From an uncultured Gemmatimonas sp. (GTDB lineage: Bacteria; Gemmatimonadota; Gemmatimonadetes; Gemmatimonadales; Gemmatimonadaceae): a stretch of 64,000 nt of DNA. The DNA is taken from positions 8,488 to 72,487 of the forward strand of contig CAYHCW010000001.1 in the NCBI GenBank assembly GCA_964355025.1, in the 5' to 3' direction. Below the pieces are notes generated by a model that saw only the letters and a program-made list of their open reading frames with translations, did no database searches and was not told where the DNA came from. Positions 1-64,000 of this stretch are shown here, in pieces (position 1 is the stretch's first letter; each line of letters begins with the position of its first letter). The translations under genes and the position numbers were made by a program.

Positions 1-1
1 C

Positions 2-316
2 GTGTCGAAGACGGGCCACGAGCGGCCGCGCGAGACGTTCTCGGGGAGCGAGCTCTTCCGTGTCGACCTCGCGCTCGCCATCGCCATCGGGCAAGCGCTC
101 GGCGCCGGCGAGTCGTTCATCTTCACGGACGAGGGCTTCGCCGCGTGCAAGGGCACCGTCATCGATGACGTGGTCCGCGCGCTCGGCGACCTCTTGGAGC
201 ACGTGGGCGCCCTGTGGGCCATCGAGCACACGCGGCAAGTGATTGACGTCTTCCCGGCACGGCTCGAGGTGCGGGCGGGCGCCGGGGGATGGTCCGAGGT
301 GGTCGTGCATGGGTAG
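2..316 (+). CDS. SbcC/Rad50-like ABC-type ATPase, C-terminal fragment (5' end outside window)
   Basis: ORF runs off the left edge. C-terminal ABC/SMC motifs are visible: signature-like FSGSE, Walker B FIFTDEGF, His-switch AIEHT. Confidence 0.55.
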   Translation: MSKTGHERPRETFSGSELFRVDLALAIAIGQALGAGESFIFTDEGFAACKGTVIDDVVRALGDLLEHVGALWAIEHTRQVIDVFPARLEVRAGAGGWSEVVVHG

Positions 317-334
317 CGGATGGGAGGTGTTGGG

Positions 335-1222
335 ATGACGAGAGATGAGCTTTTGTCGGCATTCGCGGAGCCGATTCCCGTGCTCGACGATGGGCACGTG
401 CTCCTCGTGGACGTCATGGGCGACGAGCAGGCCATCGTGGACGCAGCGCGCGTGTCGTACGGGACGGGGACGCGACGGGTGAGCGAGGACAGAGCGCTCT
501 TGCGCTACCTCATGCGGCATCGGCACACGACGCCGTTCGAGATGGTCGAGATGAAGTTCCGCGTGCGCGTGCCGATGGACTGCTGGCGGCAGTGGATTCG
601 GCACCGGACGGCGAGCGTCAACGAGTACAGCACACGCTACTCGGAGGCCATCGACTCGCGGCAGACGACGCACCCGACATCGTGGCGGGCGCAAGCGGCA
701 TCGAACAAGCAAGGCTCGGCGGGCTTCGTCGCGGTGTGGCCGGATGGATTCGACAGGAGCGACGCGCGACTCTTGGATTCGATTGACGCAACTCCCGGAG
801 ATTACCTCACCGACCGTGAGCGGCTCCTGCACGAGTACGCCGACCGCGTCTACAAGGAACGCCTAGACTTCGGCGTCGCACGTGAGCAGGCACGCAAGGA
901 TCTGCCGCTTTCGACCTACACCGAAGCCTACTGGAAGTGCGACCTCCACAACCTACTGCACTTCCTCGCACTTCGACTCGACGCGCACGCGCAGTTGGAG
1001 ATTCGGCAGTACGCACAGGCTATCGCCAGCATCGTCAAGGAGTGGGTGCCGACGGTGTGGGACGCATTCGAGGACTACCGACTCAACGCGGTCACGCTGA
1101 GCGGTTCTGAGGCGCTCGCGCTCCAACGGTTCATCGCCGGCGAGAGCTTCTCGCTCGACGCACTGTCAAGCCGCGAGCAGGTAGAGTTCAAATCTCGTTT
1201 CGGACTTGGGGGTGGACGATGA
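335..1222 (+). CDS. thyX: FAD-dependent thymidylate synthase ThyX
   Basis: ThyX signature RHRTASVNEYSTRY (RHRxxSxxxxSxRY) plus HTTPFEMVEMKF. ATG 335 is preceded by GGGAGGTG; the ORF-track start at 320 is 5 codons upstream. Confidence 0.85.
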   Translation: MTRDELLSAFAEPIPVLDDGHVLLVDVMGDEQAIVDAARVSYGTGTRRVSEDRALLRYLMRHRHTTPFEMVEMKFRVRVPMDCWRQWIRHRTASVNEYSTRYSEAIDSRQTTHPTSWRAQAASNKQGSAGFVAVWPDGFDRSDARLLDSIDATPGDYLTDRERLLHEYADRVYKERLDFGVAREQARKDLPLSTYTEAYWKCDLHNLLHFLALRLDAHAQLEIRQYAQAIASIVKEWVPTVWDAFEDYRLNAVTLSGSEALALQRFIAGESFSLDALSSREQVEFKSRFGLGGGR

Positions 1223-1458
1223 CCGAAGAACACGTGACCGCCGAGGCCGTCGACCATCCGCAGCACTATGGCGGAGCCGACAACCCCTACGAAGCCATTC
1301 GGGTCATAGAGGCGTGGCGTCTCGACTTCTGCACGGGCAACGCCGTGAAGTACATCGCTCGCGCCGGCAAGAAAGACCTACGCAAGGAAGTGGAAGACCT
1401 ACGTAAAGCGGCGTGGTACATCGAACGAAGAATCAAGCAACTCACGAGCGCGCGATGA
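1219..1458 (+). CDS. DUF3310-like small phage protein
   Basis: 79 aa. HPQHYGG..AIRVIEAW..GNAVKYIARAGKK..EDLRKAAWYI matches the pattern I associate with DUF3310. ATGA overlap with the thyX stop. Confidence 0.5.
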   Translation: MTEEHVTAEAVDHPQHYGGADNPYEAIRVIEAWRLDFCTGNAVKYIARAGKKDLRKEVEDLRKAAWYIERRIKQLTSAR

Positions 1459-1940
1459 GCCACGAGTACAAGGCGGTGCACATCCACCGCGTGAACTTCG
1501 AGTCGGAGTTGAACTGCCTCGGTCGAGAGGGGTGGGAGCCCATCGACTTCGAGTCGACGTTCAACGGCAGCGGCTACCGTCTCGTCGTGCTCAAGCGTTC
1601 CACGCGGACGGCCACGGCGACGGACGTCAGCTACCGCCACGACGTCCCGTGCGCCGAGGGGTGCGGCGTCTCCGAGTTCCGATGTCAGAGCGACCGCGAC
1701 GCCGCCGACAGTCGGGCGCCGTGCTTTGAACGGCGCCTCGCGTTGGCCGAAGACAAACACGCCCGCTGCCTCCTCGCCCTTCAGTTGTGGGGCGCCGACC
1801 TCGCACTTGCCGTAGCGCGCGAGGACTGGCCCACGGTGCGCGCACTCGTGAATGACCGGCCCGCGTGGGTTCTCACGGGCGAGGCCGCAGCGCGAGCCGT
1901 GGAGCGAGTTGTAGAGCGCTTCGCGCGAGGTGAAACGTGA
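1455..1940 (+). CDS. Hypothetical protein with DUF4177-like N-terminus
   Basis: ATG 1455 overlaps the upstream stop (ATGA). The N-terminus HEYKAV..LNCLGREGWEPI resembles DUF4177. The Cys-containing C-terminal half is unassigned. Confidence 0.4.
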   Translation: MSHEYKAVHIHRVNFESELNCLGREGWEPIDFESTFNGSGYRLVVLKRSTRTATATDVSYRHDVPCAEGCGVSEFRCQSDRDAADSRAPCFERRLALAEDKHARCLLALQLWGADLALAVAREDWPTVRALVNDRPAWVLTGEAAARAVERVVERFARGET

Positions 1941-2143
1941 AGCCACCCGACCTCTCGCTCATTCAACGGAAGGCGCTGACACTCATCGGCGACCTCGGAG
2001 AAGGGGCGGCCGACCTCGTGCACACGAGCACGATACGGTCCTTGCGCCGAAAGGGCCTGGTATCCGGGTGTTTCGACCGTCTGGCGCTCACGCCGAGCGG
2101 CGAGCTTGCCGTCGCTGGCGAGGCTACTCCGCTTCGGCCGTGA
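1937..2143 (+). CDS. Small hypothetical protein, possible winged helix
   Basis: 68 aa with a GTG start overlapping the upstream stop (GTGA). LIQRKALTLIG..IRSLRRKGLV looks wHTH-like. The 3' end overlaps the convergent ORF 2124..2318 by 20 nt. Confidence 0.3.
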   Translation: MKPPDLSLIQRKALTLIGDLGEGAADLVHTSTIRSLRRKGLVSGCFDRLALTPSGELAVAGEATPLRP

Positions 2144-2318
2144 CCACGGTGTCGGCGCTAGCCTCGATGACCACGAGGTCCGGCCGCAGCATCTTCGTGG
2201 TCACCCGTATCGCCGTCACGACGGCCGACCGATAGGGCTCGGGCAGGAATCCGGCGACCACGCCGGCCGCGTCAAGCGCGGCGTCCTCAATATCGCCGTA
2301 CGTCACCTCGGCGGGCAT
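2124..2318 (-). CDS. Hypothetical 64-aa protein, last gene of the late block
   Basis: Only the distal part of ORF 2124..2540 looks protein-like (MPAEVTYGDIEDAALDAAGVV..). ATG at 2318. The upstream part of that ORF is Arg/Pro-rich junk. Confidence 0.3.
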   Translation of the reverse strand: MPAEVTYGDIEDAALDAAGVVAGFLPEPYRSAVVTAIRVTTKMLRPDLVVIEASADTVVTAEAE

Positions 2319-2569
2319 GGCAGCACCTCGGGCACCTCGCCGGGGAAGTTGAGCTTGAGGCGCTCCGTGCCGTCGACTACGACGCGCCAGTGCCCCGGCG
2401 CGGCCTTGTGGCACTTGACCGCGACGAGCGACGGGGCGTCGATGGTGAGCGTGCGGCAGCCGCAGTTGCGGAGCACGAAGGCGAGGCACGCGAGGACGAG
2501 GAGCGGGCGGCCAATCGCCCGCCACGGGTCTATCCAGCACGCGATGAGGATGCGCTCGACGCTCTTCAC
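2303..2569 (-). CDS. Small membrane protein, spanin-like position
   Basis: GTG 2569 overlaps the upstream stop (GTGA). Hydrophobic segment RPLLVLACLAFVL is followed by Cys residues. It lies in the lysis cassette downstream of the holin-like gene. Confidence 0.35.
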   Translation of the reverse strand: MKSVERILIACWIDPWRAIGRPLLVLACLAFVLRNCGCRTLTIDAPSLVAVKCHKAAPGHWRVVVDGTERLKLNFPGEVPEVLPCPPR

Positions 2570-2904
2570 AGCTTCACCTTCGCGCCCTTGGCCTTGGCGA
2601 CGGCCTTGAACTTGTCGTGGAACAACACGGCACATGCGCCCGCGAAGAGCCCCATGAGCATCGACGGGCCGGGGCCGGGCGCGTGCTTTGGCATGTAGCC
2701 GAGCAGATCCATCAGCCACGGGAGGTTGCCGGGGTAGCCGCAGATGACGACGCCCATGGACAGTGGCAGCGCGTGAAGCACGCCCTGCGCCCACGCGAGC
2801 TTGCGTCGGTCGCCGAGCCCGGAGGCCACGACCTCGGTCACACCCCAGATGATGCCGGCGAGCGCGAGGAGTACGTAGCCGAGCGCGGCGGTGGACTCGC
2901 TCAT
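2566..2904 (-). CDS. Holin-like membrane protein
   Basis: 112 aa from ATG 2904 (ATGA overlap). About three hydrophobic helices (AALGYVLLALAGIIWGV, GVLHALPLSMGVVICGY, MLMGLFAGACAVLF) and a Lys-rich tail KFKAVAKAKGAKVKL. Confidence 0.45.
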   Translation of the reverse strand: MSESTAALGYVLLALAGIIWGVTEVVASGLGDRRKLAWAQGVLHALPLSMGVVICGYPGNLPWLMDLLGYMPKHAPGPGPSMLMGLFAGACAVLFHDKFKAVAKAKGAKVKL

Positions 2905-3104
2905 GGGCGCAGCGCCCAATTTAGAAGCACGACGAGGAACGCCGTCGCGACCGGGACGAGCACGAGCACGGCCTTGAGGAGCGCACGGCTACCGATCATG
3001 TGCTCGTGGTGCAGCTCGACGCGCGACGTCAGCTTGTCCATGCCACCCTCCAGGGATCTGATTCGGTGCTCGTGAGTCGAGCAATCCAGTCCTCGGTCGG
3101 CCAT
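2901..3104 (-). CDS. Small C-terminally anchored membrane protein (lysis cassette)
   Basis: 67 aa. Polar, His-rich N-terminus and a C-terminal TM segment LLKAVLVLVPVATAFLVVLL. GGAGGTGA RBS upstream of the ATG. Confidence 0.4.
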   Translation of the reverse strand: MADRGLDCSTHEHRIRSLEGGMDKLTSRVELHHEHMIGSRALLKAVLVLVPVATAFLVVLLNWALRP

Positions 3105-3167
3105 CGCCTCACCTCCGAACTCTGAGGGAGCGCCGGCCGTCTAGCAGGTCGGTAGCGCGGTGGGTTG

Positions 3168-3926
3168 TCATGACCAGAACTCGGCGCCGGAGCGCCAGTC
3201 GATACCGGGGGCGCCGCTCAGCGCGTGCAACTCTACAAAGCCGTCGACTCGCTCGCCGGGTCCAGAGACCTGAGCGTGCGCGAGGATGCCCGTCACGTTC
3301 GTTGCAGGATCTGCGAGCCCAAGGCCGCCAACGCGGAAGGTACGGTAGTCGGCGCATGCCCGCGACGGGATGCCGCGGAGCGCGCACCACCACGGGAGGA
3401 AGACGCGGAGCGTCGCCGCCTGCGCCGGCGTGAGCGACCACTGCGTCAAATCGACGGCCTTGCGCGCGAGGATGGCCGCGCGGCGCGCGTCGGGCGATGT
3501 CGCCTTCGACGGCGCATCGCCCTTGCGGCCGATGGCCGCTCGCAGGGTCACGAGCGACTGCCCTACGGCGGGCGCGAGGCTCTTCGAGAGCGGACCTTGC
3601 ACGTCGAGGCTATCGCTCTGCACGTTGTGGTGCAGCGCATGGGCGCCACGGTGTAGCGCCGGGTCGAAGTGCTGAGCGAGGTGACCGTCTGGGGTGAGCG
3701 TGAAGAGCGATGAGAGGCCGTTCGGCTTGCGCGTGTCGAGAATGCGCTTCGTTCGCATCGGGTCGTTCGACGGCGCTTCGACGCCGCGGTGCAAGATGAA
3801 CTGTGTCACGGGCCGCTTGCGCGGCGCGGTGAACTTCGAGAGGAGCTCCGGGTCATCGGCCCACGTCCGGATGACGACGCCATCGGGTGCTCCGAAGTTC
3901 TGACCGCCGATGAGGGCTCCGCTCAT
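3168..3926 (-). CDS. Putative endolysin, N-acetylmuramoyl-L-alanine amidase (amidase_2/PGRP-like)
   Basis: ATG 3926 with an AAGGAG RBS. FILHRGVE, GAHALHHNVQSDSLDVQG, LTPAQAATLRVFL and GILAHAQV fit the spacing of T7-lysozyme-type amidase motifs. It sits directly upstream of the small membrane proteins. Confidence 0.55.
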   Translation of the reverse strand: MSGALIGGQNFGAPDGVVIRTWADDPELLSKFTAPRKRPVTQFILHRGVEAPSNDPMRTKRILDTRKPNGLSSLFTLTPDGHLAQHFDPALHRGAHALHHNVQSDSLDVQGPLSKSLAPAVGQSLVTLRAAIGRKGDAPSKATSPDARRAAILARKAVDLTQWSLTPAQAATLRVFLPWWCALRGIPSRACADYRTFRVGGLGLADPATNVTGILAHAQVSGPGERVDGFVELHALSGAPGIDWRSGAEFWS

Positions 3927-3927
3927 G

Positions 3928-4830
3928 TCAATTCTCCTTACCACGAATGGCCTCAGCGTGACAACCGGCAGCGAGCAGCGCTTTGAGCACGGCCATGGCT
4001 TCGCCGATGGCCTCGACGCCGATGACGTACACGGGGTTGGGCCCCTTGCCGGCCGGGAAGCCCGCGAACGGGCCGCCACCGATGGGGTCGCCGACCTCGA
4101 ACGCCGCGTCACCGCTGCCCGTCGGCACGCCCTCGGGCAAGTCGCCGGGCGTGGGGCCGCCCCAGCCGAGCTCCGACTGCACTTCGCCGCCGAAGGGCTC
4201 GCCCACGGGTCGCGCGAGCCCGCCAGCGCCCTGAAGGTACGTCGGCGGCACGCCGGTCCAGTCGTCGAGCCACACGATGACGCGGACCGTGCAGCGCTTG
4301 CCCGCCGACTGCGGGGTGCCGGGGCCCGGCGTCGGCTCTTGGAGGATGAACGGGAGGAGCACGGCGTTGACGGCGTCGGGCGCGGCGAGCGTCGTCCAGT
4401 CGGCGCCGACCGTGTAGGCCGTCGTCACGGGCACGAGGTCGAGGTAGTCCACGAGCGACGGGTCGGACGGGCCCTGCGACATGTAGAGCACGCCGCCGAT
4501 GCGCCACCATCGGTCGAGGTGCTCGGCGGTCCACGTGCCCACGCCGCCCACGGCCGTGATGCGCCGGGGCACGAGCGGAGTGCGCGTGATGGGGTAGGTC
4601 ACCTCGGCGAAGCTGAGGATGCCCTCGACGAAGCCAAACGTTCCCCCGGGGAAACCGCGCGGTCCGACGGCCACGGCGCGCAGGCCTTGGCGCCACGCGG
4701 CCTCGTTCCAGGTGTCGGGCATCGGGGCGCCGTAGAAGCGCGCGAGCCGTCGCAGCGCCACGCCCTCGGCGTGCGCAACGATGGTGTCGCGCTGCGCCTG
4801 GTCAAGCTGGCTGGACAGCCCGGGAATCAA
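3928..4830 (-). CDS. Hypothetical tail-fibre-region protein
   Basis: 300 aa. TTG start preceded by GGAGGTG. Gly/Pro-rich C-terminal part. Position is between the fibre genes and the endolysin. Confidence 0.4.
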   Translation of the reverse strand: MIPGLSSQLDQAQRDTIVAHAEGVALRRLARFYGAPMPDTWNEAAWRQGLRAVAVGPRGFPGGTFGFVEGILSFAEVTYPITRTPLVPRRITAVGGVGTWTAEHLDRWWRIGGVLYMSQGPSDPSLVDYLDLVPVTTAYTVGADWTTLAAPDAVNAVLLPFILQEPTPGPGTPQSAGKRCTVRVIVWLDDWTGVPPTYLQGAGGLARPVGEPFGGEVQSELGWGGPTPGDLPEGVPTGSGDAAFEVGDPIGGGPFAGFPAGKGPNPVYVIGVEAIGEAMAVLKALLAAGCHAEAIRGKEN

Positions 4831-5668
4831 GGGTCACCTCCATGCCAGCGGGAATCGTGAGTACGCGCGCCACGGCGGCCACGAGGCCCGTGAGCGTTGA
4901 CGCGGTCTTGCCTGTGTAGGTGTGCCGCGCGCCATGGATGTAGACGGCGCCGGAGCTCGGCAGCTCGAGCGTCGATTCGACGTTGGCCACGGCGTCCGTC
5001 AACACGAGCGGCGCCGTGAGCCGCGTCATCGGTACGCCCGAGGTCTCCCGGAACATCTCGCCCGCCGCGTGCAACAGGGCGTCGAGGTTGCCGTGCGGCC
5101 ACTCGCTGGCAACGGGCAGCGTGGGCTCTGCGCGGAGCTGCCGCGCGCCGGTCAGGTAGTTCTTCGGCAGACGCAGCCGCATCCGGTAGACCGACTCAGA
5201 ACGCATGCGGTTCTGAATGACGATGGCGCTCGGGATGATGACCTCCGTCTCGACGCCGAAGCGGAGGCGGATGTCGTAGGTGTCGGGCGGCGCGGGCGGT
5301 AGCACGAAGCGGAGCGAGGTCATCGCGCCGTCGGGAGTGCACTTGTCGCGCTGCCCCACCACGCCGCTGTAGCAGTTGTCGTCGGCCGGGTAGAGCGTCG
5401 CGCCCTTCTTGAGCCGCACGTAGTAGGGACCGGGGTGCGCCCATGCCGCGAGGAGCACGATGAACACGCCGCCGTCGTCGGGCCACGCGCCGACCTCGGC
5501 GGCCTTGACGACGGGCGCGATGATGGACGCGGCGGCGCCAAAGCCCGCGTCCGCCAACTCCGGCGTCCACGCGAAGCTCGGCGTTGGCGACCCGTAGCCC
5601 CAGTCGTTCGGCGTGCCCGCCGGCACGTACGGAACGCCGATGCCCGGATTGCCCCAGCCCCAGTCCAC
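4802..5668 (-). CDS. Hypothetical tail fibre/baseplate-distal protein
   Basis: 288 aa. GTG start abuts the upstream stop. Balanced amino-acid composition. Assigned by position in the fibre region. Confidence 0.4.
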   Translation of the reverse strand: MDWGWGNPGIGVPYVPAGTPNDWGYGSPTPSFAWTPELADAGFGAAASIIAPVVKAAEVGAWPDDGGVFIVLLAAWAHPGPYYVRLKKGATLYPADDNCYSGVVGQRDKCTPDGAMTSLRFVLPPAPPDTYDIRLRFGVETEVIIPSAIVIQNRMRSESVYRMRLRLPKNYLTGARQLRAEPTLPVASEWPHGNLDALLHAAGEMFRETSGVPMTRLTAPLVLTDAVANVESTLELPSSGAVYIHGARHTYTGKTASTLTGLVAAVARVLTIPAGMEVTLDSRAVQPA

Positions 5669-6691
5669 CTAGAGCCTCCGACACGCCACGAGGTACGTCA
5701 CGTCGCGCGCATCCGCGCCAGCGGACCCGCCGTTGAACTGGAAGTACACATCCGCCGAGGCCGATATCGAAAGCCCGGTAACGAGCTTGAATGTCGGGCC
5801 GGTGTCGATGCCAGGCACCGGGACTGTGAGCGTTGCCGTGCCACCGTTGCCAACCACGTCAAGCACGTAAGTACCGCCCACAATAGTACCGCCGTTTGCG
5901 AGGTATACGCTGGCCGCGATGATCGTGACCGGGTAGGGCAGCTTCCAGCGGGGCTTGACGCCGGTATCGAGACTGCCGACGATTGTGGCGGTGAGCCACA
6001 TATCGTCATGCGCCACCGCGACCGGATTCGCCGGGTCGCCCGGGGCCTCTGCGAGGAGCACGCCGCCGAGGACCGTCGTTGTCGCGGGACCAACCGAACC
6101 GGCCGGATGAAGGTGCATCGGTACGCCGGTCGCAAGGCCGTCGTCCGTCGCGTAGCCCGTGCCGTCGCAGAGCCGGTCGAGCGCTGGGCCGTCGGTGAGC
6201 GGTGACGCCACGTCCGTGAGGTCGGGCACGGCGATGTCGTCGACCTGCCCCTTGAGGTCGTCAACGACCTGCGTCTCGGCGCGCTCAAGGACGTGCGTGT
6301 TGCGCTCGCCCTTGGCGGGCTTCTGGAGGCCCGTATTCGTCGCGGTGACTCGAAGGTGGACGAAGGCGCCGTCGACTGCGAGGAGGGGGTTATCCGTGGT
6401 CGTGTTGCCGTCGCCGAGGCTCTTGGCGCCGAGGTCGTCCGTGACCACCAACATGAGGCGGTAGTTGCCCCACGTCTCAGCGTTCTGGAGCGTGACGACC
6501 TGCGCCGTGGCGTTGAGCAGCGACGCTGCCGAGCCCACGGGCTTGTCCATGAGCGTCCACGAGTAGCCCGTGATGGCGGCGGCGCCCGTGCCAGGGATGG
6601 ACGCGCTGCCGTCGAACGTCTGCGCGGCGACGGGAAGGGCGCCTTGGGCGACGGTGACGTCGGCGCCGCCGTTGGGGACGGGAAGGGCCAT
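5669..6691 (-). CDS. Fibre/receptor-binding candidate with PKD/Ig-like segment
   Basis: ITGYSWTLMDKPVGS..VVTLQNAETWGNYRLMLVVTDDLGAKS resembles a PKD-type Ig fold. Located downstream of the baseplate genes. Confidence 0.45.
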   Translation of the reverse strand: MALPVPNGGADVTVAQGALPVAAQTFDGSASIPGTGAAAITGYSWTLMDKPVGSAASLLNATAQVVTLQNAETWGNYRLMLVVTDDLGAKSLGDGNTTTDNPLLAVDGAFVHLRVTATNTGLQKPAKGERNTHVLERAETQVVDDLKGQVDDIAVPDLTDVASPLTDGPALDRLCDGTGYATDDGLATGVPMHLHPAGSVGPATTTVLGGVLLAEAPGDPANPVAVAHDDMWLTATIVGSLDTGVKPRWKLPYPVTIIAASVYLANGGTIVGGTYVLDVVGNGGTATLTVPVPGIDTGPTFKLVTGLSISASADVYFQFNGGSAGADARDVTYLVACRRL

Positions 6692-6694
6692 CGG

Positions 6695-7849
6695 CTACAC
6701 CTTCTTCGCGATGATGGTGAGGAAGAAGGACTGCCGCTCGGCCGTGTGACCTGGGCCCATCGGCCGCACTCGGATGTGAGGCCCCGCCGCCGTTGGATTT
6801 GACGTGATTATTTCGGCGACGCAGTGATAGGCGTTTGTGCCAAGCAGCCCAGTGGCCGTGACGGCGATGATCGTCCACGTGCCGACGAGGCCCTGCACGG
6901 TGGGCGACTGCACTGTGATGGTGCAGGCATCGGCCTCGGTCGCCACCGACGCCACGCCGTCGGTTTCGTTGAAGGGAATCTCGAACGCGACGCCCGTCCA
7001 GCCGATGCGACCCGCTGCAAAAACGCGACCTCGCGCGGCGTCTGCGGTGACCTTGAGCTGCTTGACGCCGGTCCCGGTGCCAGCGCCCGTGAGCCAGTTG
7101 GTTGCGCCCGTGCTGTCCTTGAGCGCCGCAATCTGCGTCCGCATCTTGAGGAGCAGATACGCGAGCGTCGCCTGCCCGTCATTGAGCAACACGGCCGACG
7201 ATTCGACGCTCTCCGTACCGTCGGGCGTCTTCGTAAGGTCGGTGACGTCCCATGCGGGCTTGGCGTAGAAGGTGGGCACCTCGGCACCTGCGGCCCCGCT
7301 CCATGCACCGAGGCGCGCGACCGCAGTCCATGCCACGCCGTTCATCGCAGCGGGCCTCGTAAGCGCGAGCGTGAAGACCGTTACCTGCCGTCGGCGCGTC
7401 TTCGGCGAGAACCCGATTTCCGTCGCGCCGCCGACATCCCACTTGCGGCGCGCGTCCACGTCCTGGTCGGAGGTCTGCCGCACGACCCAGAGCCACGGCA
7501 AGCTCAGCGCGGGACGGAAGGCGCCGACGTTGATGCCCGTGGCGCGCGTGCGGACGATACGCGCCTGGAAGGTCGAGGCGTCGCTGCCGTCAAGGAACTC
7601 CTCGTAGAGGAACGCGTTGACCGTGCACTGCGTCAAAGCCGCAGTGACCGCGCTCGTGTCGATGCCGCCCCACGTGAGCGCGCCCCCGGCGCCGCCCGTC
7701 GCTCCGACAGGGAAGGGGGCGCCGAGCATCGCGCCGAACGCCCTCAACTCCTGCGCCGCGCGGAGCTTGCCGATGTCGAGGAGGTCGGGCGCGTCTGCGC
7801 GCTCGTCGTCGTAGAAGAGGACCTCGTCGCCAGTGCCTTCAAGTGCCAC
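6695..7849 (-). CDS. Baseplate/tail protein (gpI-like position)
   Basis: 384 aa. GTG start with an AGGAGG RBS. It follows the baseplate-J-like gene, as gpI does in P2/Mu-type baseplate modules. The call rests on position only. Confidence 0.4.
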   Translation of the reverse strand: MALEGTGDEVLFYDDERADAPDLLDIGKLRAAQELRAFGAMLGAPFPVGATGGAGGALTWGGIDTSAVTAALTQCTVNAFLYEEFLDGSDASTFQARIVRTRATGINVGAFRPALSLPWLWVVRQTSDQDVDARRKWDVGGATEIGFSPKTRRRQVTVFTLALTRPAAMNGVAWTAVARLGAWSGAAGAEVPTFYAKPAWDVTDLTKTPDGTESVESSAVLLNDGQATLAYLLLKMRTQIAALKDSTGATNWLTGAGTGTGVKQLKVTADAARGRVFAAGRIGWTGVAFEIPFNETDGVASVATEADACTITVQSPTVQGLVGTWTIIAVTATGLLGTNAYHCVAEIITSNPTAAGPHIRVRPMGPGHTAERQSFFLTIIAKKV

Positions 7850-7858
7850 GTCCGCCTC

Positions 7859-9271
7859 CTACACCACGGTGACCTGGTCCGGGTCCGCGCGAATGGCCCC
7901 GGGCGGCGAACTGTTGATGACGTAGATGTCGCGCGCGAGGAGCGTATCGTCGCCCGTGTCCACGAAGATGACGTTGATGAGGCCGTCGACCACCGTCAAG
8001 AGGTGCTTCTGGAGGACGGCGATGAAGCACGGGTCACCGGGCGGAATCGACTGACAGAAGGCGATGATTTCGCTCTTGACCGCCGCCTGCGCGGTGACGA
8101 GGTCGGTGCCCGTCGCGACCGCGATGTTGCACTTGAACGCCACCAACTCGGGCAGCGGCGGCCGCACCTTGACGCGGTTACCCGAAGCGCGCTTGCCGAA
8201 CTTGAGCCCCGGCAGCGAGTTGTCGCCCTCGATGAGCCGTTGGAGCTCGGCGAGCGGCCCCGTGAAGACTTCGTAGTTGGAAATCTGCCACGTATTGCCC
8301 GCCGCGAAGAGCCCCGCCTTCGGGTAGAGGATGCCGCGCTCCTCGATGGAGGCCCACTGCACCTCGAAGTTCGCGTCGAGCGGCGCCGCCAGCCCGTTGA
8401 TGAGGAACGACGCTTGCCCGATGGGTTCGACGGCGGGCATTTCGTGGTGGACCTCGAGCACGCCGAGGAGCCCGACCACGCCGTTCGTCGGCAAGCCCGT
8501 CTTGATGTAGCCCGCGAAGAGGTTGCCGTCATCGACGATGAGCTCGGAGTAACCGCGGTTGAACGGGTCTTCCCACACGAAGGCGTGCCGGATGCCCGAT
8601 CCGAGCGAGCTCCGGAACGTCAGCGCGGCGTAGAGGAGCGCCGCGTTCTGCGTGCCGACGAGCGAGGCCACGTAGAGCTCGATGCGCCGACGGAACGACG
8701 CATCCGCCTCGCGGTCGAGGCCTCCGGACGCGGGCGCGGTGTTACGCACGACGCGGAGGTTCTTCGGGCCCTTGAGCACCACATTGATGGCGCCGATGGG
8801 GACGTTGCCCTTCACGCCCGAGATGGCGCACACGTAGGGCACAGCGCCCGTGTAGGTGTCCGTGCCGATAGGGCTCGTCACGTCGGCGGTCTGCACGTAC
8901 TGCACCGTCGGGTCATCGGCGCGGCCGTAGATGGTGCCGGCAGGGATGAGCGTCTCGGCCGCTGAACTGACGACGGTGAGCGCCAGCTTGGAGCCCGCCG
9001 CGCTGGCGGCGCCGAGCCGGGTCACCCCGCCGAGCGGCAGTGATTTGGCACGCTCGTCGAGGTTCGCGCCGACGCACGTGTCTCCGACCCAGAACGCTTC
9101 GCGGTCGCCCCATGCGCGGTGCTCGATGGCCGCGACCTCGGCGGACATCGTCCCGAGGATGCTGGCCTCGACGGAGCCCTCCGTGATGTCCGTGAGCTTG
9201 CTGCGGGCGACGAAGCGGGCGACGGCCTGCTCGTAGACCTCGGCCTCGGTGCGCGGCTCGTAGACGGCCAT
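7859..9271 (-). CDS. Baseplate J-like protein
   Basis: 470 aa. The N-terminal pattern TDITEGSVEASILGTMSAEVAAIE..AFWVGDT..GANLDERAKSL is typical of gpJ/gp47-type wedge proteins. It follows the gp25-like gene. Confidence 0.55.
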   Translation of the reverse strand: MAVYEPRTEAEVYEQAVARFVARSKLTDITEGSVEASILGTMSAEVAAIEHRAWGDREAFWVGDTCVGANLDERAKSLPLGGVTRLGAASAAGSKLALTVVSSAAETLIPAGTIYGRADDPTVQYVQTADVTSPIGTDTYTGAVPYVCAISGVKGNVPIGAINVVLKGPKNLRVVRNTAPASGGLDREADASFRRRIELYVASLVGTQNAALLYAALTFRSSLGSGIRHAFVWEDPFNRGYSELIVDDGNLFAGYIKTGLPTNGVVGLLGVLEVHHEMPAVEPIGQASFLINGLAAPLDANFEVQWASIEERGILYPKAGLFAAGNTWQISNYEVFTGPLAELQRLIEGDNSLPGLKFGKRASGNRVKVRPPLPELVAFKCNIAVATGTDLVTAQAAVKSEIIAFCQSIPPGDPCFIAVLQKHLLTVVDGLINVIFVDTGDDTLLARDIYVINSSPPGAIRADPDQVTVV

Positions 9272-10914
9272 CAGGCCACCGCCAGCGTCGGAATGGGCAC
9301 GACGACGTTGAAGCGCGGACCCGAGCGCGGGCGAAGGCCCACGTCGACCGCGAAGGCGTCGCCGTCCTCGTGCACGGACAGCGCGTCCACGCGCAGAATG
9401 CGCGGGTCGCGAAGCGACTGCGCTCGCACGGCGCCGGCGAGGGTTCCCGCCGTGCCCGAGGTCGCCACCTCGCCGGGGCCCGGCGTGATGCCGTAGGCAC
9501 CGAACACGCCGTGCTCGCCTTGGATGGTCGTCAGCCGAAGACGCATCGCCTGCTCGATGAGCGGGCGGCCCGAGACGACGGCGAGCTGCTGCGGGTCGTC
9601 GCCGACGGCGGGGATGTCGCCGGCCGGCGAGAGCACGAAGTCGGTGCCGTAGATGTCGGAGTACGGCACGTCGCCCGACGCGTCGGCCACGAGCGCGAGG
9701 CCGCGGTCGTCGGGCACGACGAGCACGATACCGGGGCGCAGTGGCGAGCCGTCGCCGAGCGTCCAGAAGTCGCTCATGCCGTTGAGCGTCGCAATCTCAG
9801 TCGCCGTCGTCGGGTCGCCCGTCGACTTCGCCGCGATGGATTGCAGCGTGTCCCCGGGCCGCACCGTGTAGGTCGTGCAGACCTGACGCAGCGTCGCCTT
9901 CGTGGATGGCGATGCCGGCGCGGGCGGCGACGCCGCGGGCGCCAGCGCGGCGGCGATGCGGTGTTGCCCCAGAACGAGGTCGGCGGCGTAGCGCATCGAA
10001 TCGAGGTAGGCGCGCACGCGAAAGTACGTCTCGCGGGCGGCAGCGGGCCGGTCGACGAAGGGGATGAGCATGTAGGCGCCGAAGACGGCGGCCGATGCGT
10101 TGCCGATGGTGGCGATGACGGCGTGCATGACGTCCACGGGCACGCGCTCGGCCTGGTCAATGGCCGCCTCCACGCCGAGCACGGAGCGGACCACGCGGTC
10201 GACGGCGAAGACGGGCGCCAGAAGGGCGACCTCGGCGGCCGTGGCGGCGACCGCGACCGTCGTCGCGAAGCCGTCGAGGAACGCCACGGCTGCGTCGAGC
10301 CACGATTGCTCGGCCTCGATGCGTTCCTTGGCCGCAGGCTCCTTGACGGCGGGTACGGCGAGGTGCCGCGCCAGCCCGTAGCCACGGAAGGTCAGCGCGT
10401 AGCGCCACGAGAAGCGCGTCGTCTGCGCGTCGCGGTCGAACTCGGGACGCATCGGCTCGACGTAGAGCTCGTCACCCTCGGCGACGGCGCGGAGCACGAG
10501 CCGCACCTCGCGCTTGCGCCGGCCGCGCTGGGCGTCCTCGTAGTAGGACGTGAGGAACTCGCGGAGGTCGTCGATGAAGGCCGGGCCGGGCTGCGTCACG
10601 ATGGACTTGCCCGTGCGGTCGCGCCCCGTGACGGGGCCGACGCCGGTGCGACCGGACAACGCGACCATCGTCTGCCGCACGCCCTGATGGTCGCGGATGG
10701 GCGACTCGCCGAGCGTCCACTCGAAGTCGAGCGCGGGAATCGGCGTCACGCGGTAGGCGGCCACGCGCGGGATGACGAAGCTCCGGTCGTACTTCTCGTC
10801 AATCTCCACGTCGAGGAGGTACAGGCAATCGACGAGCGGAACCGTCAAGCTCCGGTCGGTGAACTTCGTCGACGGGGCGTTGGCTACGTGGTCGCTGGGC
10901 GCGAGGTTCGGCAA
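9271..10914 (-). CDS. LysM-containing baseplate protein with C-terminal gp25/GPW-like domain
   Basis: LysM motif YTVRPGDTLQSIAAKS..IATLNG..LRPGIVLVVP (about 9740-9880). The C-terminus LIEQAMRLRLTTIQGEHGVFGAYG..LRDPRI fits gp25/W wedge proteins. The TTG start at 10914 is uncertain. Confidence 0.55.
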   Translation of the reverse strand: MPNLAPSDHVANAPSTKFTDRSLTVPLVDCLYLLDVEIDEKYDRSFVIPRVAAYRVTPIPALDFEWTLGESPIRDHQGVRQTMVALSGRTGVGPVTGRDRTGKSIVTQPGPAFIDDLREFLTSYYEDAQRGRRKREVRLVLRAVAEGDELYVEPMRPEFDRDAQTTRFSWRYALTFRGYGLARHLAVPAVKEPAAKERIEAEQSWLDAAVAFLDGFATTVAVAATAAEVALLAPVFAVDRVVRSVLGVEAAIDQAERVPVDVMHAVIATIGNASAAVFGAYMLIPFVDRPAAARETYFRVRAYLDSMRYAADLVLGQHRIAAALAPAASPPAPASPSTKATLRQVCTTYTVRPGDTLQSIAAKSTGDPTTATEIATLNGMSDFWTLGDGSPLRPGIVLVVPDDRGLALVADASGDVPYSDIYGTDFVLSPAGDIPAVGDDPQQLAVVSGRPLIEQAMRLRLTTIQGEHGVFGAYGITPGPGEVATSGTAGTLAGAVRAQSLRDPRILRVDALSVHEDGDAFAVDVGLRPRSGPRFNVVVPIPTLAVA

Positions 10915-10966
10915 GGCGTGGCGAGTGTACCGCTAGCCGCTGTCTTTCGACAAGCCTCCTGTGGAG

Positions 10967-11713
10967 TTACTCGCCCTCGGAAGAGAGCTTGAGCACGGCC
11001 GACGCGAGCTTGGCCGTGGACGCCATCGGCATCGGCACGAGCTCGTAGGTGACGAGCGCCGGCGCGGACGGCGGTATCGTCTTCACGAGCGCTTCGAGGG
11101 CGAGGAACTTCGTCTCGAGCTTGAGGCAGTAGGCGAGGAGCGCCTTCGTGAGCACGGCGGCATCGCCCGCCTCGCCCTCGCGGGAGATGCGCTCCACGGC
11201 GCCCTTGCGGAGCTGGTGGCGGATGTTGCCCGCGCCCTCGGTGGGTACGCGGGTCGTGTCGTCGATGAGGTTGCCGTCCTTGTCGATGATGCGCGCGGCG
11301 CCGCCGTAGGTGGTGGCATGGTCCGTCTCGGCCACGTCGGGCGAGGCGTCCTCGGCGCCGTCGCCGGTGTTACGTGCGGGCTGCACGACGCCGGCCGCCG
11401 CGAGGAAGCCGACGCACACGGGCTGGAGGTGCGAGTCGATGAAGAAGAGCACGGCTTGCGCAGCGCCGTTCGGAGTCGCGGAGAGCGCCGTCTGGCCCGC
11501 CCCGTCCGCGCCGACGGGGCGATGCTCGGCGCCGGCGCCGAAGTAGCCGAGGACAGGGACGCCGCGCCATTGGTTCGGCGTGAGCGGCTGAAAGCAGTCG
11601 ATGCGCGCCTGATGGCCCGTCACGTAGTAGCGCGACACCTGGGCGACGACGCCGTTGCGGAGAAGGCCTTTGGTGTGCTTGCCGGTGACCGTGGAGCCGT
11701 CGCGCGGATTCAT
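10967..11713 (-). CDS. Baseplate central spike (gpV-like OB-fold)
   Basis: GVVAQV..ARIDCFQPL..WRGVPVLG and AQAVLFFIDSHLQPVCVGFL fit the gpV/VgrG-type spike pattern. ATGA overlap with the upstream gene. Confidence 0.45.
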   Translation of the reverse strand: MNPRDGSTVTGKHTKGLLRNGVVAQVSRYYVTGHQARIDCFQPLTPNQWRGVPVLGYFGAGAEHRPVGADGAGQTALSATPNGAAQAVLFFIDSHLQPVCVGFLAAAGVVQPARNTGDGAEDASPDVAETDHATTYGGAARIIDKDGNLIDDTTRVPTEGAGNIRHQLRKGAVERISREGEAGDAAVLTKALLAYCLKLETKFLALEALVKTIPPSAPALVTYELVPMPMASTAKLASAVLKLSSEGE

Positions 11714-12000
11714 CGCTCGTCCTCGTCGAAGAGGCCGCGACTAAAGGTGATGTGCGTGCGGCGCTTCACCGTCCCGTCCTCAGCGACCTCGATGACGTGC
11801 TCGTAGCCTTCGATGTAGGCCGTCAGCACGGGGCCGAGCTCGAATCCGTCGGGCATCGTGACCTGCATGATTTCGCCGTGCCGCACGTGCGGCGAGTAGC
11901 GGCACGTGACCGGGCCCGAGTAGAAGCGCTCAGCGTGCCAGAGGAACTGGAACGCCTGCGCCGCCACGGCGTAGAGCATGTCGAGGATGGCGTCGCTCAT
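11710..12000 (-). CDS. Hypothetical small baseplate-region protein
   Basis: ATG 12000 overlaps the upstream stop (ATGA). The ORF-track start at 12009 is a GTG 3 codons upstream. Confidence 0.35.
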   Translation of the reverse strand: MSDAILDMLYAVAAQAFQFLWHAERFYSGPVTCRYSPHVRHGEIMQVTMPDGFELGPVLTAYIEGYEHVIEVAEDGTVKRRTHITFSRGLFDEDER

Positions 12001-14096
12001 GGGGTCCACACGTCGAAGCTGGCGAGCCCGAGGCCCGTCCGGAGGAACTCGACGGCCTGCCGGCCGTCGTTGTGCGCGTCAATCTGGCCGTGCGAGATGA
12101 CGCCGCCGAAGGTGAGCGGCGTCACGCCGTCGGCCGCAGCGGTGTGCAGCTTCGGTGGGTAGTAGACCTCAAGCGGAATGCCGAACGTTTCGTGAAGCTC
12201 GTTGAGGAGCGTCACGAGCGCATCCTTCTGCGCCTGCGTGTAGTCGACCACCCACGACTTACCCGCGTCGGGCGGATGCCCGAGGTTCACGTAGAGGTTG
12301 TAGCTCGCGTTCTGATTCGGGTCGCCCCACGACCACGGCACGACGCGGCCCGACGCTTGCGAGTCGTTGAGGTGCCACGGCCGCACGACGAGGTCGATGC
12401 CGATGGCGACCTCGTTCCATCCGCCGCCCGTGTGCCGCGCGCAGTAGAGCGCCGGGTCGAGGAGCTTGTGCGTCACGCCGTTCTCGTCAATCATGTAGTT
12501 CGTGCTCGCGCGGTCGGGATTGCGCGGGCTGCGCCACCATGAGATGGCGCCGTCCATTGTCCACCCGTCCGTGTCGTGCAGCACGATGGCCGTCGGCGGC
12601 TTCTGGCGTGGCCACGAGACGAGGTCTGACATCGCGCCGGGGTCGTCGGCGTCGCCGAGCTGCCCGAAGAAGGGCCAGTTGACCTCGTAGAGCTTCGCTC
12701 CGAAGCGGGCCACCTCGTGCGCATCGTAGATGGGGAGTCCCGCTTGCCAGAGGTAGCCGAGCGGCGTCCCGGGCGCGAGCGCGAAGTTGCACGTCGCGGC
12801 GTTGTAGTGGTTGTCGAGGCTGCGCCGGTACTCGACGACGGTCCCGTCCGACGCGCGGAGCGCGATGGCGCGGTCGGGGCGCCAGGTGACCTTCTTGAAC
12901 GGCTTGGGTTCGATGGTTTTGAAGCCGAGCGCCTTGAGGCCCTGATTGAGCAGCTTGTCGGCGGCCTCCTCTTGCGTTTCGGTGAGCGGCGCTGCCGCGT
13001 CGGCATCGGGGCGACGGAGCTTGATGGGCTTCGTTCGCCAGGGGCGCATGCGGAAGATGAGCACCGGGAGTCGCTTGCCGAGTTTCTGATAGAGCACGAG
13101 GTTCGGCGGCATGGCCTCGCCGCCTGTGCCGACGTCCTCCATCGAAGCGAACATCTCCACGAGGTTCGGGTCGGCGCCGAAGGTGCCGTTGAGGATGTCG
13201 AGCGCCGAGACGCCCTGCGCTCCGGTGAGCGATTGAATGTCGGGGAGACGGTTACCCGGCACCTCGTCGGCCTCGCGCCCCGGCGCCCCGACGCGCTCGC
13301 GCTTGCCGGGGCCGGACAACGCCGCTGCCGTCGGCGCGTCAAAGATAATGCCGACGGTGTTCGCGAGGTAAGTGTCGACGAGGTACACGTGCACCTGGCC
13401 GTCGAGCACGTTGGGCGGGGGCGTCTCACCGAGCGCGATGGGTTGCTTGAACACGGTGATGTCGCCGACGTTGACGCGCTCCACGGGCGCCACCGACGGC
13501 GGCGCCACGTCCGAGGCCGACCACGTGGGCGTGCGCCAGAGCTCCGTGAAGCGCCCTCCGAGCGACGGCGGCATCGGCACGTAGGCGACGGCGCGGAAGA
13601 TGGCCTCCAGCGCGCGGCCGACGTGCCCATCGAAGCGGTCAATCGCAGTGACGAGCGCCCACCGCTGGTCCATCGAGTAGATGGTGCCCACCGAGGTCGA
13701 GGGGTCATGCGTCACGTAGAGGAGCGCTCGGTGCAGCGCCGCGAGCCAGCTCTCGGCGTGCACGGCGATGTCCCCCTGTACGATGGCGGCGTCGTCGGGA
13801 CGCACTGAGACGCGCCCGGCGTCGTCGGCGACGTGCCCGAAGGCCATCGCGGGCCCGTTCGGGTCGACGCCGTCGCGGATGACGACCCAGTCCCCTGGCC
13901 TCGGATGCGCCGCGCGTGACAGCTTGTTCGGTTTGAGCGCGAGCATGATGCCGCCCCACGGTGGCGCGACGGCCTCGCCCCACGACACGCGACGAACGGC
14001 GTGGGCGACGTTGTGGACGATGGGCTTGTCCGGGTCGCGGTAGTCGCGCCGGTGGAGCTCCACGCGGATGCCGATGACCGTTCCGTCGTCGCTCAC
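11997..14096 (-). CDS. Tail hub/tail-associated lysin with amidase_2 domain
   Basis: 699 aa immediately after the tape measure (GTGA overlap). The C-terminal region IVLHDTDGWT..WWRS..STNYMIDENG..CARHTGGGWNEVAIGIDL..YTQAQKDALVTLL..ISHGQID matches the PGRP/amidase_2 motif order. Confidence 0.55.
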   Translation of the reverse strand: MSDDGTVIGIRVELHRRDYRDPDKPIVHNVAHAVRRVSWGEAVAPPWGGIMLALKPNKLSRAAHPRPGDWVVIRDGVDPNGPAMAFGHVADDAGRVSVRPDDAAIVQGDIAVHAESWLAALHRALLYVTHDPSTSVGTIYSMDQRWALVTAIDRFDGHVGRALEAIFRAVAYVPMPPSLGGRFTELWRTPTWSASDVAPPSVAPVERVNVGDITVFKQPIALGETPPPNVLDGQVHVYLVDTYLANTVGIIFDAPTAAALSGPGKRERVGAPGREADEVPGNRLPDIQSLTGAQGVSALDILNGTFGADPNLVEMFASMEDVGTGGEAMPPNLVLYQKLGKRLPVLIFRMRPWRTKPIKLRRPDADAAAPLTETQEEAADKLLNQGLKALGFKTIEPKPFKKVTWRPDRAIALRASDGTVVEYRRSLDNHYNAATCNFALAPGTPLGYLWQAGLPIYDAHEVARFGAKLYEVNWPFFGQLGDADDPGAMSDLVSWPRQKPPTAIVLHDTDGWTMDGAISWWRSPRNPDRASTNYMIDENGVTHKLLDPALYCARHTGGGWNEVAIGIDLVVRPWHLNDSQASGRVVPWSWGDPNQNASYNLYVNLGHPPDAGKSWVVDYTQAQKDALVTLLNELHETFGIPLEVYYPPKLHTAAADGVTPLTFGGVISHGQIDAHNDGRQAVEFLRTGLGLASFDVWTP

Positions 14097-15739
14097 CGGA
14101 GCGACCCGTAGAGCTTGTCCAGCCCGTCGCGCATGATGCCGTTGCCCTTCTGTAGCTCGCCGATGAGCGACTTGCCGAGCTTGTCGAGCGCCATGATGAG
14201 CGGCGCGTTCTCGCCTTCCTTGGTGGTCCGCTCGGCGTCGCTGACGGTGCGCGTCTGCATGGCGCCGAAGGACGGGCCGCCGAGCCCAGCGCCGAGCGCG
14301 CCCGCCTCGCCCGTCCGAAGCGCCGGCGCGACGGACATGAGCATCATCGACAGGGCGTCGCCCTTGAGCCCGGTGCCCTGCAACGCATCAACCGTCGCCA
14401 TGGGGCCCTGTTCGGCCATCCCTTCGAGCTCGCGAAGCCCGCCCATCATCGACCCGCCGCGCTTGAGCGCGCGGGCGAGCACAGCGGCTTGGCCGACTTG
14501 CCGGAACGGCGAGAGAAGTTGGTCGCGAGCGCCGCCGAGCGGCTGCATGAGCTGCGAGGCGACCTCGGGGCCGCGAAGCCCCATGTTCTGCATGCCCGGG
14601 GTGCCCGCCATGCGTCCGAGGAACATCTCGACGTTGCCGACGTTCGGCGCAAGGCCCTGCATCGCCATGCGCTCGGTATTGCTGGCGATGGCACTGAGGT
14701 AGCGGTCGAGGTTCGCGCCGCGGAGGCCCTCGGCCATCGCGAGCCCAAGGGCGCGTCCCGTGTCGCCGCGTCCACCGGGGCGAGCGAAGGCCGCCTGGCC
14801 CTCGTAGCCGCCGATGGCGCCACCGCTCGCGCCCGTCGACAGGAGCGCCATCGCCCGCTGCGCGTTCATGCGGCTGCCGGCGAAGCCCGCGCCGTGCGTG
14901 ATTTGAGCGTAGCCGCCGACGGCCTCGTCAAGGCTCATGCCGCGCTCGGCGGCTTGCTGCGCGAGGCCTCGGATGTCGCCCATACCGCTGCCGGTCGTGC
15001 CGCCCGCGAGGTTGGCGGTGAGGAGCTGCCGTTGCAGGCCCGCGAAGTGCTGGCCCTGTGCGACGGCGCTCTCACGCGCCTTCGCTCGCCGCTCCGAGGG
15101 CGCCGCCAGCGCGTTACCGAGGCTTCCGCCGATGAACGGAATCCAACCGACCGAGGACCGGATACCGAGCGCGTCCATCCGCTCTTGCGAGCCCGCGCCC
15201 GTCTCCGTCTCCAGCGCCGAGCGCTGCGCGTAGTAGTTGAGGCCCGTGTTGACGACGTTCGCGGCCGTCTGCGCCTTCATGTAGGTCTTGAAGGTGCGCA
15301 TGAGGTCGAACGGCGGCGGCTGCCCCGGTGCGGGCCCGGGTCCACCGCCCGGTGGCGGCGGTGATGGCGGGGTGGGCCGACCCATGCCCGGCGACCACGG
15401 CGGGGGCGCGTTCGGGCTCCCTGCGGGCCACGCGGCGCCCGGAGCGTGCGGCGAGAAGGGCGATGGATGCTGCGACGGCGCGGCGGGAGCGCCCGGCGCC
15501 GACGGTCGGCCAGGGGCCGCTGGCGCGGGTCCGTGCGGCAGCGCTGGCGCGGGGTGGCCTGCGGGAACGGCGCGGCCGCCTGGAATGGGACCTGCCGCGC
15601 CGCCATGCCCGCCGATGCTGATGCCGCCCGCGAGCGCTTCGATGCGCTCGAGCAGCGCCATGAGCGCGCGGCCCCGCTGCTCCGCGTGGAGCGTCTCCAT
15701 GGTGAGGTCGATGGAGACGGTGTGCTTGACGTTACCCAT
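14093..15739 (-). CDS. Tape measure protein (short, with Pro-rich N-terminal segment)
   Basis: Position between chaperone and hub. Gly/Ala/Met-rich repetitive body. ATG 15739 overlaps the stop of the +1-frame ORF (ATGGGTAA). Confidence 0.55.
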   Translation of the reverse strand: MGNVKHTVSIDLTMETLHAEQRGRALMALLERIEALAGGISIGGHGGAAGPIPGGRAVPAGHPAPALPHGPAPAAPGRPSAPGAPAAPSQHPSPFSPHAPGAAWPAGSPNAPPPWSPGMGRPTPPSPPPPGGGPGPAPGQPPPFDLMRTFKTYMKAQTAANVVNTGLNYYAQRSALETETGAGSQERMDALGIRSSVGWIPFIGGSLGNALAAPSERRAKARESAVAQGQHFAGLQRQLLTANLAGGTTGSGMGDIRGLAQQAAERGMSLDEAVGGYAQITHGAGFAGSRMNAQRAMALLSTGASGGAIGGYEGQAAFARPGGRGDTGRALGLAMAEGLRGANLDRYLSAIASNTERMAMQGLAPNVGNVEMFLGRMAGTPGMQNMGLRGPEVASQLMQPLGGARDQLLSPFRQVGQAAVLARALKRGGSMMGGLRELEGMAEQGPMATVDALQGTGLKGDALSMMLMSVAPALRTGEAGALGAGLGGPSFGAMQTRTVSDAERTTKEGENAPLIMALDKLGKSLIGELQKGNGIMRDGLDKLYGSLR

Positions 15740-15962
15740 CGCCGTCCTCGTCCGCCGCGCACTCCGCGAGCCACTCGTCAAGCCACGGATCGCCGCTCTT
15801 GCCGGTCCGGACCGCTTCCGCGGCCGCTCGCCGCTTCCACTCCTCGTCGGCGAGGCTCAATAGGCCGTACTCGACGATGTCGAGCGGCGTCAGCGTCGTC
15901 GCAAGGTCGAGCGAGCGGTCGCTACCCGCGGGCAGGAGCTGCGCCGGCACGAGTCGCCGCAA
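15732..15962 (-). CDS. ORF in +1 frame relative to the chaperone gene; candidate frameshift extension (gpGT-like)
   Basis: It overlaps the 3' end of 15922..16437. The product looks protein-like (..LDIVEYGLLSLADEEWKRRAAAEAV..DEWLAECAADEDGDG). Its stop overlaps the tape-measure start. The listed start is TTG with no clear RBS. Confidence 0.35.
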   Translation of the reverse strand: MRRLVPAQLLPAGSDRSLDLATTLTPLDIVEYGLLSLADEEWKRRAAAEAVRTGKSGDPWLDEWLAECAADEDGDG

Positions 15963-16437
15963 GAGCAGCGACCACTCGGGGCGTGAACGTGTCCGCCGTA
16001 CCCGGTGGAAGGTATCGGCGGCGAAACCTGCCCTCGTGGTCGACGAGTACCTCCTCGACGGTGTGCAAGAGGAAGTCGTCGGCTTCGATGGCGGCGATGA
16101 AGGAATCGGGGAGCTTCGCGAACTCCTTGACCTGGAACATGAGCCGGCCGATGGCCCGCCAGCGGGCGAAGCGGTCGCCCGGGATGCTCTGCGCGGGACG
16201 CCCCGCGCAGCGGTCGGCGATGTAGAGCGCCACCGCGTCGTGCCCCTGCGACCGCATGACGACCGAGGTGAACTGCACGACCTTGACCTCGCCCGTGTCG
16301 ATGTCGCGGTAGGTCGCTTCGATGGGGAGCTCGCGCGGCACGTCCTCGGTCGGCAGCTCGCCCCGCGGCGCGAGCGAGTCCTCGACGACGGCGCGCTGCG
16401 CGCGGAGGTCCAGGGTCGGTGATGCGGCAGCGCTCAC
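15922..16437 (-). CDS. Tail assembly chaperone (gpG-like position)
   Basis: 171-aa ORF between tube and tape measure. GTG start with GAGG upstream. The last ~30 codons have poor G/C at third positions. Confidence 0.45.
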   Translation of the reverse strand: MSAAASPTLDLRAQRAVVEDSLAPRGELPTEDVPRELPIEATYRDIDTGEVKVVQFTSVVMRSQGHDAVALYIADRCAGRPAQSIPGDRFARWRAIGRLMFQVKEFAKLPDSFIAAIEADDFLLHTVEEVLVDHEGRFRRRYLPPGTADTFTPRVVAALAATRAGAAPARG

Positions 16438-16440
16438 GGG

Positions 16441-16875
16441 CTACGCCTCAGCGTCCATGAACATCTCCGTGCCCTCCCACGAGCCCGAGTAGGTGATGAG
16501 CCCCTTGCCCGGCGAGTCGAAGTCTTCCTGTTGCGGCTTGAGCCCCACGATGCGCGCGATGAGGGCGTCGCCCACCTCGTCGTAGACGAGCGCGGTCATC
16601 GCGGGCCACGTGACGCACGCCTTCGTGTCCTTCGCGGGCGGCGTGATGCCGAGCGTCCGGAGGCTCTTGAGCCGGAGGTACACCGTCGAGCACGAGAGAT
16701 TCACGGTGTAGCCGATGGGCTCGATTTCGTAGGAGGCCATCTTGCCGTGGGCGTCCACGCGCGCGTTCTGCCACTGCCGCGACCATCGGATGTTCGTCGA
16801 ACGCGAGACCGTGATGCCCTCGATGGAAAGCTCCATCCGGGCACCGGACATGACCTGGTCGGCTCCCTCAGCCAT
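16441..16875 (-). CDS. Tail tube protein
   Basis: 144 aa directly downstream of the sheath gene, with an AGGAGG RBS. Size and position are typical of contractile-tail tube proteins. Confidence 0.5.
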   Translation of the reverse strand: MAEGADQVMSGARMELSIEGITVSRSTNIRWSRQWQNARVDAHGKMASYEIEPIGYTVNLSCSTVYLRLKSLRTLGITPPAKDTKACVTWPAMTALVYDEVGDALIARIVGLKPQQEDFDSPGKGLITYSGSWEGTEMFMDAEA

Positions 16876-16885
16876 CGGAGACCTC

Positions 16886-18868
16886 CTACGCGGCCACCTT
16901 CACGGCGGACGGGTTGAGCAGGATGAACTTGACCGGCAGCGACGGTCCGACCTCGTACTCGACGACGAACGTGTCGCCGTCCTCGACGACGTCGAGCGAC
17001 GCGGCGATGAAGGCCCGAATCATGCCCTCGTCGACCTGCCGCTCGAGTCGGGTCTTCGCCTGCGACTTGATCCAGGTGGACGTGCGCGCCGTCGTCCCGT
17101 CGCCGAGGATGGTCTTGAGGTGCGTCCGGAGGTCGCGAATCGAGGTGTTGAAGCTCTCGTTCGCGCTGATTTCGGTCTGCACCGGGTCACCCGGGTTCGT
17201 GCGGTAGGTCGTCAGGCCGTCTTCGATGCGGAGCCCGAGGTTGTCGTGCGCCGAGAAGAGGAGCCCGCGGTCGAGCAGCGTATCGGCGTCGTCATCGACG
17301 TCGATGGCCGTGTTGACGATGGTCCGGTTGAAGTTCGGGCGGCGGTGGATGAGCGACTGTGCGACGGGCATGCCCGAGTGCATCGCCGCGTAGGCGAGCG
17401 CGACGTAGGGCGGGTCGATGATGCGCGTCGTGCCCGCGTAGTCGTCGATTTCCGCTTGCTCGAAGGCGAGCGCGAGGTGCCGCGTGTTGAGCGCCGCCGA
17501 GCGCACGTCGAGCGCCGACAGAGCCTCTAGCTCCGTGCCGCCCACGAAGCCGCACGCCTCCGAGGAGCCGACGCCCGCCCGCCACTGAATGTGCGCGCGT
17601 AGGAGCTTGTGGCGGCTCGCTTCCTTGGCGAGGAGCACGAAGACCTGCGCGTCCTTGAACTTCATCGAGTCGAGCGCGGCGGTCCAGTCGGTGTCATCGT
17701 ACGTCTCGACGGCGCTGCCCTCGTTGCCGCCGGCGAGGAACGTCTGCGACCCGAGCACGGCCGGGGGCTTGCCCGCCCAGTTCGCGTGCTGCGTGGCGGT
17801 CACGATGCCGCTCTGGTTGAGCGCCGCGATGAACGCCGCCGTCTCGCCGATGAGGTTGAGCGTCACGCCCTTGATCGTGGTGGCCGACTTGATGTCGAGT
17901 TGGATGGCCGGGATGTTGGCCCACTTCGGCGAGAGCACTTCGGCCACGAAGCCCTGCGCCGCGAAGGCGTTGATGCGGTCGACGGCCGCCGAGAGCTTTG
18001 TGTACTGCGCCGACGCGAGGTCGATGTAGAACGCGAAGCCGCTGATGGCGAACGTCTGCCCGGCGTCGACCGTGAAGGTGATCGTCGTGATGGCCGACCA
18101 CGTCTTCGTCGAGGTCTTGCTCGCCACCGATGCGGCCCACGAGACGGTCTCGGTGTCCGCGAGGCCCGTCGCCTTGTTCGTGCCGACGATGACCGCGCTG
18201 CCGGTGACGAGCGCTGACGGCGTGAACTGGATGGCGCCATCGAAGGCCATCTTCGTCGGCGTGTAGACGCCGGCCGCGATGAGCGTCTTCGTGTAGGTGA
18301 TGGTCAGCGTCTTGCCGATGGGGTCGAGGGCGAGTTGCATCGTCGTCGCCTCGGTCTCGCCGTAGGTGAACGAGGCGATGTTGCCCGACTCGACGTCGAT
18401 GAAGTCCTCGGTCACGCCGTCACGGGAGGCCTGCGCGGTGAGCTGCGGCGGGTTGGTCGTGCCGGCGATGAGCTTGAAGAGCACCTTGTTGCCGGCCGCG
18501 CCCCAGAGCTTCGACTTGATGGTGATGGCGCTCACACCGTCGGCGTCCACGAGCACGAGCTGCGCCTGCGCGGTCGGCTTGGCGTTGACGAGGTAGACGG
18601 TGCCCGGTGCCTTCACGCGGTCGTCGTTCGCGGCGTTGCCGAGGAGGTGCGCAACGAGTTGGAGCTCGTCACTCGACGGGTAGACCTTACGCATCGCGCT
18701 CAGCGTCGCGTACTCGGCGGGCGTGGCCTTCTGGAGCCACGGAAACTCGCCGATGACGCACATGCGGTGGACGGTGATTTGCTGGCCGCCGAGCTTGGCG
18801 AAGCTGGGGTTCGCGTAGACGCCGGGCCGACCCGTCGTGACGCCTTGGACGTTGACTTTGGTGCCCAT
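16886..18868 (-). CDS. Tail sheath protein
   Basis: 660 aa. N-terminal GRPGVYANP resembles the conserved sheath PGVY motif. AAGGAG RBS. Followed by tube, chaperone and tape measure. Confidence 0.65.
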   Translation of the reverse strand: MGTKVNVQGVTTGRPGVYANPSFAKLGGQQITVHRMCVIGEFPWLQKATPAEYATLSAMRKVYPSSDELQLVAHLLGNAANDDRVKAPGTVYLVNAKPTAQAQLVLVDADGVSAITIKSKLWGAAGNKVLFKLIAGTTNPPQLTAQASRDGVTEDFIDVESGNIASFTYGETEATTMQLALDPIGKTLTITYTKTLIAAGVYTPTKMAFDGAIQFTPSALVTGSAVIVGTNKATGLADTETVSWAASVASKTSTKTWSAITTITFTVDAGQTFAISGFAFYIDLASAQYTKLSAAVDRINAFAAQGFVAEVLSPKWANIPAIQLDIKSATTIKGVTLNLIGETAAFIAALNQSGIVTATQHANWAGKPPAVLGSQTFLAGGNEGSAVETYDDTDWTAALDSMKFKDAQVFVLLAKEASRHKLLRAHIQWRAGVGSSEACGFVGGTELEALSALDVRSAALNTRHLALAFEQAEIDDYAGTTRIIDPPYVALAYAAMHSGMPVAQSLIHRRPNFNRTIVNTAIDVDDDADTLLDRGLLFSAHDNLGLRIEDGLTTYRTNPGDPVQTEISANESFNTSIRDLRTHLKTILGDGTTARTSTWIKSQAKTRLERQVDEGMIRAFIAASLDVVEDGDTFVVEYEVGPSLPVKFILLNPSAVKVAA

Positions 18869-19516
18869 CTACTCAACTCCTTCGTGCGTGACGCCGCCGA
18901 TGTGACCGTCGACCGTCGTGTCCCACGCGGACACGAGCAGCTTGCGCACGACGGGGCTGCCCGGAACGATACCGAGCGCCGAGGACGATGCGGTCCATCG
19001 CTGATCGCGTGCGTAGATGCCGGCTGGTAGCATTCTCTCCTCGGGCCTGACGTCGCCGCCGCCAGCGTAACCGAAATCGCTGTAGCCCGCATCTATGAAA
19101 TCAGCGATTTTCGAGAGGAGCGACCGATGGATGGCGACGTGGAGCGCGCGGACGAGCGCCTTGTTCGGGCCCATGACCGTCACGGTGCACGTCTCACGGA
19201 GCTCGATGACGGGCCGCTTCGTTCGGCTGGCAACTCCGTGATAGTCCTGGTCCACGGGCTCGTCGGCGAGCGTGGTGATGACCTGCGTCGACTCCGGAAA
19301 GTCGAGGTCCCACGCCGTCGTGAAGAGCACGTGCGTCGCGTCGCCGCTCGGCGCGAGCTGCCCGTGCCACGCGATGACGTCGGCCTCCGGCGCGAGATAG
19401 AGCGTCGGGTCCTGCGTATGCTGGAAGAGTGACTTGAATCCGGCCACGTCGCCGGCGAGGTCCGCCCACGTCGTCGCGGCCGAGACAAGCACGTGCTGGT
19501 CGAGGAGCCCCGCCAC
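18869..19516 (-). CDS. Neck/tail-completion protein (hypothetical)
   Basis: GTG 19516 lies just after the upstream stop (19518). The upstream 70 codons of ORF 18869..19735 are Arg/Ser/Pro-rich junk that overlaps the preceding gene. Confidence 0.4.
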   Translation of the reverse strand: MAGLLDQHVLVSAATTWADLAGDVAGFKSLFQHTQDPTLYLAPEADVIAWHGQLAPSGDATHVLFTTAWDLDFPESTQVITTLADEPVDQDYHGVASRTKRPVIELRETCTVTVMGPNKALVRALHVAIHRSLLSKIADFIDAGYSDFGYAGGGDVRPEERMLPAGIYARDQRWTASSSALGIVPGSPVVRKLLVSAWDTTVDGHIGGVTHEGVE

Positions 19517-19517
19517 G

Positions 19518-20312
19518 TCAGAGCCCGAGCACGCGGCCGAGGATGGTTGGCAGCCGTGCGACGACGGCGTCTGCGAGGCGTCGCGCCCGCTGGCCCGGTG
19601 ACCACCACGGCTTGCCGTTCTCGGAGATGGTCCGGAAGGTGCGGTACTCGCTCTGCGGCGACGTGGAGCCCTGGTACTGCGTCTGCACGCGCACAAGGCC
19701 GTGGAGCGGGTCCGTGGCGTGCGCGTGGAGCGCACCTGGAACGCGCATCGCGCCGCGGTGCGGGTCGAAGAGCGTTGCCCCCGACGGCGTGCCCGTGGGC
19801 CGAAGGTTCGGCGCGAGGCCTGCGCCGAGACGGGCGCCCCACGACGTGCTGCGACCGTTCGGGCCCATGGTCGTTGTCGTCGGCGCGAGTTGCCGCGCGG
19901 CGTTCAGAGCTGCGCTGCCGCCGAGCGCCTTGATGGCGGCCGCGCTGTGCGAGAACGGCACGGACAGGTAGCGGTTGCCCGCCTTGGAGACGCGCACATG
20001 GCGCGTCGTGTCGCGGAGGAGGAAGACGCGGAGGTCGTAGACGCCTTCGGTGCCGATACCCCCGGGGCCCATGCCCTGCTCGAACATGTTGGGCAGCATG
20101 CCCTCGATCTGCACGCGCTGCGTGGCCTCGTTGGGCCCGGCCACGACCTTGACGGCCCGCTGGTAGGCCGCGATGTTCTTGCCGCTCACGCCGAGTCGCG
20201 CTCGCGCCTCCATGCGCCAATCGTTCGCGACCGCGCTGGCGACGCCCATGAGGCGGCGGCGCGCGTCGTTGATGATGTGCGGCACGATGCCGGCGATGGA
20301 GATGCGCGCCAC
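19518..20312 (-). CDS. Head-tail connector region protein (hypothetical)
   Basis: 264 aa with a GTG start next to the upstream stop. Assigned by position between the head and sheath genes. Confidence 0.4.
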   Translation of the reverse strand: MARISIAGIVPHIINDARRRLMGVASAVANDWRMEARARLGVSGKNIAAYQRAVKVVAGPNEATQRVQIEGMLPNMFEQGMGPGGIGTEGVYDLRVFLLRDTTRHVRVSKAGNRYLSVPFSHSAAAIKALGGSAALNAARQLAPTTTTMGPNGRSTSWGARLGAGLAPNLRPTGTPSGATLFDPHRGAMRVPGALHAHATDPLHGLVRVQTQYQGSTSPQSEYRTFRTISENGKPWWSPGQRARRLADAVVARLPTILGRVLGL

Positions 20313-20313
20313 G

Positions 20314-21135
20314 TCAGTCCCCCAGCCATTCGAGCCAACAGTCTACCGAAACGGGCAGCGAGATTTGGTAGGGCGCCGGGGCCTTCTTGGCAATCATCGT
20401 GTCGCGCACCGGGTGCGGCAGGCTCTTGATGAGGTACACCGGGTTGGCGTAGTAGCTGATGCCGTAGCGAGCGCCGACGACGGGCGCTTTGCCGTTGGCG
20501 ATGCCCTTCGTCCAATCGATGTTGCCGCTGACGACGTCGAAGTCGGTGCCCTCAGCGAGCTCGCCGGAGATGAAGACGCCGTTAAGGTCGGCGCGAACGC
20601 AGCGGAGCACGCCGAAGGTCTGCGTGACCGGCGTCTTGGCACTCCCAGGCGGCGCCGTGCCCGTCACGACGGGTCGCACGAAGACGGGGTAGCGCAGCTC
20701 GTCGACGGTGGCCTTGCGCGTCCGCACGTCGTGGAAGACCATGCCCGAGCCGGTCATCGTGTAGCGGTCGAGGTAGCCCGGCGAGTCCTCGGGCAGGATG
20801 GTGATGGACACGTAGCCCGCGCCGAGGATGCCGGCCGGGCTGAATCGGTCGGGCGACTTCACGGCGCGTTGGACGATGCCCCGGATGGGCTGGCCTGCGG
20901 AGTAGTTGAGCCCGGTCCCCTTGCACCCAGGGCAGTCCGCGCGCTTCTCGCGCGTCTTGAGCTGCAACGGCGCCCCGGGCACGGGCAACGTCGCCAGCGC
21001 GCCGCACGGGCAGGGCGTCCACGTTTGCCAGGTGAGCGGCAAGGCCTTGGCGAAGAACGCCTTGCGAATCTCCGTCTCGTAGATGTCGCCGCGCGGGTTG
21101 AGCTTCGGCGGTTCGAGCGGGGTGAGCGTCCTCAT
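20314..21135 (-). CDS. Head-tail region protein with one CxxCxGxG zinc knuckle
   Basis: ATG 21135 (ATGA overlap). Contains CPCG..CPGCKGTG. Confidence 0.4.
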   Translation of the reverse strand: MRTLTPLEPPKLNPRGDIYETEIRKAFFAKALPLTWQTWTPCPCGALATLPVPGAPLQLKTREKRADCPGCKGTGLNYSAGQPIRGIVQRAVKSPDRFSPAGILGAGYVSITILPEDSPGYLDRYTMTGSGMVFHDVRTRKATVDELRYPVFVRPVVTGTAPPGSAKTPVTQTFGVLRCVRADLNGVFISGELAEGTDFDVVSGNIDWTKGIANGKAPVVGARYGISYYANPVYLIKSLPHPVRDTMIAKKAPAPYQISLPVSVDCWLEWLGD

Positions 21136-22163
21136 ACGGCGAAGAACTCCACGGCTCGCCACTTGCGCCGGAGGCCGTCCAAGAGGTCGCTGAGCTGCTT
21201 CTGGTAGCTGATGATGCGAGCGCCATAGCCCGCGTTGGTCGCGCTCGAGGTCGTGCCGATGCTCGTGCTCAGCCCGTCGATGCCCGTTGAGACGCTGGCG
21301 ATGCCCGCGCCAGCGATGAGGTCACCGGCCGTGTCGAGCGCGAGCAGCGCGGCCGTGAGAGAGACGGCCTTCAGTGCCGTCGCCGGCAGCGGGTAGGTCG
21401 GGATGGCCTCAACGTAGAACTCGGGCGTTCCCGCCGTCGCTACGCACGTGAGCGTGTCGACCGTGTCGAAGTCGATGGCGCCCGTCTTCGTGCTGGCATC
21501 GCCGGCGAGCCACGTGAGGACCTCGCTGGCTGCAAGGCCCGCCTTGGAGGTGCCAGCGATGGTGACCGTGAACTGCTGGCCCGCTGCGGGGGCGACGGAC
21601 GGCCGAATCTTCTGCTTCCCGACGAGGGGCGGCGATTGGTCGACGCCGAGATCGGCCACGCGGACGATGTTCGCGACGCCGTCGAAGCCTGCCTTGTAGT
21701 CGTAGACGTACCACCCGGGCGTGTATCCGAGGCCACCCATTGGGCTCAGGTAGGGTATCGCCATGGAGACGGACGTGAACGACTGCGGGCCCGGAAGGAT
21801 TTGCACTTGCCCCGCCACGTCGTTGGTCACGACGGCCCATTCCTTCGGCACGTCCGTCGCGGGGAAGCTCCCCGCCTGGAGTTGCAGCCGCGTGACCTCG
21901 CGGACCGGGCGATTGTGGAGCTGCTTGAGGTGGAACGTCTCGGGGTCCCAATCGACCCGGTCGTGCCGCTCGTTCTCGAACTTGACGAGCCCAGAGAGAA
22001 CGACATTGAGCTCGGCCTCGATGGTTTCGATGGCCGCGTCGATGGCGGCCTCGAAGAGCGAGTCCGGGTACGGCTGGCCGTTGTCGATGGTGAGGTCGAT
22101 ACCCTGAAGGTACTGCGCCTTGAGGTAGGCGACGGTGAGCGTGTCGCGGATGCCCCGTCCCAT
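21132..22163 (-). CDS. Head-tail region protein (hypothetical)
   Basis: 343 aa. ATG with a GGGAGA RBS. Balanced amino-acid composition. Confidence 0.4.
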   Translation of the reverse strand: MGRGIRDTLTVAYLKAQYLQGIDLTIDNGQPYPDSLFEAAIDAAIETIEAELNVVLSGLVKFENERHDRVDWDPETFHLKQLHNRPVREVTRLQLQAGSFPATDVPKEWAVVTNDVAGQVQILPGPQSFTSVSMAIPYLSPMGGLGYTPGWYVYDYKAGFDGVANIVRVADLGVDQSPPLVGKQKIRPSVAPAAGQQFTVTIAGTSKAGLAASEVLTWLAGDASTKTGAIDFDTVDTLTCVATAGTPEFYVEAIPTYPLPATALKAVSLTAALLALDTAGDLIAGAGIASVSTGIDGLSTSIGTTSSATNAGYGARIISYQKQLSDLLDGLRRKWRAVEFFAV

Positions 22164-22246
22164 GGGCTATCTCCCGGTCGCGGCGCACCCCTGCGACGGC
22201 GCCGGGGTGGCGCGCAAGAGAGCGACGGACCGAGAGGTGCGCGGCA

Positions 22247-24685
22247 TTACGTCGGCAGCGTCTCGTAGTAGAGGTTGATGGTGATGTCGCCAGCCGTCGG
22301 CGCGGCGCCGTCGTACTCGATGTTGATGTTCGGCGTCTCCGCGGCGACCCAGCCGAGAAGCGTGCCGTTGCTCCCGCGAAGCGTCGTGCCGTTGCCGTAG
22401 CCTTGAGCGCTCTCGACGTTCATCTGGCCCATGATCGTGGAGATTGCGGGATTGCCCACGCCACCGTCGCCGCCGACGCTGATTTTGATGTAGCTGCCGC
22501 CTCCGCCGACCGTACCCTTGGTGGTCACGAGGAGCGTCGCGAACTTGGGCACGGCGTTCGCCGGCAGCGCGGCGTCGAAGGCCACGTTGACGGGCGAGGC
22601 GCCCAGGCCGGCGAGCGAGGTCTGCTTCGTGACCTTCTGCACGCGGTTCGTCTGGAGGGCGTCGTGGTTCAGCTTGTCCGTGCCGGTCATGAGGCCAGCG
22701 GCGCCTCCGGACACGGCGTTGGCGATGGCATCGGCGGCGCCGCCGATGTGACTCGCCGCGTGCGCGGCGGGCGTCGGCGTCGCGTTGCCGGCCATGGCCT
22801 GCTGAGCGCCGCCGCCGATGGTGCGCATCGAGGCGGTGCCCGCGAGGCCGTCCTTGTTCGCGGCGGCGACCTGCGTGTCCGTGATGGTCGCGTTGGCGAT
22901 CTTGGCCGCCGTGACCGCCTGGTCGTCGAGCTCGGCCGTGCCGACCGACTTGGGACCGAGCGCCGCCGCCGCCTGACCCGCGACGAACGGCGTCCCGAGG
23001 CCCGCCGCGACCGGCAGGTTCGAGAGGGTGAACACCTCCGGGATGGCGATGGTCGCGTTCGTGACGGCGATGTCCGGCGTGAACGACACCTCGAGGCCAT
23101 CGGCCTCGCGCCGGTAGTAGAACCAGAGGCGCCACTTCGCGTCCACGCCGAGGTCCGCGCGGTAGCTGAGGTAGCCGTAGATCTTGGCGTCGCGGTCGGC
23201 GGGGATGGCCGTCGACAGCATGTCGATGAGCTCGATCTGGTCGCCCTGCGCGTCGGCGAGTTCCACGACGATGCCGCGCTGCCCCGGGAAGTCCGCGACG
23301 GGGTAGGGCCGGTCGGCCGCTGCCGCCCCGCTGAGTCCCGCTTGGCCCGCGCCGGTCAGCGTCTCGTCGTTCACGTTCCCGAAGCTGGCGGCGACCGTGC
23401 CGACCGTGCCGTTGCCGTTGATCGCACCGCCCGCCGTCTTGCCCGCCATGGTGGCGTCCGCGAGGGAGAGGGGCTGCGCCGTCCCGAGCGCCTGCGCCGT
23501 GGTGACGACGACACGCGCCGAGCCCTTCTTGGCGATCGTCGGGTTCGGGTAGCTCCCGCCGAGGTCACCGCTCGCCGCGCCGTTGGGCGCGCGCGAGTTC
23601 GTGTTGCGCGCGTCCGCGTCGGTGACGTAGCGGTTGCCGTTCGCCGGCGCCCCGCTCGTGCCCTGGAGCGCGTCGTTCTCGTCCTGCGTCGGCAGCCGCG
23701 GCGTCGTGGCCAGCTTGAGCGCGGTGACGATGCGCAGGTCGTCCGTGCCCGTGTCCGTCTCGACCTGCGTGGCGAGTTCGGCGGCGCCGACGACCGTCTC
23801 GGACGCGGCGACCATCATGGTCGTGTCGACGAGTCCGGAGGCGTTGAGCTTGACGAGCTTGCCCGAGTCCCCAGCGCCGGCCGACGTCGACTTGGCGTCT
23901 TCGAGCACGTGGCCCGCGGCCTTGCCGCTCGCGTCGAGGAGGAAGGGCTTGCCGCTGTTGCCCGCGCCGCCGTTCGTCGCATTCACGCCGCCGTGTGCGT
24001 GCACGTGGTCGGAGCGCGCGGCGTCCAGGCCCACGCCGACGGCGCCAGCTGCGGCGACGGCGGCCGGCGTGACCGCCGAGAGGCCGGGCGCGGACATCGT
24101 CCACGAGGTCCCCGGCGAGTCGTAGATGAAGCTCTTGTTCTCGTTGACCGAGCCCTCGCCCTTGACAACGCGGGCATCGCCGTCGGCGGGCGTCGCGAGC
24201 GCGGGGGTGAGCGAGGTGCCGTCGAAGGTCGCGACCTTGCCCTTGTCGGTGCCGGTGACGAGCGGGCCGTAGAGCGTGCCCGGCGCCTGAATGACGAGCA
24301 CCGTGGCGGCCGGGGGCTTGTTCGCCACGTGGCCGACGATCTTCTTCCACGCGCCCGCCGCATTCTGCTCGGCGATGTCGCCGATGACGAGCGCGTCCGA
24401 GCCGACCGTGGCCGGCGTGCCCGCGTCACCCGCGACGATGACCTGGCCCGTCACGGGTGCGATGGGCGCGTCGAGCTGTGCGATGGTGCGCGTGCCGATG
24501 TAGCCGATAGCCGCCGCGGGCAGGGCAGCGGTCGACGTGCCTTCGAGCGTAACGATGCGCGTCTCGTGGTCGTCGCGCGTGCCCTCGATGTCGCGGATGC
24601 GCGTGCCGAGCTTCGTGGTGCGTGCGAGGGAGCTGGACCCGTCGACACGGGCGGCTTCGGTCGTCGTGAGCTTCGTGAGAGCCAT
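22247..24685 (-). CDS. Fibre-like protein encoded within the head module
   Basis: 812 aa with fibre-type motifs: VVGAAELATQVETDTGTDDLRIVTALKL, GNSGKPFLLDASGK / GDSGKLVKLNASGL, SDHVHAHGG, AAHAASHIGGAADAI. Confidence 0.5.
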   Translation of the reverse strand: MALTKLTTTEAARVDGSSSLARTTKLGTRIRDIEGTRDDHETRIVTLEGTSTAALPAAAIGYIGTRTIAQLDAPIAPVTGQVIVAGDAGTPATVGSDALVIGDIAEQNAAGAWKKIVGHVANKPPAATVLVIQAPGTLYGPLVTGTDKGKVATFDGTSLTPALATPADGDARVVKGEGSVNENKSFIYDSPGTSWTMSAPGLSAVTPAAVAAAGAVGVGLDAARSDHVHAHGGVNATNGGAGNSGKPFLLDASGKAAGHVLEDAKSTSAGAGDSGKLVKLNASGLVDTTMMVAASETVVGAAELATQVETDTGTDDLRIVTALKLATTPRLPTQDENDALQGTSGAPANGNRYVTDADARNTNSRAPNGAASGDLGGSYPNPTIAKKGSARVVVTTAQALGTAQPLSLADATMAGKTAGGAINGNGTVGTVAASFGNVNDETLTGAGQAGLSGAAAADRPYPVADFPGQRGIVVELADAQGDQIELIDMLSTAIPADRDAKIYGYLSYRADLGVDAKWRLWFYYRREADGLEVSFTPDIAVTNATIAIPEVFTLSNLPVAAGLGTPFVAGQAAAALGPKSVGTAELDDQAVTAAKIANATITDTQVAAANKDGLAGTASMRTIGGGAQQAMAGNATPTPAAHAASHIGGAADAIANAVSGGAAGLMTGTDKLNHDALQTNRVQKVTKQTSLAGLGASPVNVAFDAALPANAVPKFATLLVTTKGTVGGGGSYIKISVGGDGGVGNPAISTIMGQMNVESAQGYGNGTTLRGSNGTLLGWVAAETPNINIEYDGAAPTAGDITINLYYETLPT

Positions 24686-24688
24686 GGT

Positions 24689-24997
24689 CTACGCTCCTGC
24701 CTTCTTCTTACGTGGCGTCGCCGCCTTCGGTTTCGGTTCGGGGGTCGGCTCGGGAGCCGACCATGCCGGGGTCCATGGCGGAGCGGGCGGCTCCGTATCG
24801 GTCTGCGGCGCGACGTCGTCTTGCGGCGCGGGCGGTGGCGCCGGGTCCGCCACGGCGATGCGCACGTAGTTCGGGTGCCCTTCAATGCGTGCGGCGTCGG
24901 GCTGCGGCGAGAGGATGCCATCGGCACCGATGCGACATTCCGTCGCACCGATGACCGTGCTTCCTTCCCGCCGCGTCCTATGCGCCCACACGATCAC
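24689..24997 (-). CDS. Small protein with Pro-rich C-terminus (possible head decoration/accessory)
   Basis: 102 aa. GTG start with an AGGAGG RBS. Immediately downstream of the capsid gene. Confidence 0.35.
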   Translation of the reverse strand: MIVWAHRTRREGSTVIGATECRIGADGILSPQPDAARIEGHPNYVRIAVADPAPPPAPQDDVAPQTDTEPPAPPWTPAWSAPEPTPEPKPKAATPRKKKAGA

Positions 24998-25010
24998 GAA
25001 GATGCGCCTC

Positions 25011-26576
25011 CTACAGCGACAGCGCGCAGTTGTCGAGGAGGAACTGCTTGGTCGGCGCCTTGACGCGCGGCGACCCGAACTTGAGGAGGAGGAACGGCAG
25101 CGTCGTGTCGACGGCCGGGAGCGGCCGACGGTACACGGGCAGGAGGTCCGCCCAGTACATGTACTGCGGCTCCATCGCCATCAGGTAGATGGGCGCCGTG
25201 CTCGGGAGGTGGAGGTTGGCGTCGATGATGCGGGTCGTGCCGCCGGCGCCCGAGGCGTTAACCGGGTACTCCCACACGAACTTCGACGTGCCGACCGCGC
25301 CGCCCTTGGTCGAGCGCTCGAGGATGTAGCTCTTGACCTTGGTCTTGCCGGCGCCGTGGCCCGGGGTGACCGTGTCGGGGAGGTCGAAGGTGGCCACGTC
25401 GCCGGCCGCGATGGTGATGGTCGCCGCGTTGGTCGGGACCTGGAGCGGCGCCGAGATGCCGTACTCGCCGATGGCGATGATGCGGTAGATGTACTCGCCC
25501 GCGTCGGCCTCGACGAACTTGCTGGCCGCGTTCGCGCCGACGGTGATCTGACCGCCACCGGCCGTGACGGTGAACGCCGAGATGACCGGGGGCGCCTCGC
25601 CGAGGTTGGTCGTGTGCGACGCGCGGTCCTGCTCGCCCGTCATGAGCGGCGCGGCTTCGATCATGACCTGCCCACCGGGGCCGGTGACCCAGATTTCCTT
25701 GGCGCCGAACGAGAAGCGCTCGATGACGCGGGGCGAGTTCGCGTCCACGTTGTGGCGCACGCTGTCCTGGCCGAGTTGTTCGAGCACGCCGTAGACGCGC
25801 GGGTGCACGACGCACTTGCCCGGGTAGGTGAACGTCGGGCCGCCCGCGAGGTTGGCGAGGATCTGGACGAGCTCGGGGCCCGTCACGGTGCCGCCGCGCT
25901 TGTCGAGGTAGTTGTTGTCCGACGCGCCGATGGTGGGCAGACCGGCCGTGAAGCCGTGCTTGGCGATCTGCTTGTACATGCCGTCGAACGAGAGGTCGTC
26001 GTTCGCGCTGTCCGAGAGCCACAGGTTCCGCTCGTGGCGCACCATGAGCGCCTGCATGCCGAGGTACTCCTCGTTCGCGAGCGCGTTCTTGTCGACCATG
26101 GGCGCGTTGTAGCCGAGCATGTTGACGAACGTGGCGAGGTCGGTGACCTGGCGGCGCTCGGCCTGCATCTTGATCTGCACGATGCCGCGGCTGTGCTGCG
26201 ACTGATTGAGCGTCCCGCCGCCGCCTTCGCCGATGAACCCCTTGAGGTACGGGATGCCGATGGAGTCGGTCGTCACGTCCTCGAAGAGCGTCGAATGGAC
26301 GTCGACCTTCGTGAGCTTGCCTTCGAGCCAGAGCTGCTTCATGGTCGCGCCGAGCACGGTCATGGTGTTGCTCATGGACTGCGGCACCATGGGGGCCATC
26401 TCACCGGAGGCGCCCGTGAAGGCCACGCCCTGTTGGATGGTGCCGATGGTCGCCTTCGCGATGGCGTCCTGCTGCGCGTGCAGGGCCTTGTTGAGCTCCC
26501 GGAGGCGGCCGACCTCGATGTGGCCGCCGCTCTGAAGCTGACCCAGCGTGGCGATGGTCTGCGCGATTGAAATCAT
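25011..26576 (-). CDS. Major capsid protein
   Basis: 521 aa directly after protease and scaffold. Strong AAGGAG RBS. Composition is typical of capsid proteins. The call rests on position and size, not on a named motif. Confidence 0.65.
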   Translation of the reverse strand: MISIAQTIATLGQLQSGGHIEVGRLRELNKALHAQQDAIAKATIGTIQQGVAFTGASGEMAPMVPQSMSNTMTVLGATMKQLWLEGKLTKVDVHSTLFEDVTTDSIGIPYLKGFIGEGGGGTLNQSQHSRGIVQIKMQAERRQVTDLATFVNMLGYNAPMVDKNALANEEYLGMQALMVRHERNLWLSDSANDDLSFDGMYKQIAKHGFTAGLPTIGASDNNYLDKRGGTVTGPELVQILANLAGGPTFTYPGKCVVHPRVYGVLEQLGQDSVRHNVDANSPRVIERFSFGAKEIWVTGPGGQVMIEAAPLMTGEQDRASHTTNLGEAPPVISAFTVTAGGGQITVGANAASKFVEADAGEYIYRIIAIGEYGISAPLQVPTNAATITIAAGDVATFDLPDTVTPGHGAGKTKVKSYILERSTKGGAVGTSKFVWEYPVNASGAGGTTRIIDANLHLPSTAPIYLMAMEPQYMYWADLLPVYRRPLPAVDTTLPFLLLKFGSPRVKAPTKQFLLDNCALSL

Positions 26577-26610
26577 GGTCGTCGTCTCCTTGGTCCTTCG
26601 TGTCGTCGGC

Positions 26611-27450
26611 TCAGTTGCCCAGGGTGATGCCGCACGACGCGGCGACCGCGCTTGCGGGCGTGAGGTTCGCTTCGACCTCGTACATGGCCTTGGCGAGCGC
26701 GTCGCGGCGCTCGCTGGAGAGGCCGCCCTTCACGAGCTCGCTCCGGCCCTTGTCGAGAAACTCGGCGCGCTGGCGCATGATGGCGTCGTTGCCGTTCGCG
26801 CCGGCCTCGCCCGGGTGCTTGAGCGGCTCGAAGCCACGGAGCGAGCGCGGGGCGAGCGGCAGCTCAAGCGCCTTGGCGATGGCGTCGACGTGGTTGCGCA
26901 GCGTGGCGGCCTCAGCCTTCTGCGCGACGAACGCCTTGCAGAGCAGCCGATTCGTCTCGGCGACGGCCGAGAACGCCTCGGTGAGCTTCACGGCGTGGTC
27001 GGTCGCAGCGGCGATGACCTCGTCCGACTTGGCGACGACGGCGGCGGTGCCGATCTGGAAGCCCTTGTAGATGCGGTCGGGATCGTCCTCGGCGGGCATC
27101 TCGGGCGGCTCGCCCGGTTCGGCGGCGTCGCTGAGCGCATCGGCCGCCTTGTGGAGCTCGTCCATGGCGTCGTCCATGGCTTTGAGGAGGTCGTCCGACT
27201 CGGTCTCGTCCACGTCGGCCGTGACTTCGCCGCGCGTGATGGCGCCCTTGACGATGTCGTCGACCATCGTCTCGGTGAGGCCCTTGGCGAGGAGCTCGCC
27301 GCGCAGCGCCATCGAGGTCTTCGGGCCGATGCCGAGGTCGTCCTCGCACTCGCCCTTCTGGATGGCCGTCGCCGCTGCCGCCTTGGCGTTGTCCTCGGAG
27401 AGGCCGTTGCTCTTGAGGAGGTCGATGAGCGCGGTCGCCTTGATCTTCAT
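26611..27450 (-). CDS. Scaffolding protein
   Basis: ATG 27450 (ATGA overlap with the protease stop). 279 aa, acidic, Ala/Glu/Asp/Lys-rich and helical in character. Lies between protease and capsid. The N-terminal extension of the ORF-track entry was rejected. Confidence 0.55.
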   Translation of the reverse strand: MKIKATALIDLLKSNGLSEDNAKAAAATAIQKGECEDDLGIGPKTSMALRGELLAKGLTETMVDDIVKGAITRGEVTADVDETESDDLLKAMDDAMDELHKAADALSDAAEPGEPPEMPAEDDPDRIYKGFQIGTAAVVAKSDEVIAAATDHAVKLTEAFSAVAETNRLLCKAFVAQKAEAATLRNHVDAIAKALELPLAPRSLRGFEPLKHPGEAGANGNDAIMRQRAEFLDKGRSELVKGGLSSERRDALAKAMYEVEANLTPASAVAASCGITLGN

Positions 27451-28238
27451 GCAGCCCTCTTCTTCGTCAGTGCGCCGAATAGGCGCTCCGTTGCTTCTTT
27501 CCAGGTGAGGTTGGGGAACTGACGGCACATCGCAGCGACCGCGCAGTCCTCGTCGGTCATGTCCTTGAGGAGCTTTCGGCGCGCGGGCGAGCCCGACGTC
27601 TGCGTCATGAGCGGCGCGAGCTCGCCGGAGGCGCCGTCGCCGCCCGTGTACGCCTGGCCGTGGAGCGGCACGCCGACGGCGCCCGCCATGAGCGAGGCCA
27701 TGATGGGGTCGAAGGTGCAGCCGAGGTTGCGCGGCGCCGAGGTCACGGCGAGGTTGTGGACCGTCCACCGGAGGATGCGCTTCGCGTTCTCCGGGTCGCG
27801 CTCGTCGGCGTTGCCCTCGATGCTGACGCCGAGGCGCGTGCGCGCGCCCGACTTCTTGAGCGCGACGGCCTTCTCGTAGGCGCGGCGACCGGCAATGTCA
27901 GCGAGGAAGAGGTCGGCGATGACCTTCGTCGCGGGCTTGCCCTTCTCGATGCACGGCTCGATGCCGACGGGCTCGCCGACGATGTTGAAGACGCCGGCCG
28001 GGTGCTCGATGGTGAGCTTGCCGTGCGAGAGGAAGGGCGCCCAGTTGCCGCCCTTCTGCACGAGCGTCTCGCCGTCCTGGTCTTCATGCTCCGTCGACCC
28101 GATGGCGATGACGCGTCCGAGGCCCTTACCGCTCGCGAGCTTCTGCGCGGCCTTGGCGAGGTCGTCGCCAAGGTCGAACTCCAGCCATCGCCAGCAGGGC
28201 GCGGCGAGTCCGAACGGATTTGCGAGCACGTCGGGCAC
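27447..28238 (-). CDS. Prohead protease (HK97-type serine protease-like)
   Basis: 263 aa. GTG start with a GGGAGG RBS. TIEHPAGVFNIVGEP..ADLFLADIAGRRAYEKAVALKKSG..LGVSIEGNA fits the prohead-protease pattern. Position is upstream of the scaffold. Confidence 0.55.
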   Translation of the reverse strand: MPDVLANPFGLAAPCWRWLEFDLGDDLAKAAQKLASGKGLGRVIAIGSTEHEDQDGETLVQKGGNWAPFLSHGKLTIEHPAGVFNIVGEPVGIEPCIEKGKPATKVIADLFLADIAGRRAYEKAVALKKSGARTRLGVSIEGNADERDPENAKRILRWTVHNLAVTSAPRNLGCTFDPIMASLMAGAVGVPLHGQAYTGGDGASGELAPLMTQTSGSPARRKLLKDMTDEDCAVAAMCRQFPNLTWKEATERLFGALTKKRAA

Positions 28239-28261
28239 GCGACCTCCCGGTTTCCGGAAGC

Positions 28262-28305
28262 CAAAAACGCAAAAAGGGCACGAGCTGCGGGGGCGCTCGT
28301 GCCCT
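28262..28305 (-). terminator. Intrinsic terminator (minus strand) inside the head module
   Basis: 11-bp perfect stem AGGGCACGAGC (28275-28285) / GCTCGTGCCCT (28295-28305) with a 9-nt loop. On the minus strand it is followed by TTTTTGCGTTTTTG (28262-28275). Confidence 0.6.
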
Positions 28306-28342
28306 TTATGGGCTTCAACTCACGGGTAACCTGTCGGACGCC

Positions 28343-28372
28343 AGCGTAAATCCGCTACGCGGCCGTTGTCAA
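28343..28372 (-). promoter_or_regulatory. Sigma70-like promoter candidate TTGACA-N18-TACGCT
   Basis: Minus strand: TTGACA (28367-28372, overlapping the Zn-ribbon stop codon) and TACGCT (28343-28348). It lies about 40 nt upstream of the terminator hairpin. Confidence 0.3.
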
Positions 28373-28581
28373 GCCGAAATGAGGGTTGCCAACAGGGGGA
28401 GGGTGGAGATTTCGCGGCAGTGGTGGCAACGGAGCTGCACGCGGTCGACGTAGACGAAGAGCGCACGACCTTGCACGTGGAGCCGAATACTGCCGTCGGG
28501 CGCGGCCACGCCGAGCGGTCCGTCGCACGCGGTGCAACGGATGAGCACGAGCTGCGCAGCGTCGGCCACCGCAGCACTCAC
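28369..28581 (-). CDS. Small zinc-ribbon protein
   Basis: 70 aa from a GTG overlapping the MuF stop (GTGA). Two CxxC pairs (RCTACDG .. RCHHCRE). Confidence 0.4.
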   Translation of the reverse strand: MSAAVADAAQLVLIRCTACDGPLGVAAPDGSIRLHVQGRALFVYVDRVQLRCHHCREISTLPLLATLISA

Positions 28582-29597
28582 GCGGCGAGCTCCAAGCCCC
28601 AGTCGTCGGCGAAGCGCATGCCGGGAGGTATGCTTTGCGTTGTACAGTTGCAATTGGGATGTACCGGCCACAGTGAAGCGACCCAATCTCGCCGCGCGCG
28701 CCCGACGTTCACGCCGTTGCCCACGAGCTCGGCCACGGTGAAGATGCGCGGCTTGCCGTCGTCGCCGAGGAAGAGGCGCCGGCAGTCGGGGCACGCGTCG
28801 GCGTTCGGAATGCGGGCCACGCGCGCTTCGGCGCCGTAGGTGCGGAGTGCTTCGATGGCCGCGCCGTCGTTCGCAACGCCTTGAAGCTCCGTGCGGGCGA
28901 TGCGCCGCCAGTTGCGGGCGTAGTCGCCGGTGCGGTTGGCGAGGTTCGAGGCGAGCTTCTCGGAGCTGAGGCCGCCCGCGACGGCGTCGGCCGTCTCCTC
29001 GCGGATGATGCGGGCGCCGGCCGCGCGCTGCTCGGCGCTGGCCTCGGTCGCGATGTGCTCGCCATCCCATTCCTCGGCGACGAGCTGCCCGATGTCCTCG
29101 GCGACGTAGTTACCGAGGCCGCGCGCGTACTCGCCAGCGCGGGTGCGCGCCTGAATCCACGCCTCACGCGTCGCCTCGTCGAGGCCCGGGGGCGGCGCCG
29201 GTATCGGGAGCCCGCCGATGGGCGGTCCCGGCGGAAGCGCCGGAGGTGGCGGCGCACCGGGCGGCGGAAGCTCGGGCGGCTCGAGGTCGATGTGCGGCCC
29301 GACGATGGTGGGCCGCATGACGGCGATGGGCGCCACGGCCGTGGACGTCGTTGCAGCCGTTGCCATCGCCTGCACGACGGCGTTGACGCGCGGCACCCAT
29401 GCAGCGAGAGGTGCGGCGCGGAGCGCGGGAAGCTCAGGGGGCGGCGCGGCGGCGAGTATCTGCCCGGCGATGAGCGCGAAGAGGAGCGGGTCGATGGTCG
29501 TGCCAGTCACGTGCGCCGCAAGGAGCGCGGGCACGAGCGCGGCGTGCGCGCGGTCCGCAGCGTCCATGGCCGCGCTGACGGCCAGCTCCACCGTCAT
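28578..29597 (-). CDS. MuF / SPP1 gp7-like minor head (head morphogenesis) protein
   Basis: WRRIARTELQGVANDGA and WPVHPNCNCT are hallmark MuF-family motifs. There is a long Pro-rich linker in the N-terminal half. Confidence 0.7.
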   Translation of the reverse strand: MTVELAVSAAMDAADRAHAALVPALLAAHVTGTTIDPLLFALIAGQILAAAPPPELPALRAAPLAAWVPRVNAVVQAMATAATTSTAVAPIAVMRPTIVGPHIDLEPPELPPPGAPPPPALPPGPPIGGLPIPAPPPGLDEATREAWIQARTRAGEYARGLGNYVAEDIGQLVAEEWDGEHIATEASAEQRAAGARIIREETADAVAGGLSSEKLASNLANRTGDYARNWRRIARTELQGVANDGAAIEALRTYGAEARVARIPNADACPDCRRLFLGDDGKPRIFTVAELVGNGVNVGRARRDWVASLWPVHPNCNCTTQSIPPGMRFADDWGLELAA

Positions 29598-29875
29598 CGC
29601 GTCACGGCGGCGATGACCTCGCGCTGGAGCGCGGCGAGTCGCTCGCGGTAGAGGTCTGCCATGTGGTCCGCGAGGTCGTCAAACACGCGAGCGGCGCCGT
29701 CGGCGGGGAGTAGTGGCAGCGGCGCGTGCACGTGCGCCTTGACGAGGGCGGCTTCGGCCTCGGGCAAGTCGCGCGCGGCGACCTCGGCCAGCCCGCAGAG
29801 CGCCTTGGCGAGCTTGCCGCCTGCGCCAGGAGCTCGGGCCTCGCCGGGGTAGCTCTCGACGAGGTGGAGCTTCAC
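29594..29875 (-). CDS. Hypothetical 93-aa protein
   Basis: GTGA/ATGA coupling on both sides. No motif recognised. Confidence 0.35.
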   Translation of the reverse strand: MKLHLVESYPGEARAPGAGGKLAKALCGLAEVAARDLPEAEAALVKAHVHAPLPLLPADGAARVFDDLADHMADLYRERLAALQREVIAAVTR

Positions 29876-32724
29876 GCGGCCTCGCGACGGTAGAGGTAGC
29901 TGCGGGCGCCCGACTTCGCGAGCGCGGCGCTCGGCGCTTGCCCGCGTCGGATGATGAAGCGCGGCGTGCCGAGTTGCGCCGACTTCACTGCGTCGCGAAT
30001 CGGCGCGATGAGGTGCCGCTCGCCGTCGGCGCGCTTGACCACGATGGGCTTGCCGGGCCCGGCGTGGTGAATCTGGACGTCGCCCTTGGCGCCGGCGAGC
30101 GCGGCGTGGAGGAGGTGCTTGTCGACGCGGATGGTCGACGGCTCCTGCGTGTGGTCCTCGGCGGCGTACATGGCCGGGGACGTGCCCTCGCCCTGGATGT
30201 ACATGCCGTCCTTGCCCGAGACGAGCGATGCGTACTTGCCCTCGTTGAGCTTCGACACGGCGTGCAGTTGCTTGGCGTCGAACGTGTGGCCCGGTTGCGC
30301 CTCGGCCTCGGCCGCCATCTCCAGGACGGCTTTGCCGTAGTTCTTGCCGTCGGCCTCGCCGCCCGAGGTCGCGTGCAGCCCTTCGCGCGCTCCCGGTGCA
30401 GGCACGATGACCGCGCGCGAGCCGTTGGTTGCGACGGCGTGGCCGCCGGCGACGTGGAGGTGCTTGAGGTTCGCCCGGTCGTCGTCCGCGCCAGCCACGA
30501 ACGCCGAGAGGCGCTTGCGCGTCTCGGCGGGGAGGTCGCCCTCTTTCGTCGTAGCCGTCGGCTTCGCCTTGCCCGCCACCTTCGCTGCGGCGATGCTCGC
30601 CGCGACGGCTTCAGGCGTGACGTTCTTCGCCTTGCCGGAGACGACGTCGGGCGCGTGCGCCTTGAGCGCTTCGAGGGTCTTCGCGTGCTCGCGATGGCCC
30701 GCAAGCGCTGCGATGTAGCTCGCCATGGCCGCGTCGGCGTCCTTCGGGACGTTGCCTGCGGCCTGCCGGTGCTTCGCGGCGGCGCTCCGGAGGGCCTGCG
30801 TGGCAGGCTCCGCGCCCGCGGCCTCGCTGACGGCGTCGAACTCGTCGGCCTGCACATCGAGCTTGTCGGCGGTCTTGTGCTGCGTCGCTGCCCACTCGGT
30901 ATCGCCCTTGTGCTGGCCCGTCGCGCGCTCGCGAATCGCGTCCACGACCTCGTGCAGGTTGCCGTGGAGCGAGCGGTCCTTCCCGGTCGTGAGGAACTTG
31001 ACGCGCTGCGCGAGGCCCTTGGCGTCCGATGTCGGCATGCCACCGACGGGCGTTTTTAGCGCGGTATCGGCGCCGTACGTGGCCGACCGAGCGGCGTTCT
31101 GCGCCGCAGCGGTGGCGGCGGCGCCGATGTGGTCCATGGTCGTGTCGCTGCTCTGATGCGGCCCGTAGCCGTCGGCGGCGAGGTGGGCGGCTTCGAGCCG
31201 TCGCGAAAGGCCGTCGGCCTTGACGTCCTTGCCGGTCCGCTTCTTGACGCGGTCCGCGATGGCCGCGTCGAGCCTCTTCACGACTTCGCCGTGATTCGGC
31301 GTGTGCGCGTAGACGCCCTTGCGGTCCTCTTTCGGCAGGAGGATGTCGGAGCCACGGTCCTCGGACTCAGCGGGCTTCGGCGGCTCCTCTTTGGCAACCT
31401 TGGTTCCACCGGGCTCAACGGCGGTTGCGGGCTTGCTTGCCCCGAGCTTCGCGATGACCTTCGCCGCCGTGTCCGTTCGGTCCATGTGCAGATTGCGATG
31501 CTGAATCTTCTGGCCGACCATCGCTTCGACGGCGCGCTTGCCGTTCGCGCCGTCGCCGTACAGCTCGACGTGCTCCGCGCCGTACTCGCCCATCTCGCCG
31601 GCGATGTCGTCGATGGCCTTCGCCTTCTCGCCTTCGCTCGGAATCTTCACGAGGTCGAAGTGCTTGGCGTCCTCGTCGCTGAGCGCGTGCGGATACGTCA
31701 CGGTTCCGTGCGCGGCGAAGTCAGCATGCTTCCCGAACTCGGTGAAGCCCTTGGGGACGGTTGCGAATCCAGGAGGCCGGAGCGTTGCGCCGTAGGTGTG
31801 GCTTTCGGCCAGTGCTTTCGGCGCTGGCTTCTCGGGCGCCGCTTCGGCAGCGGGCTTTGCCGCATCGCCGCTCGTGAGTTTTGCGAGCTCTTCCTTCTTC
31901 CCGTCGACCTGCTTCTGCATCCACGATGCGTTGCCGGCGCCGACCGACTTCGCGCGCTTGACGGCGGCCTCGCCGCGCTCGATGTCGCCCTTGAGCTTGG
32001 CGATGTGGTCGGTGTCGGCAGATTGCGCCGCAGCGCCCGCGACGGCTTCAATCTGCCGCGCGAAGTCCTGTTCATCGGCGTGCGTACCCGACGTACCGCG
32101 AATCTTCTGCGCCAGCGCGTGAAGCGCCGTCTTCTCGGCGGGCGTGAATGGGGCGCCGTCCATGAGGTCGTCGATGCGCTTCGGGGTCAGCGCCGCTTCC
32201 TTGACACGGTAGCGGTCGGCCATCTCCGCGATGGAGGCGATGTCCAGTCCGCCGTGCGGCGACTTCTTCGTCTCGTGCTCCTTCGCTGCCGCAGCTCGAG
32301 CGTCGGGCGCCATCCGCCGCACCGTGAGCGGCAGCTTGGCGTTCTTCGCGTGGGCCGCGATGGCCTTCTCATGGTGCGCTCGGAGCTTCGCCGCCAGCTC
32401 GTGCTTGTGCAGCGTCTCGGTCTTGCCCGTCTCGTCGTGCTTGACCGTCACGCGGCCGTCGCCGTGGTCGTGCGTGATTTCAAGGTGTCCGCCCTCGTGC
32501 TTGAACTTCGAGCCGACCTGCATGTGCTCTTCGTGCTCGACGCCGTGCCCGTGCTGCACCTGGTAGAAGTAGCGCCAGCGCCCATTCGCTCCGCGCACGC
32601 GCTTGATGTACTTGTGGGAAAGGCCTTTGAAGATGGGCCCGAACGTCCCGCCGAGCATGCGCTCTTGAGCCTTCCACAGGGTCCAGCCGTAGCGCTCGGG
32701 AAGCTCCCACTCGATGAGCATCAC
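29872..32724 (-). CDS. Giant virion-module protein P950 (shared N-terminal module; C-terminal clamp-like segment)
   Basis: 950 aa with ATGA overlap to the upstream gene. N-terminal module HKYIKRV..RYFYQVQHG..GGHLEITH..VKHDETGKT..AHHEKAIAAHAK is shared with the next two ORFs. The Ala/Lys-rich helical middle is unassigned. Confidence 0.6.
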   Translation of the reverse strand: MMLIEWELPERYGWTLWKAQERMLGGTFGPIFKGLSHKYIKRVRGANGRWRYFYQVQHGHGVEHEEHMQVGSKFKHEGGHLEITHDHGDGRVTVKHDETGKTETLHKHELAAKLRAHHEKAIAAHAKNAKLPLTVRRMAPDARAAAAKEHETKKSPHGGLDIASIAEMADRYRVKEAALTPKRIDDLMDGAPFTPAEKTALHALAQKIRGTSGTHADEQDFARQIEAVAGAAAQSADTDHIAKLKGDIERGEAAVKRAKSVGAGNASWMQKQVDGKKEELAKLTSGDAAKPAAEAAPEKPAPKALAESHTYGATLRPPGFATVPKGFTEFGKHADFAAHGTVTYPHALSDEDAKHFDLVKIPSEGEKAKAIDDIAGEMGEYGAEHVELYGDGANGKRAVEAMVGQKIQHRNLHMDRTDTAAKVIAKLGASKPATAVEPGGTKVAKEEPPKPAESEDRGSDILLPKEDRKGVYAHTPNHGEVVKRLDAAIADRVKKRTGKDVKADGLSRRLEAAHLAADGYGPHQSSDTTMDHIGAAATAAAQNAARSATYGADTALKTPVGGMPTSDAKGLAQRVKFLTTGKDRSLHGNLHEVVDAIRERATGQHKGDTEWAATQHKTADKLDVQADEFDAVSEAAGAEPATQALRSAAAKHRQAAGNVPKDADAAMASYIAALAGHREHAKTLEALKAHAPDVVSGKAKNVTPEAVAASIAAAKVAGKAKPTATTKEGDLPAETRKRLSAFVAGADDDRANLKHLHVAGGHAVATNGSRAVIVPAPGAREGLHATSGGEADGKNYGKAVLEMAAEAEAQPGHTFDAKQLHAVSKLNEGKYASLVSGKDGMYIQGEGTSPAMYAAEDHTQEPSTIRVDKHLLHAALAGAKGDVQIHHAGPGKPIVVKRADGERHLIAPIRDAVKSAQLGTPRFIIRRGQAPSAALAKSGARSYLYRREAA

Positions 32725-35700
32725 GCCACCTTGCGCGGCTGCGCCGCCGACTTGAGGAGGTCGCCGATGATGGCGCCGAAGGGCCCGCGGTAGAGGCCCG
32801 GCGAGGTCCCGCCGCCGAAGACGGCGTTGAGGTGCTCGTTGCCGATGCGCCAGCCCTTGCCGTGTTGGGCGTGGTCATCGAAGCGCGCGCCAGGCGCCTT
32901 GCGCTTGATGTCCTCGTAGTGCTGGCGCGTGTTGCCGGTGATGAAGGTGTGCGTCGTGCCCATCGGGTGCAGACGCAGGCCCTTGTCAGCGGCGCTCTGA
33001 TGATGCGCGGGCGACGGCGCGGTGGGCGGTAGCTGCGGCTTGCCGACCGTCGAAATGGGCGGCACCACGGGTGGCGGCTGCGTCGCGCCAGCGGCCGCCT
33101 CGAGGTGCTTCGGCCGGAGCGGAACCGTGGCCTTCGCGCCCGTGTCCGGGTGCGTGTACTCGACGTGGTGCTTCTCGCCGTCGTGCCCCGTGACCGTACC
33201 CGTCCAGTTGCCGCCGTGGCCCATGTCTTCGAGGAGCTCTTGCGCGGCGGGCGTCGGCTTCACCTTGGCGCCGACGGCGTGGTGACCTGCGGGCAGCGCG
33301 GGCGCCGACGGCGCGGTGGTCTTCGGTGTGGGCGGCGGTGCGACGGGCGCGGAAGGCGTCGGCTGCTGGCCGAACGCCGTGCCGAGCGGACCGGGCTTTG
33401 GCGCGGGCGCTTCCGCCCCGGCAGCGGGCTTCGCCGTGCCCGCGACCTCGATGTCATCGACGTGGGCCGAGTGTCGAATCGGGCCGTAGTAGTAGCCGCC
33501 CGTGCTGGGTCGCTCGACGGTGACCTCGCCGCTGCCATCATGCGACACGATGGATGCTTCGCCGTTCCACCGGCCACCCGTATGCGTCACCTTCGTTCCG
33601 ATGGGCGGCGGGTCGGGAGGGATGTAGCCCGGGATGTCTCGCGGGCGCACGCTGCCACCGATTTCGTCGACCGTCAGCGGCGTGACCTTGACGTCGTGCA
33701 CGGCGAGCTTCTCGGCGAGCTTGACGACCTGGTCGTGCCCGTCGGCCGTGGCGCCTCGGATGCCCGCGATGCGGCCCGCGCTGGCCTTGTGGTGCTTGCG
33801 CATGCCGTAGAGGTTGTACTGACCGTTGCTGCGGCGGCGGACATCGATACCGACGGTCGCGAGCTGCGCGGCGGCACGGCGCACGCCCGTGTCGGCTGCG
33901 GCGGCCTTCTTCTTCATGCGCTCGCGATGGCCCTCGCCGATGACGTCGCGACCCGCCTTGCGGGCTTCGGCGACGCGGCGAAAGTGCGCGTAGGCGTCGG
34001 CGGCGGCGGCCTGGATGGCGGCCTTCTTGATCTGACCCGCCGTCATCGGCTCGTCGTCGCCTTCCTCGCCGGCGGGCCCGTCGCCCTCGGCGCCGTCGAG
34101 CGCGCCTTCGAGCCCCTTGTCGATGTCCTCGGCGTCGTCGTCGCCGCCGAACTCGAACGCGGCGAGGGACGCCGCCGAGTCGTTTGCGCCGGGGTTGCCG
34201 TCCACGAGCGAGCCCATGCGCTGCGCCCGCTCGGCGACGCGCGAAGCGTTCTTCCGCTCGACGGGATGGTCGCCGACGATGTAGGTGATGTTGGCCCGCG
34301 ACTTCGAGCCGACGCGGTACATGCGGCCGTTGACCTGCTCCATCTTCGCGGCCGACCACGGCAGCGAGAGGTTGATCATCTCGCGCTGCGCGTCGCCACG
34401 GATGTCGTGGAGCGAGAATCCCGTGCCCGCCTTGTCCATCGTGCAGACGACGACCTTCTTGGTTCCCGCCTGAAAGGCCTTCTGCTCCTCGACGGGGTCC
34501 TTGTTCGTGCCGCCGTGGATTTCCGCGACCGCGCCGACGCCGCCGAAGGTCTCGACGAGCTTCTTGACCGGGTTGATGACGGGCGGAAGGTTCTTGAGCT
34601 TCTCGTCGATGCGGCCCGCGGCCATCTCGAAGGCGTGCGCCTGCGCGTGGTTCTCTTTCGCGCGCATCTTGGCCGCGCGGCGACGGAGCGAGCGGGCGAA
34701 GCCGAAGAGCTGCGAGTTCTTGTATTCCTTGTAGGACGTGAAGAATCCGACCTGCTTGCCCTCGGCGAGCGCCTTCTTGCCGCGCTCGATGGCCTCGTCC
34801 GCCTTGAGCGTCTCCCAATAGGCCTTGGCCCAGTTGGTCATGTGCGCCGAGAGGAGCGTCGGGTCCATGCCCGCGTCCTTGGCGATGGCGTGGACCTCGT
34901 CGGCGATCCGGAAGGTCGTTTGCGCGTGCTCGGGCAGGGCGTCGTCGCCGCCCGACATGACGTGGAAGCCCGTCTTGACGCCGCTCATGTCGATGCCCCG
35001 CTTGAGCGCGCGGCCGTCCACGAGGAGCGTGGCCGCGATGGCGGTCATCGGCTCGGCGCTCGACGGGTTCTCGATTTTCGCGGGCACGTCGCCGTAGCCG
35101 CTCGCGCCGGGCTTGACGACGGCGCCCGCCTTGGCGGCCCAATCGGCGAACTCGGGCCCCGTGCGGTAGAGGCCGAGGTGACGAAGGTAGTGCATGTCCA
35201 CGATGTTCGTGAACGGGGTCGCCGAGAGGTAGGCGACGTGCTGGCCGTGCGCCTGGAGCTGGACGCCGGCCTGCGCGCGCGCCGTGTCCGGGTTCGCCAT
35301 GTTGTGCGATTCGTCGAAGATGATGGTGTCGAAGTTGCGGAACTCGGGCTTGAGCCGCGCTTCGGTGACGGGCTTGCCGTCCTTCTTGTAGCCGATGACG
35401 ACGTTGTCGTAGAGCTCGCCGTAGCTCGCGATGAACGTGCCGTCGTCGGACGGGTGCACCTTGCGCTGCGCCTTGATGTTGAAGAGGTCGGCGGCATCGA
35501 CCCACTGCACTGAGAGGTTCTTCTTGCCGCCCTCGGGAATGACGATGAGGTTGCGCTTTCCGCCCTGCGCCACCATCGCCGTCAGCCCGAGAACGGTCTT
35601 GCCGAGCCCGGGGGAGTCCTGAATGGCGATGCCGTGGCCGCGCGCCCACGCGGAAAGCATCTGGCCGGCGCCGTACATCTGGTCATCGTTGACCTGCTGG

Positions 35701-36797
35701 TACTGCGCGTTGCCGTTCTGGAACGTGCGTAGGTGCTCGGGGATGGGGTGCGTGATGTCGGGCGCGAGGTCGACGTTGTCTTGCTTCGCCCACCGCTCGG
35801 GCGGCTTCCACTTCTCCGGGCCGTCCGCCGAGTCCTCGGTGAAGGTGGGCGCCTGGCCTTGCGCGGCGGCGACCTCCTCAGCGGGCGGCGGCTCTACGTT
35901 CGGGAGCCCGGGGATGCTTTCGCTTTCGCCTCCCGCGCCGCTCTTTCCTTCTTCTTGTCCTTGACGAGCTGGTCGATTCGAGCGCGGGCGCTCGGTGGCA
36001 GGGCCCAATAGCCCGGAATCTCCACCGCTCCCAGCGCCTTGACCTCGCCGCTTGCCTTGTCCGCCATCGCCGCCATCCTTCCCCGGCGCCGCGCCGGCCT
36101 TGGGTCCGCTCTCGCCCGGGGTCTTCTTGCCGCCCTCACCGGGCTTCGCCGTGCCACCGCTCGAGGTCTTCTTGCCGTCGCCGGTGCCCGCACCTGCCGT
36201 TGTGCCACTCGCGGGCGCGGCGGGCTTCGCCGTCTTGCCCGCGGCGGCCTTCTTCTTGCGCTCCTCGTCCTCGACGGCCTTCTTCGCAGCGGCCTGCTCG
36301 GCGAGGTGCTGCTTCATGGCCTCTTCGCGCTTGCCGGGGGCGAGACGGCGCACCTTGAGCGGCATGGCCGCGTGCTTGGCGTGCGCGGCGATGGCGCCCT
36401 TGTGGTGCTCGCGGAGCATGGCCGAGAGCTCGGCCTTCGTGACCTTCTTCGTCTCGCCGGTCTCGTCGTGCTTGATGGTGAGCGTGCCGTCCTCGGCGAC
36501 GTGGGTGATGTGGAAGTGCCCGCCCTCGTGCATGAAGGCCGCGTGAAGGACGAAGTGGTCCTCGTGGGCAACGCCACGGCCGTGCTGCACCTGGTAGAAG
36601 TAGCGCCACGGCCGCTTCGGGTTCCCCGTCGGCACGCGCTTGAGGTACTTGTGCCCGAGGCCTTTTTGCAGGCCCCACAGTCGCTCGCCGTAGTCGGAGG
36701 GGAGCTCGAGCCACGCCGCAACATCGGGCGTCTCGACGGCGCCGAAGAGGCTCTTGAAGATGGCGCTGATGGGTCCGGAGCGTGGCAGCGTACTCAT
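32721..36797 (-). CDS. Giant virion-module protein P1358 with SNF2-type helicase core
   Basis: Contains the shared N-terminal module. Helicase motifs: I SPGLGKT (35595-35609), II FDESH (35304-35318), III YLSATP, and a late QVNGRMYRVGS. A K/G/A-rich low-complexity linker spans aa 170-300. Confidence 0.7.
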   Translation of the reverse strand: MSTLPRSGPISAIFKSLFGAVETPDVAAWLELPSDYGERLWGLQKGLGHKYLKRVPTGNPKRPWRYFYQVQHGRGVAHEDHFVLHAAFMHEGGHFHITHVAEDGTLTIKHDETGETKKVTKAELSAMLREHHKGAIAAHAKHAAMPLKVRRLAPGKREEAMKQHLAEQAAAKKAVEDEERKKKAAAGKTAKPAAPASGTTAGAGTGDGKKTSSGGTAKPGEGGKKTPGESGPKAGAAPGKDGGDGGQGKRRGQGAGSGGDSGLLGPATERPRSNRPARQGQEEGKSGAGGESESIPGLPNVEPPPAEEVAAAQGQAPTFTEDSADGPEKWKPPERWAKQDNVDLAPDITHPIPEHLRTFQNGNAQYQQVNDDQMYGAGQMLSAWARGHGIAIQDSPGLGKTVLGLTAMVAQGGKRNLIVIPEGGKKNLSVQWVDAADLFNIKAQRKVHPSDDGTFIASYGELYDNVVIGYKKDGKPVTEARLKPEFRNFDTIIFDESHNMANPDTARAQAGVQLQAHGQHVAYLSATPFTNIVDMHYLRHLGLYRTGPEFADWAAKAGAVVKPGASGYGDVPAKIENPSSAEPMTAIAATLLVDGRALKRGIDMSGVKTGFHVMSGGDDALPEHAQTTFRIADEVHAIAKDAGMDPTLLSAHMTNWAKAYWETLKADEAIERGKKALAEGKQVGFFTSYKEYKNSQLFGFARSLRRRAAKMRAKENHAQAHAFEMAAGRIDEKLKNLPPVINPVKKLVETFGGVGAVAEIHGGTNKDPVEEQKAFQAGTKKVVVCTMDKAGTGFSLHDIRGDAQREMINLSLPWSAAKMEQVNGRMYRVGSKSRANITYIVGDHPVERKNASRVAERAQRMGSLVDGNPGANDSAASLAAFEFGGDDDAEDIDKGLEGALDGAEGDGPAGEEGDDEPMTAGQIKKAAIQAAAADAYAHFRRVAEARKAGRDVIGEGHRERMKKKAAAADTGVRRAAAQLATVGIDVRRRSNGQYNLYGMRKHHKASAGRIAGIRGATADGHDQVVKLAEKLAVHDVKVTPLTVDEIGGSVRPRDIPGYIPPDPPPIGTKVTHTGGRWNGEASIVSHDGSGEVTVERPSTGGYYYGPIRHSAHVDDIEVAGTAKPAAGAEAPAPKPGPLGTAFGQQPTPSAPVAPPPTPKTTAPSAPALPAGHHAVGAKVKPTPAAQELLEDMGHGGNWTGTVTGHDGEKHHVEYTHPDTGAKATVPLRPKHLEAAAGATQPPPVVPPISTVGKPQLPPTAPSPAHHQSAADKGLRLHPMGTTHTFITGNTRQHYEDIKRKAPGARFDDHAQHGKGWRIGNEHLNAVFGGGTSPGLYRGPFGAIIGDLLKSAAQPRKVA

Positions 36798-36831
36798 GGT
36801 CGTCTCTCCCGTGGCCTCGCGCGCGAATGTA

Positions 36832-39800
36832 TCACGTCCATAACCTGTTGCACACGCCGAAAGCGGTGGCGAGCGGCCCGGCTTTGGCGACGGTGCCCGC
36901 GCCCGCGTGCGCTCGGCGCCCGATGCGCTTACCCTCGCGCGCCGGGTCCATCGCGAGGCGCTTGAACCGCCCGATGCTCATGGTGACGTGCCCGCCGTAG
37001 AAGCCGGGCGCGTCGTACTGCCGCTTGTAGGCGGCCACGGCGGCCACGGCCGTGCGCCATCCGAGGAAGACCTTGTCCTCGTCGGGCTTCCCGGTCGCCG
37101 GGTCCTTCTGATGGACAACGACAACGAGCGGCGAGTCGTGGTCCGGACCGATGTAGGCGTCGAGTGCGTCGCCGTCCATGCCGCCCGCGCCGCGAATCTC
37201 GCCGTAGTCCCAGCGCATGAGTGTGCGCCATGCGGTGCCGTCCTCGGCGACGCCTTCGCGGTAGGAGCCGCGCGCGTTCTCGACGTCGACCGTGAGCCCT
37301 TGGAAGTCGACGGTCCCGACGAAGGGGCACTTGCGTCGGCGCTTCGTCGCCGGCCCCATCGGCGGCCGGTGCGGTGCGTAGTGCGGAACCTGCGCGAGGC
37401 CTGCCTTGACGAGCGTCGCAAGGAGACGCGCGCCCTTCGTGAGGTTGTCGCCGAAGACGGCGAGCACGGCCTTGACGTGCGGCGCAATCTTTTCACGGAA
37501 CTCGGTCGGGTCGAAGTACGCCGATTGCGCCCCACCACTGTAGCTGACGTGCGTGAGGGTGGGGGCGACGACGCCGGTGTCGGCGAGCTGCTGATGAAGG
37601 TACTGCTCGACGCCGCGCGCGAGCACCTCGGTCCCCATCTGGTAGTAGGCGTTGCGCTCGTCGCTCGCGTCGTACGTGTCGCCGCCGAGCTCGGTCATGA
37701 GCTTACGCAGCACGTCGCCTTGCGCGTCCTTGTCCTTGAACCGCTCGTAGCCGCCTGTCGCCTTGACGGCGCGGTGGAACGAAAGGAGCTCTTTGCCGCC
37801 CGCGACACCGGCGACTTCGGCCTCAGTGGCATCGTGCAGGCGACGGCCATCGGGCGTCTGGAACTCCGCGTCGCCCGCGTGGCGCACGAGCCACGACGCC
37901 ATGTTGCCGATGTACTGATGGTTGCGTGTCTCGGTCGAGGCCTTTATCATCGCGTGCTCCGCCGCGAGGAGGTCGGGCGTGCTGCCTGCGGGACCATGGG
38001 GCAACCCGAGGTCGCGATGCACCTTCGCGCTCGCGCGAACGTGCGGCGGCGAAAGTCGCGTCATGGTGCCGCTGACGTTGCCGACCTGCTGATGCTGGAC
38101 GCGCACGGCGATGCGATTCTCGATGTAGTGCAGGAGCTCGTGGCCGAGCGACTTCTCGAAGCCCATGTTGATGGCGATGTGCGGCCCGATGCTACTCCGC
38201 GTGTCCGCTTGGAGCTTGCGCTTGCCCATCGTCTCGCGGTCCACGTCGGTCGGGCTGTTGGTCGGTTGGTAGTGCGCGTTGGCGCCGGCCGTGACCCATC
38301 GGTCGCTGATGACGAGCGGGAGCCCGGAGAGGTCGAGCTTCGTGAAGCCTGCGGCCTTCTCGAAGTGTTCGAGCGCGTGCCAGACGCCGCGAAGCGTGGC
38401 GGTGCGCGCCTCAGTGGACGACTGCGACGCTTCGTTGAGCTCGTTGAACGCGGCCTTGGCGGCGGGCGATGCCTTCTTGTCCACGGTCGGGACGATGTTC
38501 ACGCTGTCGGCGCCGAAGTTGACCTTCGAGAGGCGATTCCAGCGCGCGGACTGCTCTTTGTCGCTGTCGCGGGAGCCGCCCATGCGGACGCCGACGGCGG
38601 GCGTCGCGAACGCGGCATAGGCGTCGTCGTCAAGCACGACCTGGACGCCGAAACGCTCCGAGAAGAGCTGCTTGACCTTGGAGTGCTCGGCCTTGAGCGC
38701 GGTGAAGTGATGGTCGATGATGCCCGTCTGCGCCTCGAAGGGCTGCGCGTCGCGCCCGAGGTAGAGCGGCTGCAACAGAGCGTTGACGGCGGAGGTCGCC
38801 TCGGCGACGCGATGGTCCCAGTGATGGCGCTCCATCGCCGTGACCTGCGTCGTGCGGATGAGCTGCTTGTCCGCCTCGATGGCGCGCTCGAGCACGCCGA
38901 CGGGCTCGGTGCCGACGATGCGGAGGTGTGCCGCGGCCTCGTCGCCCTTCTCGGCGCGCGTGAGGTTCGTGTAGCCGAGGAGCTCCGAGATAGCCGCGGC
39001 GGGCACGAGGCCCGACTTGTAGGACGTCGAGGTGAGCGTCTTCAGGGCCACGAGGCCCGCTTGCGTGCGCACCTGCGGCAGGTTGTTCTTGAGGAACTCC
39101 CACGCGGTGCGCGTGCCGCGCGCGTCCTTGTAGTAGGCCGTGCGGGCGTCGGCGATGATACGCTCAATGGCGAGCGCGGCGCGGCCTTCGAGCGGGCGCT
39201 GGCGGTCGATGGCGAGGTCGTCGCGGGCGAGGTCGAAGTCGACGAACGAGCGAAGCGCTCGGACGGCGCGGCTGATGCTGCGCGCGGCCCATCGGTCCAC
39301 GGGGCCATCGAACGCGCCGGCGCCTTCCTTCCAGAGTCCCGTGGCGTCGTCGGCGCCATCGGTTCCGAGCGTCTTGGTGAAGAGCGACTTGAGCCACGCG
39401 CGCGCGTCTGCGTCGTGCTCGGTCCAGTTGGCGCCAACGGCGAAGCCGGCGAGGTCGCCGTAGTGGCGCTGGACGATATGCAGCGCGGCGAGGTCGCTCG
39501 GTGAGAGGTTCAGTCTCCCCTTATCGTCGTAGCTTCCCGCCCCCTCCAGCGTGCGGCTGCCCTCGAGGAGCGCCAGCGCGTCGCGCACGCGGCGGCGCTG
39601 CGCGTGGCCCTTCGGCGCGTGCGCTTCGTGGAACGCGTCACCGCCAGCGGGAATCTTCGCGAACCACTCCATCATGCCGCCGAAGGCGCGCACGATGTTC
39701 GCGTGGTAGGCCTCGGCTCGAGCTCGTTGCTTGGCCGTGCCGTGCAACCGCGCGGCATGCACGTCCTGTGCGGCGCGGTGGCCGACCTCTTTGAGCGCGT

Positions 39801-40137
39801 CGCGGTGGTGCTCGTGGACCACGTCGCGGAGCTGCGCGAGGGTCATCGTCCGCGTCTCGCCGCCCTCGTCGTGCTTGACCTTCACGGTGGCGCCGTTGCG
39901 CGCGATGACGTGGTAGTGGCCGCCGTCCACGCGGAAGGCGGCGCCGACCTGCATATCGTCGTCGTGCGCGAGGCCGCGCCCGAGACGCGCGGTGGCGCGG
40001 TAGATGTAGCGGTAGCGCGTCTTCCCTGTGCGCGTCGTGTGCCCCGTCGGTACTTTTGAAAGGTACTTATGGGCGAGGCCCTTGAGGAGAGCGAGGAGCG
40101 GGCCGGGGCGACGCCAGAATGGGACGGCGGCACTCAT
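36832..40137 (-). CDS. Giant virion-module protein P1101 with HExxH zincin-like motif
   Basis: Contains the shared N-terminal module. HELLH at 38128-38142, preceded by AHYQP..IAINMG and followed by TEVLARGVEQYL. The C-terminal segment WDYGEIRG..DGDALDAYIG resembles a pyrophosphatase-type core. ATGA overlap with the portal stop. Confidence 0.6.
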   Translation of the reverse strand: MSAAVPFWRRPGPLLALLKGLAHKYLSKVPTGHTTRTGKTRYRYIYRATARLGRGLAHDDDMQVGAAFRVDGGHYHVIARNGATVKVKHDEGGETRTMTLAQLRDVVHEHHRDALKEVGHRAAQDVHAARLHGTAKQRARAEAYHANIVRAFGGMMEWFAKIPAGGDAFHEAHAPKGHAQRRRVRDALALLEGSRTLEGAGSYDDKGRLNLSPSDLAALHIVQRHYGDLAGFAVGANWTEHDADARAWLKSLFTKTLGTDGADDATGLWKEGAGAFDGPVDRWAARSISRAVRALRSFVDFDLARDDLAIDRQRPLEGRAALAIERIIADARTAYYKDARGTRTAWEFLKNNLPQVRTQAGLVALKTLTSTSYKSGLVPAAAISELLGYTNLTRAEKGDEAAAHLRIVGTEPVGVLERAIEADKQLIRTTQVTAMERHHWDHRVAEATSAVNALLQPLYLGRDAQPFEAQTGIIDHHFTALKAEHSKVKQLFSERFGVQVVLDDDAYAAFATPAVGVRMGGSRDSDKEQSARWNRLSKVNFGADSVNIVPTVDKKASPAAKAAFNELNEASQSSTEARTATLRGVWHALEHFEKAAGFTKLDLSGLPLVISDRWVTAGANAHYQPTNSPTDVDRETMGKRKLQADTRSSIGPHIAINMGFEKSLGHELLHYIENRIAVRVQHQQVGNVSGTMTRLSPPHVRASAKVHRDLGLPHGPAGSTPDLLAAEHAMIKASTETRNHQYIGNMASWLVRHAGDAEFQTPDGRRLHDATEAEVAGVAGGKELLSFHRAVKATGGYERFKDKDAQGDVLRKLMTELGGDTYDASDERNAYYQMGTEVLARGVEQYLHQQLADTGVVAPTLTHVSYSGGAQSAYFDPTEFREKIAPHVKAVLAVFGDNLTKGARLLATLVKAGLAQVPHYAPHRPPMGPATKRRRKCPFVGTVDFQGLTVDVENARGSYREGVAEDGTAWRTLMRWDYGEIRGAGGMDGDALDAYIGPDHDSPLVVVVHQKDPATGKPDEDKVFLGWRTAVAAVAAYKRQYDAPGFYGGHVTMSIGRFKRLAMDPAREGKRIGRRAHAGAGTVAKAGPLATAFGVCNRLWT

Positions 40138-41819
40138 GCCGCTTCGACTATCCAGGCCCTTACGCCGCTATGGTGGCTCGGCGCCGGCACCATCGCGCGC
40201 CGAGCGCCGGGGCGACGCGGGCCCTTGCGCACGAGGCGGCCGTCGGCGAGCGCTTGCTCGCCCGACTTGACGAGCTGGCGCGTCCAGTCATCGACGCTGT
40301 TCCACCGCGTGCCCTTGATGGTGTCTGCATCCATGAAGCCGCTCTGCTGGTCGTCGGGCGGCATCGCGCCGTCGAACGGCTCGTCGTCCTCGCCCTCGCC
40401 GGGGGCGCCGCCTGGAGGCGCCGCGCCGTCACGCGCGCTCATAGCGGCCGACGCGAACTCCTGCGAGAGCGGGAGGTCGGCAATCTCGGAGTCGAGGCGC
40501 TCGAGGTCGTGCTCGTCGCGGAGCTCGTTCGGCGTCTTGTAGGTCTTGACCGCCTCCATCGCGAGCTTGTGGCGCTCAATCTCGGACATCGCGCCGAAGC
40601 CGCCGAACTCCATCATGAAGTCGGGGTCGAGCGGCTGGACAATCCACGTCGTGAACCACCATCCGAGCGAGCGAAGGATGGGGCGTAGCCCGCGCTCTTT
40701 GGAGGCGACGATGCGGTCGCCGGGACCTTGCGTGCTCAGCGCGGAGGTCTGGCCTTCGTTGCCGTAGATGAGGCCGTTTTCGGCCGGGTCCATGCCGTAG
40801 ACGAGGTGGGCGAGCTTGACGCGCCAGTTAATCCACTGGCTGTATTCCATATCCTTGTTCGTTTCGGACAGGGAGACGGCCTTGATGTCCTCGTGCATGC
40901 GCGGGTCGAGCTGAATGAAGGGCGTCCGCGCGGCGTTGCGCGGGCCCGTGAGCATGGCGGTGACGCTGCGCCGGAAGGCGCCCCAGACCTTACCGTCCAT
41001 GGTCGACATGACGGCGATGATGTGGTTCGCGTGCACGCCGTTGGTAAAGTTTACCGAATTGAACGTCTCGGCGTTCACGAGGTCGGTAATCACTACCACC
41101 AACTCGTCGAGCTCCGGAAAGCCGTACCGACCGATGGCCTGCAACGTGCGCGGGCGCCGGATGCCCCAAATCATCTCGTCGCGGGTGAACTCGGCGACGA
41201 CGCGGCCCGTGGAGTCGCGCTGCACCATCTCGGGCTCGCCGGGCTCGGGCCACGCCTGCCCACGCGCTCGGGCGGCGTCCTTGGGCTTGGCGAGGCGGAT
41301 GGTCGTCGCGTCGGAGGGCACGTAGCCGCAGGGCTTGCCGAGGCGGTTGTGCAGCACCTCGGCGTTGAGCTGGTCGTAGGTGAGCGAGTCGCGCATCATG
41401 GCCCGCACGGCGAGCTCCATGTTGCCGGGGCCCCATCGCCCGCCAGCGACCATGAGGACGTTCTCGATTTCGGTGGAGCGCCGCTCGGCGGCGGCCGTCA
41501 TCTTCGCCTTGCGGTCGCGCAGGGCCACACGGAAGCCGAGCTCGTAGGGCGACGACTGCGGCATGCAGAAGTCGGCCACCTGGTTGATGCGCGTGTTGAT
41601 GATGCCGCTGATGACGGGGACGCGGCTCATGGCGATGAGCTGGCGGTAGTCGAGGCCGAGCGCGCCGGGGTGGAAGGCGCTGTAGAGCGGGCTGGAGGTG
41701 TCCTCGAAGCCGAGGATGAGCGGGTCGACGTTGTGGACCTTGGGCTCGGCGCGGTTCGCTTCGATGAGCGCGGCGTCGCCGGGCTTTACGCCCTTGTCCT
41801 TGCGTCTGCGTCGGGCCAC
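40134..41819 (-). CDS. Portal protein
   Basis: 561 aa from GTG 41819, just after the upstream stop at 41828. Size, acidic C-terminus and position at the head of the late block next to MuF-associated genes support the call. The N-terminal 44 codons of the ORF-track entry were rejected. Confidence 0.6.
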   Translation of the reverse strand: MARRRRKDKGVKPGDAALIEANRAEPKVHNVDPLILGFEDTSSPLYSAFHPGALGLDYRQLIAMSRVPVISGIINTRINQVADFCMPQSSPYELGFRVALRDRKAKMTAAAERRSTEIENVLMVAGGRWGPGNMELAVRAMMRDSLTYDQLNAEVLHNRLGKPCGYVPSDATTIRLAKPKDAARARGQAWPEPGEPEMVQRDSTGRVVAEFTRDEMIWGIRRPRTLQAIGRYGFPELDELVVVITDLVNAETFNSVNFTNGVHANHIIAVMSTMDGKVWGAFRRSVTAMLTGPRNAARTPFIQLDPRMHEDIKAVSLSETNKDMEYSQWINWRVKLAHLVYGMDPAENGLIYGNEGQTSALSTQGPGDRIVASKERGLRPILRSLGWWFTTWIVQPLDPDFMMEFGGFGAMSEIERHKLAMEAVKTYKTPNELRDEHDLERLDSEIADLPLSQEFASAAMSARDGAAPPGGAPGEGEDDEPFDGAMPPDDQQSGFMDADTIKGTRWNSVDDWTRQLVKSGEQALADGRLVRKGPRRPGARRAMVPAPSHHSGVRAWIVEAA

Positions 41820-41827
41820 GTGCGGAC

Positions 41828-42181
41828 CTACCCGTGCGTCGCGACGCCGTAGGACTCGATGCCCACGACCGAATTGCCGGTCGTGCCGACGAGCACGATG
41901 CGGATGGCGCGGAAGCGCTGGCGCGGCAGGAGCGTGCCGAGCGCGGACCACGAGCCGTCGGGGCCGAGCGTGACGACGCTGCCCTCGCCGAGGCCGACGT
42001 CAATTTGCTCCCACTTGTCGGCCGGGCCGAGGACCCAGACGTTCCACGTGCCGCCGCCGAGGTCGATGCACTGCACTGTGTGCTGCGCGTAGCGCTCTTC
42101 GGTGGCGTAGCCGAGCGTGGACCTGTCGAGGTCGATGGTCGTGCCGAGGTCGGCTTCGAGGAGTCGTTTGGCCTTGTACAT
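41828..42181 (-). CDS. Small beta-rich protein, first gene of the late block
   Basis: 117 aa from ATG 42181 with a GGAGG RBS. RFRAIRIVLVGTTGN is weakly reminiscent of discoidin/galactose-binding-like folds. Confidence 0.4.
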   Translation of the reverse strand: MYKAKRLLEADLGTTIDLDRSTLGYATEERYAQHTVQCIDLGGGTWNVWVLGPADKWEQIDVGLGEGSVVTLGPDGSWSALGTLLPRQRFRAIRIVLVGTTGNSVVGIESYGVATHG

Positions 42182-42205
42182 GCGCGCCTCCGGCAGACGG
42201 GCACG

Positions 42206-42234
42206 AGCGTACGCGCACGCGGAACGGGGGTCAA
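42206..42234 (-). promoter_or_regulatory. Sigma70-like promoter candidate TTGACC-N17-TACGCT for the late block
   Basis: Minus strand: TTGACC (42229-42234), a 17-nt spacer, TACGCT (42206-42211). A GGAGG RBS and ATG 42181 follow. Confidence 0.4.
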
Positions 42235-42547
42235 GCGAAAGACGGGGCTTTGAATGCGCGAGGGCGGCTCCCTCGCGGGAACCGCCCCAACGCTCCACCT
42301 GACATCGCGTCACGGCAGTCAGGGCCGCGCCCTCGTCGCCGGCCAGCGCGAGAGAGCCACCGCGCTTTCCCGTTCTGCCGAGGGGAGGATGCGCGGGACG
42401 CTGCCGCATTCCCGGGGTCGCAGCGGCGCGAGTCGGACGTCGTACGGCGCCCACGAGGCTTGTCCCGACGAGGTCCCGGAGACTGGCGCGTCCGCCAGCG
42501 TCGGGCAGTTTCGCACGACTGCGGGGTTGCGTGTTTTATTTGTTTAG

Positions 42548-42590
42548 TAGCGCTAATTATTTCCTTGCGTGATTAGCGCTGCGCTAATAG
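42548..42590 (+). promoter_or_regulatory. Operator/promoter: 17-bp palindrome ATTAGCGCTGCGCTAAT plus upstream half-site
   Basis: Perfect palindrome at 42572-42588 overlapping a -10-like TAATAG (42585-42590). Half-site TAGCGCTAAT at 42548-42557. AT-rich context, 45 nt upstream of ATG 42634. Confidence 0.5.
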
Positions 42591-42633
42591 TCTTCGAGGT
42601 GCAAGGGGCGAGGCCCCGGAAGGAACGTGAACC

Positions 42634-42807
42634 ATGAAGACGCAAAAGCTCCTGACCGCCGACATCGGCGTGCACATCCGCACGGTGCGCGACCACTACA
42701 CGACGCCGCGCGGCGCCGAGTACCTGCGGGCGATGGGCGCCGCCTCCCCGGCGACCGAAATCACCCGATACGACGCGCTCCTCGCGCGGCTGGCGAAGGA
42801 GGGTTGA
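42634..42807 (+). CDS. 57-aa HTH-like protein (below the ORF-track size cutoff)
   Basis: Read from the sequence: MKTQKLLTADIGVHIRTVRDHYTTPRGAEYLRAMGAASPATEITRYDALLARLAKEG. GGAAGGA RBS. The stop is 3 nt before the next ATG. Confidence 0.45.
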   Translation: MKTQKLLTADIGVHIRTVRDHYTTPRGAEYLRAMGAASPATEITRYDALLARLAKEG

Positions 42808-42810
42808 GCC

Positions 42811-43209
42811 ATGAGCCGCGTTCGCTACGGCCAATCCGGTTACTCTGGCCTTTCGCGCTCCAACCGCGCCGTCGAGGCCGAGTCCAACGACCGCCTCCCC
42901 ATGACGCGAGCCGTCGCCGCCATCCGCAAGCGCGCCGGCTGCACGGCGCGGCAAGCCCGCGAGGCGTGCGCGGCCGTCGGTGCCGCCGAATGGCACCACG
43001 TGGGGAAGTACGCGGCTCGCGTCAACTACTACGACGTCGGCGCGGCGTGCAACTGGCTCGCCGCGAAAGACGCCATCGCACGGCTTCCGGGCGACGCCCG
43101 CGAGCGCTTCCGACGCAAGGAAGCGACGCTCGCCGACCTCGCCCGCGAAGCCGACACGGACGAGCGCACTGTCGAGCGCTTCCTGTATCGCGACTGGACC
43201 GGCGAGTAG
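42811..43209 (+). CDS. Hypothetical 132-aa protein
   Basis: Tightly follows the small HTH gene. SNRAVEAESNDRLPMTRAV at the N-terminus. Family not recognised. Confidence 0.4.
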   Translation: MSRVRYGQSGYSGLSRSNRAVEAESNDRLPMTRAVAAIRKRAGCTARQAREACAAVGAAEWHHVGKYAARVNYYDVGAACNWLAAKDAIARLPGDARERFRRKEATLADLAREADTDERTVERFLYRDWTGE

Positions 43210-43259
43210 TCCGACGTCGCGCCCAACCTCCGAGCCCGCGCTCGGGGGAACGGCGCGGC
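43205..43259 (+). repeat. Intergenic repeat copy 1 (AGTAGTCCGACGTCGCGCCC .. hairpin .. GGAACGGCGCGGC)
   Basis: Starts in the last sense codon and stop codon of 42811..43209. Hairpin CCGAGC/GCTCGG. Shares a 20-nt identical head and a 13-nt tail with copy 2. Confidence 0.6.
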
Positions 43260-43291
43260 ACCGGACGCCGCCCACGACCTGAGAGGACACC

Positions 43292-43732
43292 ATGAGCGAC
43301 TACGACGTGCGACTTGAGACCGACGCCGACTACCTCAACCTGCTGACGCGCAAGCTCTTCCATGCGGGCTTCGCGCAACGCGCGGTGAACGCCAAGTGGC
43401 CCGCCTTCGAGGCGGCCTTCATCGGCTTCGAGCCCATCCAGGTCGCGTGCATGGACGAAGACGACCTCGAGCGACTCGGGCGCAACCCGAACATCGTGCG
43501 CAACCGCCGCAAGCTGCGGGCGACCGTGAACAACGCGCGCCGGTTCTGTGAGGTGGCGGCCACGCACGGAAGCTGGCGGGCGTGGTTCATCGCGTCGCGC
43601 AATCAGCCCTACGAGTTGCGTGCCGAGGCGCTCCGGCAGAGCCTCGACCTCATCGGCCCGACGACGGCGTTCTACTTCATGCTCGAAGCGGGCGAAGCGA
43701 CGCTCGCTGACAAGCCGGAAGGCGTGCAGTAG
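43292..43732 (+). CDS. DNA-3-methyladenine glycosylase I (Tag)-like protein, N- and C-terminally reduced
   Basis: LFHAGFAQRAVNAKW.. FEPIQVACMDEDDLERL..NPNIVRNRRKLRATVNNARRF..GSWRAWF follows the Tag family core order (compare IIRHRGKIQA..NAR in E. coli Tag). Confidence 0.6.
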   Translation: MSDYDVRLETDADYLNLLTRKLFHAGFAQRAVNAKWPAFEAAFIGFEPIQVACMDEDDLERLGRNPNIVRNRRKLRATVNNARRFCEVAATHGSWRAWFIASRNQPYELRAEALRQSLDLIGPTTAFYFMLEAGEATLADKPEGVQ

Positions 43733-43787
43733 TCCGACGTCGCGCCCCACCGCCGAGGACCGTACATCCTCGACGGAACGGCGCGGC
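43728..43787 (+). repeat. Intergenic repeat copy 2
   Basis: Starts in the last sense codon and stop codon of the Tag-like gene. Same 20-nt head AGTAGTCCGACGTCGCGCCC, hairpin CGAGGA/TCCTCG, same tail GGAACGGCGCGGC. Confidence 0.6.
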
Positions 43788-43815
43788 GCCTGACTCGCCG
43801 CGAACGGAGGAACCT

Positions 43816-44436
43816 GTGAGCGACCGATTCCAAGAGACTGAGCGCGAGGGTGGCGAGTGCCCGTCGTGCGGTACGCCCGCCACATGGCGCGAGTGCTGCG
43901 AGTGCGACGAGGCGGCGTGGGTTATCGACTGCGGCCACTACGCGCAACCGCGACCGTTGGCGGCTGGACGGGTCGACGGATCCGAGGCGCATCGGACGTT
44001 CTGCGAGGCGCACGCCGAGCCGTTCGCCGACCCCGGCAAGGTCGATGTCCGCCCGACGCTCGCCAACTGCAAGGACTGCGGCGCCGAGCACGACGTGGAC
44101 ACGATGACGCTGCTCGCGGGCGACGTCGACACCTACCTCTGCAACGCCTGCGAGAACGAGCGCGAGCGGCCGAAGTACATCAACGTCTACAAGGTGACGC
44201 GGCACTACGGCGGCCCCGAAGAGGGCGGCTGGTGGTACGACGCCGGTGCTCCGCTCGCGAGCGTGCCCATCATGGACGGCATGGACACCGAGGCCACGCG
44301 CGAGCAACTCGCGGCGCACTTCGCCGGCGAGGCCTGCGGCGACATCGGCAGCGTGCTCGGCGGCGCCGAGGTGCACGTCACGCTCGAGCCGCACATGGCG
44401 ACGAGCTACCCGGCCACGCGGCCGCACTACGAGTAG
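43816..44436 (+). CDS. Cys-rich protein with conserved YGGPEEGGWWYD domain
   Basis: GTG start with a GGAGG RBS. N-terminal CxxC clusters (CPSCG, CCEC, CKDCG, CNAC). The C-terminal VYKVTRHYGGPEEGGWWYD motif is one I recall from uncharacterised phage proteins. Confidence 0.45.
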   Translation: MSDRFQETEREGGECPSCGTPATWRECCECDEAAWVIDCGHYAQPRPLAAGRVDGSEAHRTFCEAHAEPFADPGKVDVRPTLANCKDCGAEHDVDTMTLLAGDVDTYLCNACENERERPKYINVYKVTRHYGGPEEGGWWYDAGAPLASVPIMDGMDTEATREQLAAHFAGEACGDIGSVLGGAEVHVTLEPHMATSYPATRPHYE

Positions 44437-44439
44437 GAG

Positions 44440-44790
44440 ATGAGCGTGGACGACCTCGACCCGATGGACGCACTTCGGACGGTGCTCGCGGAGACCGACG
44501 ACCCGCCGACGCACTACCGCGGCAAGGTGCGCGCGGAGCCCTTCGTGCAGGGCGGCCACTACTGGCGCGAGCTCGACCCGGAAGAGGTGCTGCGCAAGCA
44601 CACGACGGAAGGCTCCGCGCACTTCGCTGGACTGGCCTACGTCGAGGACGAGCACGGCGAGCCGAAGCGCGGCTATCGCGAGCTACGCGGCGACCTCAAG
44701 GTATGGAAAGAGGGCGGGCGCATCTACCTCGGCCGCGACGCGGAGCGGTGGGAACTCGTGCCGCTTGACCTGTCCTTGGCGCGGCGCTAA
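44440..44790 (+). CDS. Hypothetical 116-aa protein
   Basis: The ATG is 3 nt after the upstream stop. Balanced composition. No motif recognised. Confidence 0.4.
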   Translation: MSVDDLDPMDALRTVLAETDDPPTHYRGKVRAEPFVQGGHYWRELDPEEVLRKHTTEGSAHFAGLAYVEDEHGEPKRGYRELRGDLKVWKEGGRIYLGRDAERWELVPLDLSLARR

Positions 44791-44813
44791 GTTCCCGTCT
44801 GGAGGTTCCACCG

Positions 44814-45071
44814 ATGGATGACACCCGTACCGAGGCGCAGCGCCTTCGTGACCTCGTCGAGGAGTTGCGCGGCCTCGGGCTCGACAAGGGCAAGGTTGCA
44901 AAGCGGCTCTGCGTGCACCCGACGACGCTGAGCCGCTACCTGGCGCGTGCTCGCGAGGACGACGGCGTCGAGCCCGTCGAGTCGCGCTACAGCATCGAGC
45001 CGAGCGCGCACGTCGTTGAGCTGGCGCGGCACGTCGTCGCCGAGGTCACGAGCGCGGCGGTGGCGACGTGA
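44814..45071 (+). CDS. HTH DNA-binding protein
   Basis: 85 aa. LDKGKVAKRLCVHPTTLSRYLARARE is a typical helix-turn-helix. Confidence 0.45.
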   Translation: MDDTRTEAQRLRDLVEELRGLGLDKGKVAKRLCVHPTTLSRYLARAREDDGVEPVESRYSIEPSAHVVELARHVVAEVTSAAVAT

Positions 45072-45310
45072 TGGCCCGCAAGCCATCGGGATGGACAGAG
45101 ACGCCGCCGACGGTGCCGGGGTGGTACTTCTTCGCTTGGCGCGTCACGCCGCCGCGAGATGCGGACGTTGATCCTGGGCCGTACTATCGCATCGCGCTCG
45201 TGGAGGCGTGGCGAAACGGTCGCAATGAGGTCGTCGCGCCGCCAACGCAAGGTGCGCCGTCGCGCGGCCTGTGGCACAAGGCCACGCTGCCACCCTTGCC
45301 GGCGCCCTGA
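45068..45310 (+). CDS. Hypothetical 80-aa protein
   Basis: ATGA-type overlap upstream. Trp/Pro-rich. No motif recognised. Confidence 0.35.
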   Translation: MMARKPSGWTETPPTVPGWYFFAWRVTPPRDADVDPGPYYRIALVEAWRNGRNEVVAPPTQGAPSRGLWHKATLPPLPAP

Positions 45311-45669
45311 TGGGCGTCGACTACGCCATCGCGTGCCTCGACTGCAAGCGGGCCGTCTACATCGACCGCATCGGGCGGGACATCGTGTACGCCCACGAGG
45401 CTCCCGACGGGACCGCCGACGAGCCGATGGTGCTTGCTGTGCCCGCCGACGAGCGCGAATGCGATGGCAGTCTCCTCAAGCCCGTGGTCACGCAGGGCTT
45501 GCTCGTCCTCGCCGAGGTGGACAGCGACCGAGACGCCGGCGAATGGGTCGCCATCTCCTCGTGGTGCAACGGCCACCCGTCGCCGTGCCGTCTCGTGCTC
45601 CTCGATGACGGGTGGGGCAATACGATGCACGCCGCTCGCGACGGGTGGCCGCCGATGGAGTCGTTGTGA
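45310..45669 (+). CDS. Hypothetical 119-aa protein
   Basis: ATG 45310 overlaps the upstream TGA by 1 nt. N-terminal CLDCK. Confidence 0.35.
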   Translation: MGVDYAIACLDCKRAVYIDRIGRDIVYAHEAPDGTADEPMVLAVPADERECDGSLLKPVVTQGLLVLAEVDSDRDAGEWVAISSWCNGHPSPCRLVLLDDGWGNTMHAARDGWPPMESL

Positions 45670-47291
45670 CCGACACTCCCCGCCGCATCGTCGCCGCGTT
45701 CCAAGGCTCCGAGCCGATGCCGTTCGACGGCACGATGGACTTGCCGCCCGAGACGCCGCTCTACGGCGACACGTTCGATGGCGAGGCGCTGACGCTCGGC
45801 GGCTATTGGCGGAGCATCGAGGAGGAGTACCGCACGCTCTTCGCCGTCGAAGATGCCATCGCCCGTGGGCATCTCGACGCGGCCACGCGAGAACGTCTAC
45901 AGGCCAAGGTCGCTGCGATTCGGGACCGTGACGACGGTGACCTAGGCGTCCTCCAATGGACCGTCGAGAACGCCGTGCCGCTCGCGAGGCACGCGAAGCT
46001 CGAGGCGCAGCTTTGGCGCATCCACGTCGCGACGCCGGGCGGCGAGGGCATCCCGCCCGAGGTCGTCGTGCTGCCGCCCGAAGCGCCGCCTGCGATGTCG
46101 GCGGCGAGCGCTGCCGTGCCAATGGTTGCGGTGACTTCGGATAATTCCGGCGAACGCCCACCCGCCGTGCGCGCCTGCGACGACCCCGGCCATCAACGCC
46201 GCGCCGTCCTTTCGCGCTGGGACAAGGACAACGAGCGCCCGACGCGCCAGGCCGTCGCCGCACTTGCGCGAGCGGGGCCGATGACGCCGCCCGAGGTGGC
46301 GCTCGCCGTCTGCATCAAGCTCCGCTACGCCTACAAGCTCTTGCGCCGGATGGTCGTGCGCGGCGAGGCCGTGAACCCGCGCTTCGGCGTGTACGCGCTC
46401 CCTGATACGCCCATGCCCGTCGAGAAGCTGCCGTCCGAGGTCGCGCGTGGGGCGGGACGGTCCGAGCGGCGCATGGCGACGATGCGCGCGGAGCGTGCGA
46501 CGACGGCAACCCCTGCAACAACGCCCAATGCGGACGCGTGCAACGGCAAGGACAACGACTGCGACGACGGCGACGCGTGCACGACGGACGCCTCGAATGA
46601 GGTCGTAAAACAGGAAACGCAGCCTCCCGGTGTCACGATTACCGAGGTGCCCACGTCCGCGTCCGACGACTCCGCTCCGAATGAGATTGAAAGGCCGCAA
46701 TCGCACGACGGCGACGCTGTAGCTCACTCCAACGCGCCGACGCCTGCGACGACGGCGACGAAGCGGCGCCGAGCCCGCCCGTGGACCACCGAGGACGACG
46801 CCGAGCTGCGACGCCTCGCGCCAACGAGTGCAACACGGAAGGTTGCCGCCACGCTCGAACGTGATTGGAAGGACGTCTCGCAACGGGCCGAGGTGCTCTG
46901 CGTATTCTTCAAGCGTGACCGCGATTTCTTCCGCCAGGAAGCGCAGAAGGATGAAGAGCGCGTCCACGACTTCGAGTCGGGCGAGTCGTCGCTCTGCGGT
47001 CTGGCAGAAGGGGACGTGTCCGCGCGCTTCGACTGCGTGCGACGAGGGCAACGCACGTCCGAGGCCGAGTGCATGGCGTGCTTCACGGACGCGCACCGGC
47101 GCGGGCATCTCTCGAAGCCCGCCGACCGCCAGCACGTCGCGTGGCGCTGCGCGCAGGGCGCAGCGCTGCGACTGCGCTACGCCTTCGAGTTGTCGCCGAC
47201 GCAGGGCACCATCGAGGCGCTGCTCGACTACTCGACGCTGAGCCCGGCGTGTCCAGAGCACAAGCGGGCGTGCCGGGCGCTCAGGGTGTGA
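45666..47291 (+). CDS. Multidomain DNA-binding candidate (wHTH + Cys/Asp motif + Myb/SANT-like)
   Basis: GTG 45666 (GTGA overlap). MTPPEVALAVCIKLRYAYKLLRRMVVRGEAV is wHTH-like. CNGKDNDCDDGDAC is MopE-type metal-motif-like. RPWTTEDDAELRRLA..VAATLERDWKDVSQRAEVL is Myb/SANT-like. Confidence 0.45.
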   Translation: MTDTPRRIVAAFQGSEPMPFDGTMDLPPETPLYGDTFDGEALTLGGYWRSIEEEYRTLFAVEDAIARGHLDAATRERLQAKVAAIRDRDDGDLGVLQWTVENAVPLARHAKLEAQLWRIHVATPGGEGIPPEVVVLPPEAPPAMSAASAAVPMVAVTSDNSGERPPAVRACDDPGHQRRAVLSRWDKDNERPTRQAVAALARAGPMTPPEVALAVCIKLRYAYKLLRRMVVRGEAVNPRFGVYALPDTPMPVEKLPSEVARGAGRSERRMATMRAERATTATPATTPNADACNGKDNDCDDGDACTTDASNEVVKQETQPPGVTITEVPTSASDDSAPNEIERPQSHDGDAVAHSNAPTPATTATKRRRARPWTTEDDAELRRLAPTSATRKVAATLERDWKDVSQRAEVLCVFFKRDRDFFRQEAQKDEERVHDFESGESSLCGLAEGDVSARFDCVRRGQRTSEAECMACFTDAHRRGHLSKPADRQHVAWRCAQGAALRLRYAFELSPTQGTIEALLDYSTLSPACPEHKRACRALRV

Positions 47292-47328
47292 CGGCCTCGC
47301 CCGTCATCGAATAAAACATTTATCACTA

Positions 47329-47374
47329 TCGCGCTAAAATACTTCGTGACAACGAATTAGCGCAGCGCTAATCT
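47329..47374 (+). promoter_or_regulatory. Operator/promoter: 17-bp palindrome ATTAGCGCAGCGCTAAT plus upstream half-site
   Basis: Palindrome at 47356-47372. GTGACA (47346-47351), a 17-nt spacer, TAATCT (47369-47374). Half-site TCGCGCTAAA at 47329-47338. 41 nt upstream of ATG 47414. Confidence 0.5.
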
Positions 47375-47413
47375 TAGGTCGTGGGTTGGAACTGCAACGG
47401 AACGGAGAACCGA

Positions 47414-47632
47414 ATGAGCCACTACCAGAAGACCATCGCCGAAGACCTCGCCAAGCTCGGCCGCGCCGACGTCGAGCCCAAGTTTGTCGAGGCCATCATG
47501 CGCGGCGAGTACGGCACGCTGGACCACCTCTCGCGGGCGAAGTTTGCCGCTGAGGCGCGCGTGGGCGTCGAGTGCTGGGACGAATGCGATGACGCGATGC
47601 GGCGCGAGATTCCCGCGTCCTACGGCCTGTAG
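47414..47632 (+). CDS. Hypothetical 72-aa protein
   Basis: ATG 47414 with a CGGAGAA RBS. MSHYQKTIAEDLAKLGR.. No motif recognised. Confidence 0.4.
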   Translation: MSHYQKTIAEDLAKLGRADVEPKFVEAIMRGEYGTLDHLSRAKFAAEARVGVECWDECDDAMRREIPASYGL

Positions 47633-47643
47633 AGGAGACGACG

Positions 47644-47868
47644 ATGAACCGCGATACGAAAATCAAGTGGTGGGACGTGGACGATATGGACGCGGGCGCC
47701 GTAGAAGAGGGCACGGCGGGCGACTTGCTCGACTACGACGAGACGGGCGAGATTGCCGATGCTCTCGCGGAACTCGACGCGGGCGCCGAGTACGCCCTCG
47801 TCGGCGGTGGCGCCGCGCCGTGCGTGCGTATCGAGTTGGCTGTCGACGACGGCGACGAGGAGGCGTGA
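47644..47868 (+). CDS. Small highly acidic protein
   Basis: 74 aa, rich in Asp/Glu (WWDVDDMDAGAVEEG..DDGDEEA). Confidence 0.35.
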   Translation: MNRDTKIKWWDVDDMDAGAVEEGTAGDLLDYDETGEIADALAELDAGAEYALVGGGAAPCVRIELAVDDGDEEA

Positions 47869-47870
47869 CC

Positions 47871-48464
47871 ATGGCCATCACGACCGGCTTCGCTGAGTTG
47901 GACCGCATCATCAACCCCACCGCGCCCGGACTGCCTACCGGGCTCATCTCCGAGGTCTACGGCGCGGACGCAGCGGCGCTCAATGCCGTGGCCGCCGCCA
48001 TCGTCAACCGTGGCGCCGTGGCCTTCGACTGCCGCGACTGGCCCGCTGAATCCGTCGCGCGTCGCGCCTCCGACGCCGTGCACGCTGGGCAGAGCGTCAT
48101 CATTGAGCACGTCGAGGCGTGGCGTGCGACGAGCTCCATTGAGCACGATGGGCCCGGTGACGCGCCCGACGTTTTACCAACCGACTGGTGCTACGCGAGC
48201 GAGCGCACGCTGTCGCGGTTTCTCCGCGCGCTCTCGCCACTCGCCACGCGGACGGGCGCCGCTGCGGTGTTCACGCGTTACGAGGTCGCCCGCCGACCCT
48301 ACACAACCGATGCGGCGGCCGCCGTCCTCGTGCGCCCGCTGCGCTTCTACGCGAGCGTTCGCGTCGAGTTGCGCCCGCTCGGCAAGCACTCGGTGCGAGC
48401 CTTCGTCAGCAAGAACAAGCTCGTAGCGCCGCACGAGACGCTCGACCTGCTCTACGTCAGCTAG
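47871..48464 (+). CDS. RecA-fold protein lacking the Walker A P-loop
   Basis: TTGFAELDRII..GLPTGLISEVYG aligns with RecA STGSLSLD..GGLPMGRIVEIYG. RFYASVRVELRP..FVSKNKLVAPHETLDLLY aligns with FYASVRLDIRR..VVKNKIAAPF..ILY. GPESSGKT is replaced by GADAAALN. Confidence 0.65.
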   Translation: MAITTGFAELDRIINPTAPGLPTGLISEVYGADAAALNAVAAAIVNRGAVAFDCRDWPAESVARRASDAVHAGQSVIIEHVEAWRATSSIEHDGPGDAPDVLPTDWCYASERTLSRFLRALSPLATRTGAAAVFTRYEVARRPYTTDAAAAVLVRPLRFYASVRVELRPLGKHSVRAFVSKNKLVAPHETLDLLYVS

Positions 48465-48541
48465 CGCGATTCCCGTTGACCCGCTACGCCAACCGCCGTA
48501 CCTTCAAGCCTTGCCATGGGCGCGCACATGGGCGCCTCTCC

Positions 48542-48823
48542 TCAGAGTTGTGGTTCTGCCTCGTCCTCTCGCGCTTCGCCCAATGACCGCTGCGAGAGGG
48601 CGAGGCCCCTTTCCTCCGTGATGGGCGTGTAGGGCGACCTCGGCTTGACGCGGCGCGGCAGCGGCGCCCCGGGAACGGCCAACTCGATGACCTCGTCGGC
48701 GCCGCACGTCGCGCAGTGATAGAGCGCGTGGCTTCCACTCGCGGTGACCTCGGCGCGGCCGACGGTGCAGCCGTTCGGGCACTTGGCGTTGACGTACCAC
48801 TCGCCTGAGTGCACCTCACTCAC
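48542..48823 (-). CDS. Small zinc-ribbon protein downstream of terminase
   Basis: 93 aa from GTG 48823 (GTGA overlap with the terminase stop). CPNGC .. CATCG. Confidence 0.4.
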   Translation of the reverse strand: MSEVHSGEWYVNAKCPNGCTVGRAEVTASGSHALYHCATCGADEVIELAVPGAPLPRRVKPRSPYTPITEERGLALSQRSLGEAREDEAEPQL

Positions 48824-50613
48824 CAGCGGTCGCGCCCGAGGTCCATGATGTCCTTGAGCTCCTCCCACATCTCCGACGTGTCCTCGAAGTTGCCCGCCCG
48901 GTGCACGGACGGCGACTCGCCGGCGTCGATGACCCGCTGAGCTTCGGCGGCGACCTCTTGCAGCGTCTCGATACCGCTGGACGAGCGGTGCTGACCTCGG
49001 ATGGCCATCTTGAGGTGGCGGACGGCCATCCAGAGCGACATCACCTCGTCGGCGGTGTGCACGCCCGGGGTGGGGTCGAAGAGCTGCAATCCTTCGACGA
49101 GTTGCGCCATGAGCGGATGCATCTCACCGTTCTCGTCGCAGGGAATCGCGAGGAGCCCGAGCATCATGTCCGAGGCCATGGAGTCGATGCCGTAGTCGGC
49201 GTCGTGCTTCTTGTCGAAGGTCGTGAAGCACGGCTCGACGTGCAGGCCCTTGGCGGCGGCTTGCTCGGCTATCCAGAGCTGCGCGGACACGGACTCGACG
49301 ACGAAGGTTGGCGGACGCGGATACTCCGGGTCGCGCTTGTCGGAGTAGCGTTCGTCGAGGTCACGGCACCGGGAGAAGAACTCGTGCGACGTCCACCGCG
49401 CGTCGGGCGCGTCGGTCTCGAGGTAGATGGGCGCCATGACGCCGTCGGGCGCTTGGAGGACGGGTACGAGCGCGTTCTTGTCGGCGTCGCGGACCTTGCT
49501 GAATGCGAGGTCGGCGCCGATGGCGATGCGCGCGCCTTCGGGCAAGCTGTCGACCTTGGAGCGGAGCTGCATGCCACGGCCCACGTCGAGCGCCTTCTCG
49601 ATGGCGCCGCGGAAGCGGTTGCCTTCCACGAGGCGGTTGCGGCGGCAGAAGAGCGCGCGCTTCCACGAGTTCGGTTGCTGCCGAATCCAGCGGCAGACGC
49701 GCTCAACGCTCCACCGCGCTGGCCAGTGCACCATGCCCGGCGCGGGCCCGGCGCCGCCCGAGTGCGCGTAGATTTGCCACGCCTCGATGCTGCCCGTGGC
49801 GACCGGCATCTCGTAGTGCGTCCATCCCTCGCGACTCGCCGACACGCTGGCCGCGTCGTTCTCCCACCATGCATTACAGAGGAACCAGATGCGGCCGTCG
49901 TCAGCGACGCGGCCCGCGAGCGTGTCCTCAATCTTGCCGAGCGTTTCCTTGCGCCGGTGGTCCGTGAGCGTGTTCTCGCGCGTGAGGATGTCGTCGAGGA
50001 TGAGGATGTCGAGGCGGGCACTGAGGATGCCCGAGTCGAGGCCGCACGCGCGGATGGACGGGTCCTTGCGGTTGAAGCCCGGCGCTTGGATGCGGTAGCC
50101 GTCGCGGCGGGACCACGGCTCGCCGGGCAGGATGGTTGGGAAGACCTCGTGGAAAGCGCGGTGGCCCTCAAACGGCGACGGCTCGATGTACTTTGACATC
50201 ATGGTCGCGATGTTCTGCGCGAGAATGGCCGTGCTGGAGAACGTGGCGATGGTCAACGACGGGTCGCGGCCGAGGAGCCACAAGGCGCAGATGGCGGCGA
50301 TGTTCGTCTTGCCGCACTCGACGGAGCCTGTCACGAGCACCTTGCGGAGGTCGGGCCGGTCGACCTGGAAGCCCGTCAGCTCGCGGATGAGCTGCGCGTG
50401 GTAGGGCTGGAGGTCGACGCGGGCGCCGGTGCGCTCGTCGCGCAGAACGTAATGCACGAAGGCGATGGGGTCGATGCGGCAGAGCTCGTGTCCGAGTGCG
50501 CGCCGCTTCGGGTCGTTATCGGAGAGGGCGAGGTCGAGCCGCAGGAGGTTGCGGCGGATGTCCTTCCACTCGGCGACGGCGGCGGGCGGGCCTCGGGGTG
50601 TTGCTGCGCTCAC
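48820..50613 (-). CDS. Terminase large subunit
   Basis: Walker A VTGSVECGKTN and Walker B LDILILDDI. The C-terminal half has acidic residues consistent with an RNaseH-like nuclease. 597 aa. Confidence 0.75.
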   Translation of the reverse strand: MSAATPRGPPAAVAEWKDIRRNLLRLDLALSDNDPKRRALGHELCRIDPIAFVHYVLRDERTGARVDLQPYHAQLIRELTGFQVDRPDLRKVLVTGSVECGKTNIAAICALWLLGRDPSLTIATFSSTAILAQNIATMMSKYIEPSPFEGHRAFHEVFPTILPGEPWSRRDGYRIQAPGFNRKDPSIRACGLDSGILSARLDILILDDILTRENTLTDHRRKETLGKIEDTLAGRVADDGRIWFLCNAWWENDAASVSASREGWTHYEMPVATGSIEAWQIYAHSGGAGPAPGMVHWPARWSVERVCRWIRQQPNSWKRALFCRRNRLVEGNRFRGAIEKALDVGRGMQLRSKVDSLPEGARIAIGADLAFSKVRDADKNALVPVLQAPDGVMAPIYLETDAPDARWTSHEFFSRCRDLDERYSDKRDPEYPRPPTFVVESVSAQLWIAEQAAAKGLHVEPCFTTFDKKHDADYGIDSMASDMMLGLLAIPCDENGEMHPLMAQLVEGLQLFDPTPGVHTADEVMSLWMAVRHLKMAIRGQHRSSSGIETLQEVAAEAQRVIDAGESPSVHRAGNFEDTSEMWEELKDIMDLGRDRW

Positions 50614-51008
50614 TCCGGGTCATCGGCGCCGTCGAGCGCCACGAGGTGAAGGCGGTCGGGTTCGGTCGCCAGTCGCATCGACTCGCCGCGGAGGTCGGCG
50701 AGCTCCGCGTAGAAGTCCTCGTAACGAAGGTGTCCGAGCATGCCCGGCGCAGCGCGGCGAACCACGAGCACGAGGCGCGCGGCCTGCACGTGCATCGTGG
50801 TCGGCTGCACGCCGCACCCCTTGCCGACGATGCCGTCGTCGCGGCGCGCTTGCGCCTTCCACCGCGTGAGCGTCTGCCGCGTGACGCCGAGCCACCATGC
50901 GAACTGCGCATCGGTCACGCCGAGACGGGCCTTGATGGCGCAAATCTCTTGCGCGGGTGTGACGCGCGGTGATTGCGTGGCGGCGCTTTCGCCAATGGCA
51001 GCGCTCAT
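50610..51008 (-). CDS. XRE-type HTH protein, small terminase candidate by position
   Basis: 132 aa with ATGA overlap to the large terminase. IKARLGVTDAQFAWWLGVTRQTLTRWK is an HTH. Confidence 0.4.
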   Translation of the reverse strand: MSAAIGESAATQSPRVTPAQEICAIKARLGVTDAQFAWWLGVTRQTLTRWKAQARRDDGIVGKGCGVQPTTMHVQAARLVLVVRRAAPGMLGHLRYEDFYAELADLRGESMRLATEPDRLHLVALDGADDPE

Positions 51009-51529
51009 GGTGCGTCAGGTGGCGCGGTGGGCACTTGGACGGCGAGGATGGGCGCCGAGTAGGGGTCGCGAAGCCGCGCGGCGAGCTCCTCCGGCGACAC
51101 GACCTCAATCAGCGGCAGCTTAGCTGTCGCCTCCGAGTAGTCTTTGAGCCGCCGCGCAGCCTCGGTGAGCAACTCGGCCGTGAGCGGCTGCGTCACGACA
51201 TCCACAAGGTTCGGCGCCGTAGCGGGCACATCTTCCACGTTCACCGTCGGCGTCGCCTTGACATCTGCCAGCACGCGCACGGCGATGGTGCAGTTGCGGC
51301 AGCGGCGCGCGCGCACGGAGATTCGTCCGCCCCGATGCCATCCACGCAGGCCGTCGGCTTTCGCCCCCGCGCAGACGAAGCCGCCGCCCGGTTGGTAGAA
51401 GTGGCATGGGCGACCGCGCATCTTCGGTTGGAGCCAGTAGCCCGCGTTGATGTCGACCTTCGGCGGGTCGCTCGCTACGCCGACGGGCAGGGCCACGGTC
51501 GTGCCATCGGTCCCGGTTTCGTCCATCAT
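51005..51529 (-). CDS. Hypothetical 174-aa protein
   Basis: ATG 51529 (ATGATGA junction with the upstream stop). Contains Cys residues (CHFY..C..CRNC). The N-terminal 156 codons of the ORF-track entry were rejected. Confidence 0.35.
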   Translation of the reverse strand: MMDETGTDGTTVALPVGVASDPPKVDINAGYWLQPKMRGRPCHFYQPGGGFVCAGAKADGLRGWHRGGRISVRARRCRNCTIAVRVLADVKATPTVNVEDVPATAPNLVDVVTQPLTAELLTEAARRLKDYSEATAKLPLIEVVSPEELAARLRDPYSAPILAVQVPTAPPDAP

Positions 51530-51849
51530 CGCCTCGCCATCTCCTGGAGTTGCCGCACGCTCGTCTTGCCGCCGCGCCAGAGCGGCCACGCCCGTTGCAG
51601 GAAGTCGACGGCCCACGCTTTGGCGTCTCGGCGGTCGTGCACGTCCAGCTCGCGGCGGAAGGCTTGCGCGTAGCCGTCGGGGTCGACGAGCTCGCCCTTG
51701 GCGACAATGGTCACGTGGCCTGGCGTCGTGCGCAGCACGCACCATAGCTGCCACGGCCGTCGCTCGTAGTTGCCGCCTGACCAGCGCTTCTTCTTGGGCG
51801 TGAGCGGCGACTGCGCGTCCTTGCCGGGCACGCGGGCGAGGTCGGTCAT
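51526..51849 (-). CDS. Hypothetical 107-aa protein
   Basis: Translationally coupled on both sides. Trp/Arg-rich. No motif recognised. Confidence 0.35.
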   Translation of the reverse strand: MTDLARVPGKDAQSPLTPKKKRWSGGNYERRPWQLWCVLRTTPGHVTIVAKGELVDPDGYAQAFRRELDVHDRRDAKAWAVDFLQRAWPLWRGGKTSVRQLQEMARR

Positions 51850-52112
51850 GGCGCCGATGCCGCTTCCCGCGCTCGATTCGCGCGGCGAAAGCCGTAGGCG
51901 CTGAGCGCGCTAATGAGGTGATGTTCGACCTCGTCGGCGCGGTCCTCGCGGAGCATTTCGACCAGCGCGACGCACGCCTTGCGGCCGAGGTCGTCACCGC
52001 GCACGAGGAAGTCGAAACCCGCAGTGACGAGCGCTTTGCGCGCGTCGTCTACACGGCCCGCCTTGAGCGCTTTGAGCGCAGCGACGGTCTGCTCGTGGGC
52101 TACGTCGGCCAT
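51846..52112 (-). CDS. Hypothetical 88-aa protein
   Basis: ATG 52112. Only the distal part of ORF 51846..52661 looks protein-like (MADVAHEQTVAALKALKAGRVDDARK..). Confidence 0.3.
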   Translation of the reverse strand: MADVAHEQTVAALKALKAGRVDDARKALVTAGFDFLVRGDDLGRKACVALVEMLREDRADEVEHHLISALSAYGFRRANRAREAASAP

Positions 52113-52435
52113 GGCACCCCGCACGCAGCGCCGCATCGCCCATTCTTCCACACGGAGCGCTTGCCGCACGCGCACGTCCTCGGCGGTTTGAGCCGCACGA
52201 CCCACGCGTTGCGGTGGCGGTCGACCTCGACGAGGCCCGCTTCGAGGGCGAGGCGCATCGTTCGCGTGTGCGGCGAGGCGTGCGTCAGCGCGCCGGCCGC
52301 CGTCAGTGCGGCGAGCGGGAACCACTCGGCGCCCGTGGCGTTGCCGAGCGCCGTCAGCGTGACGCGCAGAAGCTCGAGCGCCGCGTCGTCGGCGGTGGCG
52401 AGAGCTTCGTCGGCGTGGACGGCGGCGGAGCTCAT
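52100..52435 (-). CDS. Hypothetical 111-aa protein with C-terminal Cys cluster
   Basis: ATG 52435 (ATGA overlap). C-terminus CACGKRSVWKNGRCGAACG. Confidence 0.3.
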   Translation of the reverse strand: MSSAAVHADEALATADDAALELLRVTLTALGNATGAEWFPLAALTAAGALTHASPHTRTMRLALEAGLVEVDRHRNAWVVRLKPPRTCACGKRSVWKNGRCGAACGVPWPT

Positions 52436-52842
52436 GGCGTGCACTCGCGCAAGCCATGGACGGCAAGGGCGACCGTATCGAGCCCGCCTGTGACGGGTAT
52501 CGTGCGAGCGCCGTGGTAGAACGCGCACGTCTCTGGCGTCGCTCCGAAGTTCTCAGCGGCCCCGTGGAGCACGATGCGCTTGCCCGTTGCGAGCGCCATC
52601 CCGAGCTCGGCGTGCGTTCCGCGCCCGCCCGGGAGGAGCACGACAACGACATCCGCATCAACGACGCCCTGCAACTCCAGCGCCGCTACTTCGCGGATGC
52701 GCTCGACGCCAGAGCGCCAGACGGGGCCGTGAACGGTCCAGTCGTACGTGATCTCGTGACCCAGCGCGGCCAGATGGTCACGCACGGTGTTGTGGTCGGC
52801 GTGGCGTTCGAGCCGCGTCGCGATGTAGTATTTCAACTTCAC
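52432..52842 (-). CDS. Nucleoside 2-deoxyribosyltransferase-like protein
   Basis: GTG 52842 (GTGA overlap). KYYIATRL .. DADVVVVLLPGGRGTHAELGMALATGKRIVL follows the NDT-family pattern (Gly-Thr..Glu..Gly..Ala..Gly-Lys). Confidence 0.5.
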   Translation of the reverse strand: MKLKYYIATRLERHADHNTVRDHLAALGHEITYDWTVHGPVWRSGVERIREVAALELQGVVDADVVVVLLPGGRGTHAELGMALATGKRIVLHGAAENFGATPETCAFYHGARTIPVTGGLDTVALAVHGLRECTP

Positions 52843-53927
52843 AGGGCCCCCTTCGTCCGCTTCGCCCCAATGACCTCGGCGAGTTTGCAGTCGTAGGTGT
52901 GCTCGCCGTCGGCGTCGGTTCGGCTGCACCACGGGCACTCGCCGTGGTTGTGCGACCATTTGACGCCCCATTCGAGCGCCTTGAGCACGTTGACGGCCTT
53001 CATGCCGCCGAGGCCCACACGGTCGACGACCTGTTGCACGACGGGGATGCCGTAGCGCGCCGCGTCATCGTCGGGCACGAGCCGTGCGATGTCCGCGCTA
53101 TTGGGGAGTTGGATGATGAGCGCGGGCTTGGCGTCCATCTCGCACAGGAGCTTCGCCCATTCGGACCGGAAGCGCGCAAACTCCTGGGCGGTCACGTGGT
53201 CGGCGCGGAGCACGTAAACCGGGGCGCCGCCGACGATTGCCATGGCGAGACGGCCAGGCACGGACGACTTTGAGAGAATGACCGCGCCGTCGCCCGTTGG
53301 CGCGGTCATCAGCGACTCAAGGCGGTAGGTGCGAGCCCCCAGCGCGGCGACAACGTCCACCTTGAGTGAGCCGTTGGGCAGGCCCGTCAGGGCTAGGAGG
53401 CGTTGCCACATGGCATCGTCGACCGCTGTAGATGGCGGCGCATCGCCCGTCCCGCCGCAGAGCGGGCACGCCTCGTAGTTCGTCTCCGCAAAGGCGCAGC
53501 ACCACTGCCCATAGCCGTTCTGGTAGCCGACGCGCTTCCCCTCGCCTTCGGTCTTGTCGACGAAGCCGCGACACGCGGGGCACGGCGGCCGTGCGACATC
53601 GATGTCGCATCGCGGCGGCACGACCTCAACCCGCACGACCTCCGGCGCCGCCTCGCGCACGATGCGGTCGACGTCGGCGTTGGTCATGTGCTTGCCGCTC
53701 GGCCCGACGAGGTAGCCGTCGGCGTCGAGCGTGCAGTCCTTGAGCTCGACGGACATCGCGGCCTTCACGGCGGTGAGCGGCGGCACGTCGCCAATGAGCT
53801 CCTTCGTGTAGTCGCCGGCGCGCGGAAAAGCCTTTCCTATGCCACTGCATCGGGGGCACATGACGCCGAGACTGCTATAGCCGTCGCCCTTGCATTCAGG
53901 GCAGGTCACGCGTTGCGTGTCTACCAC
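52839..53927 (-). CDS. Multi-zinc-knuckle protein (DnaJ-type CxxCxGxG repeats)
   Basis: CPECKGDG, CPRCSGIG, CPACRGF, CPLCGGTG, CPWCSR. GTG 53927 has better RBS spacing (GAAGGA) than the ORF-track TTG at 53933. Confidence 0.45.
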   Translation of the reverse strand: MVDTQRVTCPECKGDGYSSLGVMCPRCSGIGKAFPRAGDYTKELIGDVPPLTAVKAAMSVELKDCTLDADGYLVGPSGKHMTNADVDRIVREAAPEVVRVEVVPPRCDIDVARPPCPACRGFVDKTEGEGKRVGYQNGYGQWCCAFAETNYEACPLCGGTGDAPPSTAVDDAMWQRLLALTGLPNGSLKVDVVAALGARTYRLESLMTAPTGDGAVILSKSSVPGRLAMAIVGGAPVYVLRADHVTAQEFARFRSEWAKLLCEMDAKPALIIQLPNSADIARLVPDDDAARYGIPVVQQVVDRVGLGGMKAVNVLKALEWGVKWSHNHGECPWCSRTDADGEHTYDCKLAEVIGAKRTKGAL

Positions 53928-54259
53928 GGGCAATCCTTCGGCATGGCTGGGTCACCAGCGACGACGTCATCGTCCCTGAACTCGTCATCGGCCGCCGCCC
54001 GATGCGCCGGAAGCTCCCACTGCTTCACCGGGGCGACCTCGCACGCCGCCGCGTAGGCGCGCGCCGTCTCCTCCGTGCACGGCGTCAGGCAGTAGAGCGC
54101 CGCCGGCGAGTAGAACTGCGTCGCGCGCTCACCTTCGGCGCCTGGTACGTCGATGCGAAGCATACCCGCGCCGGCGATTTGCACCTCGCGGACCTTGCCG
54201 GCGAGCTTGCGGTGTCCCATGAGCTCCATGATGGCCCACGTGTCGAATGCTTCGGCCAT
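53921..54259 (-). CDS. Hypothetical 112-aa protein
   Basis: ATG 54259. WAIMELMGHRKLAGKVREVQIAGAGMLRIDVP is a pattern I recall in uncharacterised phage proteins. Confidence 0.35.
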   Translation of the reverse strand: MAEAFDTWAIMELMGHRKLAGKVREVQIAGAGMLRIDVPGAEGERATQFYSPAALYCLTPCTEETARAYAAACEVAPVKQWELPAHRAAADDEFRDDDVVAGDPAMPKDCPW

Positions 54260-54858
54260 TACGCTGCCTCCTCCATCCCAACGTTCGTCCCGTCGTTCAA
54301 CGCTTCGACCGACGCGATAACCACCGCCAGCGCCGCCATTTCCTCGGACGTTGGCGGCGGTCTCGGGACGTCGATGATGTCGACATCGCGGCAGGGGAGG
54401 TCGTGCTTCTCCGGCGCCTTCGCCCGCCACCAATCCAGCGGCAGCTTGTGCATGCCTTCGAGGCCCACGGCGGCGGGCGCGCACTCGCCTTCACCGACGG
54501 CGCCGCAGCGGGCAGCGGGCCATGCGCAGGCGCCGTACTCGCAAGCACGACCGTACGGATACCGCTTGCACATGCTCGGCCGCGTCTCGTAGGCCGTGCA
54601 GTTGTTGCCATCGAAGTGCCGACACGTGTACCAGTGCGACAGAAGGTCCTTGTCCCTGTTGTCAGCCGCCCACGCCGGGCGAACGTCTGGCGCGAGGCCG
54701 AGGTCGTCGGCCGTGCCCGACCCGAGGTGAATCACCATGTCAGCGATGTACGGCCCGTCCACGACGCGGCCGGGCTCGTTGCAGACCTCCGCGAGCCCTG
54801 CCGGGTCGTACGGCAACGTGAAAACGCGGCAACAGTGCCCGGTGCAGCGCTCGCCCAC
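54259..54858 (-). CDS. YkgJ-family Cys-cluster (CxxCxxCC) protein
   Basis: CTGHCCRVF near the N-terminus and CTAYETRPSMCKRYPYG downstream fit the UPF0153/YkgJ pattern. GTG 54858 overlaps the upstream TAG by 1 nt. Confidence 0.55.
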   Translation of the reverse strand: MGERCTGHCCRVFTLPYDPAGLAEVCNEPGRVVDGPYIADMVIHLGSGTADDLGLAPDVRPAWAADNRDKDLLSHWYTCRHFDGNNCTAYETRPSMCKRYPYGRACEYGACAWPAARCGAVGEGECAPAAVGLEGMHKLPLDWWRAKAPEKHDLPCRDVDIIDVPRPPPTSEEMAALAVVIASVEALNDGTNVGMEEAA

Positions 54859-55208
54859 TACGTGTGCTTCACGTTCTTGCCGAGCACGCCCTGCGCTTGG
54901 CGCTTCGCCGCCCGGTCGGCCATCGCTTGCCGAGCTGCGCGGATGCCTTCGATCGCCGTGGCGTTCTCCGTGCACGCGAACGGACCGGACTCGAAGCACG
55001 ACATCCGGTGTTCGAGCACGGCGAGCAGCGCGTCCTCGAAAACGCCGGGCGTGCTCCCGGGCTCGCCACGGGGCCCGCGCTGGAACTGGACGTGCAGCGC
55101 GTCCTCGGGGCCGCCGTACTGGATGACGTAGTGGTGATGGGCGCCGCCCGGTCCCGGATCGTCCACAGCGGACACGGTCACGGGGCACGTCGTCGGGAGT
55201 GCTACCAC
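54858..55208 (-). CDS. Small conserved phage protein (FQxGP .. CxEN motif)
   Basis: Only the last ~115 codons of the 400-aa ORF 54858..56060 look coding: YVIQYGG..LHVQFQRGPRGEPGSTPGVFEDALLAVLEHRMSCFESGPFACTENATAIEGI. The start is GTG 55208 or 55181. Confidence 0.4.
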   Translation of the reverse strand: MVALPTTCPVTVSAVDDPGPGGAHHHYVIQYGGPEDALHVQFQRGPRGEPGSTPGVFEDALLAVLEHRMSCFESGPFACTENATAIEGIRAARQAMADRAAKRQAQGVLGKNVKHT

Positions 55209-55519
55209 GGGTGCATCTCCCCGGCGTGCACGTCGAGCACGCGCTGGCGCCCTTCGCGCACGAGGACGAGCGCCCACACGCTCATCAGCGCCGGCGCAGG
55301 GCCAGCGCCAGCCATGCGGAGCTGCGCGGCCCACAGGTTGCTGTCGACCGTCTCGCCGGGGCACGCGACGGCCTGTGAGCCCGCTTCGGCCATGTACGCT
55401 TGAAAGAGCAGCCGGTCGACGCTCCGAAGCTCGGCGCCGTGCGGATTGTTCGGGATACCCTCGGCCGTGAGGCGCTGCGCGACCTGCTTGGCGATGGTCG
55501 TGATGTCGAGGTCGTTCAT
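55202..55519 (-). CDS. Hypothetical 105-aa protein
   Basis: ATGA overlap upstream. No motif recognised. Confidence 0.35.
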   Translation of the reverse strand: MNDLDITTIAKQVAQRLTAEGIPNNPHGAELRSVDRLLFQAYMAEAGSQAVACPGETVDSNLWAAQLRMAGAGPAPALMSVWALVLVREGRQRVLDVHAGEMHPW

Positions 55520-56079
55520 GCGGTCTTCCTCTCCTTGCTGTCCGCGGACGCACTGCGCGCCCGCTCGATGGGTTCGGCGTCGCCAGCCGCGACGGCCTCT
55601 TGGCGCTTCTCGATTTCGATGCGCTCGAGCTCCGCGAGGATGTCCGAGCGCCGGCCGTCGTCGATGACGACCTTCGTGGTTTCGCTCGGGCGGCCGTCGA
55701 GCGCGGACTCGACGCCGTGGATGGACTTGACGAAGGCGCCGACCGATTCGTCGAAGAGCTCTGGCTTTTCGAGGCGTACCTCGATGACCTTGAGCGCGAG
55801 CTCTTTGCCCTTGTCGACGATGTCGCGCATCGTGATGGCCGAGCGCTTCGCGAGCTCCTTGATGACGATGCGGTCGGCTTCCTTGTTCGCGGCTTTGGTG
55901 ACACGTTCGAGCCGCTCCCGAATGGGCGGCAGGTTGCGCCTCGGGTCGCCCCGGTTGATGTAGCGCGACGCGAGCTGGCGCGACGCCCCGATGGCCTTAC
56001 CGGCTTCCGTGACGCTGTGCGTGCGAGCGTAAGCGTCGGCCAATTCCTTGTATTGTTCAACGGTTATCGCGTCGGCCAT
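55516..56079 (-). CDS. HTH plus coiled-coil protein
   Basis: 187 aa. SVTEAGKAIGASRQLASRYINRG is an HTH. The rest is charged and helical. This could be a regulator or a small-terminase-like protein. Confidence 0.4.
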   Translation of the reverse strand: MADAITVEQYKELADAYARTHSVTEAGKAIGASRQLASRYINRGDPRRNLPPIRERLERVTKAANKEADRIVIKELAKRSAITMRDIVDKGKELALKVIEVRLEKPELFDESVGAFVKSIHGVESALDGRPSETTKVVIDDGRRSDILAELERIEIEKRQEAVAAGDAEPIERARSASADSKERKTA

Positions 56080-56121
56080 CGCGACCCACCCGGCTCTCGT
56101 TATGACGCCGTGACGGATGCG

Positions 56122-56502
56122 TCATGACATTCCGCCGAGCATGGCCAGCGACGCGAAGTGCATCCACACGTCGCTGACCTCGCGGCCCTTGCGCGTGCCG
56201 ACGTGGATGACGCAGTCGGGCTCGGCGGCGCAGAATACGCGCCGACCTCGGCGTGTGTTCTCAAACACCGTCACCCACACGGCGTCAATGAAATGCGACT
56301 CCGCGCCGTCTTGTACGGCGATGACGCGGCCCGTGTATTCGGTGCCCGCGTGCATCCACGTGACCGTACGGCCAAGCATGGCCCGGCGCTTGACGGACTC
56401 GGACGGCGAGGGTTCTCCCGTCTTGGGCGGCTCCGGTGAGGCCGGCGTTGCCGGGGTCGGAGTCGTTGCCGCAGGGGGAACCATCGCCTTGTCCTTGCTC
56501 AT
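56122..56502 (-). CDS. Hypothetical 126-aa protein with Pro/Thr-rich N-terminus
   Basis: ATG 56502. No motif recognised. Confidence 0.35.
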   Translation of the reverse strand: MSKDKAMVPPAATTPTPATPASPEPPKTGEPSPSESVKRRAMLGRTVTWMHAGTEYTGRVIAVQDGAESHFIDAVWVTVFENTRRGRRVFCAAEPDCVIHVGTRKGREVSDVWMHFASLAMLGGMS

Positions 56503-56523
56503 CGTGACGCCTCACTCCCGAGT

Positions 56524-57423
56524 TTAGAACATTCCGTCGTCGTCGGGCGTTTCGAGGTTCCCGAAGAGGTCCTCTTCGTCTTCCTTGGGCGCGGCAGCGG
56601 GCTTCTTCGCCGTCGTCGCGGCCGCCTTGCCGCCATCGGCCGCCGCGACGCGCTCCTGAATCCATGACGGTGTCTGCATGCCCGACGCGGCGGCGGGAAG
56701 GTCGACGACGTTGCTCGGCGGCTCGACATCGGGCGACACGCGCTCGACGTTGTTCGCCTTGTGCACGTCCTCGGCCGGCGCGACGGGCGACGCGGGCACC
56801 TCGAGCTTCTCGGGCGCGGCCACGTCGCACTTCTGCCACGCGGCCAGCGTGTGCCACCATCCGGCCTTGTCGCGCTCGCCCCGGATGACGGTGCCCGCGT
56901 CCATCATGCGTTCGACCCAGGTGGCGGCGCGCGAGTAGCCGCCGAAGTCCTCTTGGAAGTCGCTGGCGAGCTGCTTGACGGTGAAGCGCTCGCTCTTGTA
57001 GCGGTCGGTAACGCGCTCGACGAGGTCAGCGGCGAAGACGACGGGGGTGCGCGTGCGCGGCGCGGCTTCGGTCGACGTGGCCTTCTCCGCAAGGTCGGCG
57101 GCCGTCTTGCCGTCGCACGGCGGTTCGGACGTGGACTTGGCGTCGGCTTGCGGTGGCGGCGCGTCCCCGTTGGTCGACGCCAGCACCAGCGCGGGCTCGC
57201 CGGCGACCCACCGCTTGACGCGCTCGATGTCGACCGCGGGCACGTCGGCGGGTTTCGGCACGAGCGAGGCGTTGCAGAGCGCCACGTACAGCGCGTTGCC
57301 GAAGTCGGGCACTGGCGAGGCGATGAGCACGCACGGCTCGGTTCCGCCCGGGTCGATTTCGGCGATGACAGCCCCGTTGTGCGTCTTGGCGATGCGAATC
57401 GTAACCTCTGCGTCCCACTTCAT
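56524..57423 (-). CDS. 299-aa protein with SSB-like acidic C-terminal tip
   Basis: ATG 57423 (ATGA overlap). Ends ..KEDEEDLFGNLETPDDDGMF. The N-terminal 104 codons of the ORF-track entry were rejected. Confidence 0.4.
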   Translation of the reverse strand: MKWDAEVTIRIAKTHNGAVIAEIDPGGTEPCVLIASPVPDFGNALYVALCNASLVPKPADVPAVDIERVKRWVAGEPALVLASTNGDAPPPQADAKSTSEPPCDGKTAADLAEKATSTEAAPRTRTPVVFAADLVERVTDRYKSERFTVKQLASDFQEDFGGYSRAATWVERMMDAGTVIRGERDKAGWWHTLAAWQKCDVAAPEKLEVPASPVAPAEDVHKANNVERVSPDVEPPSNVVDLPAAASGMQTPSWIQERVAAADGGKAAATTAKKPAAAPKEDEEDLFGNLETPDDDGMF

Positions 57424-57773
57424 CCTGCGATTTCCTTCCTCTTCTTCGAGCCAGCGCCCGCCGCCCCGCGCGGCAGTCGCTTCCTCGGTGATTGAGCCCA
57501 CGTCGGCACGTCGAAGCGCGCGGCCTCGGCGGCGGCTACGGCGACCGTCACGGGCACGCTGAGCCATCCGCTCGGGACGCCGAGGGCGTCTTCGAGGCGC
57601 GTGAGCGTGTACTGCATGGCGTTGTCGGCCTTGAGCAGCACTTGGAGCTGCTGGCGGTGCATGCCGACCGCTTGGGCGACGGCGGTGAGCGATGTGCCGA
57701 GCACGCCGACGCGGATGCGCGCCTTTTTGCTCCACGTAGTCAGCTCGCCGTCCGGTGCGTGTTTCACGGTCAT
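57420..57773 (-). CDS. XRE/Cro-CI-type HTH regulator
   Basis: 117 aa. RIRVGVLGTSLTAVAQAVGMHRQQLQVLLKADN is a classic XRE helix-turn-helix. Confidence 0.55.
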   Translation of the reverse strand: MTVKHAPDGELTTWSKKARIRVGVLGTSLTAVAQAVGMHRQQLQVLLKADNAMQYTLTRLEDALGVPSGWLSVPVTVAVAAAEAARFDVPTWAQSPRKRLPRGAAGAGSKKRKEIAG

Positions 57774-58291
57774 GGACTGGCCTCTACCATGGGCGCGTCG
57801 AACCTGTCAATAGCGTTGTTTACAGGACTTACCGCGGCCATCTTCCTAGCCCACCCCTGCACTCGACGTGCGAAGGATACGGCGCGCGTTGTCGAGTTCC
57901 ATGCCTGGAACGCGCACAGCCAGCGATTCGGTCCACGGCCGTCGCACCATTTCCACTTCACTTCGAGCACCCGGAGTGCCCACTTCGCGGCGAAGATGGG
58001 CTGTTCGAGTGCCCCGGCACGCGGGACCGTCACCTTGACGCCGCGCCACTGGAACGGGCGGCCGGGCTGGAGTTGCCAAGCGCCCACGCCCCAGCGACGA
58101 CCGGGCGCAGCCCGTAGGCTGGATTCGACGCGCGCCAGAGCGAGTAATGCCGGCAGGCACGTGGCGCCGGCCCACGCGCCGTCTTGCGCACAGGCATCGG
58201 ACGCAGCCCTCGCGACGGCCACGTGCTCGCCAGGTGTGCCGCGCGTCGGCTCCAGCGTGGCGATGAGGACGATGAGGAGGAGGTCGGTCAT
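57770..58291 (-). CDS. SLT/lysozyme-like protein with N-terminal hydrophobic segment
   Basis: LLLIVLIATL at the N-terminus. LLALARVESSLRAAPGRRWGVGAWQLQP resembles the SLT catalytic Glu-Ser .. G.Q motif. Confidence 0.4.
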   Translation of the reverse strand: MTDLLLIVLIATLEPTRGTPGEHVAVARAASDACAQDGAWAGATCLPALLALARVESSLRAAPGRRWGVGAWQLQPGRPFQWRGVKVTVPRAGALEQPIFAAKWALRVLEVKWKWCDGRGPNRWLCAFQAWNSTTRAVSFARRVQGWARKMAAVSPVNNAIDRFDAPMVEASP

Positions 58292-58428
58292 GGCGTGCGC
58301 TCGCGGGCGACTTCGCGAAGCTGCACGAGGGCGGCGTCGTACGCCTTCCGCTCTGCGATTTGTTCCTTGAGGGTCGCGCGGTTGGCCTTACGCACGTCGC
58401 GCGTGCGGACACGATGCTGCGGGAACAT
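58288..58428 (-). CDS. 46-aa basic coiled-coil peptide (hypothetical)
   Basis: ATG 58428 overlaps the upstream TGA by 1 nt. MFPQHRVRTRDVRKANRATLKEQIAERKAYDAALVQLREVARERTP. Confidence 0.25.
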   Translation of the reverse strand: MFPQHRVRTRDVRKANRATLKEQIAERKAYDAALVQLREVARERTP

Positions 58429-58769
58429 CAGTTGCTCTTCTTGAGTCGCGCGGCGCAGGCCGGGCACGTCGGGCAGTAGCCGATGCTGCCGTCGCCGTCG
58501 GCGGCGACGGGCACGAGGTGCAGGCAGTCGTTGTGATCGAGGCCGCACGCCTCGTGGCGCCAGCGGAGCGGGACGGCGCCGGCGATGTCCTTCGATGGGT
58601 CCTCCGTGTCGATGAGCACGTACGGCAGGTGGATGTGGGCGCGGATGTTCCACGCCTCCATCGCGCGGTTGAGCTCGACGACGACGCCTTGCGGACCGGA
58701 GTCGGGGCCAGCGACGGCGTGCAGACCGGGGAGAAGGAGCATGAGGTCGGCTTGGGTTCGGAAGCGCAT
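58428..58769 (-). CDS. Hypothetical 113-aa protein with C-terminal Cys cluster
   Basis: ATG 58769. First gene downstream of the promoter at 58801-58829. C-terminus HEACGLDHNDCLH..CPTCPAC. Confidence 0.35.
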   Translation of the reverse strand: MRFRTQADLMLLLPGLHAVAGPDSGPQGVVVELNRAMEAWNIRAHIHLPYVLIDTEDPSKDIAGAVPLRWRHEACGLDHNDCLHLVPVAADGDGSIGYCPTCPACAARLKKSN

Positions 58770-58800
58770 CAGGGGGCCTTTCGGAGCTTCATGGGGTGCG

Positions 58801-58829
58801 AGGATGCGCCCTGGGTGTAGCGCTGTCAA
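58801..58829 (-). promoter_or_regulatory. Sigma70-like promoter TTGACA-N17-CATCCT (minus strand)
   Basis: TTGACA at 58824-58829 lies inside the 15-mer TATTGACAGCGCTAC (58817-58831, minus strand), which is identical to 62192-62206 on the plus strand. Confidence 0.4.
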
Positions 58830-58870
58830 TAGGCTGTTGCGCCGAGGGGATGACACGGCCGTTTTTGGGT

Positions 58871-59149
58871 TGGTGTCTTCATGGTGTCTTATCTATCTCT
58901 CTAATATTATTAAAAAAAGTAGGTATACAGACACCGACACCACCGCAACCGACACCACCGTCACGGGAAGGGCGGCGACGAGGTACTGTTGCAAAATACA
59001 CACACAAGCCCATGGCGCAGAAACGTGGGGGAGGTTCCGCGGACGGTGCTTCGTGTCGAATGGCACATAACGCGACGTATTCATTCATATTTTTGCAGAC
59101 ACCGACGTGACACCAAACAGACACCGACACCTGCGAGACGGTGTCGTCG
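58871..59149. repeat. Iteron cluster with AT-rich tract (candidate origin/multi-site operator)
   Basis: CAGACACCGAC occurs three times (58928, 59096, 59118). CCGACACCACCG occurs twice (58934, 58949). TGGTGTCTT occurs twice in inverse orientation (58871, 58882). GACGGTGTC at 59137. AT-rich tract at 58891-58927. Confidence 0.55.
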
Positions 59150-59260
59150 CGGCTGCGGCGCCGTGGGGCCAGCTTGGGCCCATGTGGGGATTGCCAGCGT
59201 AGGCATCCCTCCTGTCGTACGTCAAGAGGGTCTCGGTCAACATTATCAACATCGGGGTTG

Positions 59261-59297
59261 TTGACAGCGTCGCGGCGGCATGTTCCGATAGCTATCG
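59261..59297 (+). promoter_or_regulatory. Promoter TTGACA plus 12-bp palindromic operator CGATAGCTATCG
   Basis: TTGACA at 59261-59266. The perfect palindrome at 59286-59297 sits where the -10/start region should be. Further GATAG repeats at 59303-59311. 24 nt upstream of ATG 59321. Confidence 0.4.
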
Positions 59298-59320
59298 CGT
59301 GAGATAGATACGGAGCGGGA

Positions 59321-59500
59321 ATGGACGAAAAAATCGTGTCGCGGCGCCGACTTGGAGCGCCGTTGGTTGCCATTATCGTGCGAATGACCCGGGCGCAGCG
59401 GCGGGCGCTGGCGGCCCGTGCGCGACGGCGCCGCTTGACCGTCTCGGCGCACGTCCGGGACCTCGTGCAGAAGGACTTCGAGTCGGCAGCCGAGCGGTAG
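59321..59500 (+). CDS. 59-aa ribbon-helix-helix (CopG/Arc-like) protein (below the ORF-track cutoff)
   Basis: Read from the sequence: MDEKIVSRRRLGAPLVAIIVRMTRAQRRALAARARRRRLTVSAHVRDLVQKDFESAAER. Beta-strand then helix-helix pattern. GGAGCGGGA RBS. Confidence 0.5.
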   Translation: MDEKIVSRRRLGAPLVAIIVRMTRAQRRALAARARRRRLTVSAHVRDLVQKDFESAAER

Positions 59501-59509
59501 GCGGCGCGC

Positions 59510-61870
59510 ATGCAATCGCCGGTCGATTTGGTGCTGTCGCGTCTCACGTCGCCTCGGGTTGAAGGTCGGGGTTGGCTCGCGCTCTGCCCAGTGCACGGGG
59601 ACAAAAGCCCGAGCTTGCGTATCGACGTGGGCGACAACGGCAACGCGCTGGTCGTATGCCGCAGCGCGGGGTGCGCAGCGGCCGACATCGTGGACGCCCT
59701 CGGCCTGACGCTCGCAGACCTCTTCGTTCGGACGGGCGACGCGCCGCCGAGGCGCAACGGGAGCCACGTGCCAGCACGTGCCGTTTCGGCGCAGCCGATG
59801 AAGGCCAGTGGACCGGAGGCGCCGAAGCTCGAGGTCAAGGCGTGGACGTGGGACACGCCGGGGCCCATCGGGTGGCGCTTCGTGTGCGCCTACGATTACA
59901 CGGACGTCGCGGGTCGCCTGGTACTGCAAGCGGGCCGTTTCGAGTTCGACGGTAACGTGGACGGCGCCCGCGTGCACGCCAAGACGTTCCGGCAGCGTCG
60001 CCCCGACCCGAAGCGTTCGGGCCGGTGGATAGGTGAAGTCAAGAGCATCACCCATCCGCTCTACCACGCGCCCGCCGTCGCTGAGGCCGCCGAGCGCGAG
60101 CGTCGCATCTACATCGTCGAAGGGGAGAAGGACGCGGACAACCTCTGCGCGCTCGGTGCCGTCGCGACGTGCAACCCCATGGGCGCGGGCAAGTGGAAGC
60201 CCGAGCACACGGCCGCGCTCGACCGGGCCCACGTCGTCGTCATTCCCGACAACGACGCGCCCGGCCGCAAGCACGCCGACTCCGTTGTCTCGGCGCTCCT
60301 CAGTAATGCCGCGAGCTTGCGACGGCTGGACCTCACGGGCCTCGCGTCGAAGGGCGACGTCTCCGACTGGATCGCCGTCGGCGGAACGCTCGCGGCGCTC
60401 GACGCGCTGGCCGATGCCGCCGTGGACCTCCGCAACGTGCCGACGATACCGCCCGAGGTCGACGCGCCGCCGTGGGTCAACGACGCGCCGCCTCCGGATG
60501 CGCCGCCGCCCGAGTTCCGCGACGACGAGGCGCCGCAGGCGATGGTCTTCGCGCTCGCAGCGCCGAAGTTCGTGGTCTGGACCGAGGACGGATGGACGGA
60601 GTATTCGCCATCGACGGTCGTCAACGCGCTCGTCGAGCGCGGGTGGACCGTCGATCAGGTGAAGGCGCACAAGTCGCACTTCCCGACGGCGGGCGGCTTC
60701 GTGTTTCGACCGGGCACCTTGTCACGCGTCGTACGGGCGTCGAGCGGCCGCGTCATGCTCAATACGTACCGCGGACTCCCGTTCGGGCCACGCGAGGGCG
60801 ATTGGTCTCTTGTGCGCTCGCTTCTCCTGCACCTCGTGCACGGCGACGAAGCGGGCCTCGACTACGCGCTAGATTGGTTCGCGGCGCCGCTGCAAGCGCT
60901 CGTCGCCGGCAAGGGCACGGAGCGCTGCCGCTCGGCGCTCCTCCTTCACGGCGTGCCAGGCGCCGGCAAAGGCCTCCTGCTGGAGTTCCTCCGCATGCTC
61001 TACGGCGAGAGCTTCCTTTGTATCTCGCAGCATCAGCTCGACGACGCCTTCGACCCGAAGCGCATCACGCGCTCGCTCCTCGTCATCGGCGACGAGGTCA
61101 CGCCGGGGACGAATGACCGGAGCGACAAGGCGTTCCAGCGCTTGAAGCTCTGGGTTACCGAGGACTACGTCAGCGTCCGCAACATGCAGACGCAGGCCGA
61201 CGAAGCGGAGCTCTGGTGCAACCTCCTCTTCTTCTCGAACAAGGGGCGGCCGTTCAAGCTCGACGCGGGCGACCGGCGCTTCTCGGTCTGGTGGCAAGAG
61301 CGCAAGCTCGCCGACGACCTCATCGACCGGCTGCTCGAGTGCAAGGCGGCGCGGTGGCCCGTCATCCCGGCGTTCCTGCACCACTTGGTCAACGAGCGGA
61401 CCATCACGCGCAAGCTCTGGAAGCCCTACGAGAACGAGGACCGACGGCGATTGCTCGCGGGGTCCGAGGACGCGTCGTCGGCCTTCGCAAAAGCGCTCGC
61501 TGACGAGGGCTGGCTGCAACTCGGCCGCGCATGGCAGCTCGAGCAGCTCGCGAAGCTCAAGCGCGCGGGTCGCGACCTCCGGGTCGAGATGCACCGGGGC
61601 GGACTCGTGCTCGATTCGATGCTCTATGAGGCGTTCGGCCTCTGGCGCGCGGCGCACGGCTACGACACGCACGAGCGTGTGAGCGAAGCCGAGCTCTCAC
61701 GGGCGCTGCACAAGCGGATGCCGTACCTGCGGCGAACGGCGGGCAACCACGTGGGCGAACGGCGCGGGCGCGGCTTCTACGAGGTGCCGCTCGGGGCGGA
61801 GATGGGCGTGCGCGGGGTCGTGTCGTCGGAGACAAGGGACGAGGACGAGTTAGAGGAGGTGCGGTTTTGA
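59510..61870 (+). CDS. Primase-helicase (Zn-finger + Toprim primase + SF3/P4-type helicase)
   Basis: CPVHGDKSPSLRI..VCRSAGC zinc finger. Toprim IYIVEGEKDADNL..VVIPDNDAPGRKHA. Walker A LLHGVPGAGKG and Walker B LLVIGDEV. Confidence 0.8.
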   Translation: MQSPVDLVLSRLTSPRVEGRGWLALCPVHGDKSPSLRIDVGDNGNALVVCRSAGCAAADIVDALGLTLADLFVRTGDAPPRRNGSHVPARAVSAQPMKASGPEAPKLEVKAWTWDTPGPIGWRFVCAYDYTDVAGRLVLQAGRFEFDGNVDGARVHAKTFRQRRPDPKRSGRWIGEVKSITHPLYHAPAVAEAAERERRIYIVEGEKDADNLCALGAVATCNPMGAGKWKPEHTAALDRAHVVVIPDNDAPGRKHADSVVSALLSNAASLRRLDLTGLASKGDVSDWIAVGGTLAALDALADAAVDLRNVPTIPPEVDAPPWVNDAPPPDAPPPEFRDDEAPQAMVFALAAPKFVVWTEDGWTEYSPSTVVNALVERGWTVDQVKAHKSHFPTAGGFVFRPGTLSRVVRASSGRVMLNTYRGLPFGPREGDWSLVRSLLLHLVHGDEAGLDYALDWFAAPLQALVAGKGTERCRSALLLHGVPGAGKGLLLEFLRMLYGESFLCISQHQLDDAFDPKRITRSLLVIGDEVTPGTNDRSDKAFQRLKLWVTEDYVSVRNMQTQADEAELWCNLLFFSNKGRPFKLDAGDRRFSVWWQERKLADDLIDRLLECKAARWPVIPAFLHHLVNERTITRKLWKPYENEDRRRLLAGSEDASSAFAKALADEGWLQLGRAWQLEQLAKLKRAGRDLRVEMHRGGLVLDSMLYEAFGLWRAAHGYDTHERVSEAELSRALHKRMPYLRRTAGNHVGERRGRGFYEVPLGAEMGVRGVVSSETRDEDELEEVRF

Positions 61871-62181
61871 GCGAAACGACGCCGCGGTTGGAGTCGGCCC
61901 TGTTGTGCCCTCGTTGCAGCGACAACTACTTGCATCACGTCGAGGTGATTTGCGCCTTTCGGGATACGGAGGACGGCGGGCCGGGGAACATCACGAAGAG
62001 CCGATGTGGCGAAACGGTCGTGCTGCGCTCCACGGCGATACCGGGTCGACGGGACGTGCTGACCGTGGAGTTTTGCTGCGAGTCGTGCGAGGCGCGGCCC
62101 GTGCTCGGTATTTGGCAGCACAAGGGGCAAACGTTCGTGGAATGGCAGGGCGGCACCGACGTGCGTTTCGAGAAGATATGA
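61867..62181 (+). CDS. Hypothetical 104-aa Cys-containing protein
   Basis: TTGA overlap with the primase stop. CPRC .. CCESC. Confidence 0.35.
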   Translation: MSETTPRLESALLCPRCSDNYLHHVEVICAFRDTEDGGPGNITKSRCGETVVLRSTAIPGRRDVLTVEFCCESCEARPVLGIWQHKGQTFVEWQGGTDVRFEKI

Positions 62182-62193
62182 GCAACAAAGTTA

Positions 62194-62222
62194 TTGACAG
62201 CGCTACGCAACGCGCGCAGGAT
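62194..62222 (+). promoter_or_regulatory. Sigma70-like promoter TTGACA-N17-CAGGAT
   Basis: TTGACA at 62194-62199 lies inside the 15-mer TATTGACAGCGCTAC (62192-62206). CAGGAT at 62217-62222. GAGG RBS and ATG 62247 follow. Confidence 0.4.
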
Positions 62223-62246
62223 ACCGAATCAAGTGAGGCGAGCCCA

Positions 62247-62726
62247 ATGATTCACACCGCACCGGCCACGGCCAGAAACCTCGTTACCCTCGCAGCCCAC
62301 GCTGCGGGGATGCGCGGTGCCGATCTCATTGGCGTGGTGCGCACGGCGCGCGTGACGCTCGCACGGCACCTCGCGATGCTGCTCGTGCGCGAGGCCACGG
62401 CGATGAGCTACCCGTCCATCGGACGCTTGTTCGGATTTCGGGACCACGCGACGGTCATCGCCGGCATTCGGCGCGCGCGGTTCCTGCTTAGCGTGGCCGA
62501 CCCGACGGCGACTGCGCTCATGGCGAAGATGCGCGAGGCGACGGCGGACGTGCGCGCGATGCTGCCCGCCGAGGACGACGACCTCGACGCGTGGGAGCGA
62601 CGGCTGGCGGTGGCGCGAGATGCTCAGGCCGATGCGCTGGCGGCGTGGCGGAAGACGCGATGTCTCGTGCGACGCGCCGAGCGTGAGGTGTCCCGCCGTC
62701 GGGCGGCCGAGGTGGTGACGGCGTGA
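62247..62726 (+). CDS. DnaA domain IV-like DNA-binding protein
   Basis: RTARVTLARHLAMLLVREATAMSYPSIGRLFGFRDHATVIAGIRRA matches the DnaA C-terminal HTH (R..R..AM.L..E.T..S...IG..FG.RDH.TV). An alternative in-frame ATG at 62178 overlaps the upstream stop. Confidence 0.65.
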   Translation: MIHTAPATARNLVTLAAHAAGMRGADLIGVVRTARVTLARHLAMLLVREATAMSYPSIGRLFGFRDHATVIAGIRRARFLLSVADPTATALMAKMREATADVRAMLPAEDDDLDAWERRLAVARDAQADALAAWRKTRCLVRRAEREVSRRRAAEVVTA

Positions 62727-62932
62727 TGGACGGCACCTACCTCCGTGTGTGGACGAATCGTGACGGCGTTGAGGTGCAGCGCATGTGCGTCGTGCGCGGC
62801 GACGTGGTCACCGACCTCCGCAAGGCCAAGACCTACCCGCTCTCGCGCTGGGACGCCATGGCGGGACGGTGGGTGCACGTTTCGGACGATACGAAGCGAG
62901 CGTCGATGACGCTCGTCGGAAAGGCGCTATGA
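62723..62932 (+). CDS. Hypothetical 69-aa protein
   Basis: GTGA overlap with the upstream stop. No motif recognised. Confidence 0.35.
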   Translation: MMDGTYLRVWTNRDGVEVQRMCVVRGDVVTDLRKAKTYPLSRWDAMAGRWVHVSDDTKRASMTLVGKAL

Positions 62933-63144
62933 GCTACCTCGGTACGGCGATGGGCCTCTGTCTCGTTTACGACTTGGTCGAGCGCTGGCGCGTCTGGCGC
63001 GAACGACGCGCGGCCGAGGTGGAGCTCCGCGAGGCGGCGGCGCTGCTCGCGACGGAGCGCCGGTGCGGGCGGTCCGTGGACCTCGCAGTCGACCTCGTGG
63101 TCGACGCGCGCGACCGGATGGAGCGGGCCACGTGGCCGGTCTGA
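62929..63144 (+). CDS. Hypothetical 71-aa protein with hydrophobic N-terminus
   Basis: ATG 62929 (ATGA overlap). MSYLGTAMGLCLVYDLV.. Confidence 0.3.
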   Translation: MSYLGTAMGLCLVYDLVERWRVWRERRAAEVELREAAALLATERRCGRSVDLAVDLVVDARDRMERATWPV

Positions 63145-63344
63145 CGCTCGGCGAAGTGGACGCGCTGCCCGAGGGGATGCGGATGGCCGCGCTCACGAAG
63201 TGGCTCTACGAGCACGGGGCGCCGGCGCTCGGGCTCATGGTCGCCGCTGCGGAGCGTGACGCCGCCCTGTCGCGGCAGTGCTCCCGGTGCGACGACACGC
63301 GCATCAACCACGACTACGCCAATCGCCGGAGGCGTCCATGCTAA
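63132..63344 (+). CDS. Hypothetical 70-aa protein (N-terminus paralogous to the next gene)
   Basis: GTG 63132. GLTLGEVDALPEGMRMAALTKWL resembles MLTLADIDLLPPEMRIDKLGDWL of 63338..63874. Confidence 0.3.
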   Translation: MAGLTLGEVDALPEGMRMAALTKWLYEHGAPALGLMVAAAERDAALSRQCSRCDDTRINHDYANRRRRPC

Positions 63345-63874
63345 CGCTCGCGGACATCGACCTCCTGCCGCCCGAGATGCGCATCGACAAGCTGGGCGAC
63401 TGGCTCCGCGCGAAGCGCCTCACGGGCTGCGCAGATGCTCTTGATACCTTCGTCGGCGAGGTCGCGCTACTCCAAGCCACGCTTGACCGCGAGGTCGCCG
63501 ACGCGGAAGGGTGCCGCGAAGAAGCTCGCAGCGCCGAGCGGCGCGCGGACGACATCGGCGAAGGCCTCGACGCCATCGCGGAAGCGCTGGATAAGGCGCT
63601 GCCCACGCTGGCGCCCGACGGGGCGCTCGTCGACCTCCTCGCGACCATCACCAACAAGACCGCCGACGGCGGCCATGCCACGTGGCGACTGCGAGAGCGA
63701 CACGTGGCCGTCGGCGAGTTGGCGATGCGTGCGAGCCGGTGGGCCGTCGCGGTGGCGCAATTCAAGACGGCGCTTTGGAGCTTCGCGGCGGAGTCGAAGG
63801 AACGGACGGCCGTCGCAGCGAAGCTGGCCGAGGCCGAGGCAAAACTTTCAACGGGGCACGGGGTGGCGAAGTGA
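63338..63874 (+). CDS. Hypothetical 178-aa coiled-coil protein
   Basis: ATG 63338. Charged and helical in character. No motif recognised. Confidence 0.35.
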   Translation: MLTLADIDLLPPEMRIDKLGDWLRAKRLTGCADALDTFVGEVALLQATLDREVADAEGCREEARSAERRADDIGEGLDAIAEALDKALPTLAPDGALVDLLATITNKTADGGHATWRLRERHVAVGELAMRASRWAVAVAQFKTALWSFAAESKERTAVAAKLAEAEAKLSTGHGVAK

Positions 63875-64000
63875 AGCTCTATCTCAAGTTGGCGGACGGC
63901 TCATGGTCGCTTTTCGAGGGCGAGGGCCTGCCGGAAGCGCTCAAGGCGCGCGGGATCGTGATCGCTCCGGGGGCGCGCGTCGGCGACCGGGCGAGCGTCG
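63871..64000 (+). CDS. Hypothetical protein, 5' fragment (runs off the right edge)
   Basis: GTG 63871 (GTGA overlap). VKLYLKLADGSWSLFEGEGLPEALKARG.. Confidence 0.3.
   Translation, partial: MKLYLKLADGSWSLFEGEGLPEALKARGIVIAPGARVGDRASV

What the first reader, a model, noticed from the sequence alone, without database searches (positions are those of the whole stretch)
47871..48464. RecA-fold protein with the P-loop erased: a candidate RecA mimic or modulator
The 197-aa product aligns by eye with the RecA core from the STG..LD..GGLP.G.I.EIYG segment (here TTGFAELDRII..GLPTGLISEVYG) to the FYASVR..VVKNK.A.PF..ILY segment (here RFYASVRVELRP..FVSKNKLVAPHETLDLLY). Where RecA has GPESSGKT, this protein has GADAAALN. 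The Walker B aspartate context is also altered (VIIEHVE). It therefore cannot bind ATP in the canonical way but may still dock onto RecA filaments or ssDNA, in the manner of ImuA/RadB-like inactive paralogues. A phage could use such a protein to cap or poison host RecA and so blunt SOS or RecA-dependent defence triggering, or to assist its own recombinase. It is the last gene of the second palindrome-controlled unit.
Basis: partly seen in the sequence, partly recalled or inferred. Interest (0 to 1): 0.65.

Follow-up and report, generated by a model that had tools for sequence, protein, structure and literature searches.

The report
Phage RecA core without ATP site
An uncultured freshwater phage carries a real, selectively maintained 197-residue copy of the bacterial recombinase RecA that has lost its ATP-binding loop, catalytic residues, DNA-binding loops and both end domains but kept the face that touches a neighbouring RecA, so it most likely works by docking onto host RecA rather than as an enzyme; no experiment has tested this.

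Summary
Window 47871-48464 (+) is a real gene (GC by codon position 0.69/0.54/0.86, GAGGAGG 7 nt upstream). Its 197-aa product is a very divergent bacterial-type RecA core.

- **Homology:** PDB RecA 1.4e-7. A profile of its few relatives hits RecAs at about 1e-80. The AF2 model has pTM 0.70, and the Foldseek top 50 are all RecA.
- **What is lost:** the P-loop is physically deleted (GADAA-----ALN; no Gly71, Lys72 or Thr73). Glu96, Gln194, loop L1, the L2 glycines, the N-terminal polymerisation helix and the C-terminal domain are also gone.
- **What is kept:** the residues RecA uses in trans on a neighbour's ATP site (F217, R222, K248-N249-K250). They are invariant in all seven known mini-RecA relatives.
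- **Selection:** a roughly 95% identical variant from other lakes keeps the erased P-loop, with pN/pS about 0.25. Another related genome lacks the gene precisely, so it is accessory.
- **Correction:** VIIEHVE is not Walker B. It aligns to RecA strand LLxSQPD, and the Walker B aspartate is retained.

Best reading: a pseudo-ATPase RecA decoy that binds host RecA protomers or filament ends. Whether it inhibits or assists is unresolved. It is not an ImuA, Sak4 or SulA family member by profile. It is a new variant of a known kind, of moderate interest, and its function is untested.

The parts
47871..48464 (+). CDS of the 197-aa P-loop-less mini-RecA (core only: no N-terminal helix, no C-terminal domain)
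47857..47863 (+). Shine-Dalgarno-like GAGGAGG, 7 nt before the ATG. The upstream gene's stop TGA (47866-47868) is 2 nt before the ATG, which suggests translational coupling.
   Evidence: sequence read directly
47961..47984 (+). P-loop remnant G31-ADAAALN38. A 5-residue deletion removes Gly71-Lys72-Thr73 of RecA. In the AF2 model strand 26-31 runs almost directly into helix 34-45.
   Evidence: the variant reads GANAAALD with no indel
48168..48185 (+). Walker B-like remnant D100-VLPT-D105. Both Asp of RecA 'VDxxVVDS' are retained, but the hydrophobic strand is disrupted and pLDDT is low.
48186..48200 (+). Site of the 18-residue deletion that removes RecA loop L1 and its flank (between WCYA and SERTLSRFLRAL)
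48345..48362 (+). F159-YASV-R164, equivalent to RecA F217...R222 (subunit-interface strand). Fully retained.
48411..48419 (+). K181-N182-K183, equivalent to RecA K248-N249-K250 (lysines that reach the neighbour's ATP in trans). Invariant in all seven mini-RecAs.
47644..47868 (+). Upstream co-transcribed 74-aa protein, extremely acidic (net charge about -18, pI 4.05). No family match. Possible partner or DNA mimic (inference only).
47381..47632 (+). First gene of the three-gene unit, 83 aa (72 aa in the public gene call), no family match
47356..47372 (.). Perfect 17-bp palindrome ATTAGCGCAGCGCTAAT in the AT-rich gap 47295-47380 ahead of the unit. Operator-like.
42572..42588 (.). The only other perfect copy of the palindrome (ATTAGCGCTGCGCTAAT), ahead of the larger + strand cassette 42634-47291

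Best explanation
The gene encodes a minimised, catalytically dead member of the bacterial RecA family (a pseudo-ATPase).

Shown: it is homologous to the RecA core. It lacks the P-loop Gly-Lys-Thr, the catalytic Glu96, the gamma-phosphate sensor Gln194, DNA-binding loop L1, the L2 glycines, the N-terminal polymerisation helix and the C-terminal domain. It keeps the residues that RecA uses in trans at the subunit interface. It is under purifying selection, and it is an accessory gene of a contractile-tailed freshwater phage, expressed from its own operator-bearing three-gene unit.

Inferred: because it can neither bind ATP or DNA nor polymerise by itself, it acts through protein contacts. Most probably it docks with its F217/R222/K248-K250-like face onto the ATP-site face of a host RecA protomer or filament end. 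There it behaves as a non-extendable subunit that caps or destabilises RecA filaments. That would damp recombination, SOS induction, or RecA-dependent triggering of resident prophages and defences during infection.

The identity part is near certain (about 0.95). The docking-on-RecA part is the stated confidence. The sign of the effect (inhibition rather than stabilisation) is the least secure step.
For: Homology: PDB RecA 1.4e-7 with N- and C-terminal blocks in register. Only RecA and Rad51 models are hit in Pfam and NCBIfam. The family profile hits RecAs at about 1e-80. The AF2 model has pLDDT 66 and pTM 0.70, and the Foldseek PDB top 50 are all RecA, TMq 0.60-0.66, E 2.6e-11.

Losses: 43 of 141 columns that are >=90% conserved in 87 RecAs are retained. 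All cis ATP-site and DNA-loop residues are gone.

Retention: K/R216, F217, R222, K248, N249 and K250 are invariant in the target and in all six other mini-RecAs, including four whose own ATP sites are degenerate.

Selection: the roughly 95% variant has 16 synonymous and 11 replacement changes, pN/pS about 0.25, and no indel. Two of the replacements fall inside the P-loop remnant, and none falls in residues 1-32 or 103-174. The 99% variant P0126 has the same loop.

Accessory status: one contig in run X5 joins 47875 to 48476, precisely omitting the gene.

Precedent: M. xanthus ImuA, a RecA-like core without RecA's N- and C-termini, binds RecA1 and inhibits its DNA binding and strand exchange (bioRxiv 10.1101/2020.12.14.422803; PMC11002988). 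Mobile elements encode RecA-filament inhibitors: PsiB, RamT/RamA (PMC11841131) and AriS (PMC9043618). RAD51 paralogue complexes cap RAD51 filaments (PDB 9svx and 9q29, listed).

The roles of K248/K250 (trans contacts to ATP) and F217 (interface allostery) rest on established RecA structural literature, recalled and not tested here.
Against: The host, and therefore its RecA, is unknown.

The retained motifs lie in core beta-strands and may be kept for folding alone. The surface that accepts a neighbour's N-terminal helix (strand beta3 and the following helix, residues about 75-109) is poorly conserved, has pLDDT below 50, and collects most replacements. Without its own N-terminal helix, the protein's affinity for a filament end may be low.

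The structural match is partly circular, because the alignment fed to AF2 consisted of RecAs. Metatranscriptomes from the same samples show no signal on the gene, which is uninformative. About 8.5 kb of the contig could not be seen, so a phage recombinase partner cannot be excluded.
Confidence: 0.4

Rival explanations
1. Positive accessory factor. Like Rad51 paralogues without ATPase motifs, or like RecA/ImuA in translesion mutasomes, the dead core binds RecA filament ends to stabilise them. Alternatively it offers a RecA-like core surface to proteins carrying a RecA-N-terminal-like motif (Y-family polymerases, ImuB), recruiting host repair or translesion machinery to phage DNA.
For: It shows the same retained interface residues. 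A Tag-type 3-methyladenine glycosylase lies in the same + strand cassette (Pfam 1.3e-18), giving a DNA-damage theme. Y-family polymerases and ImuB bind the RecA/ImuA core through a RecA-NT-like motif (PMC6511836; PMC11791113). RAD51 paralogue caps are stabilising (PDB titles).
Against: No polymerase, ImuB or DnaE2 is found among the window's ORFs of 450 aa or more. No RecA-NT-like motif is found in any window ORF (best E 1.1, in a non-coding frame). The acceptor surface for such a motif is the least conserved part of the protein.
Confidence: 0.2
2. Repurposed scaffold unrelated to RecA biology. The RecA-like fold survives only as a stable alpha/beta platform that binds a different partner, for example the co-translated, extremely acidic 74-aa protein or the 83-aa protein of the same unit, or a host target not connected with recombination.
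For: The tight three-gene unit has stop-start coupling. The neighbours are orphan proteins with no family match. Only 30% of RecA's highly conserved columns are retained.
Against: It does not explain why exactly the trans-acting K-N-K and F..R residues are invariant across seven otherwise very divergent mini-RecAs, while the cis residues decay.
Confidence: 0.17
3. Decaying relic of a phage recA with no remaining function.
For: Motif loss is massive. The gene is absent from a related genome. The P-loop remnant and residues 71-102 accumulate replacements. Only five remote relatives exist in 1.84 billion representatives.
Against: The frame is intact, with strong third-position GC (0.86) and an RBS. 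pN/pS is about 0.25 with no indels or stops in a variant about 5% diverged, and long stretches have no replacements. Similar degenerate mini-RecAs persist in unrelated high-GC contigs.
Confidence: 0.1
4. SulA-like cell-division inhibitor. SulA also has a RecA-like fold without a P-loop and blocks FtsZ, and phages are known to encode FtsZ inhibitors.
For: It is a small RecA-like fold with no nucleotide site. SulA's RecA-like fold is general knowledge and was not tested here.
Against: There is no Pfam or NCBIfam hit other than RecA and Rad51 at E<=10. RecA-specific motifs (FYASVR, KNK) are retained. The top 50 structural matches are all RecA.
Confidence: 0.04

Closest known systems
[quoted passage not shown]
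   Same: Both are RecA-derived cores that lack RecA's N-terminal polymerisation motif and C-terminal domain, and neither self-polymerises. M. xanthus ImuA binds RecA1 and inhibits its DNA binding and strand exchange (bioRxiv 10.1101/2020.12.14.422803; PMC11002988; PMC6511836).
   Different: The target has no ImuA profile hit and no imuB/dnaE2 neighbours, and it is phage-borne. ImuA is now reported to be enzymatically active. M. xanthus ImuA hydrolyses ATP using R71/T72 (PMC11002988), and M. smegmatis ImuA is a hexameric helicase-nuclease (bioRxiv 10.64898/2026.08.14.744951). The target has the loop deleted, with no basic residue in it at all. The target is also closer in sequence to true RecA (FYASVR and KNK retained).
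Bacterial RecA (PF00154 / TIGR02012)
   Same: Homologous core with the same strand and helix order. The STGxxxLDxxxGxGGxPxGxxxExxG block, helix 'MSQALRKL', FYASVR and VxKNKxAPF are conserved.
   Different: It scores below both curated cut-offs. It lacks Walker A GKT, Glu96, Gln194, L1, the L2 glycines, a 9-residue beta-hairpin, the N-terminal helix and the C-terminal domain. It is 197 aa against about 350 aa.
Rad51 paralogues that act as filament caps or mediators (BCDX2/CX3; Shu-complex-type paralogues without ATPase motifs)
   Same: The concept is shared: a recombinase-fold subunit that cannot form filaments itself binds filament ends (PDB 9svx and 9q29 titles).
   Different: These are eukaryotic, multi-subunit and mostly stimulatory. 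The likeness is analogy of architecture only, beyond the shared RecA/Rad51 superfamily.
Sak4 / RadB-type core-only RecA-like proteins of phages
   Same: Both are small core-only RecA-superfamily proteins encoded by phages (PMC5928155; PMC2896510).
   Different: Sak4 keeps a Walker A motif and anneals ssDNA. The target has no PHROG hit at all, is nearer to bacterial RecA than to RadA/Rad51, and lacks both the P-loop and the DNA loops.
Mobile-element RecA modulators PsiB, RamT/RamA, AriS, DinI, RecX
   Same: The proposed outcome is the same: a reduction or modulation of RecA filaments by a small element-encoded protein (PMC11841131; PMC9043618).
   Different: None of these is a RecA homologue, and the target has no sequence match to any of them (Pfam at E<=10). 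If the hypothesis holds, the target would reach that outcome by mimicking a RecA subunit.

Membership tests
RecA (bacterial recombinase) | Profile match above the curated threshold (PF00154 GA 27 bits; TIGR02012 325 bits) | tested here: not met
   19.2 bits and 19.3 bits. Homology itself is secure: 1.4e-7 to PDB RecA and family profile about 1e-80.
RecA (bacterial recombinase) | Walker A GPESSGKT (Lys72/Thr73) | tested here: not met
   GADAA-----ALN; G71->A, K72 and T73 deleted
RecA (bacterial recombinase) | Catalytic Glu96 and gamma-phosphate sensor Gln194 | tested here: not met
   E96->R and Q194->Y by alignment
RecA (bacterial recombinase) | DNA-binding loops L1 and L2 | tested here: not met
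   L1 region deleted (18 residues). L2 shortened, with Gly211/212 -> Ala. Model pLDDT <50 at 140-154.
RecA (bacterial recombinase) | N-terminal polymerisation helix and C-terminal domain | tested here: not met
   The protein starts at the RecA 'STG' block and ends at 'ILY'. No RecA-NT-like motif elsewhere in the window.
RecA (bacterial recombinase) | Trans-acting interface residues F217, R222, K248, K250 | tested here: met
   F159, R164, K181, K183; invariant in all mini-RecAs
ImuA | Match to an ImuA family profile | tested here: not met
   The NCBIfam scan at E<=10 returns only RecA and RAD51. I assume, but did not verify, that the release contains an ImuA model.
ImuA | Linkage with imuB (inactive Y-family polymerase) and dnaE2 | tested here: not met
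   No polymerase among the window's ORFs of 450 aa or more. About 8.5 kb of the contig is unseen.
ImuA | RecA-like core without RecA N- and C-termini | tested here: met
   definition from bioRxiv 10.1101/2020.12.14.422803 and PMC6511836
ImuA | Functional variant P-loop (Arg-Thr/Ser) supporting ATPase | tested here: not met
   No Lys or Arg in the loop, which is 5 residues shorter. ImuA data from PMC11002988.
Sak4 (phage core-only RecA-like annealase) | Match to Sak4 PHROG or Pfam profiles; Walker A present | tested here: not met
   Zero PHROG hits at E<=10. No Walker A.
SulA | Match to a SulA profile | tested here: not met
   No Pfam hit other than RecA and Rad51 at E<=10
Known RecA regulators (PsiB, DinI, RecX) | Sequence-profile match | tested here: not met
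   No such Pfam or NCBIfam hit for the target or its two upstream neighbours
Anti-phage defence proteins (PADLOC) | Profile match | tested here: not met
   No hit at E<=0.1 for the target and seven cassette proteins
RecA-filament capping/poisoning protein (functional class) | Physical binding to RecA and an effect on filaments, SOS or recombination | not testable with these tools
   Needs complex prediction or biochemistry, and the host is unknown.

The most novel reading that the evidence does not exclude
A phage has turned RecA itself into an anti-RecA weapon. A stripped, ATP-blind, DNA-blind RecA subunit keeps only the trans-acting lysine and Phe face. It plugs onto the ATP site of the terminal host RecA protomer, so the filament cannot grow. 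This blunts SOS and RecA-dependent prophage or defence activation. It would be the founding member of a small clade of mobile-element 'dead mini-RecA' decoys (P0003, P0004/P0128, P0005), possibly working together with the co-translated hyper-acidic 74-aa protein as a DNA mimic.
Probability: 0.25. Interest if true: 0.75.

Novelty: new variant of a known kind. Interest (0 to 1): 0.55.

Why it matters
Mobile elements are known to tame host RecA with unrelated small proteins (PsiB, RamT/RamA, AriS). Cells use inactive or specialised RecA/Rad51 relatives (ImuA, Rad51 paralogues) to steer filaments. A phage-encoded RecA-derived pseudo-ATPase would join these two themes.

It also offers a natural dissection of RecA. 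It shows which residues suffice for subunit docking once ATP binding, DNA binding and polymerisation are removed. The pattern of cis-site loss with trans-site retention across seven independent sequences gives directly testable point mutants (K181, K183, F159, R164).

If it blocks SOS, it is a template for peptide or protein SOS inhibitors and a new class of phage counter-measure. If it does nothing to RecA, it is an instructive case of fold recycling.

Tried and rejected
- **Close relatives:** the word-indexed protein search finds only the protein itself. Megablast of the 8-kb neighbourhood and tblastn of the large terminase against 50,697 phage records find nothing. tblastn of the target gives only weak hits to full-size phage RecA/UvsX.
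- **IMG/VR and JGI scans with P0001, P0002 and P0003**: these returned about 190 loci. The 108 loci from the two IMG/VR scans were measured: nearly all are full-length RecAs of 315-417 aa with an intact Walker A, and the few shorter ones look cut by contig ends. The 80 JGI loci were not measured. P0002's own contig was not recovered, so these scans gave no context for the mini-RecA clade.
- **Host or organism:** an exact search in GTDB genomes found no match.
- **A cis-encoded partner with a RecA-N-terminal-like motif:** an HMM of 41 RecA N-termini against all 823 window ORFs gave nothing (best E 1.1).
- **Shared neighbours between the window and the P0003 contig:** none.
- **Other family libraries:** PADLOC, PHROGs and SulA/ImuA/Sak4 profiles gave no hits.
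- **BFVD fold search:** only full-size recombinases and DnaB helicases (272 aa or more), with no small viral analogue.
- **Expression in same-sample metatranscriptomes:** no signal.
- **The remaining 8.5 kb of the 72.5-kb contig:** not retrievable.
- **First AF2 run with 44 sequences:** poor (pLDDT 56). The second run with 96 sequences was usable.
- **Longer ORF from TTG 47484 (326 aa):** rejected on codon-position GC.

Full report
**1. The observation**

It is a real gene.
- GC content by codon position is 0.69/0.54/0.86, the coding signature of this 69% GC genome.
- The longer in-frame ORF from TTG 47484 has a non-coding profile (0.69/0.79/0.53) and overlaps two upstream genes read in other frames.
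- A GAGGAGG box lies 7 nt before the ATG. The ATG follows the TGA of the preceding 74-codon gene by two bases.

**2. It is a RecA homologue**

- Against Pfam and NCBIfam at E<=10, only RecA (9e-4; 5.7e-4) and Rad51 models respond. Both RecA scores are below the curated cut-offs.
- Against PDB sequences the best match is D. radiodurans RecA (1.4e-7). Two blocks align in register: residues 3-50 with RecA 55-100, and residues 81-174 with RecA 161-247.
- An exhaustive phmmer search of 1.84 billion representatives finds only five relatives at E<1e-3. All are RecA-like proteins of 192-280 aa.
- A profile of the six sequences hits thousands of bona fide RecAs at about 1e-80.
- An AF2 model built on 96 sequences reaches pLDDT 66 and pTM 0.70. 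Its 50 best PDB matches are all bacterial RecA (TMq 0.60-0.66, E down to 2.6e-11). This structural agreement is partly circular, because the input alignment consisted of RecAs. The sequence evidence stands without it.

**3. What is lost and what is kept**

In an alignment with 87 full-length RecAs, the target retains 43 of the 141 columns that are >=90% conserved.

Missing:
- The whole N-terminal helix/strand.
- The C-terminal domain.
- Gly71-Lys72-Thr73, through a 5-residue deletion (GADAA-----ALN).
- Glu96 (now Arg) and Gln194 (now Tyr).
- An 18-residue stretch including loop L1.
- Gly211/212 of L2.
- A 9-residue beta-hairpin.

In the model, strand 26-31 runs almost directly into helix 34-45, so the P-loop is physically absent.

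Kept:
- The STG..LD..G.P.G...E.YG block.
- The helix equivalent to MSQALRKL.
- Both Walker B aspartates (D100, D105).
- F159-Y-A-S-V-R164 (RecA F217-R222).
- K181-N-K183 (RecA K248-N249-K250).

That peptide aligns with RecA strand LLxSQPD. RecA residue numbers and roles (K72/T73 P-loop, E96 catalytic, Q194 sensor, K248/K250 trans contacts to ATP, F217 interface allostery) are established knowledge recalled by me, anchored on motifs, and not computed here.

**4. The relatives show a pattern**

All seven mini-RecAs (the target, P0002-P0006 and P0128) lack RecA's two terminal domains. P0001-P0005 also share the hairpin deletion.

Their own ATP sites are eroded to different degrees:
- P0003: GKR instead of GKT, and Q194D.
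- P0004/P0128: DRH, E96V and Q194D, with a 3-residue indel inside the loop remnant between two 97% identical sequences.
- P0005: G71D and Q194R.
- P0006: E96D and Q194R.
- P0002: canonical.

K/R216, F217 (Tyr in P0005), R222, K248, N249 and K250 are retained in all seven. Decay of cis residues with retention of trans residues is what one expects of a subunit that still contacts a nucleotide bound to a partner protomer. It is equally what pure fold constraints on core strands could give. This is the main uncertainty.

**5. Is the erased loop real and maintained?**

- A 99% identical copy from another assembly has the same loop.
- Contigs from a different lake study (runs X3, X8) carry a variant about 95% identical across the gene, with no indel.
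- The listed differences give 16 synonymous and 11 replacement changes, pN/pS about 0.25. A few differences were not listed by the tool.
- The variant's loop reads GANAAALD, so two of the eleven replacements sit in the remnant. Most of the others lie in residues 71-102. There are none in residues 1-32 or 103-174.
- One contig of run X5 joins 47875 to 48476, omitting the gene exactly. This rests on a single contig with 34 nt on the shorter side.

The gene is therefore an accessory, presence/absence-polymorphic gene whose product is under purifying selection.

**6. Context**

The window is from a freshwater metagenome and is a contractile-tailed phage. It encodes:
- large terminase, 48820-50613 (-);
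- portal, 40134-41951 (-);
- major head protein, 25011-26576 (-);
- tail sheath, 16886-18868 (-);
- baseplate J and an amidase;
- primase-helicase, 59510-61870 (+).

It has no close cultured relative, and the host is unknown.

A 5.8-kb + strand cassette (42634-48464) is wedged between the portal and terminase operons. It holds HTH proteins, a Tag-type 3-methyladenine glycosylase (1.3e-18), orphan proteins and, last, the target.

The perfect palindrome ATTAGCGCNGCGCTAAT occurs only at 42572 and 47356 (0.15 expected by chance). Each copy sits in an AT-rich gap. The target is therefore the third gene of a separately controlled unit: 83 aa, a hyper-acidic 74 aa (net charge about -18), then the mini-RecA.

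No recombinase, polymerase, ImuB or DnaE2 was found among the window's large ORFs. No ORF carries a RecA-N-terminal-like motif. About 8.5 kb of the contig could not be retrieved.

The best full-length relative, P0003, sits on a 66% GC, 4.3-kb contig full of small orphan ORFs plus a RadC-like gene. This looks like a phage or mobile-element early region, but it shares no other gene with the window.

**7. Mechanism**

Shown: the protein cannot bind ATP in the RecA manner, lacks RecA's DNA-binding loops, and lacks the helix by which RecA polymerises.

Inferred: it acts by protein-protein contact. The most economical partner is RecA itself, approached through the retained F217/R222/K248-K250-like face that in a filament lies on the neighbour's ATP site. 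The protein presents no ATP site or N-terminal helix of its own, so the next protomer could not be added. It would then act as a cap or poison.

Precedents:
- M. xanthus ImuA binds RecA1 and inhibits filament formation and strand exchange (bioRxiv 10.1101/2020.12.14.422803; PMC11002988).
- PsiB, RamT/RamA and AriS are mobile-element proteins that lower RecA filaments or SOS (PMC11841131; PMC9043618).
- RAD51 paralogue complexes cap RAD51 filaments (PDB titles).

The opposite sign (stabiliser or adaptor), a RecA-unrelated partner, or decay remain possible. I rate them at 0.20, 0.17 and 0.10.

**8. Comparison with known families**

In architecture it works like an ImuA or Rad51-paralogue type of specialised RecA relative, but it is not a member of ImuA, Sak4 or SulA by profile.

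The simple 'ImuA is dead' picture is also outdated. M. xanthus ImuA is an ATPase that uses Arg71/Thr72 (PMC11002988), and M. smegmatis ImuA is reported as a hexameric helicase-nuclease (bioRxiv 10.64898/2026.08.14.744951). The target has no basic residue in a loop that is 5 residues shorter, so it goes further than ImuA.

No comparably small viral analogue appears among the best BFVD structural matches. My literature searches found no description of a phage-encoded P-loop-less RecA core.

**9. Verdict**

This is a new variant of a known kind, interest 0.55.

Noticed in passing
window 47644-47868 (+): The 74-aa protein translationally coupled to the mini-RecA is extremely acidic (22 Asp+Glu, 4 Lys+Arg, net charge about -18, pI 4.05) and has no family match. 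This composition is typical of DNA-mimic proteins. It may be a partner of the mini-RecA or a separate anti-host factor.
   Followed up: partly
window 47875 -> 48476 (run X5): A contig from another metagenome joins these two positions, skipping 600 nt. That is a precise absence of the mini-RecA gene in a related phage genome, a presence/absence polymorphism. It rests on a single contig with 34 nt on the shorter side.
   Followed up: partly
window 29872-40137 (-): Three giant ORFs lie next to the portal gene: 950 aa with a DarA_C domain, 1358 aa with an SNF2/Strawberry-notch-type helicase, and 1101 aa with LPD1 and InPase 'polyvalent protein' domains. They resemble the P1 Dar-type capsid-packaged anti-restriction proteins.
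   Followed up: no
window 42634-48464 (+), between portal (40134-41951, -) and large terminase (48820-50613, -): The packaging module is split by a 5.8-kb opposite-strand cassette of regulators, a glycosylase and orphan genes. This is an unusual position for early or accessory genes.
   Followed up: partly
window 43292-43732 (+): A Tag-type 3-methyladenine DNA glycosylase I homologue (Pfam Adenine_glyco, 1.3e-18) is encoded in the same cassette, with no PHROG match. This is a DNA-repair or DNA-modification-related function carried by the phage.
   Followed up: no
window 42549-42588, 47330-47372 and 44775-44791: The operator-like palindrome ATTAGCGCNGCGCTAAT occurs as two perfect copies, each with a nearby half-site-like TAGCGCTAA / CGCGCTAAA. 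A 3-mismatch copy (CTTGGCGCGGCGCTAAG) lies just before the 85-aa HTH gene at 44814, which is a candidate cognate regulator. It does not resemble the LexA boxes I know of.
   Followed up: partly
window 46490-46590 (inside the 559-aa ORF 45612-47291): A low-complexity Thr/Asp/Cys-rich stretch (…TTATPATTPNADACNGKDNDCDDGDACTTD…) attracts short partial matches from many unrelated metatranscriptome contigs. These are probably spurious matches to a common repeat-like motif.
   Followed up: no
L189 (contig of P0003), 1572-2009 (-): The closest full-length relative of the target sits about 1.4 kb from a divergently transcribed RadC-like (PF04002) gene, amid eight small orphan ORFs on a 66% GC contig. 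This has the look of a phage or mobile-element early region.
   Followed up: partly
P0004 vs P0128: Two 97% identical degenerate mini-RecAs differ by a 3-residue indel exactly inside the P-loop remnant (GA---DRHQVT vs GAHRQDRHQVT). This is direct evidence of relaxed constraint on that loop in this clade.
   Followed up: yes
window 62178-62726 (+) (L191-L193 gene calls): A 159-182-aa protein with a DnaA C-terminal (Bac_DnaA_C) DNA-binding domain lies downstream of the primase-helicase. It is a possible phage replication-origin binding protein.
   Followed up: no
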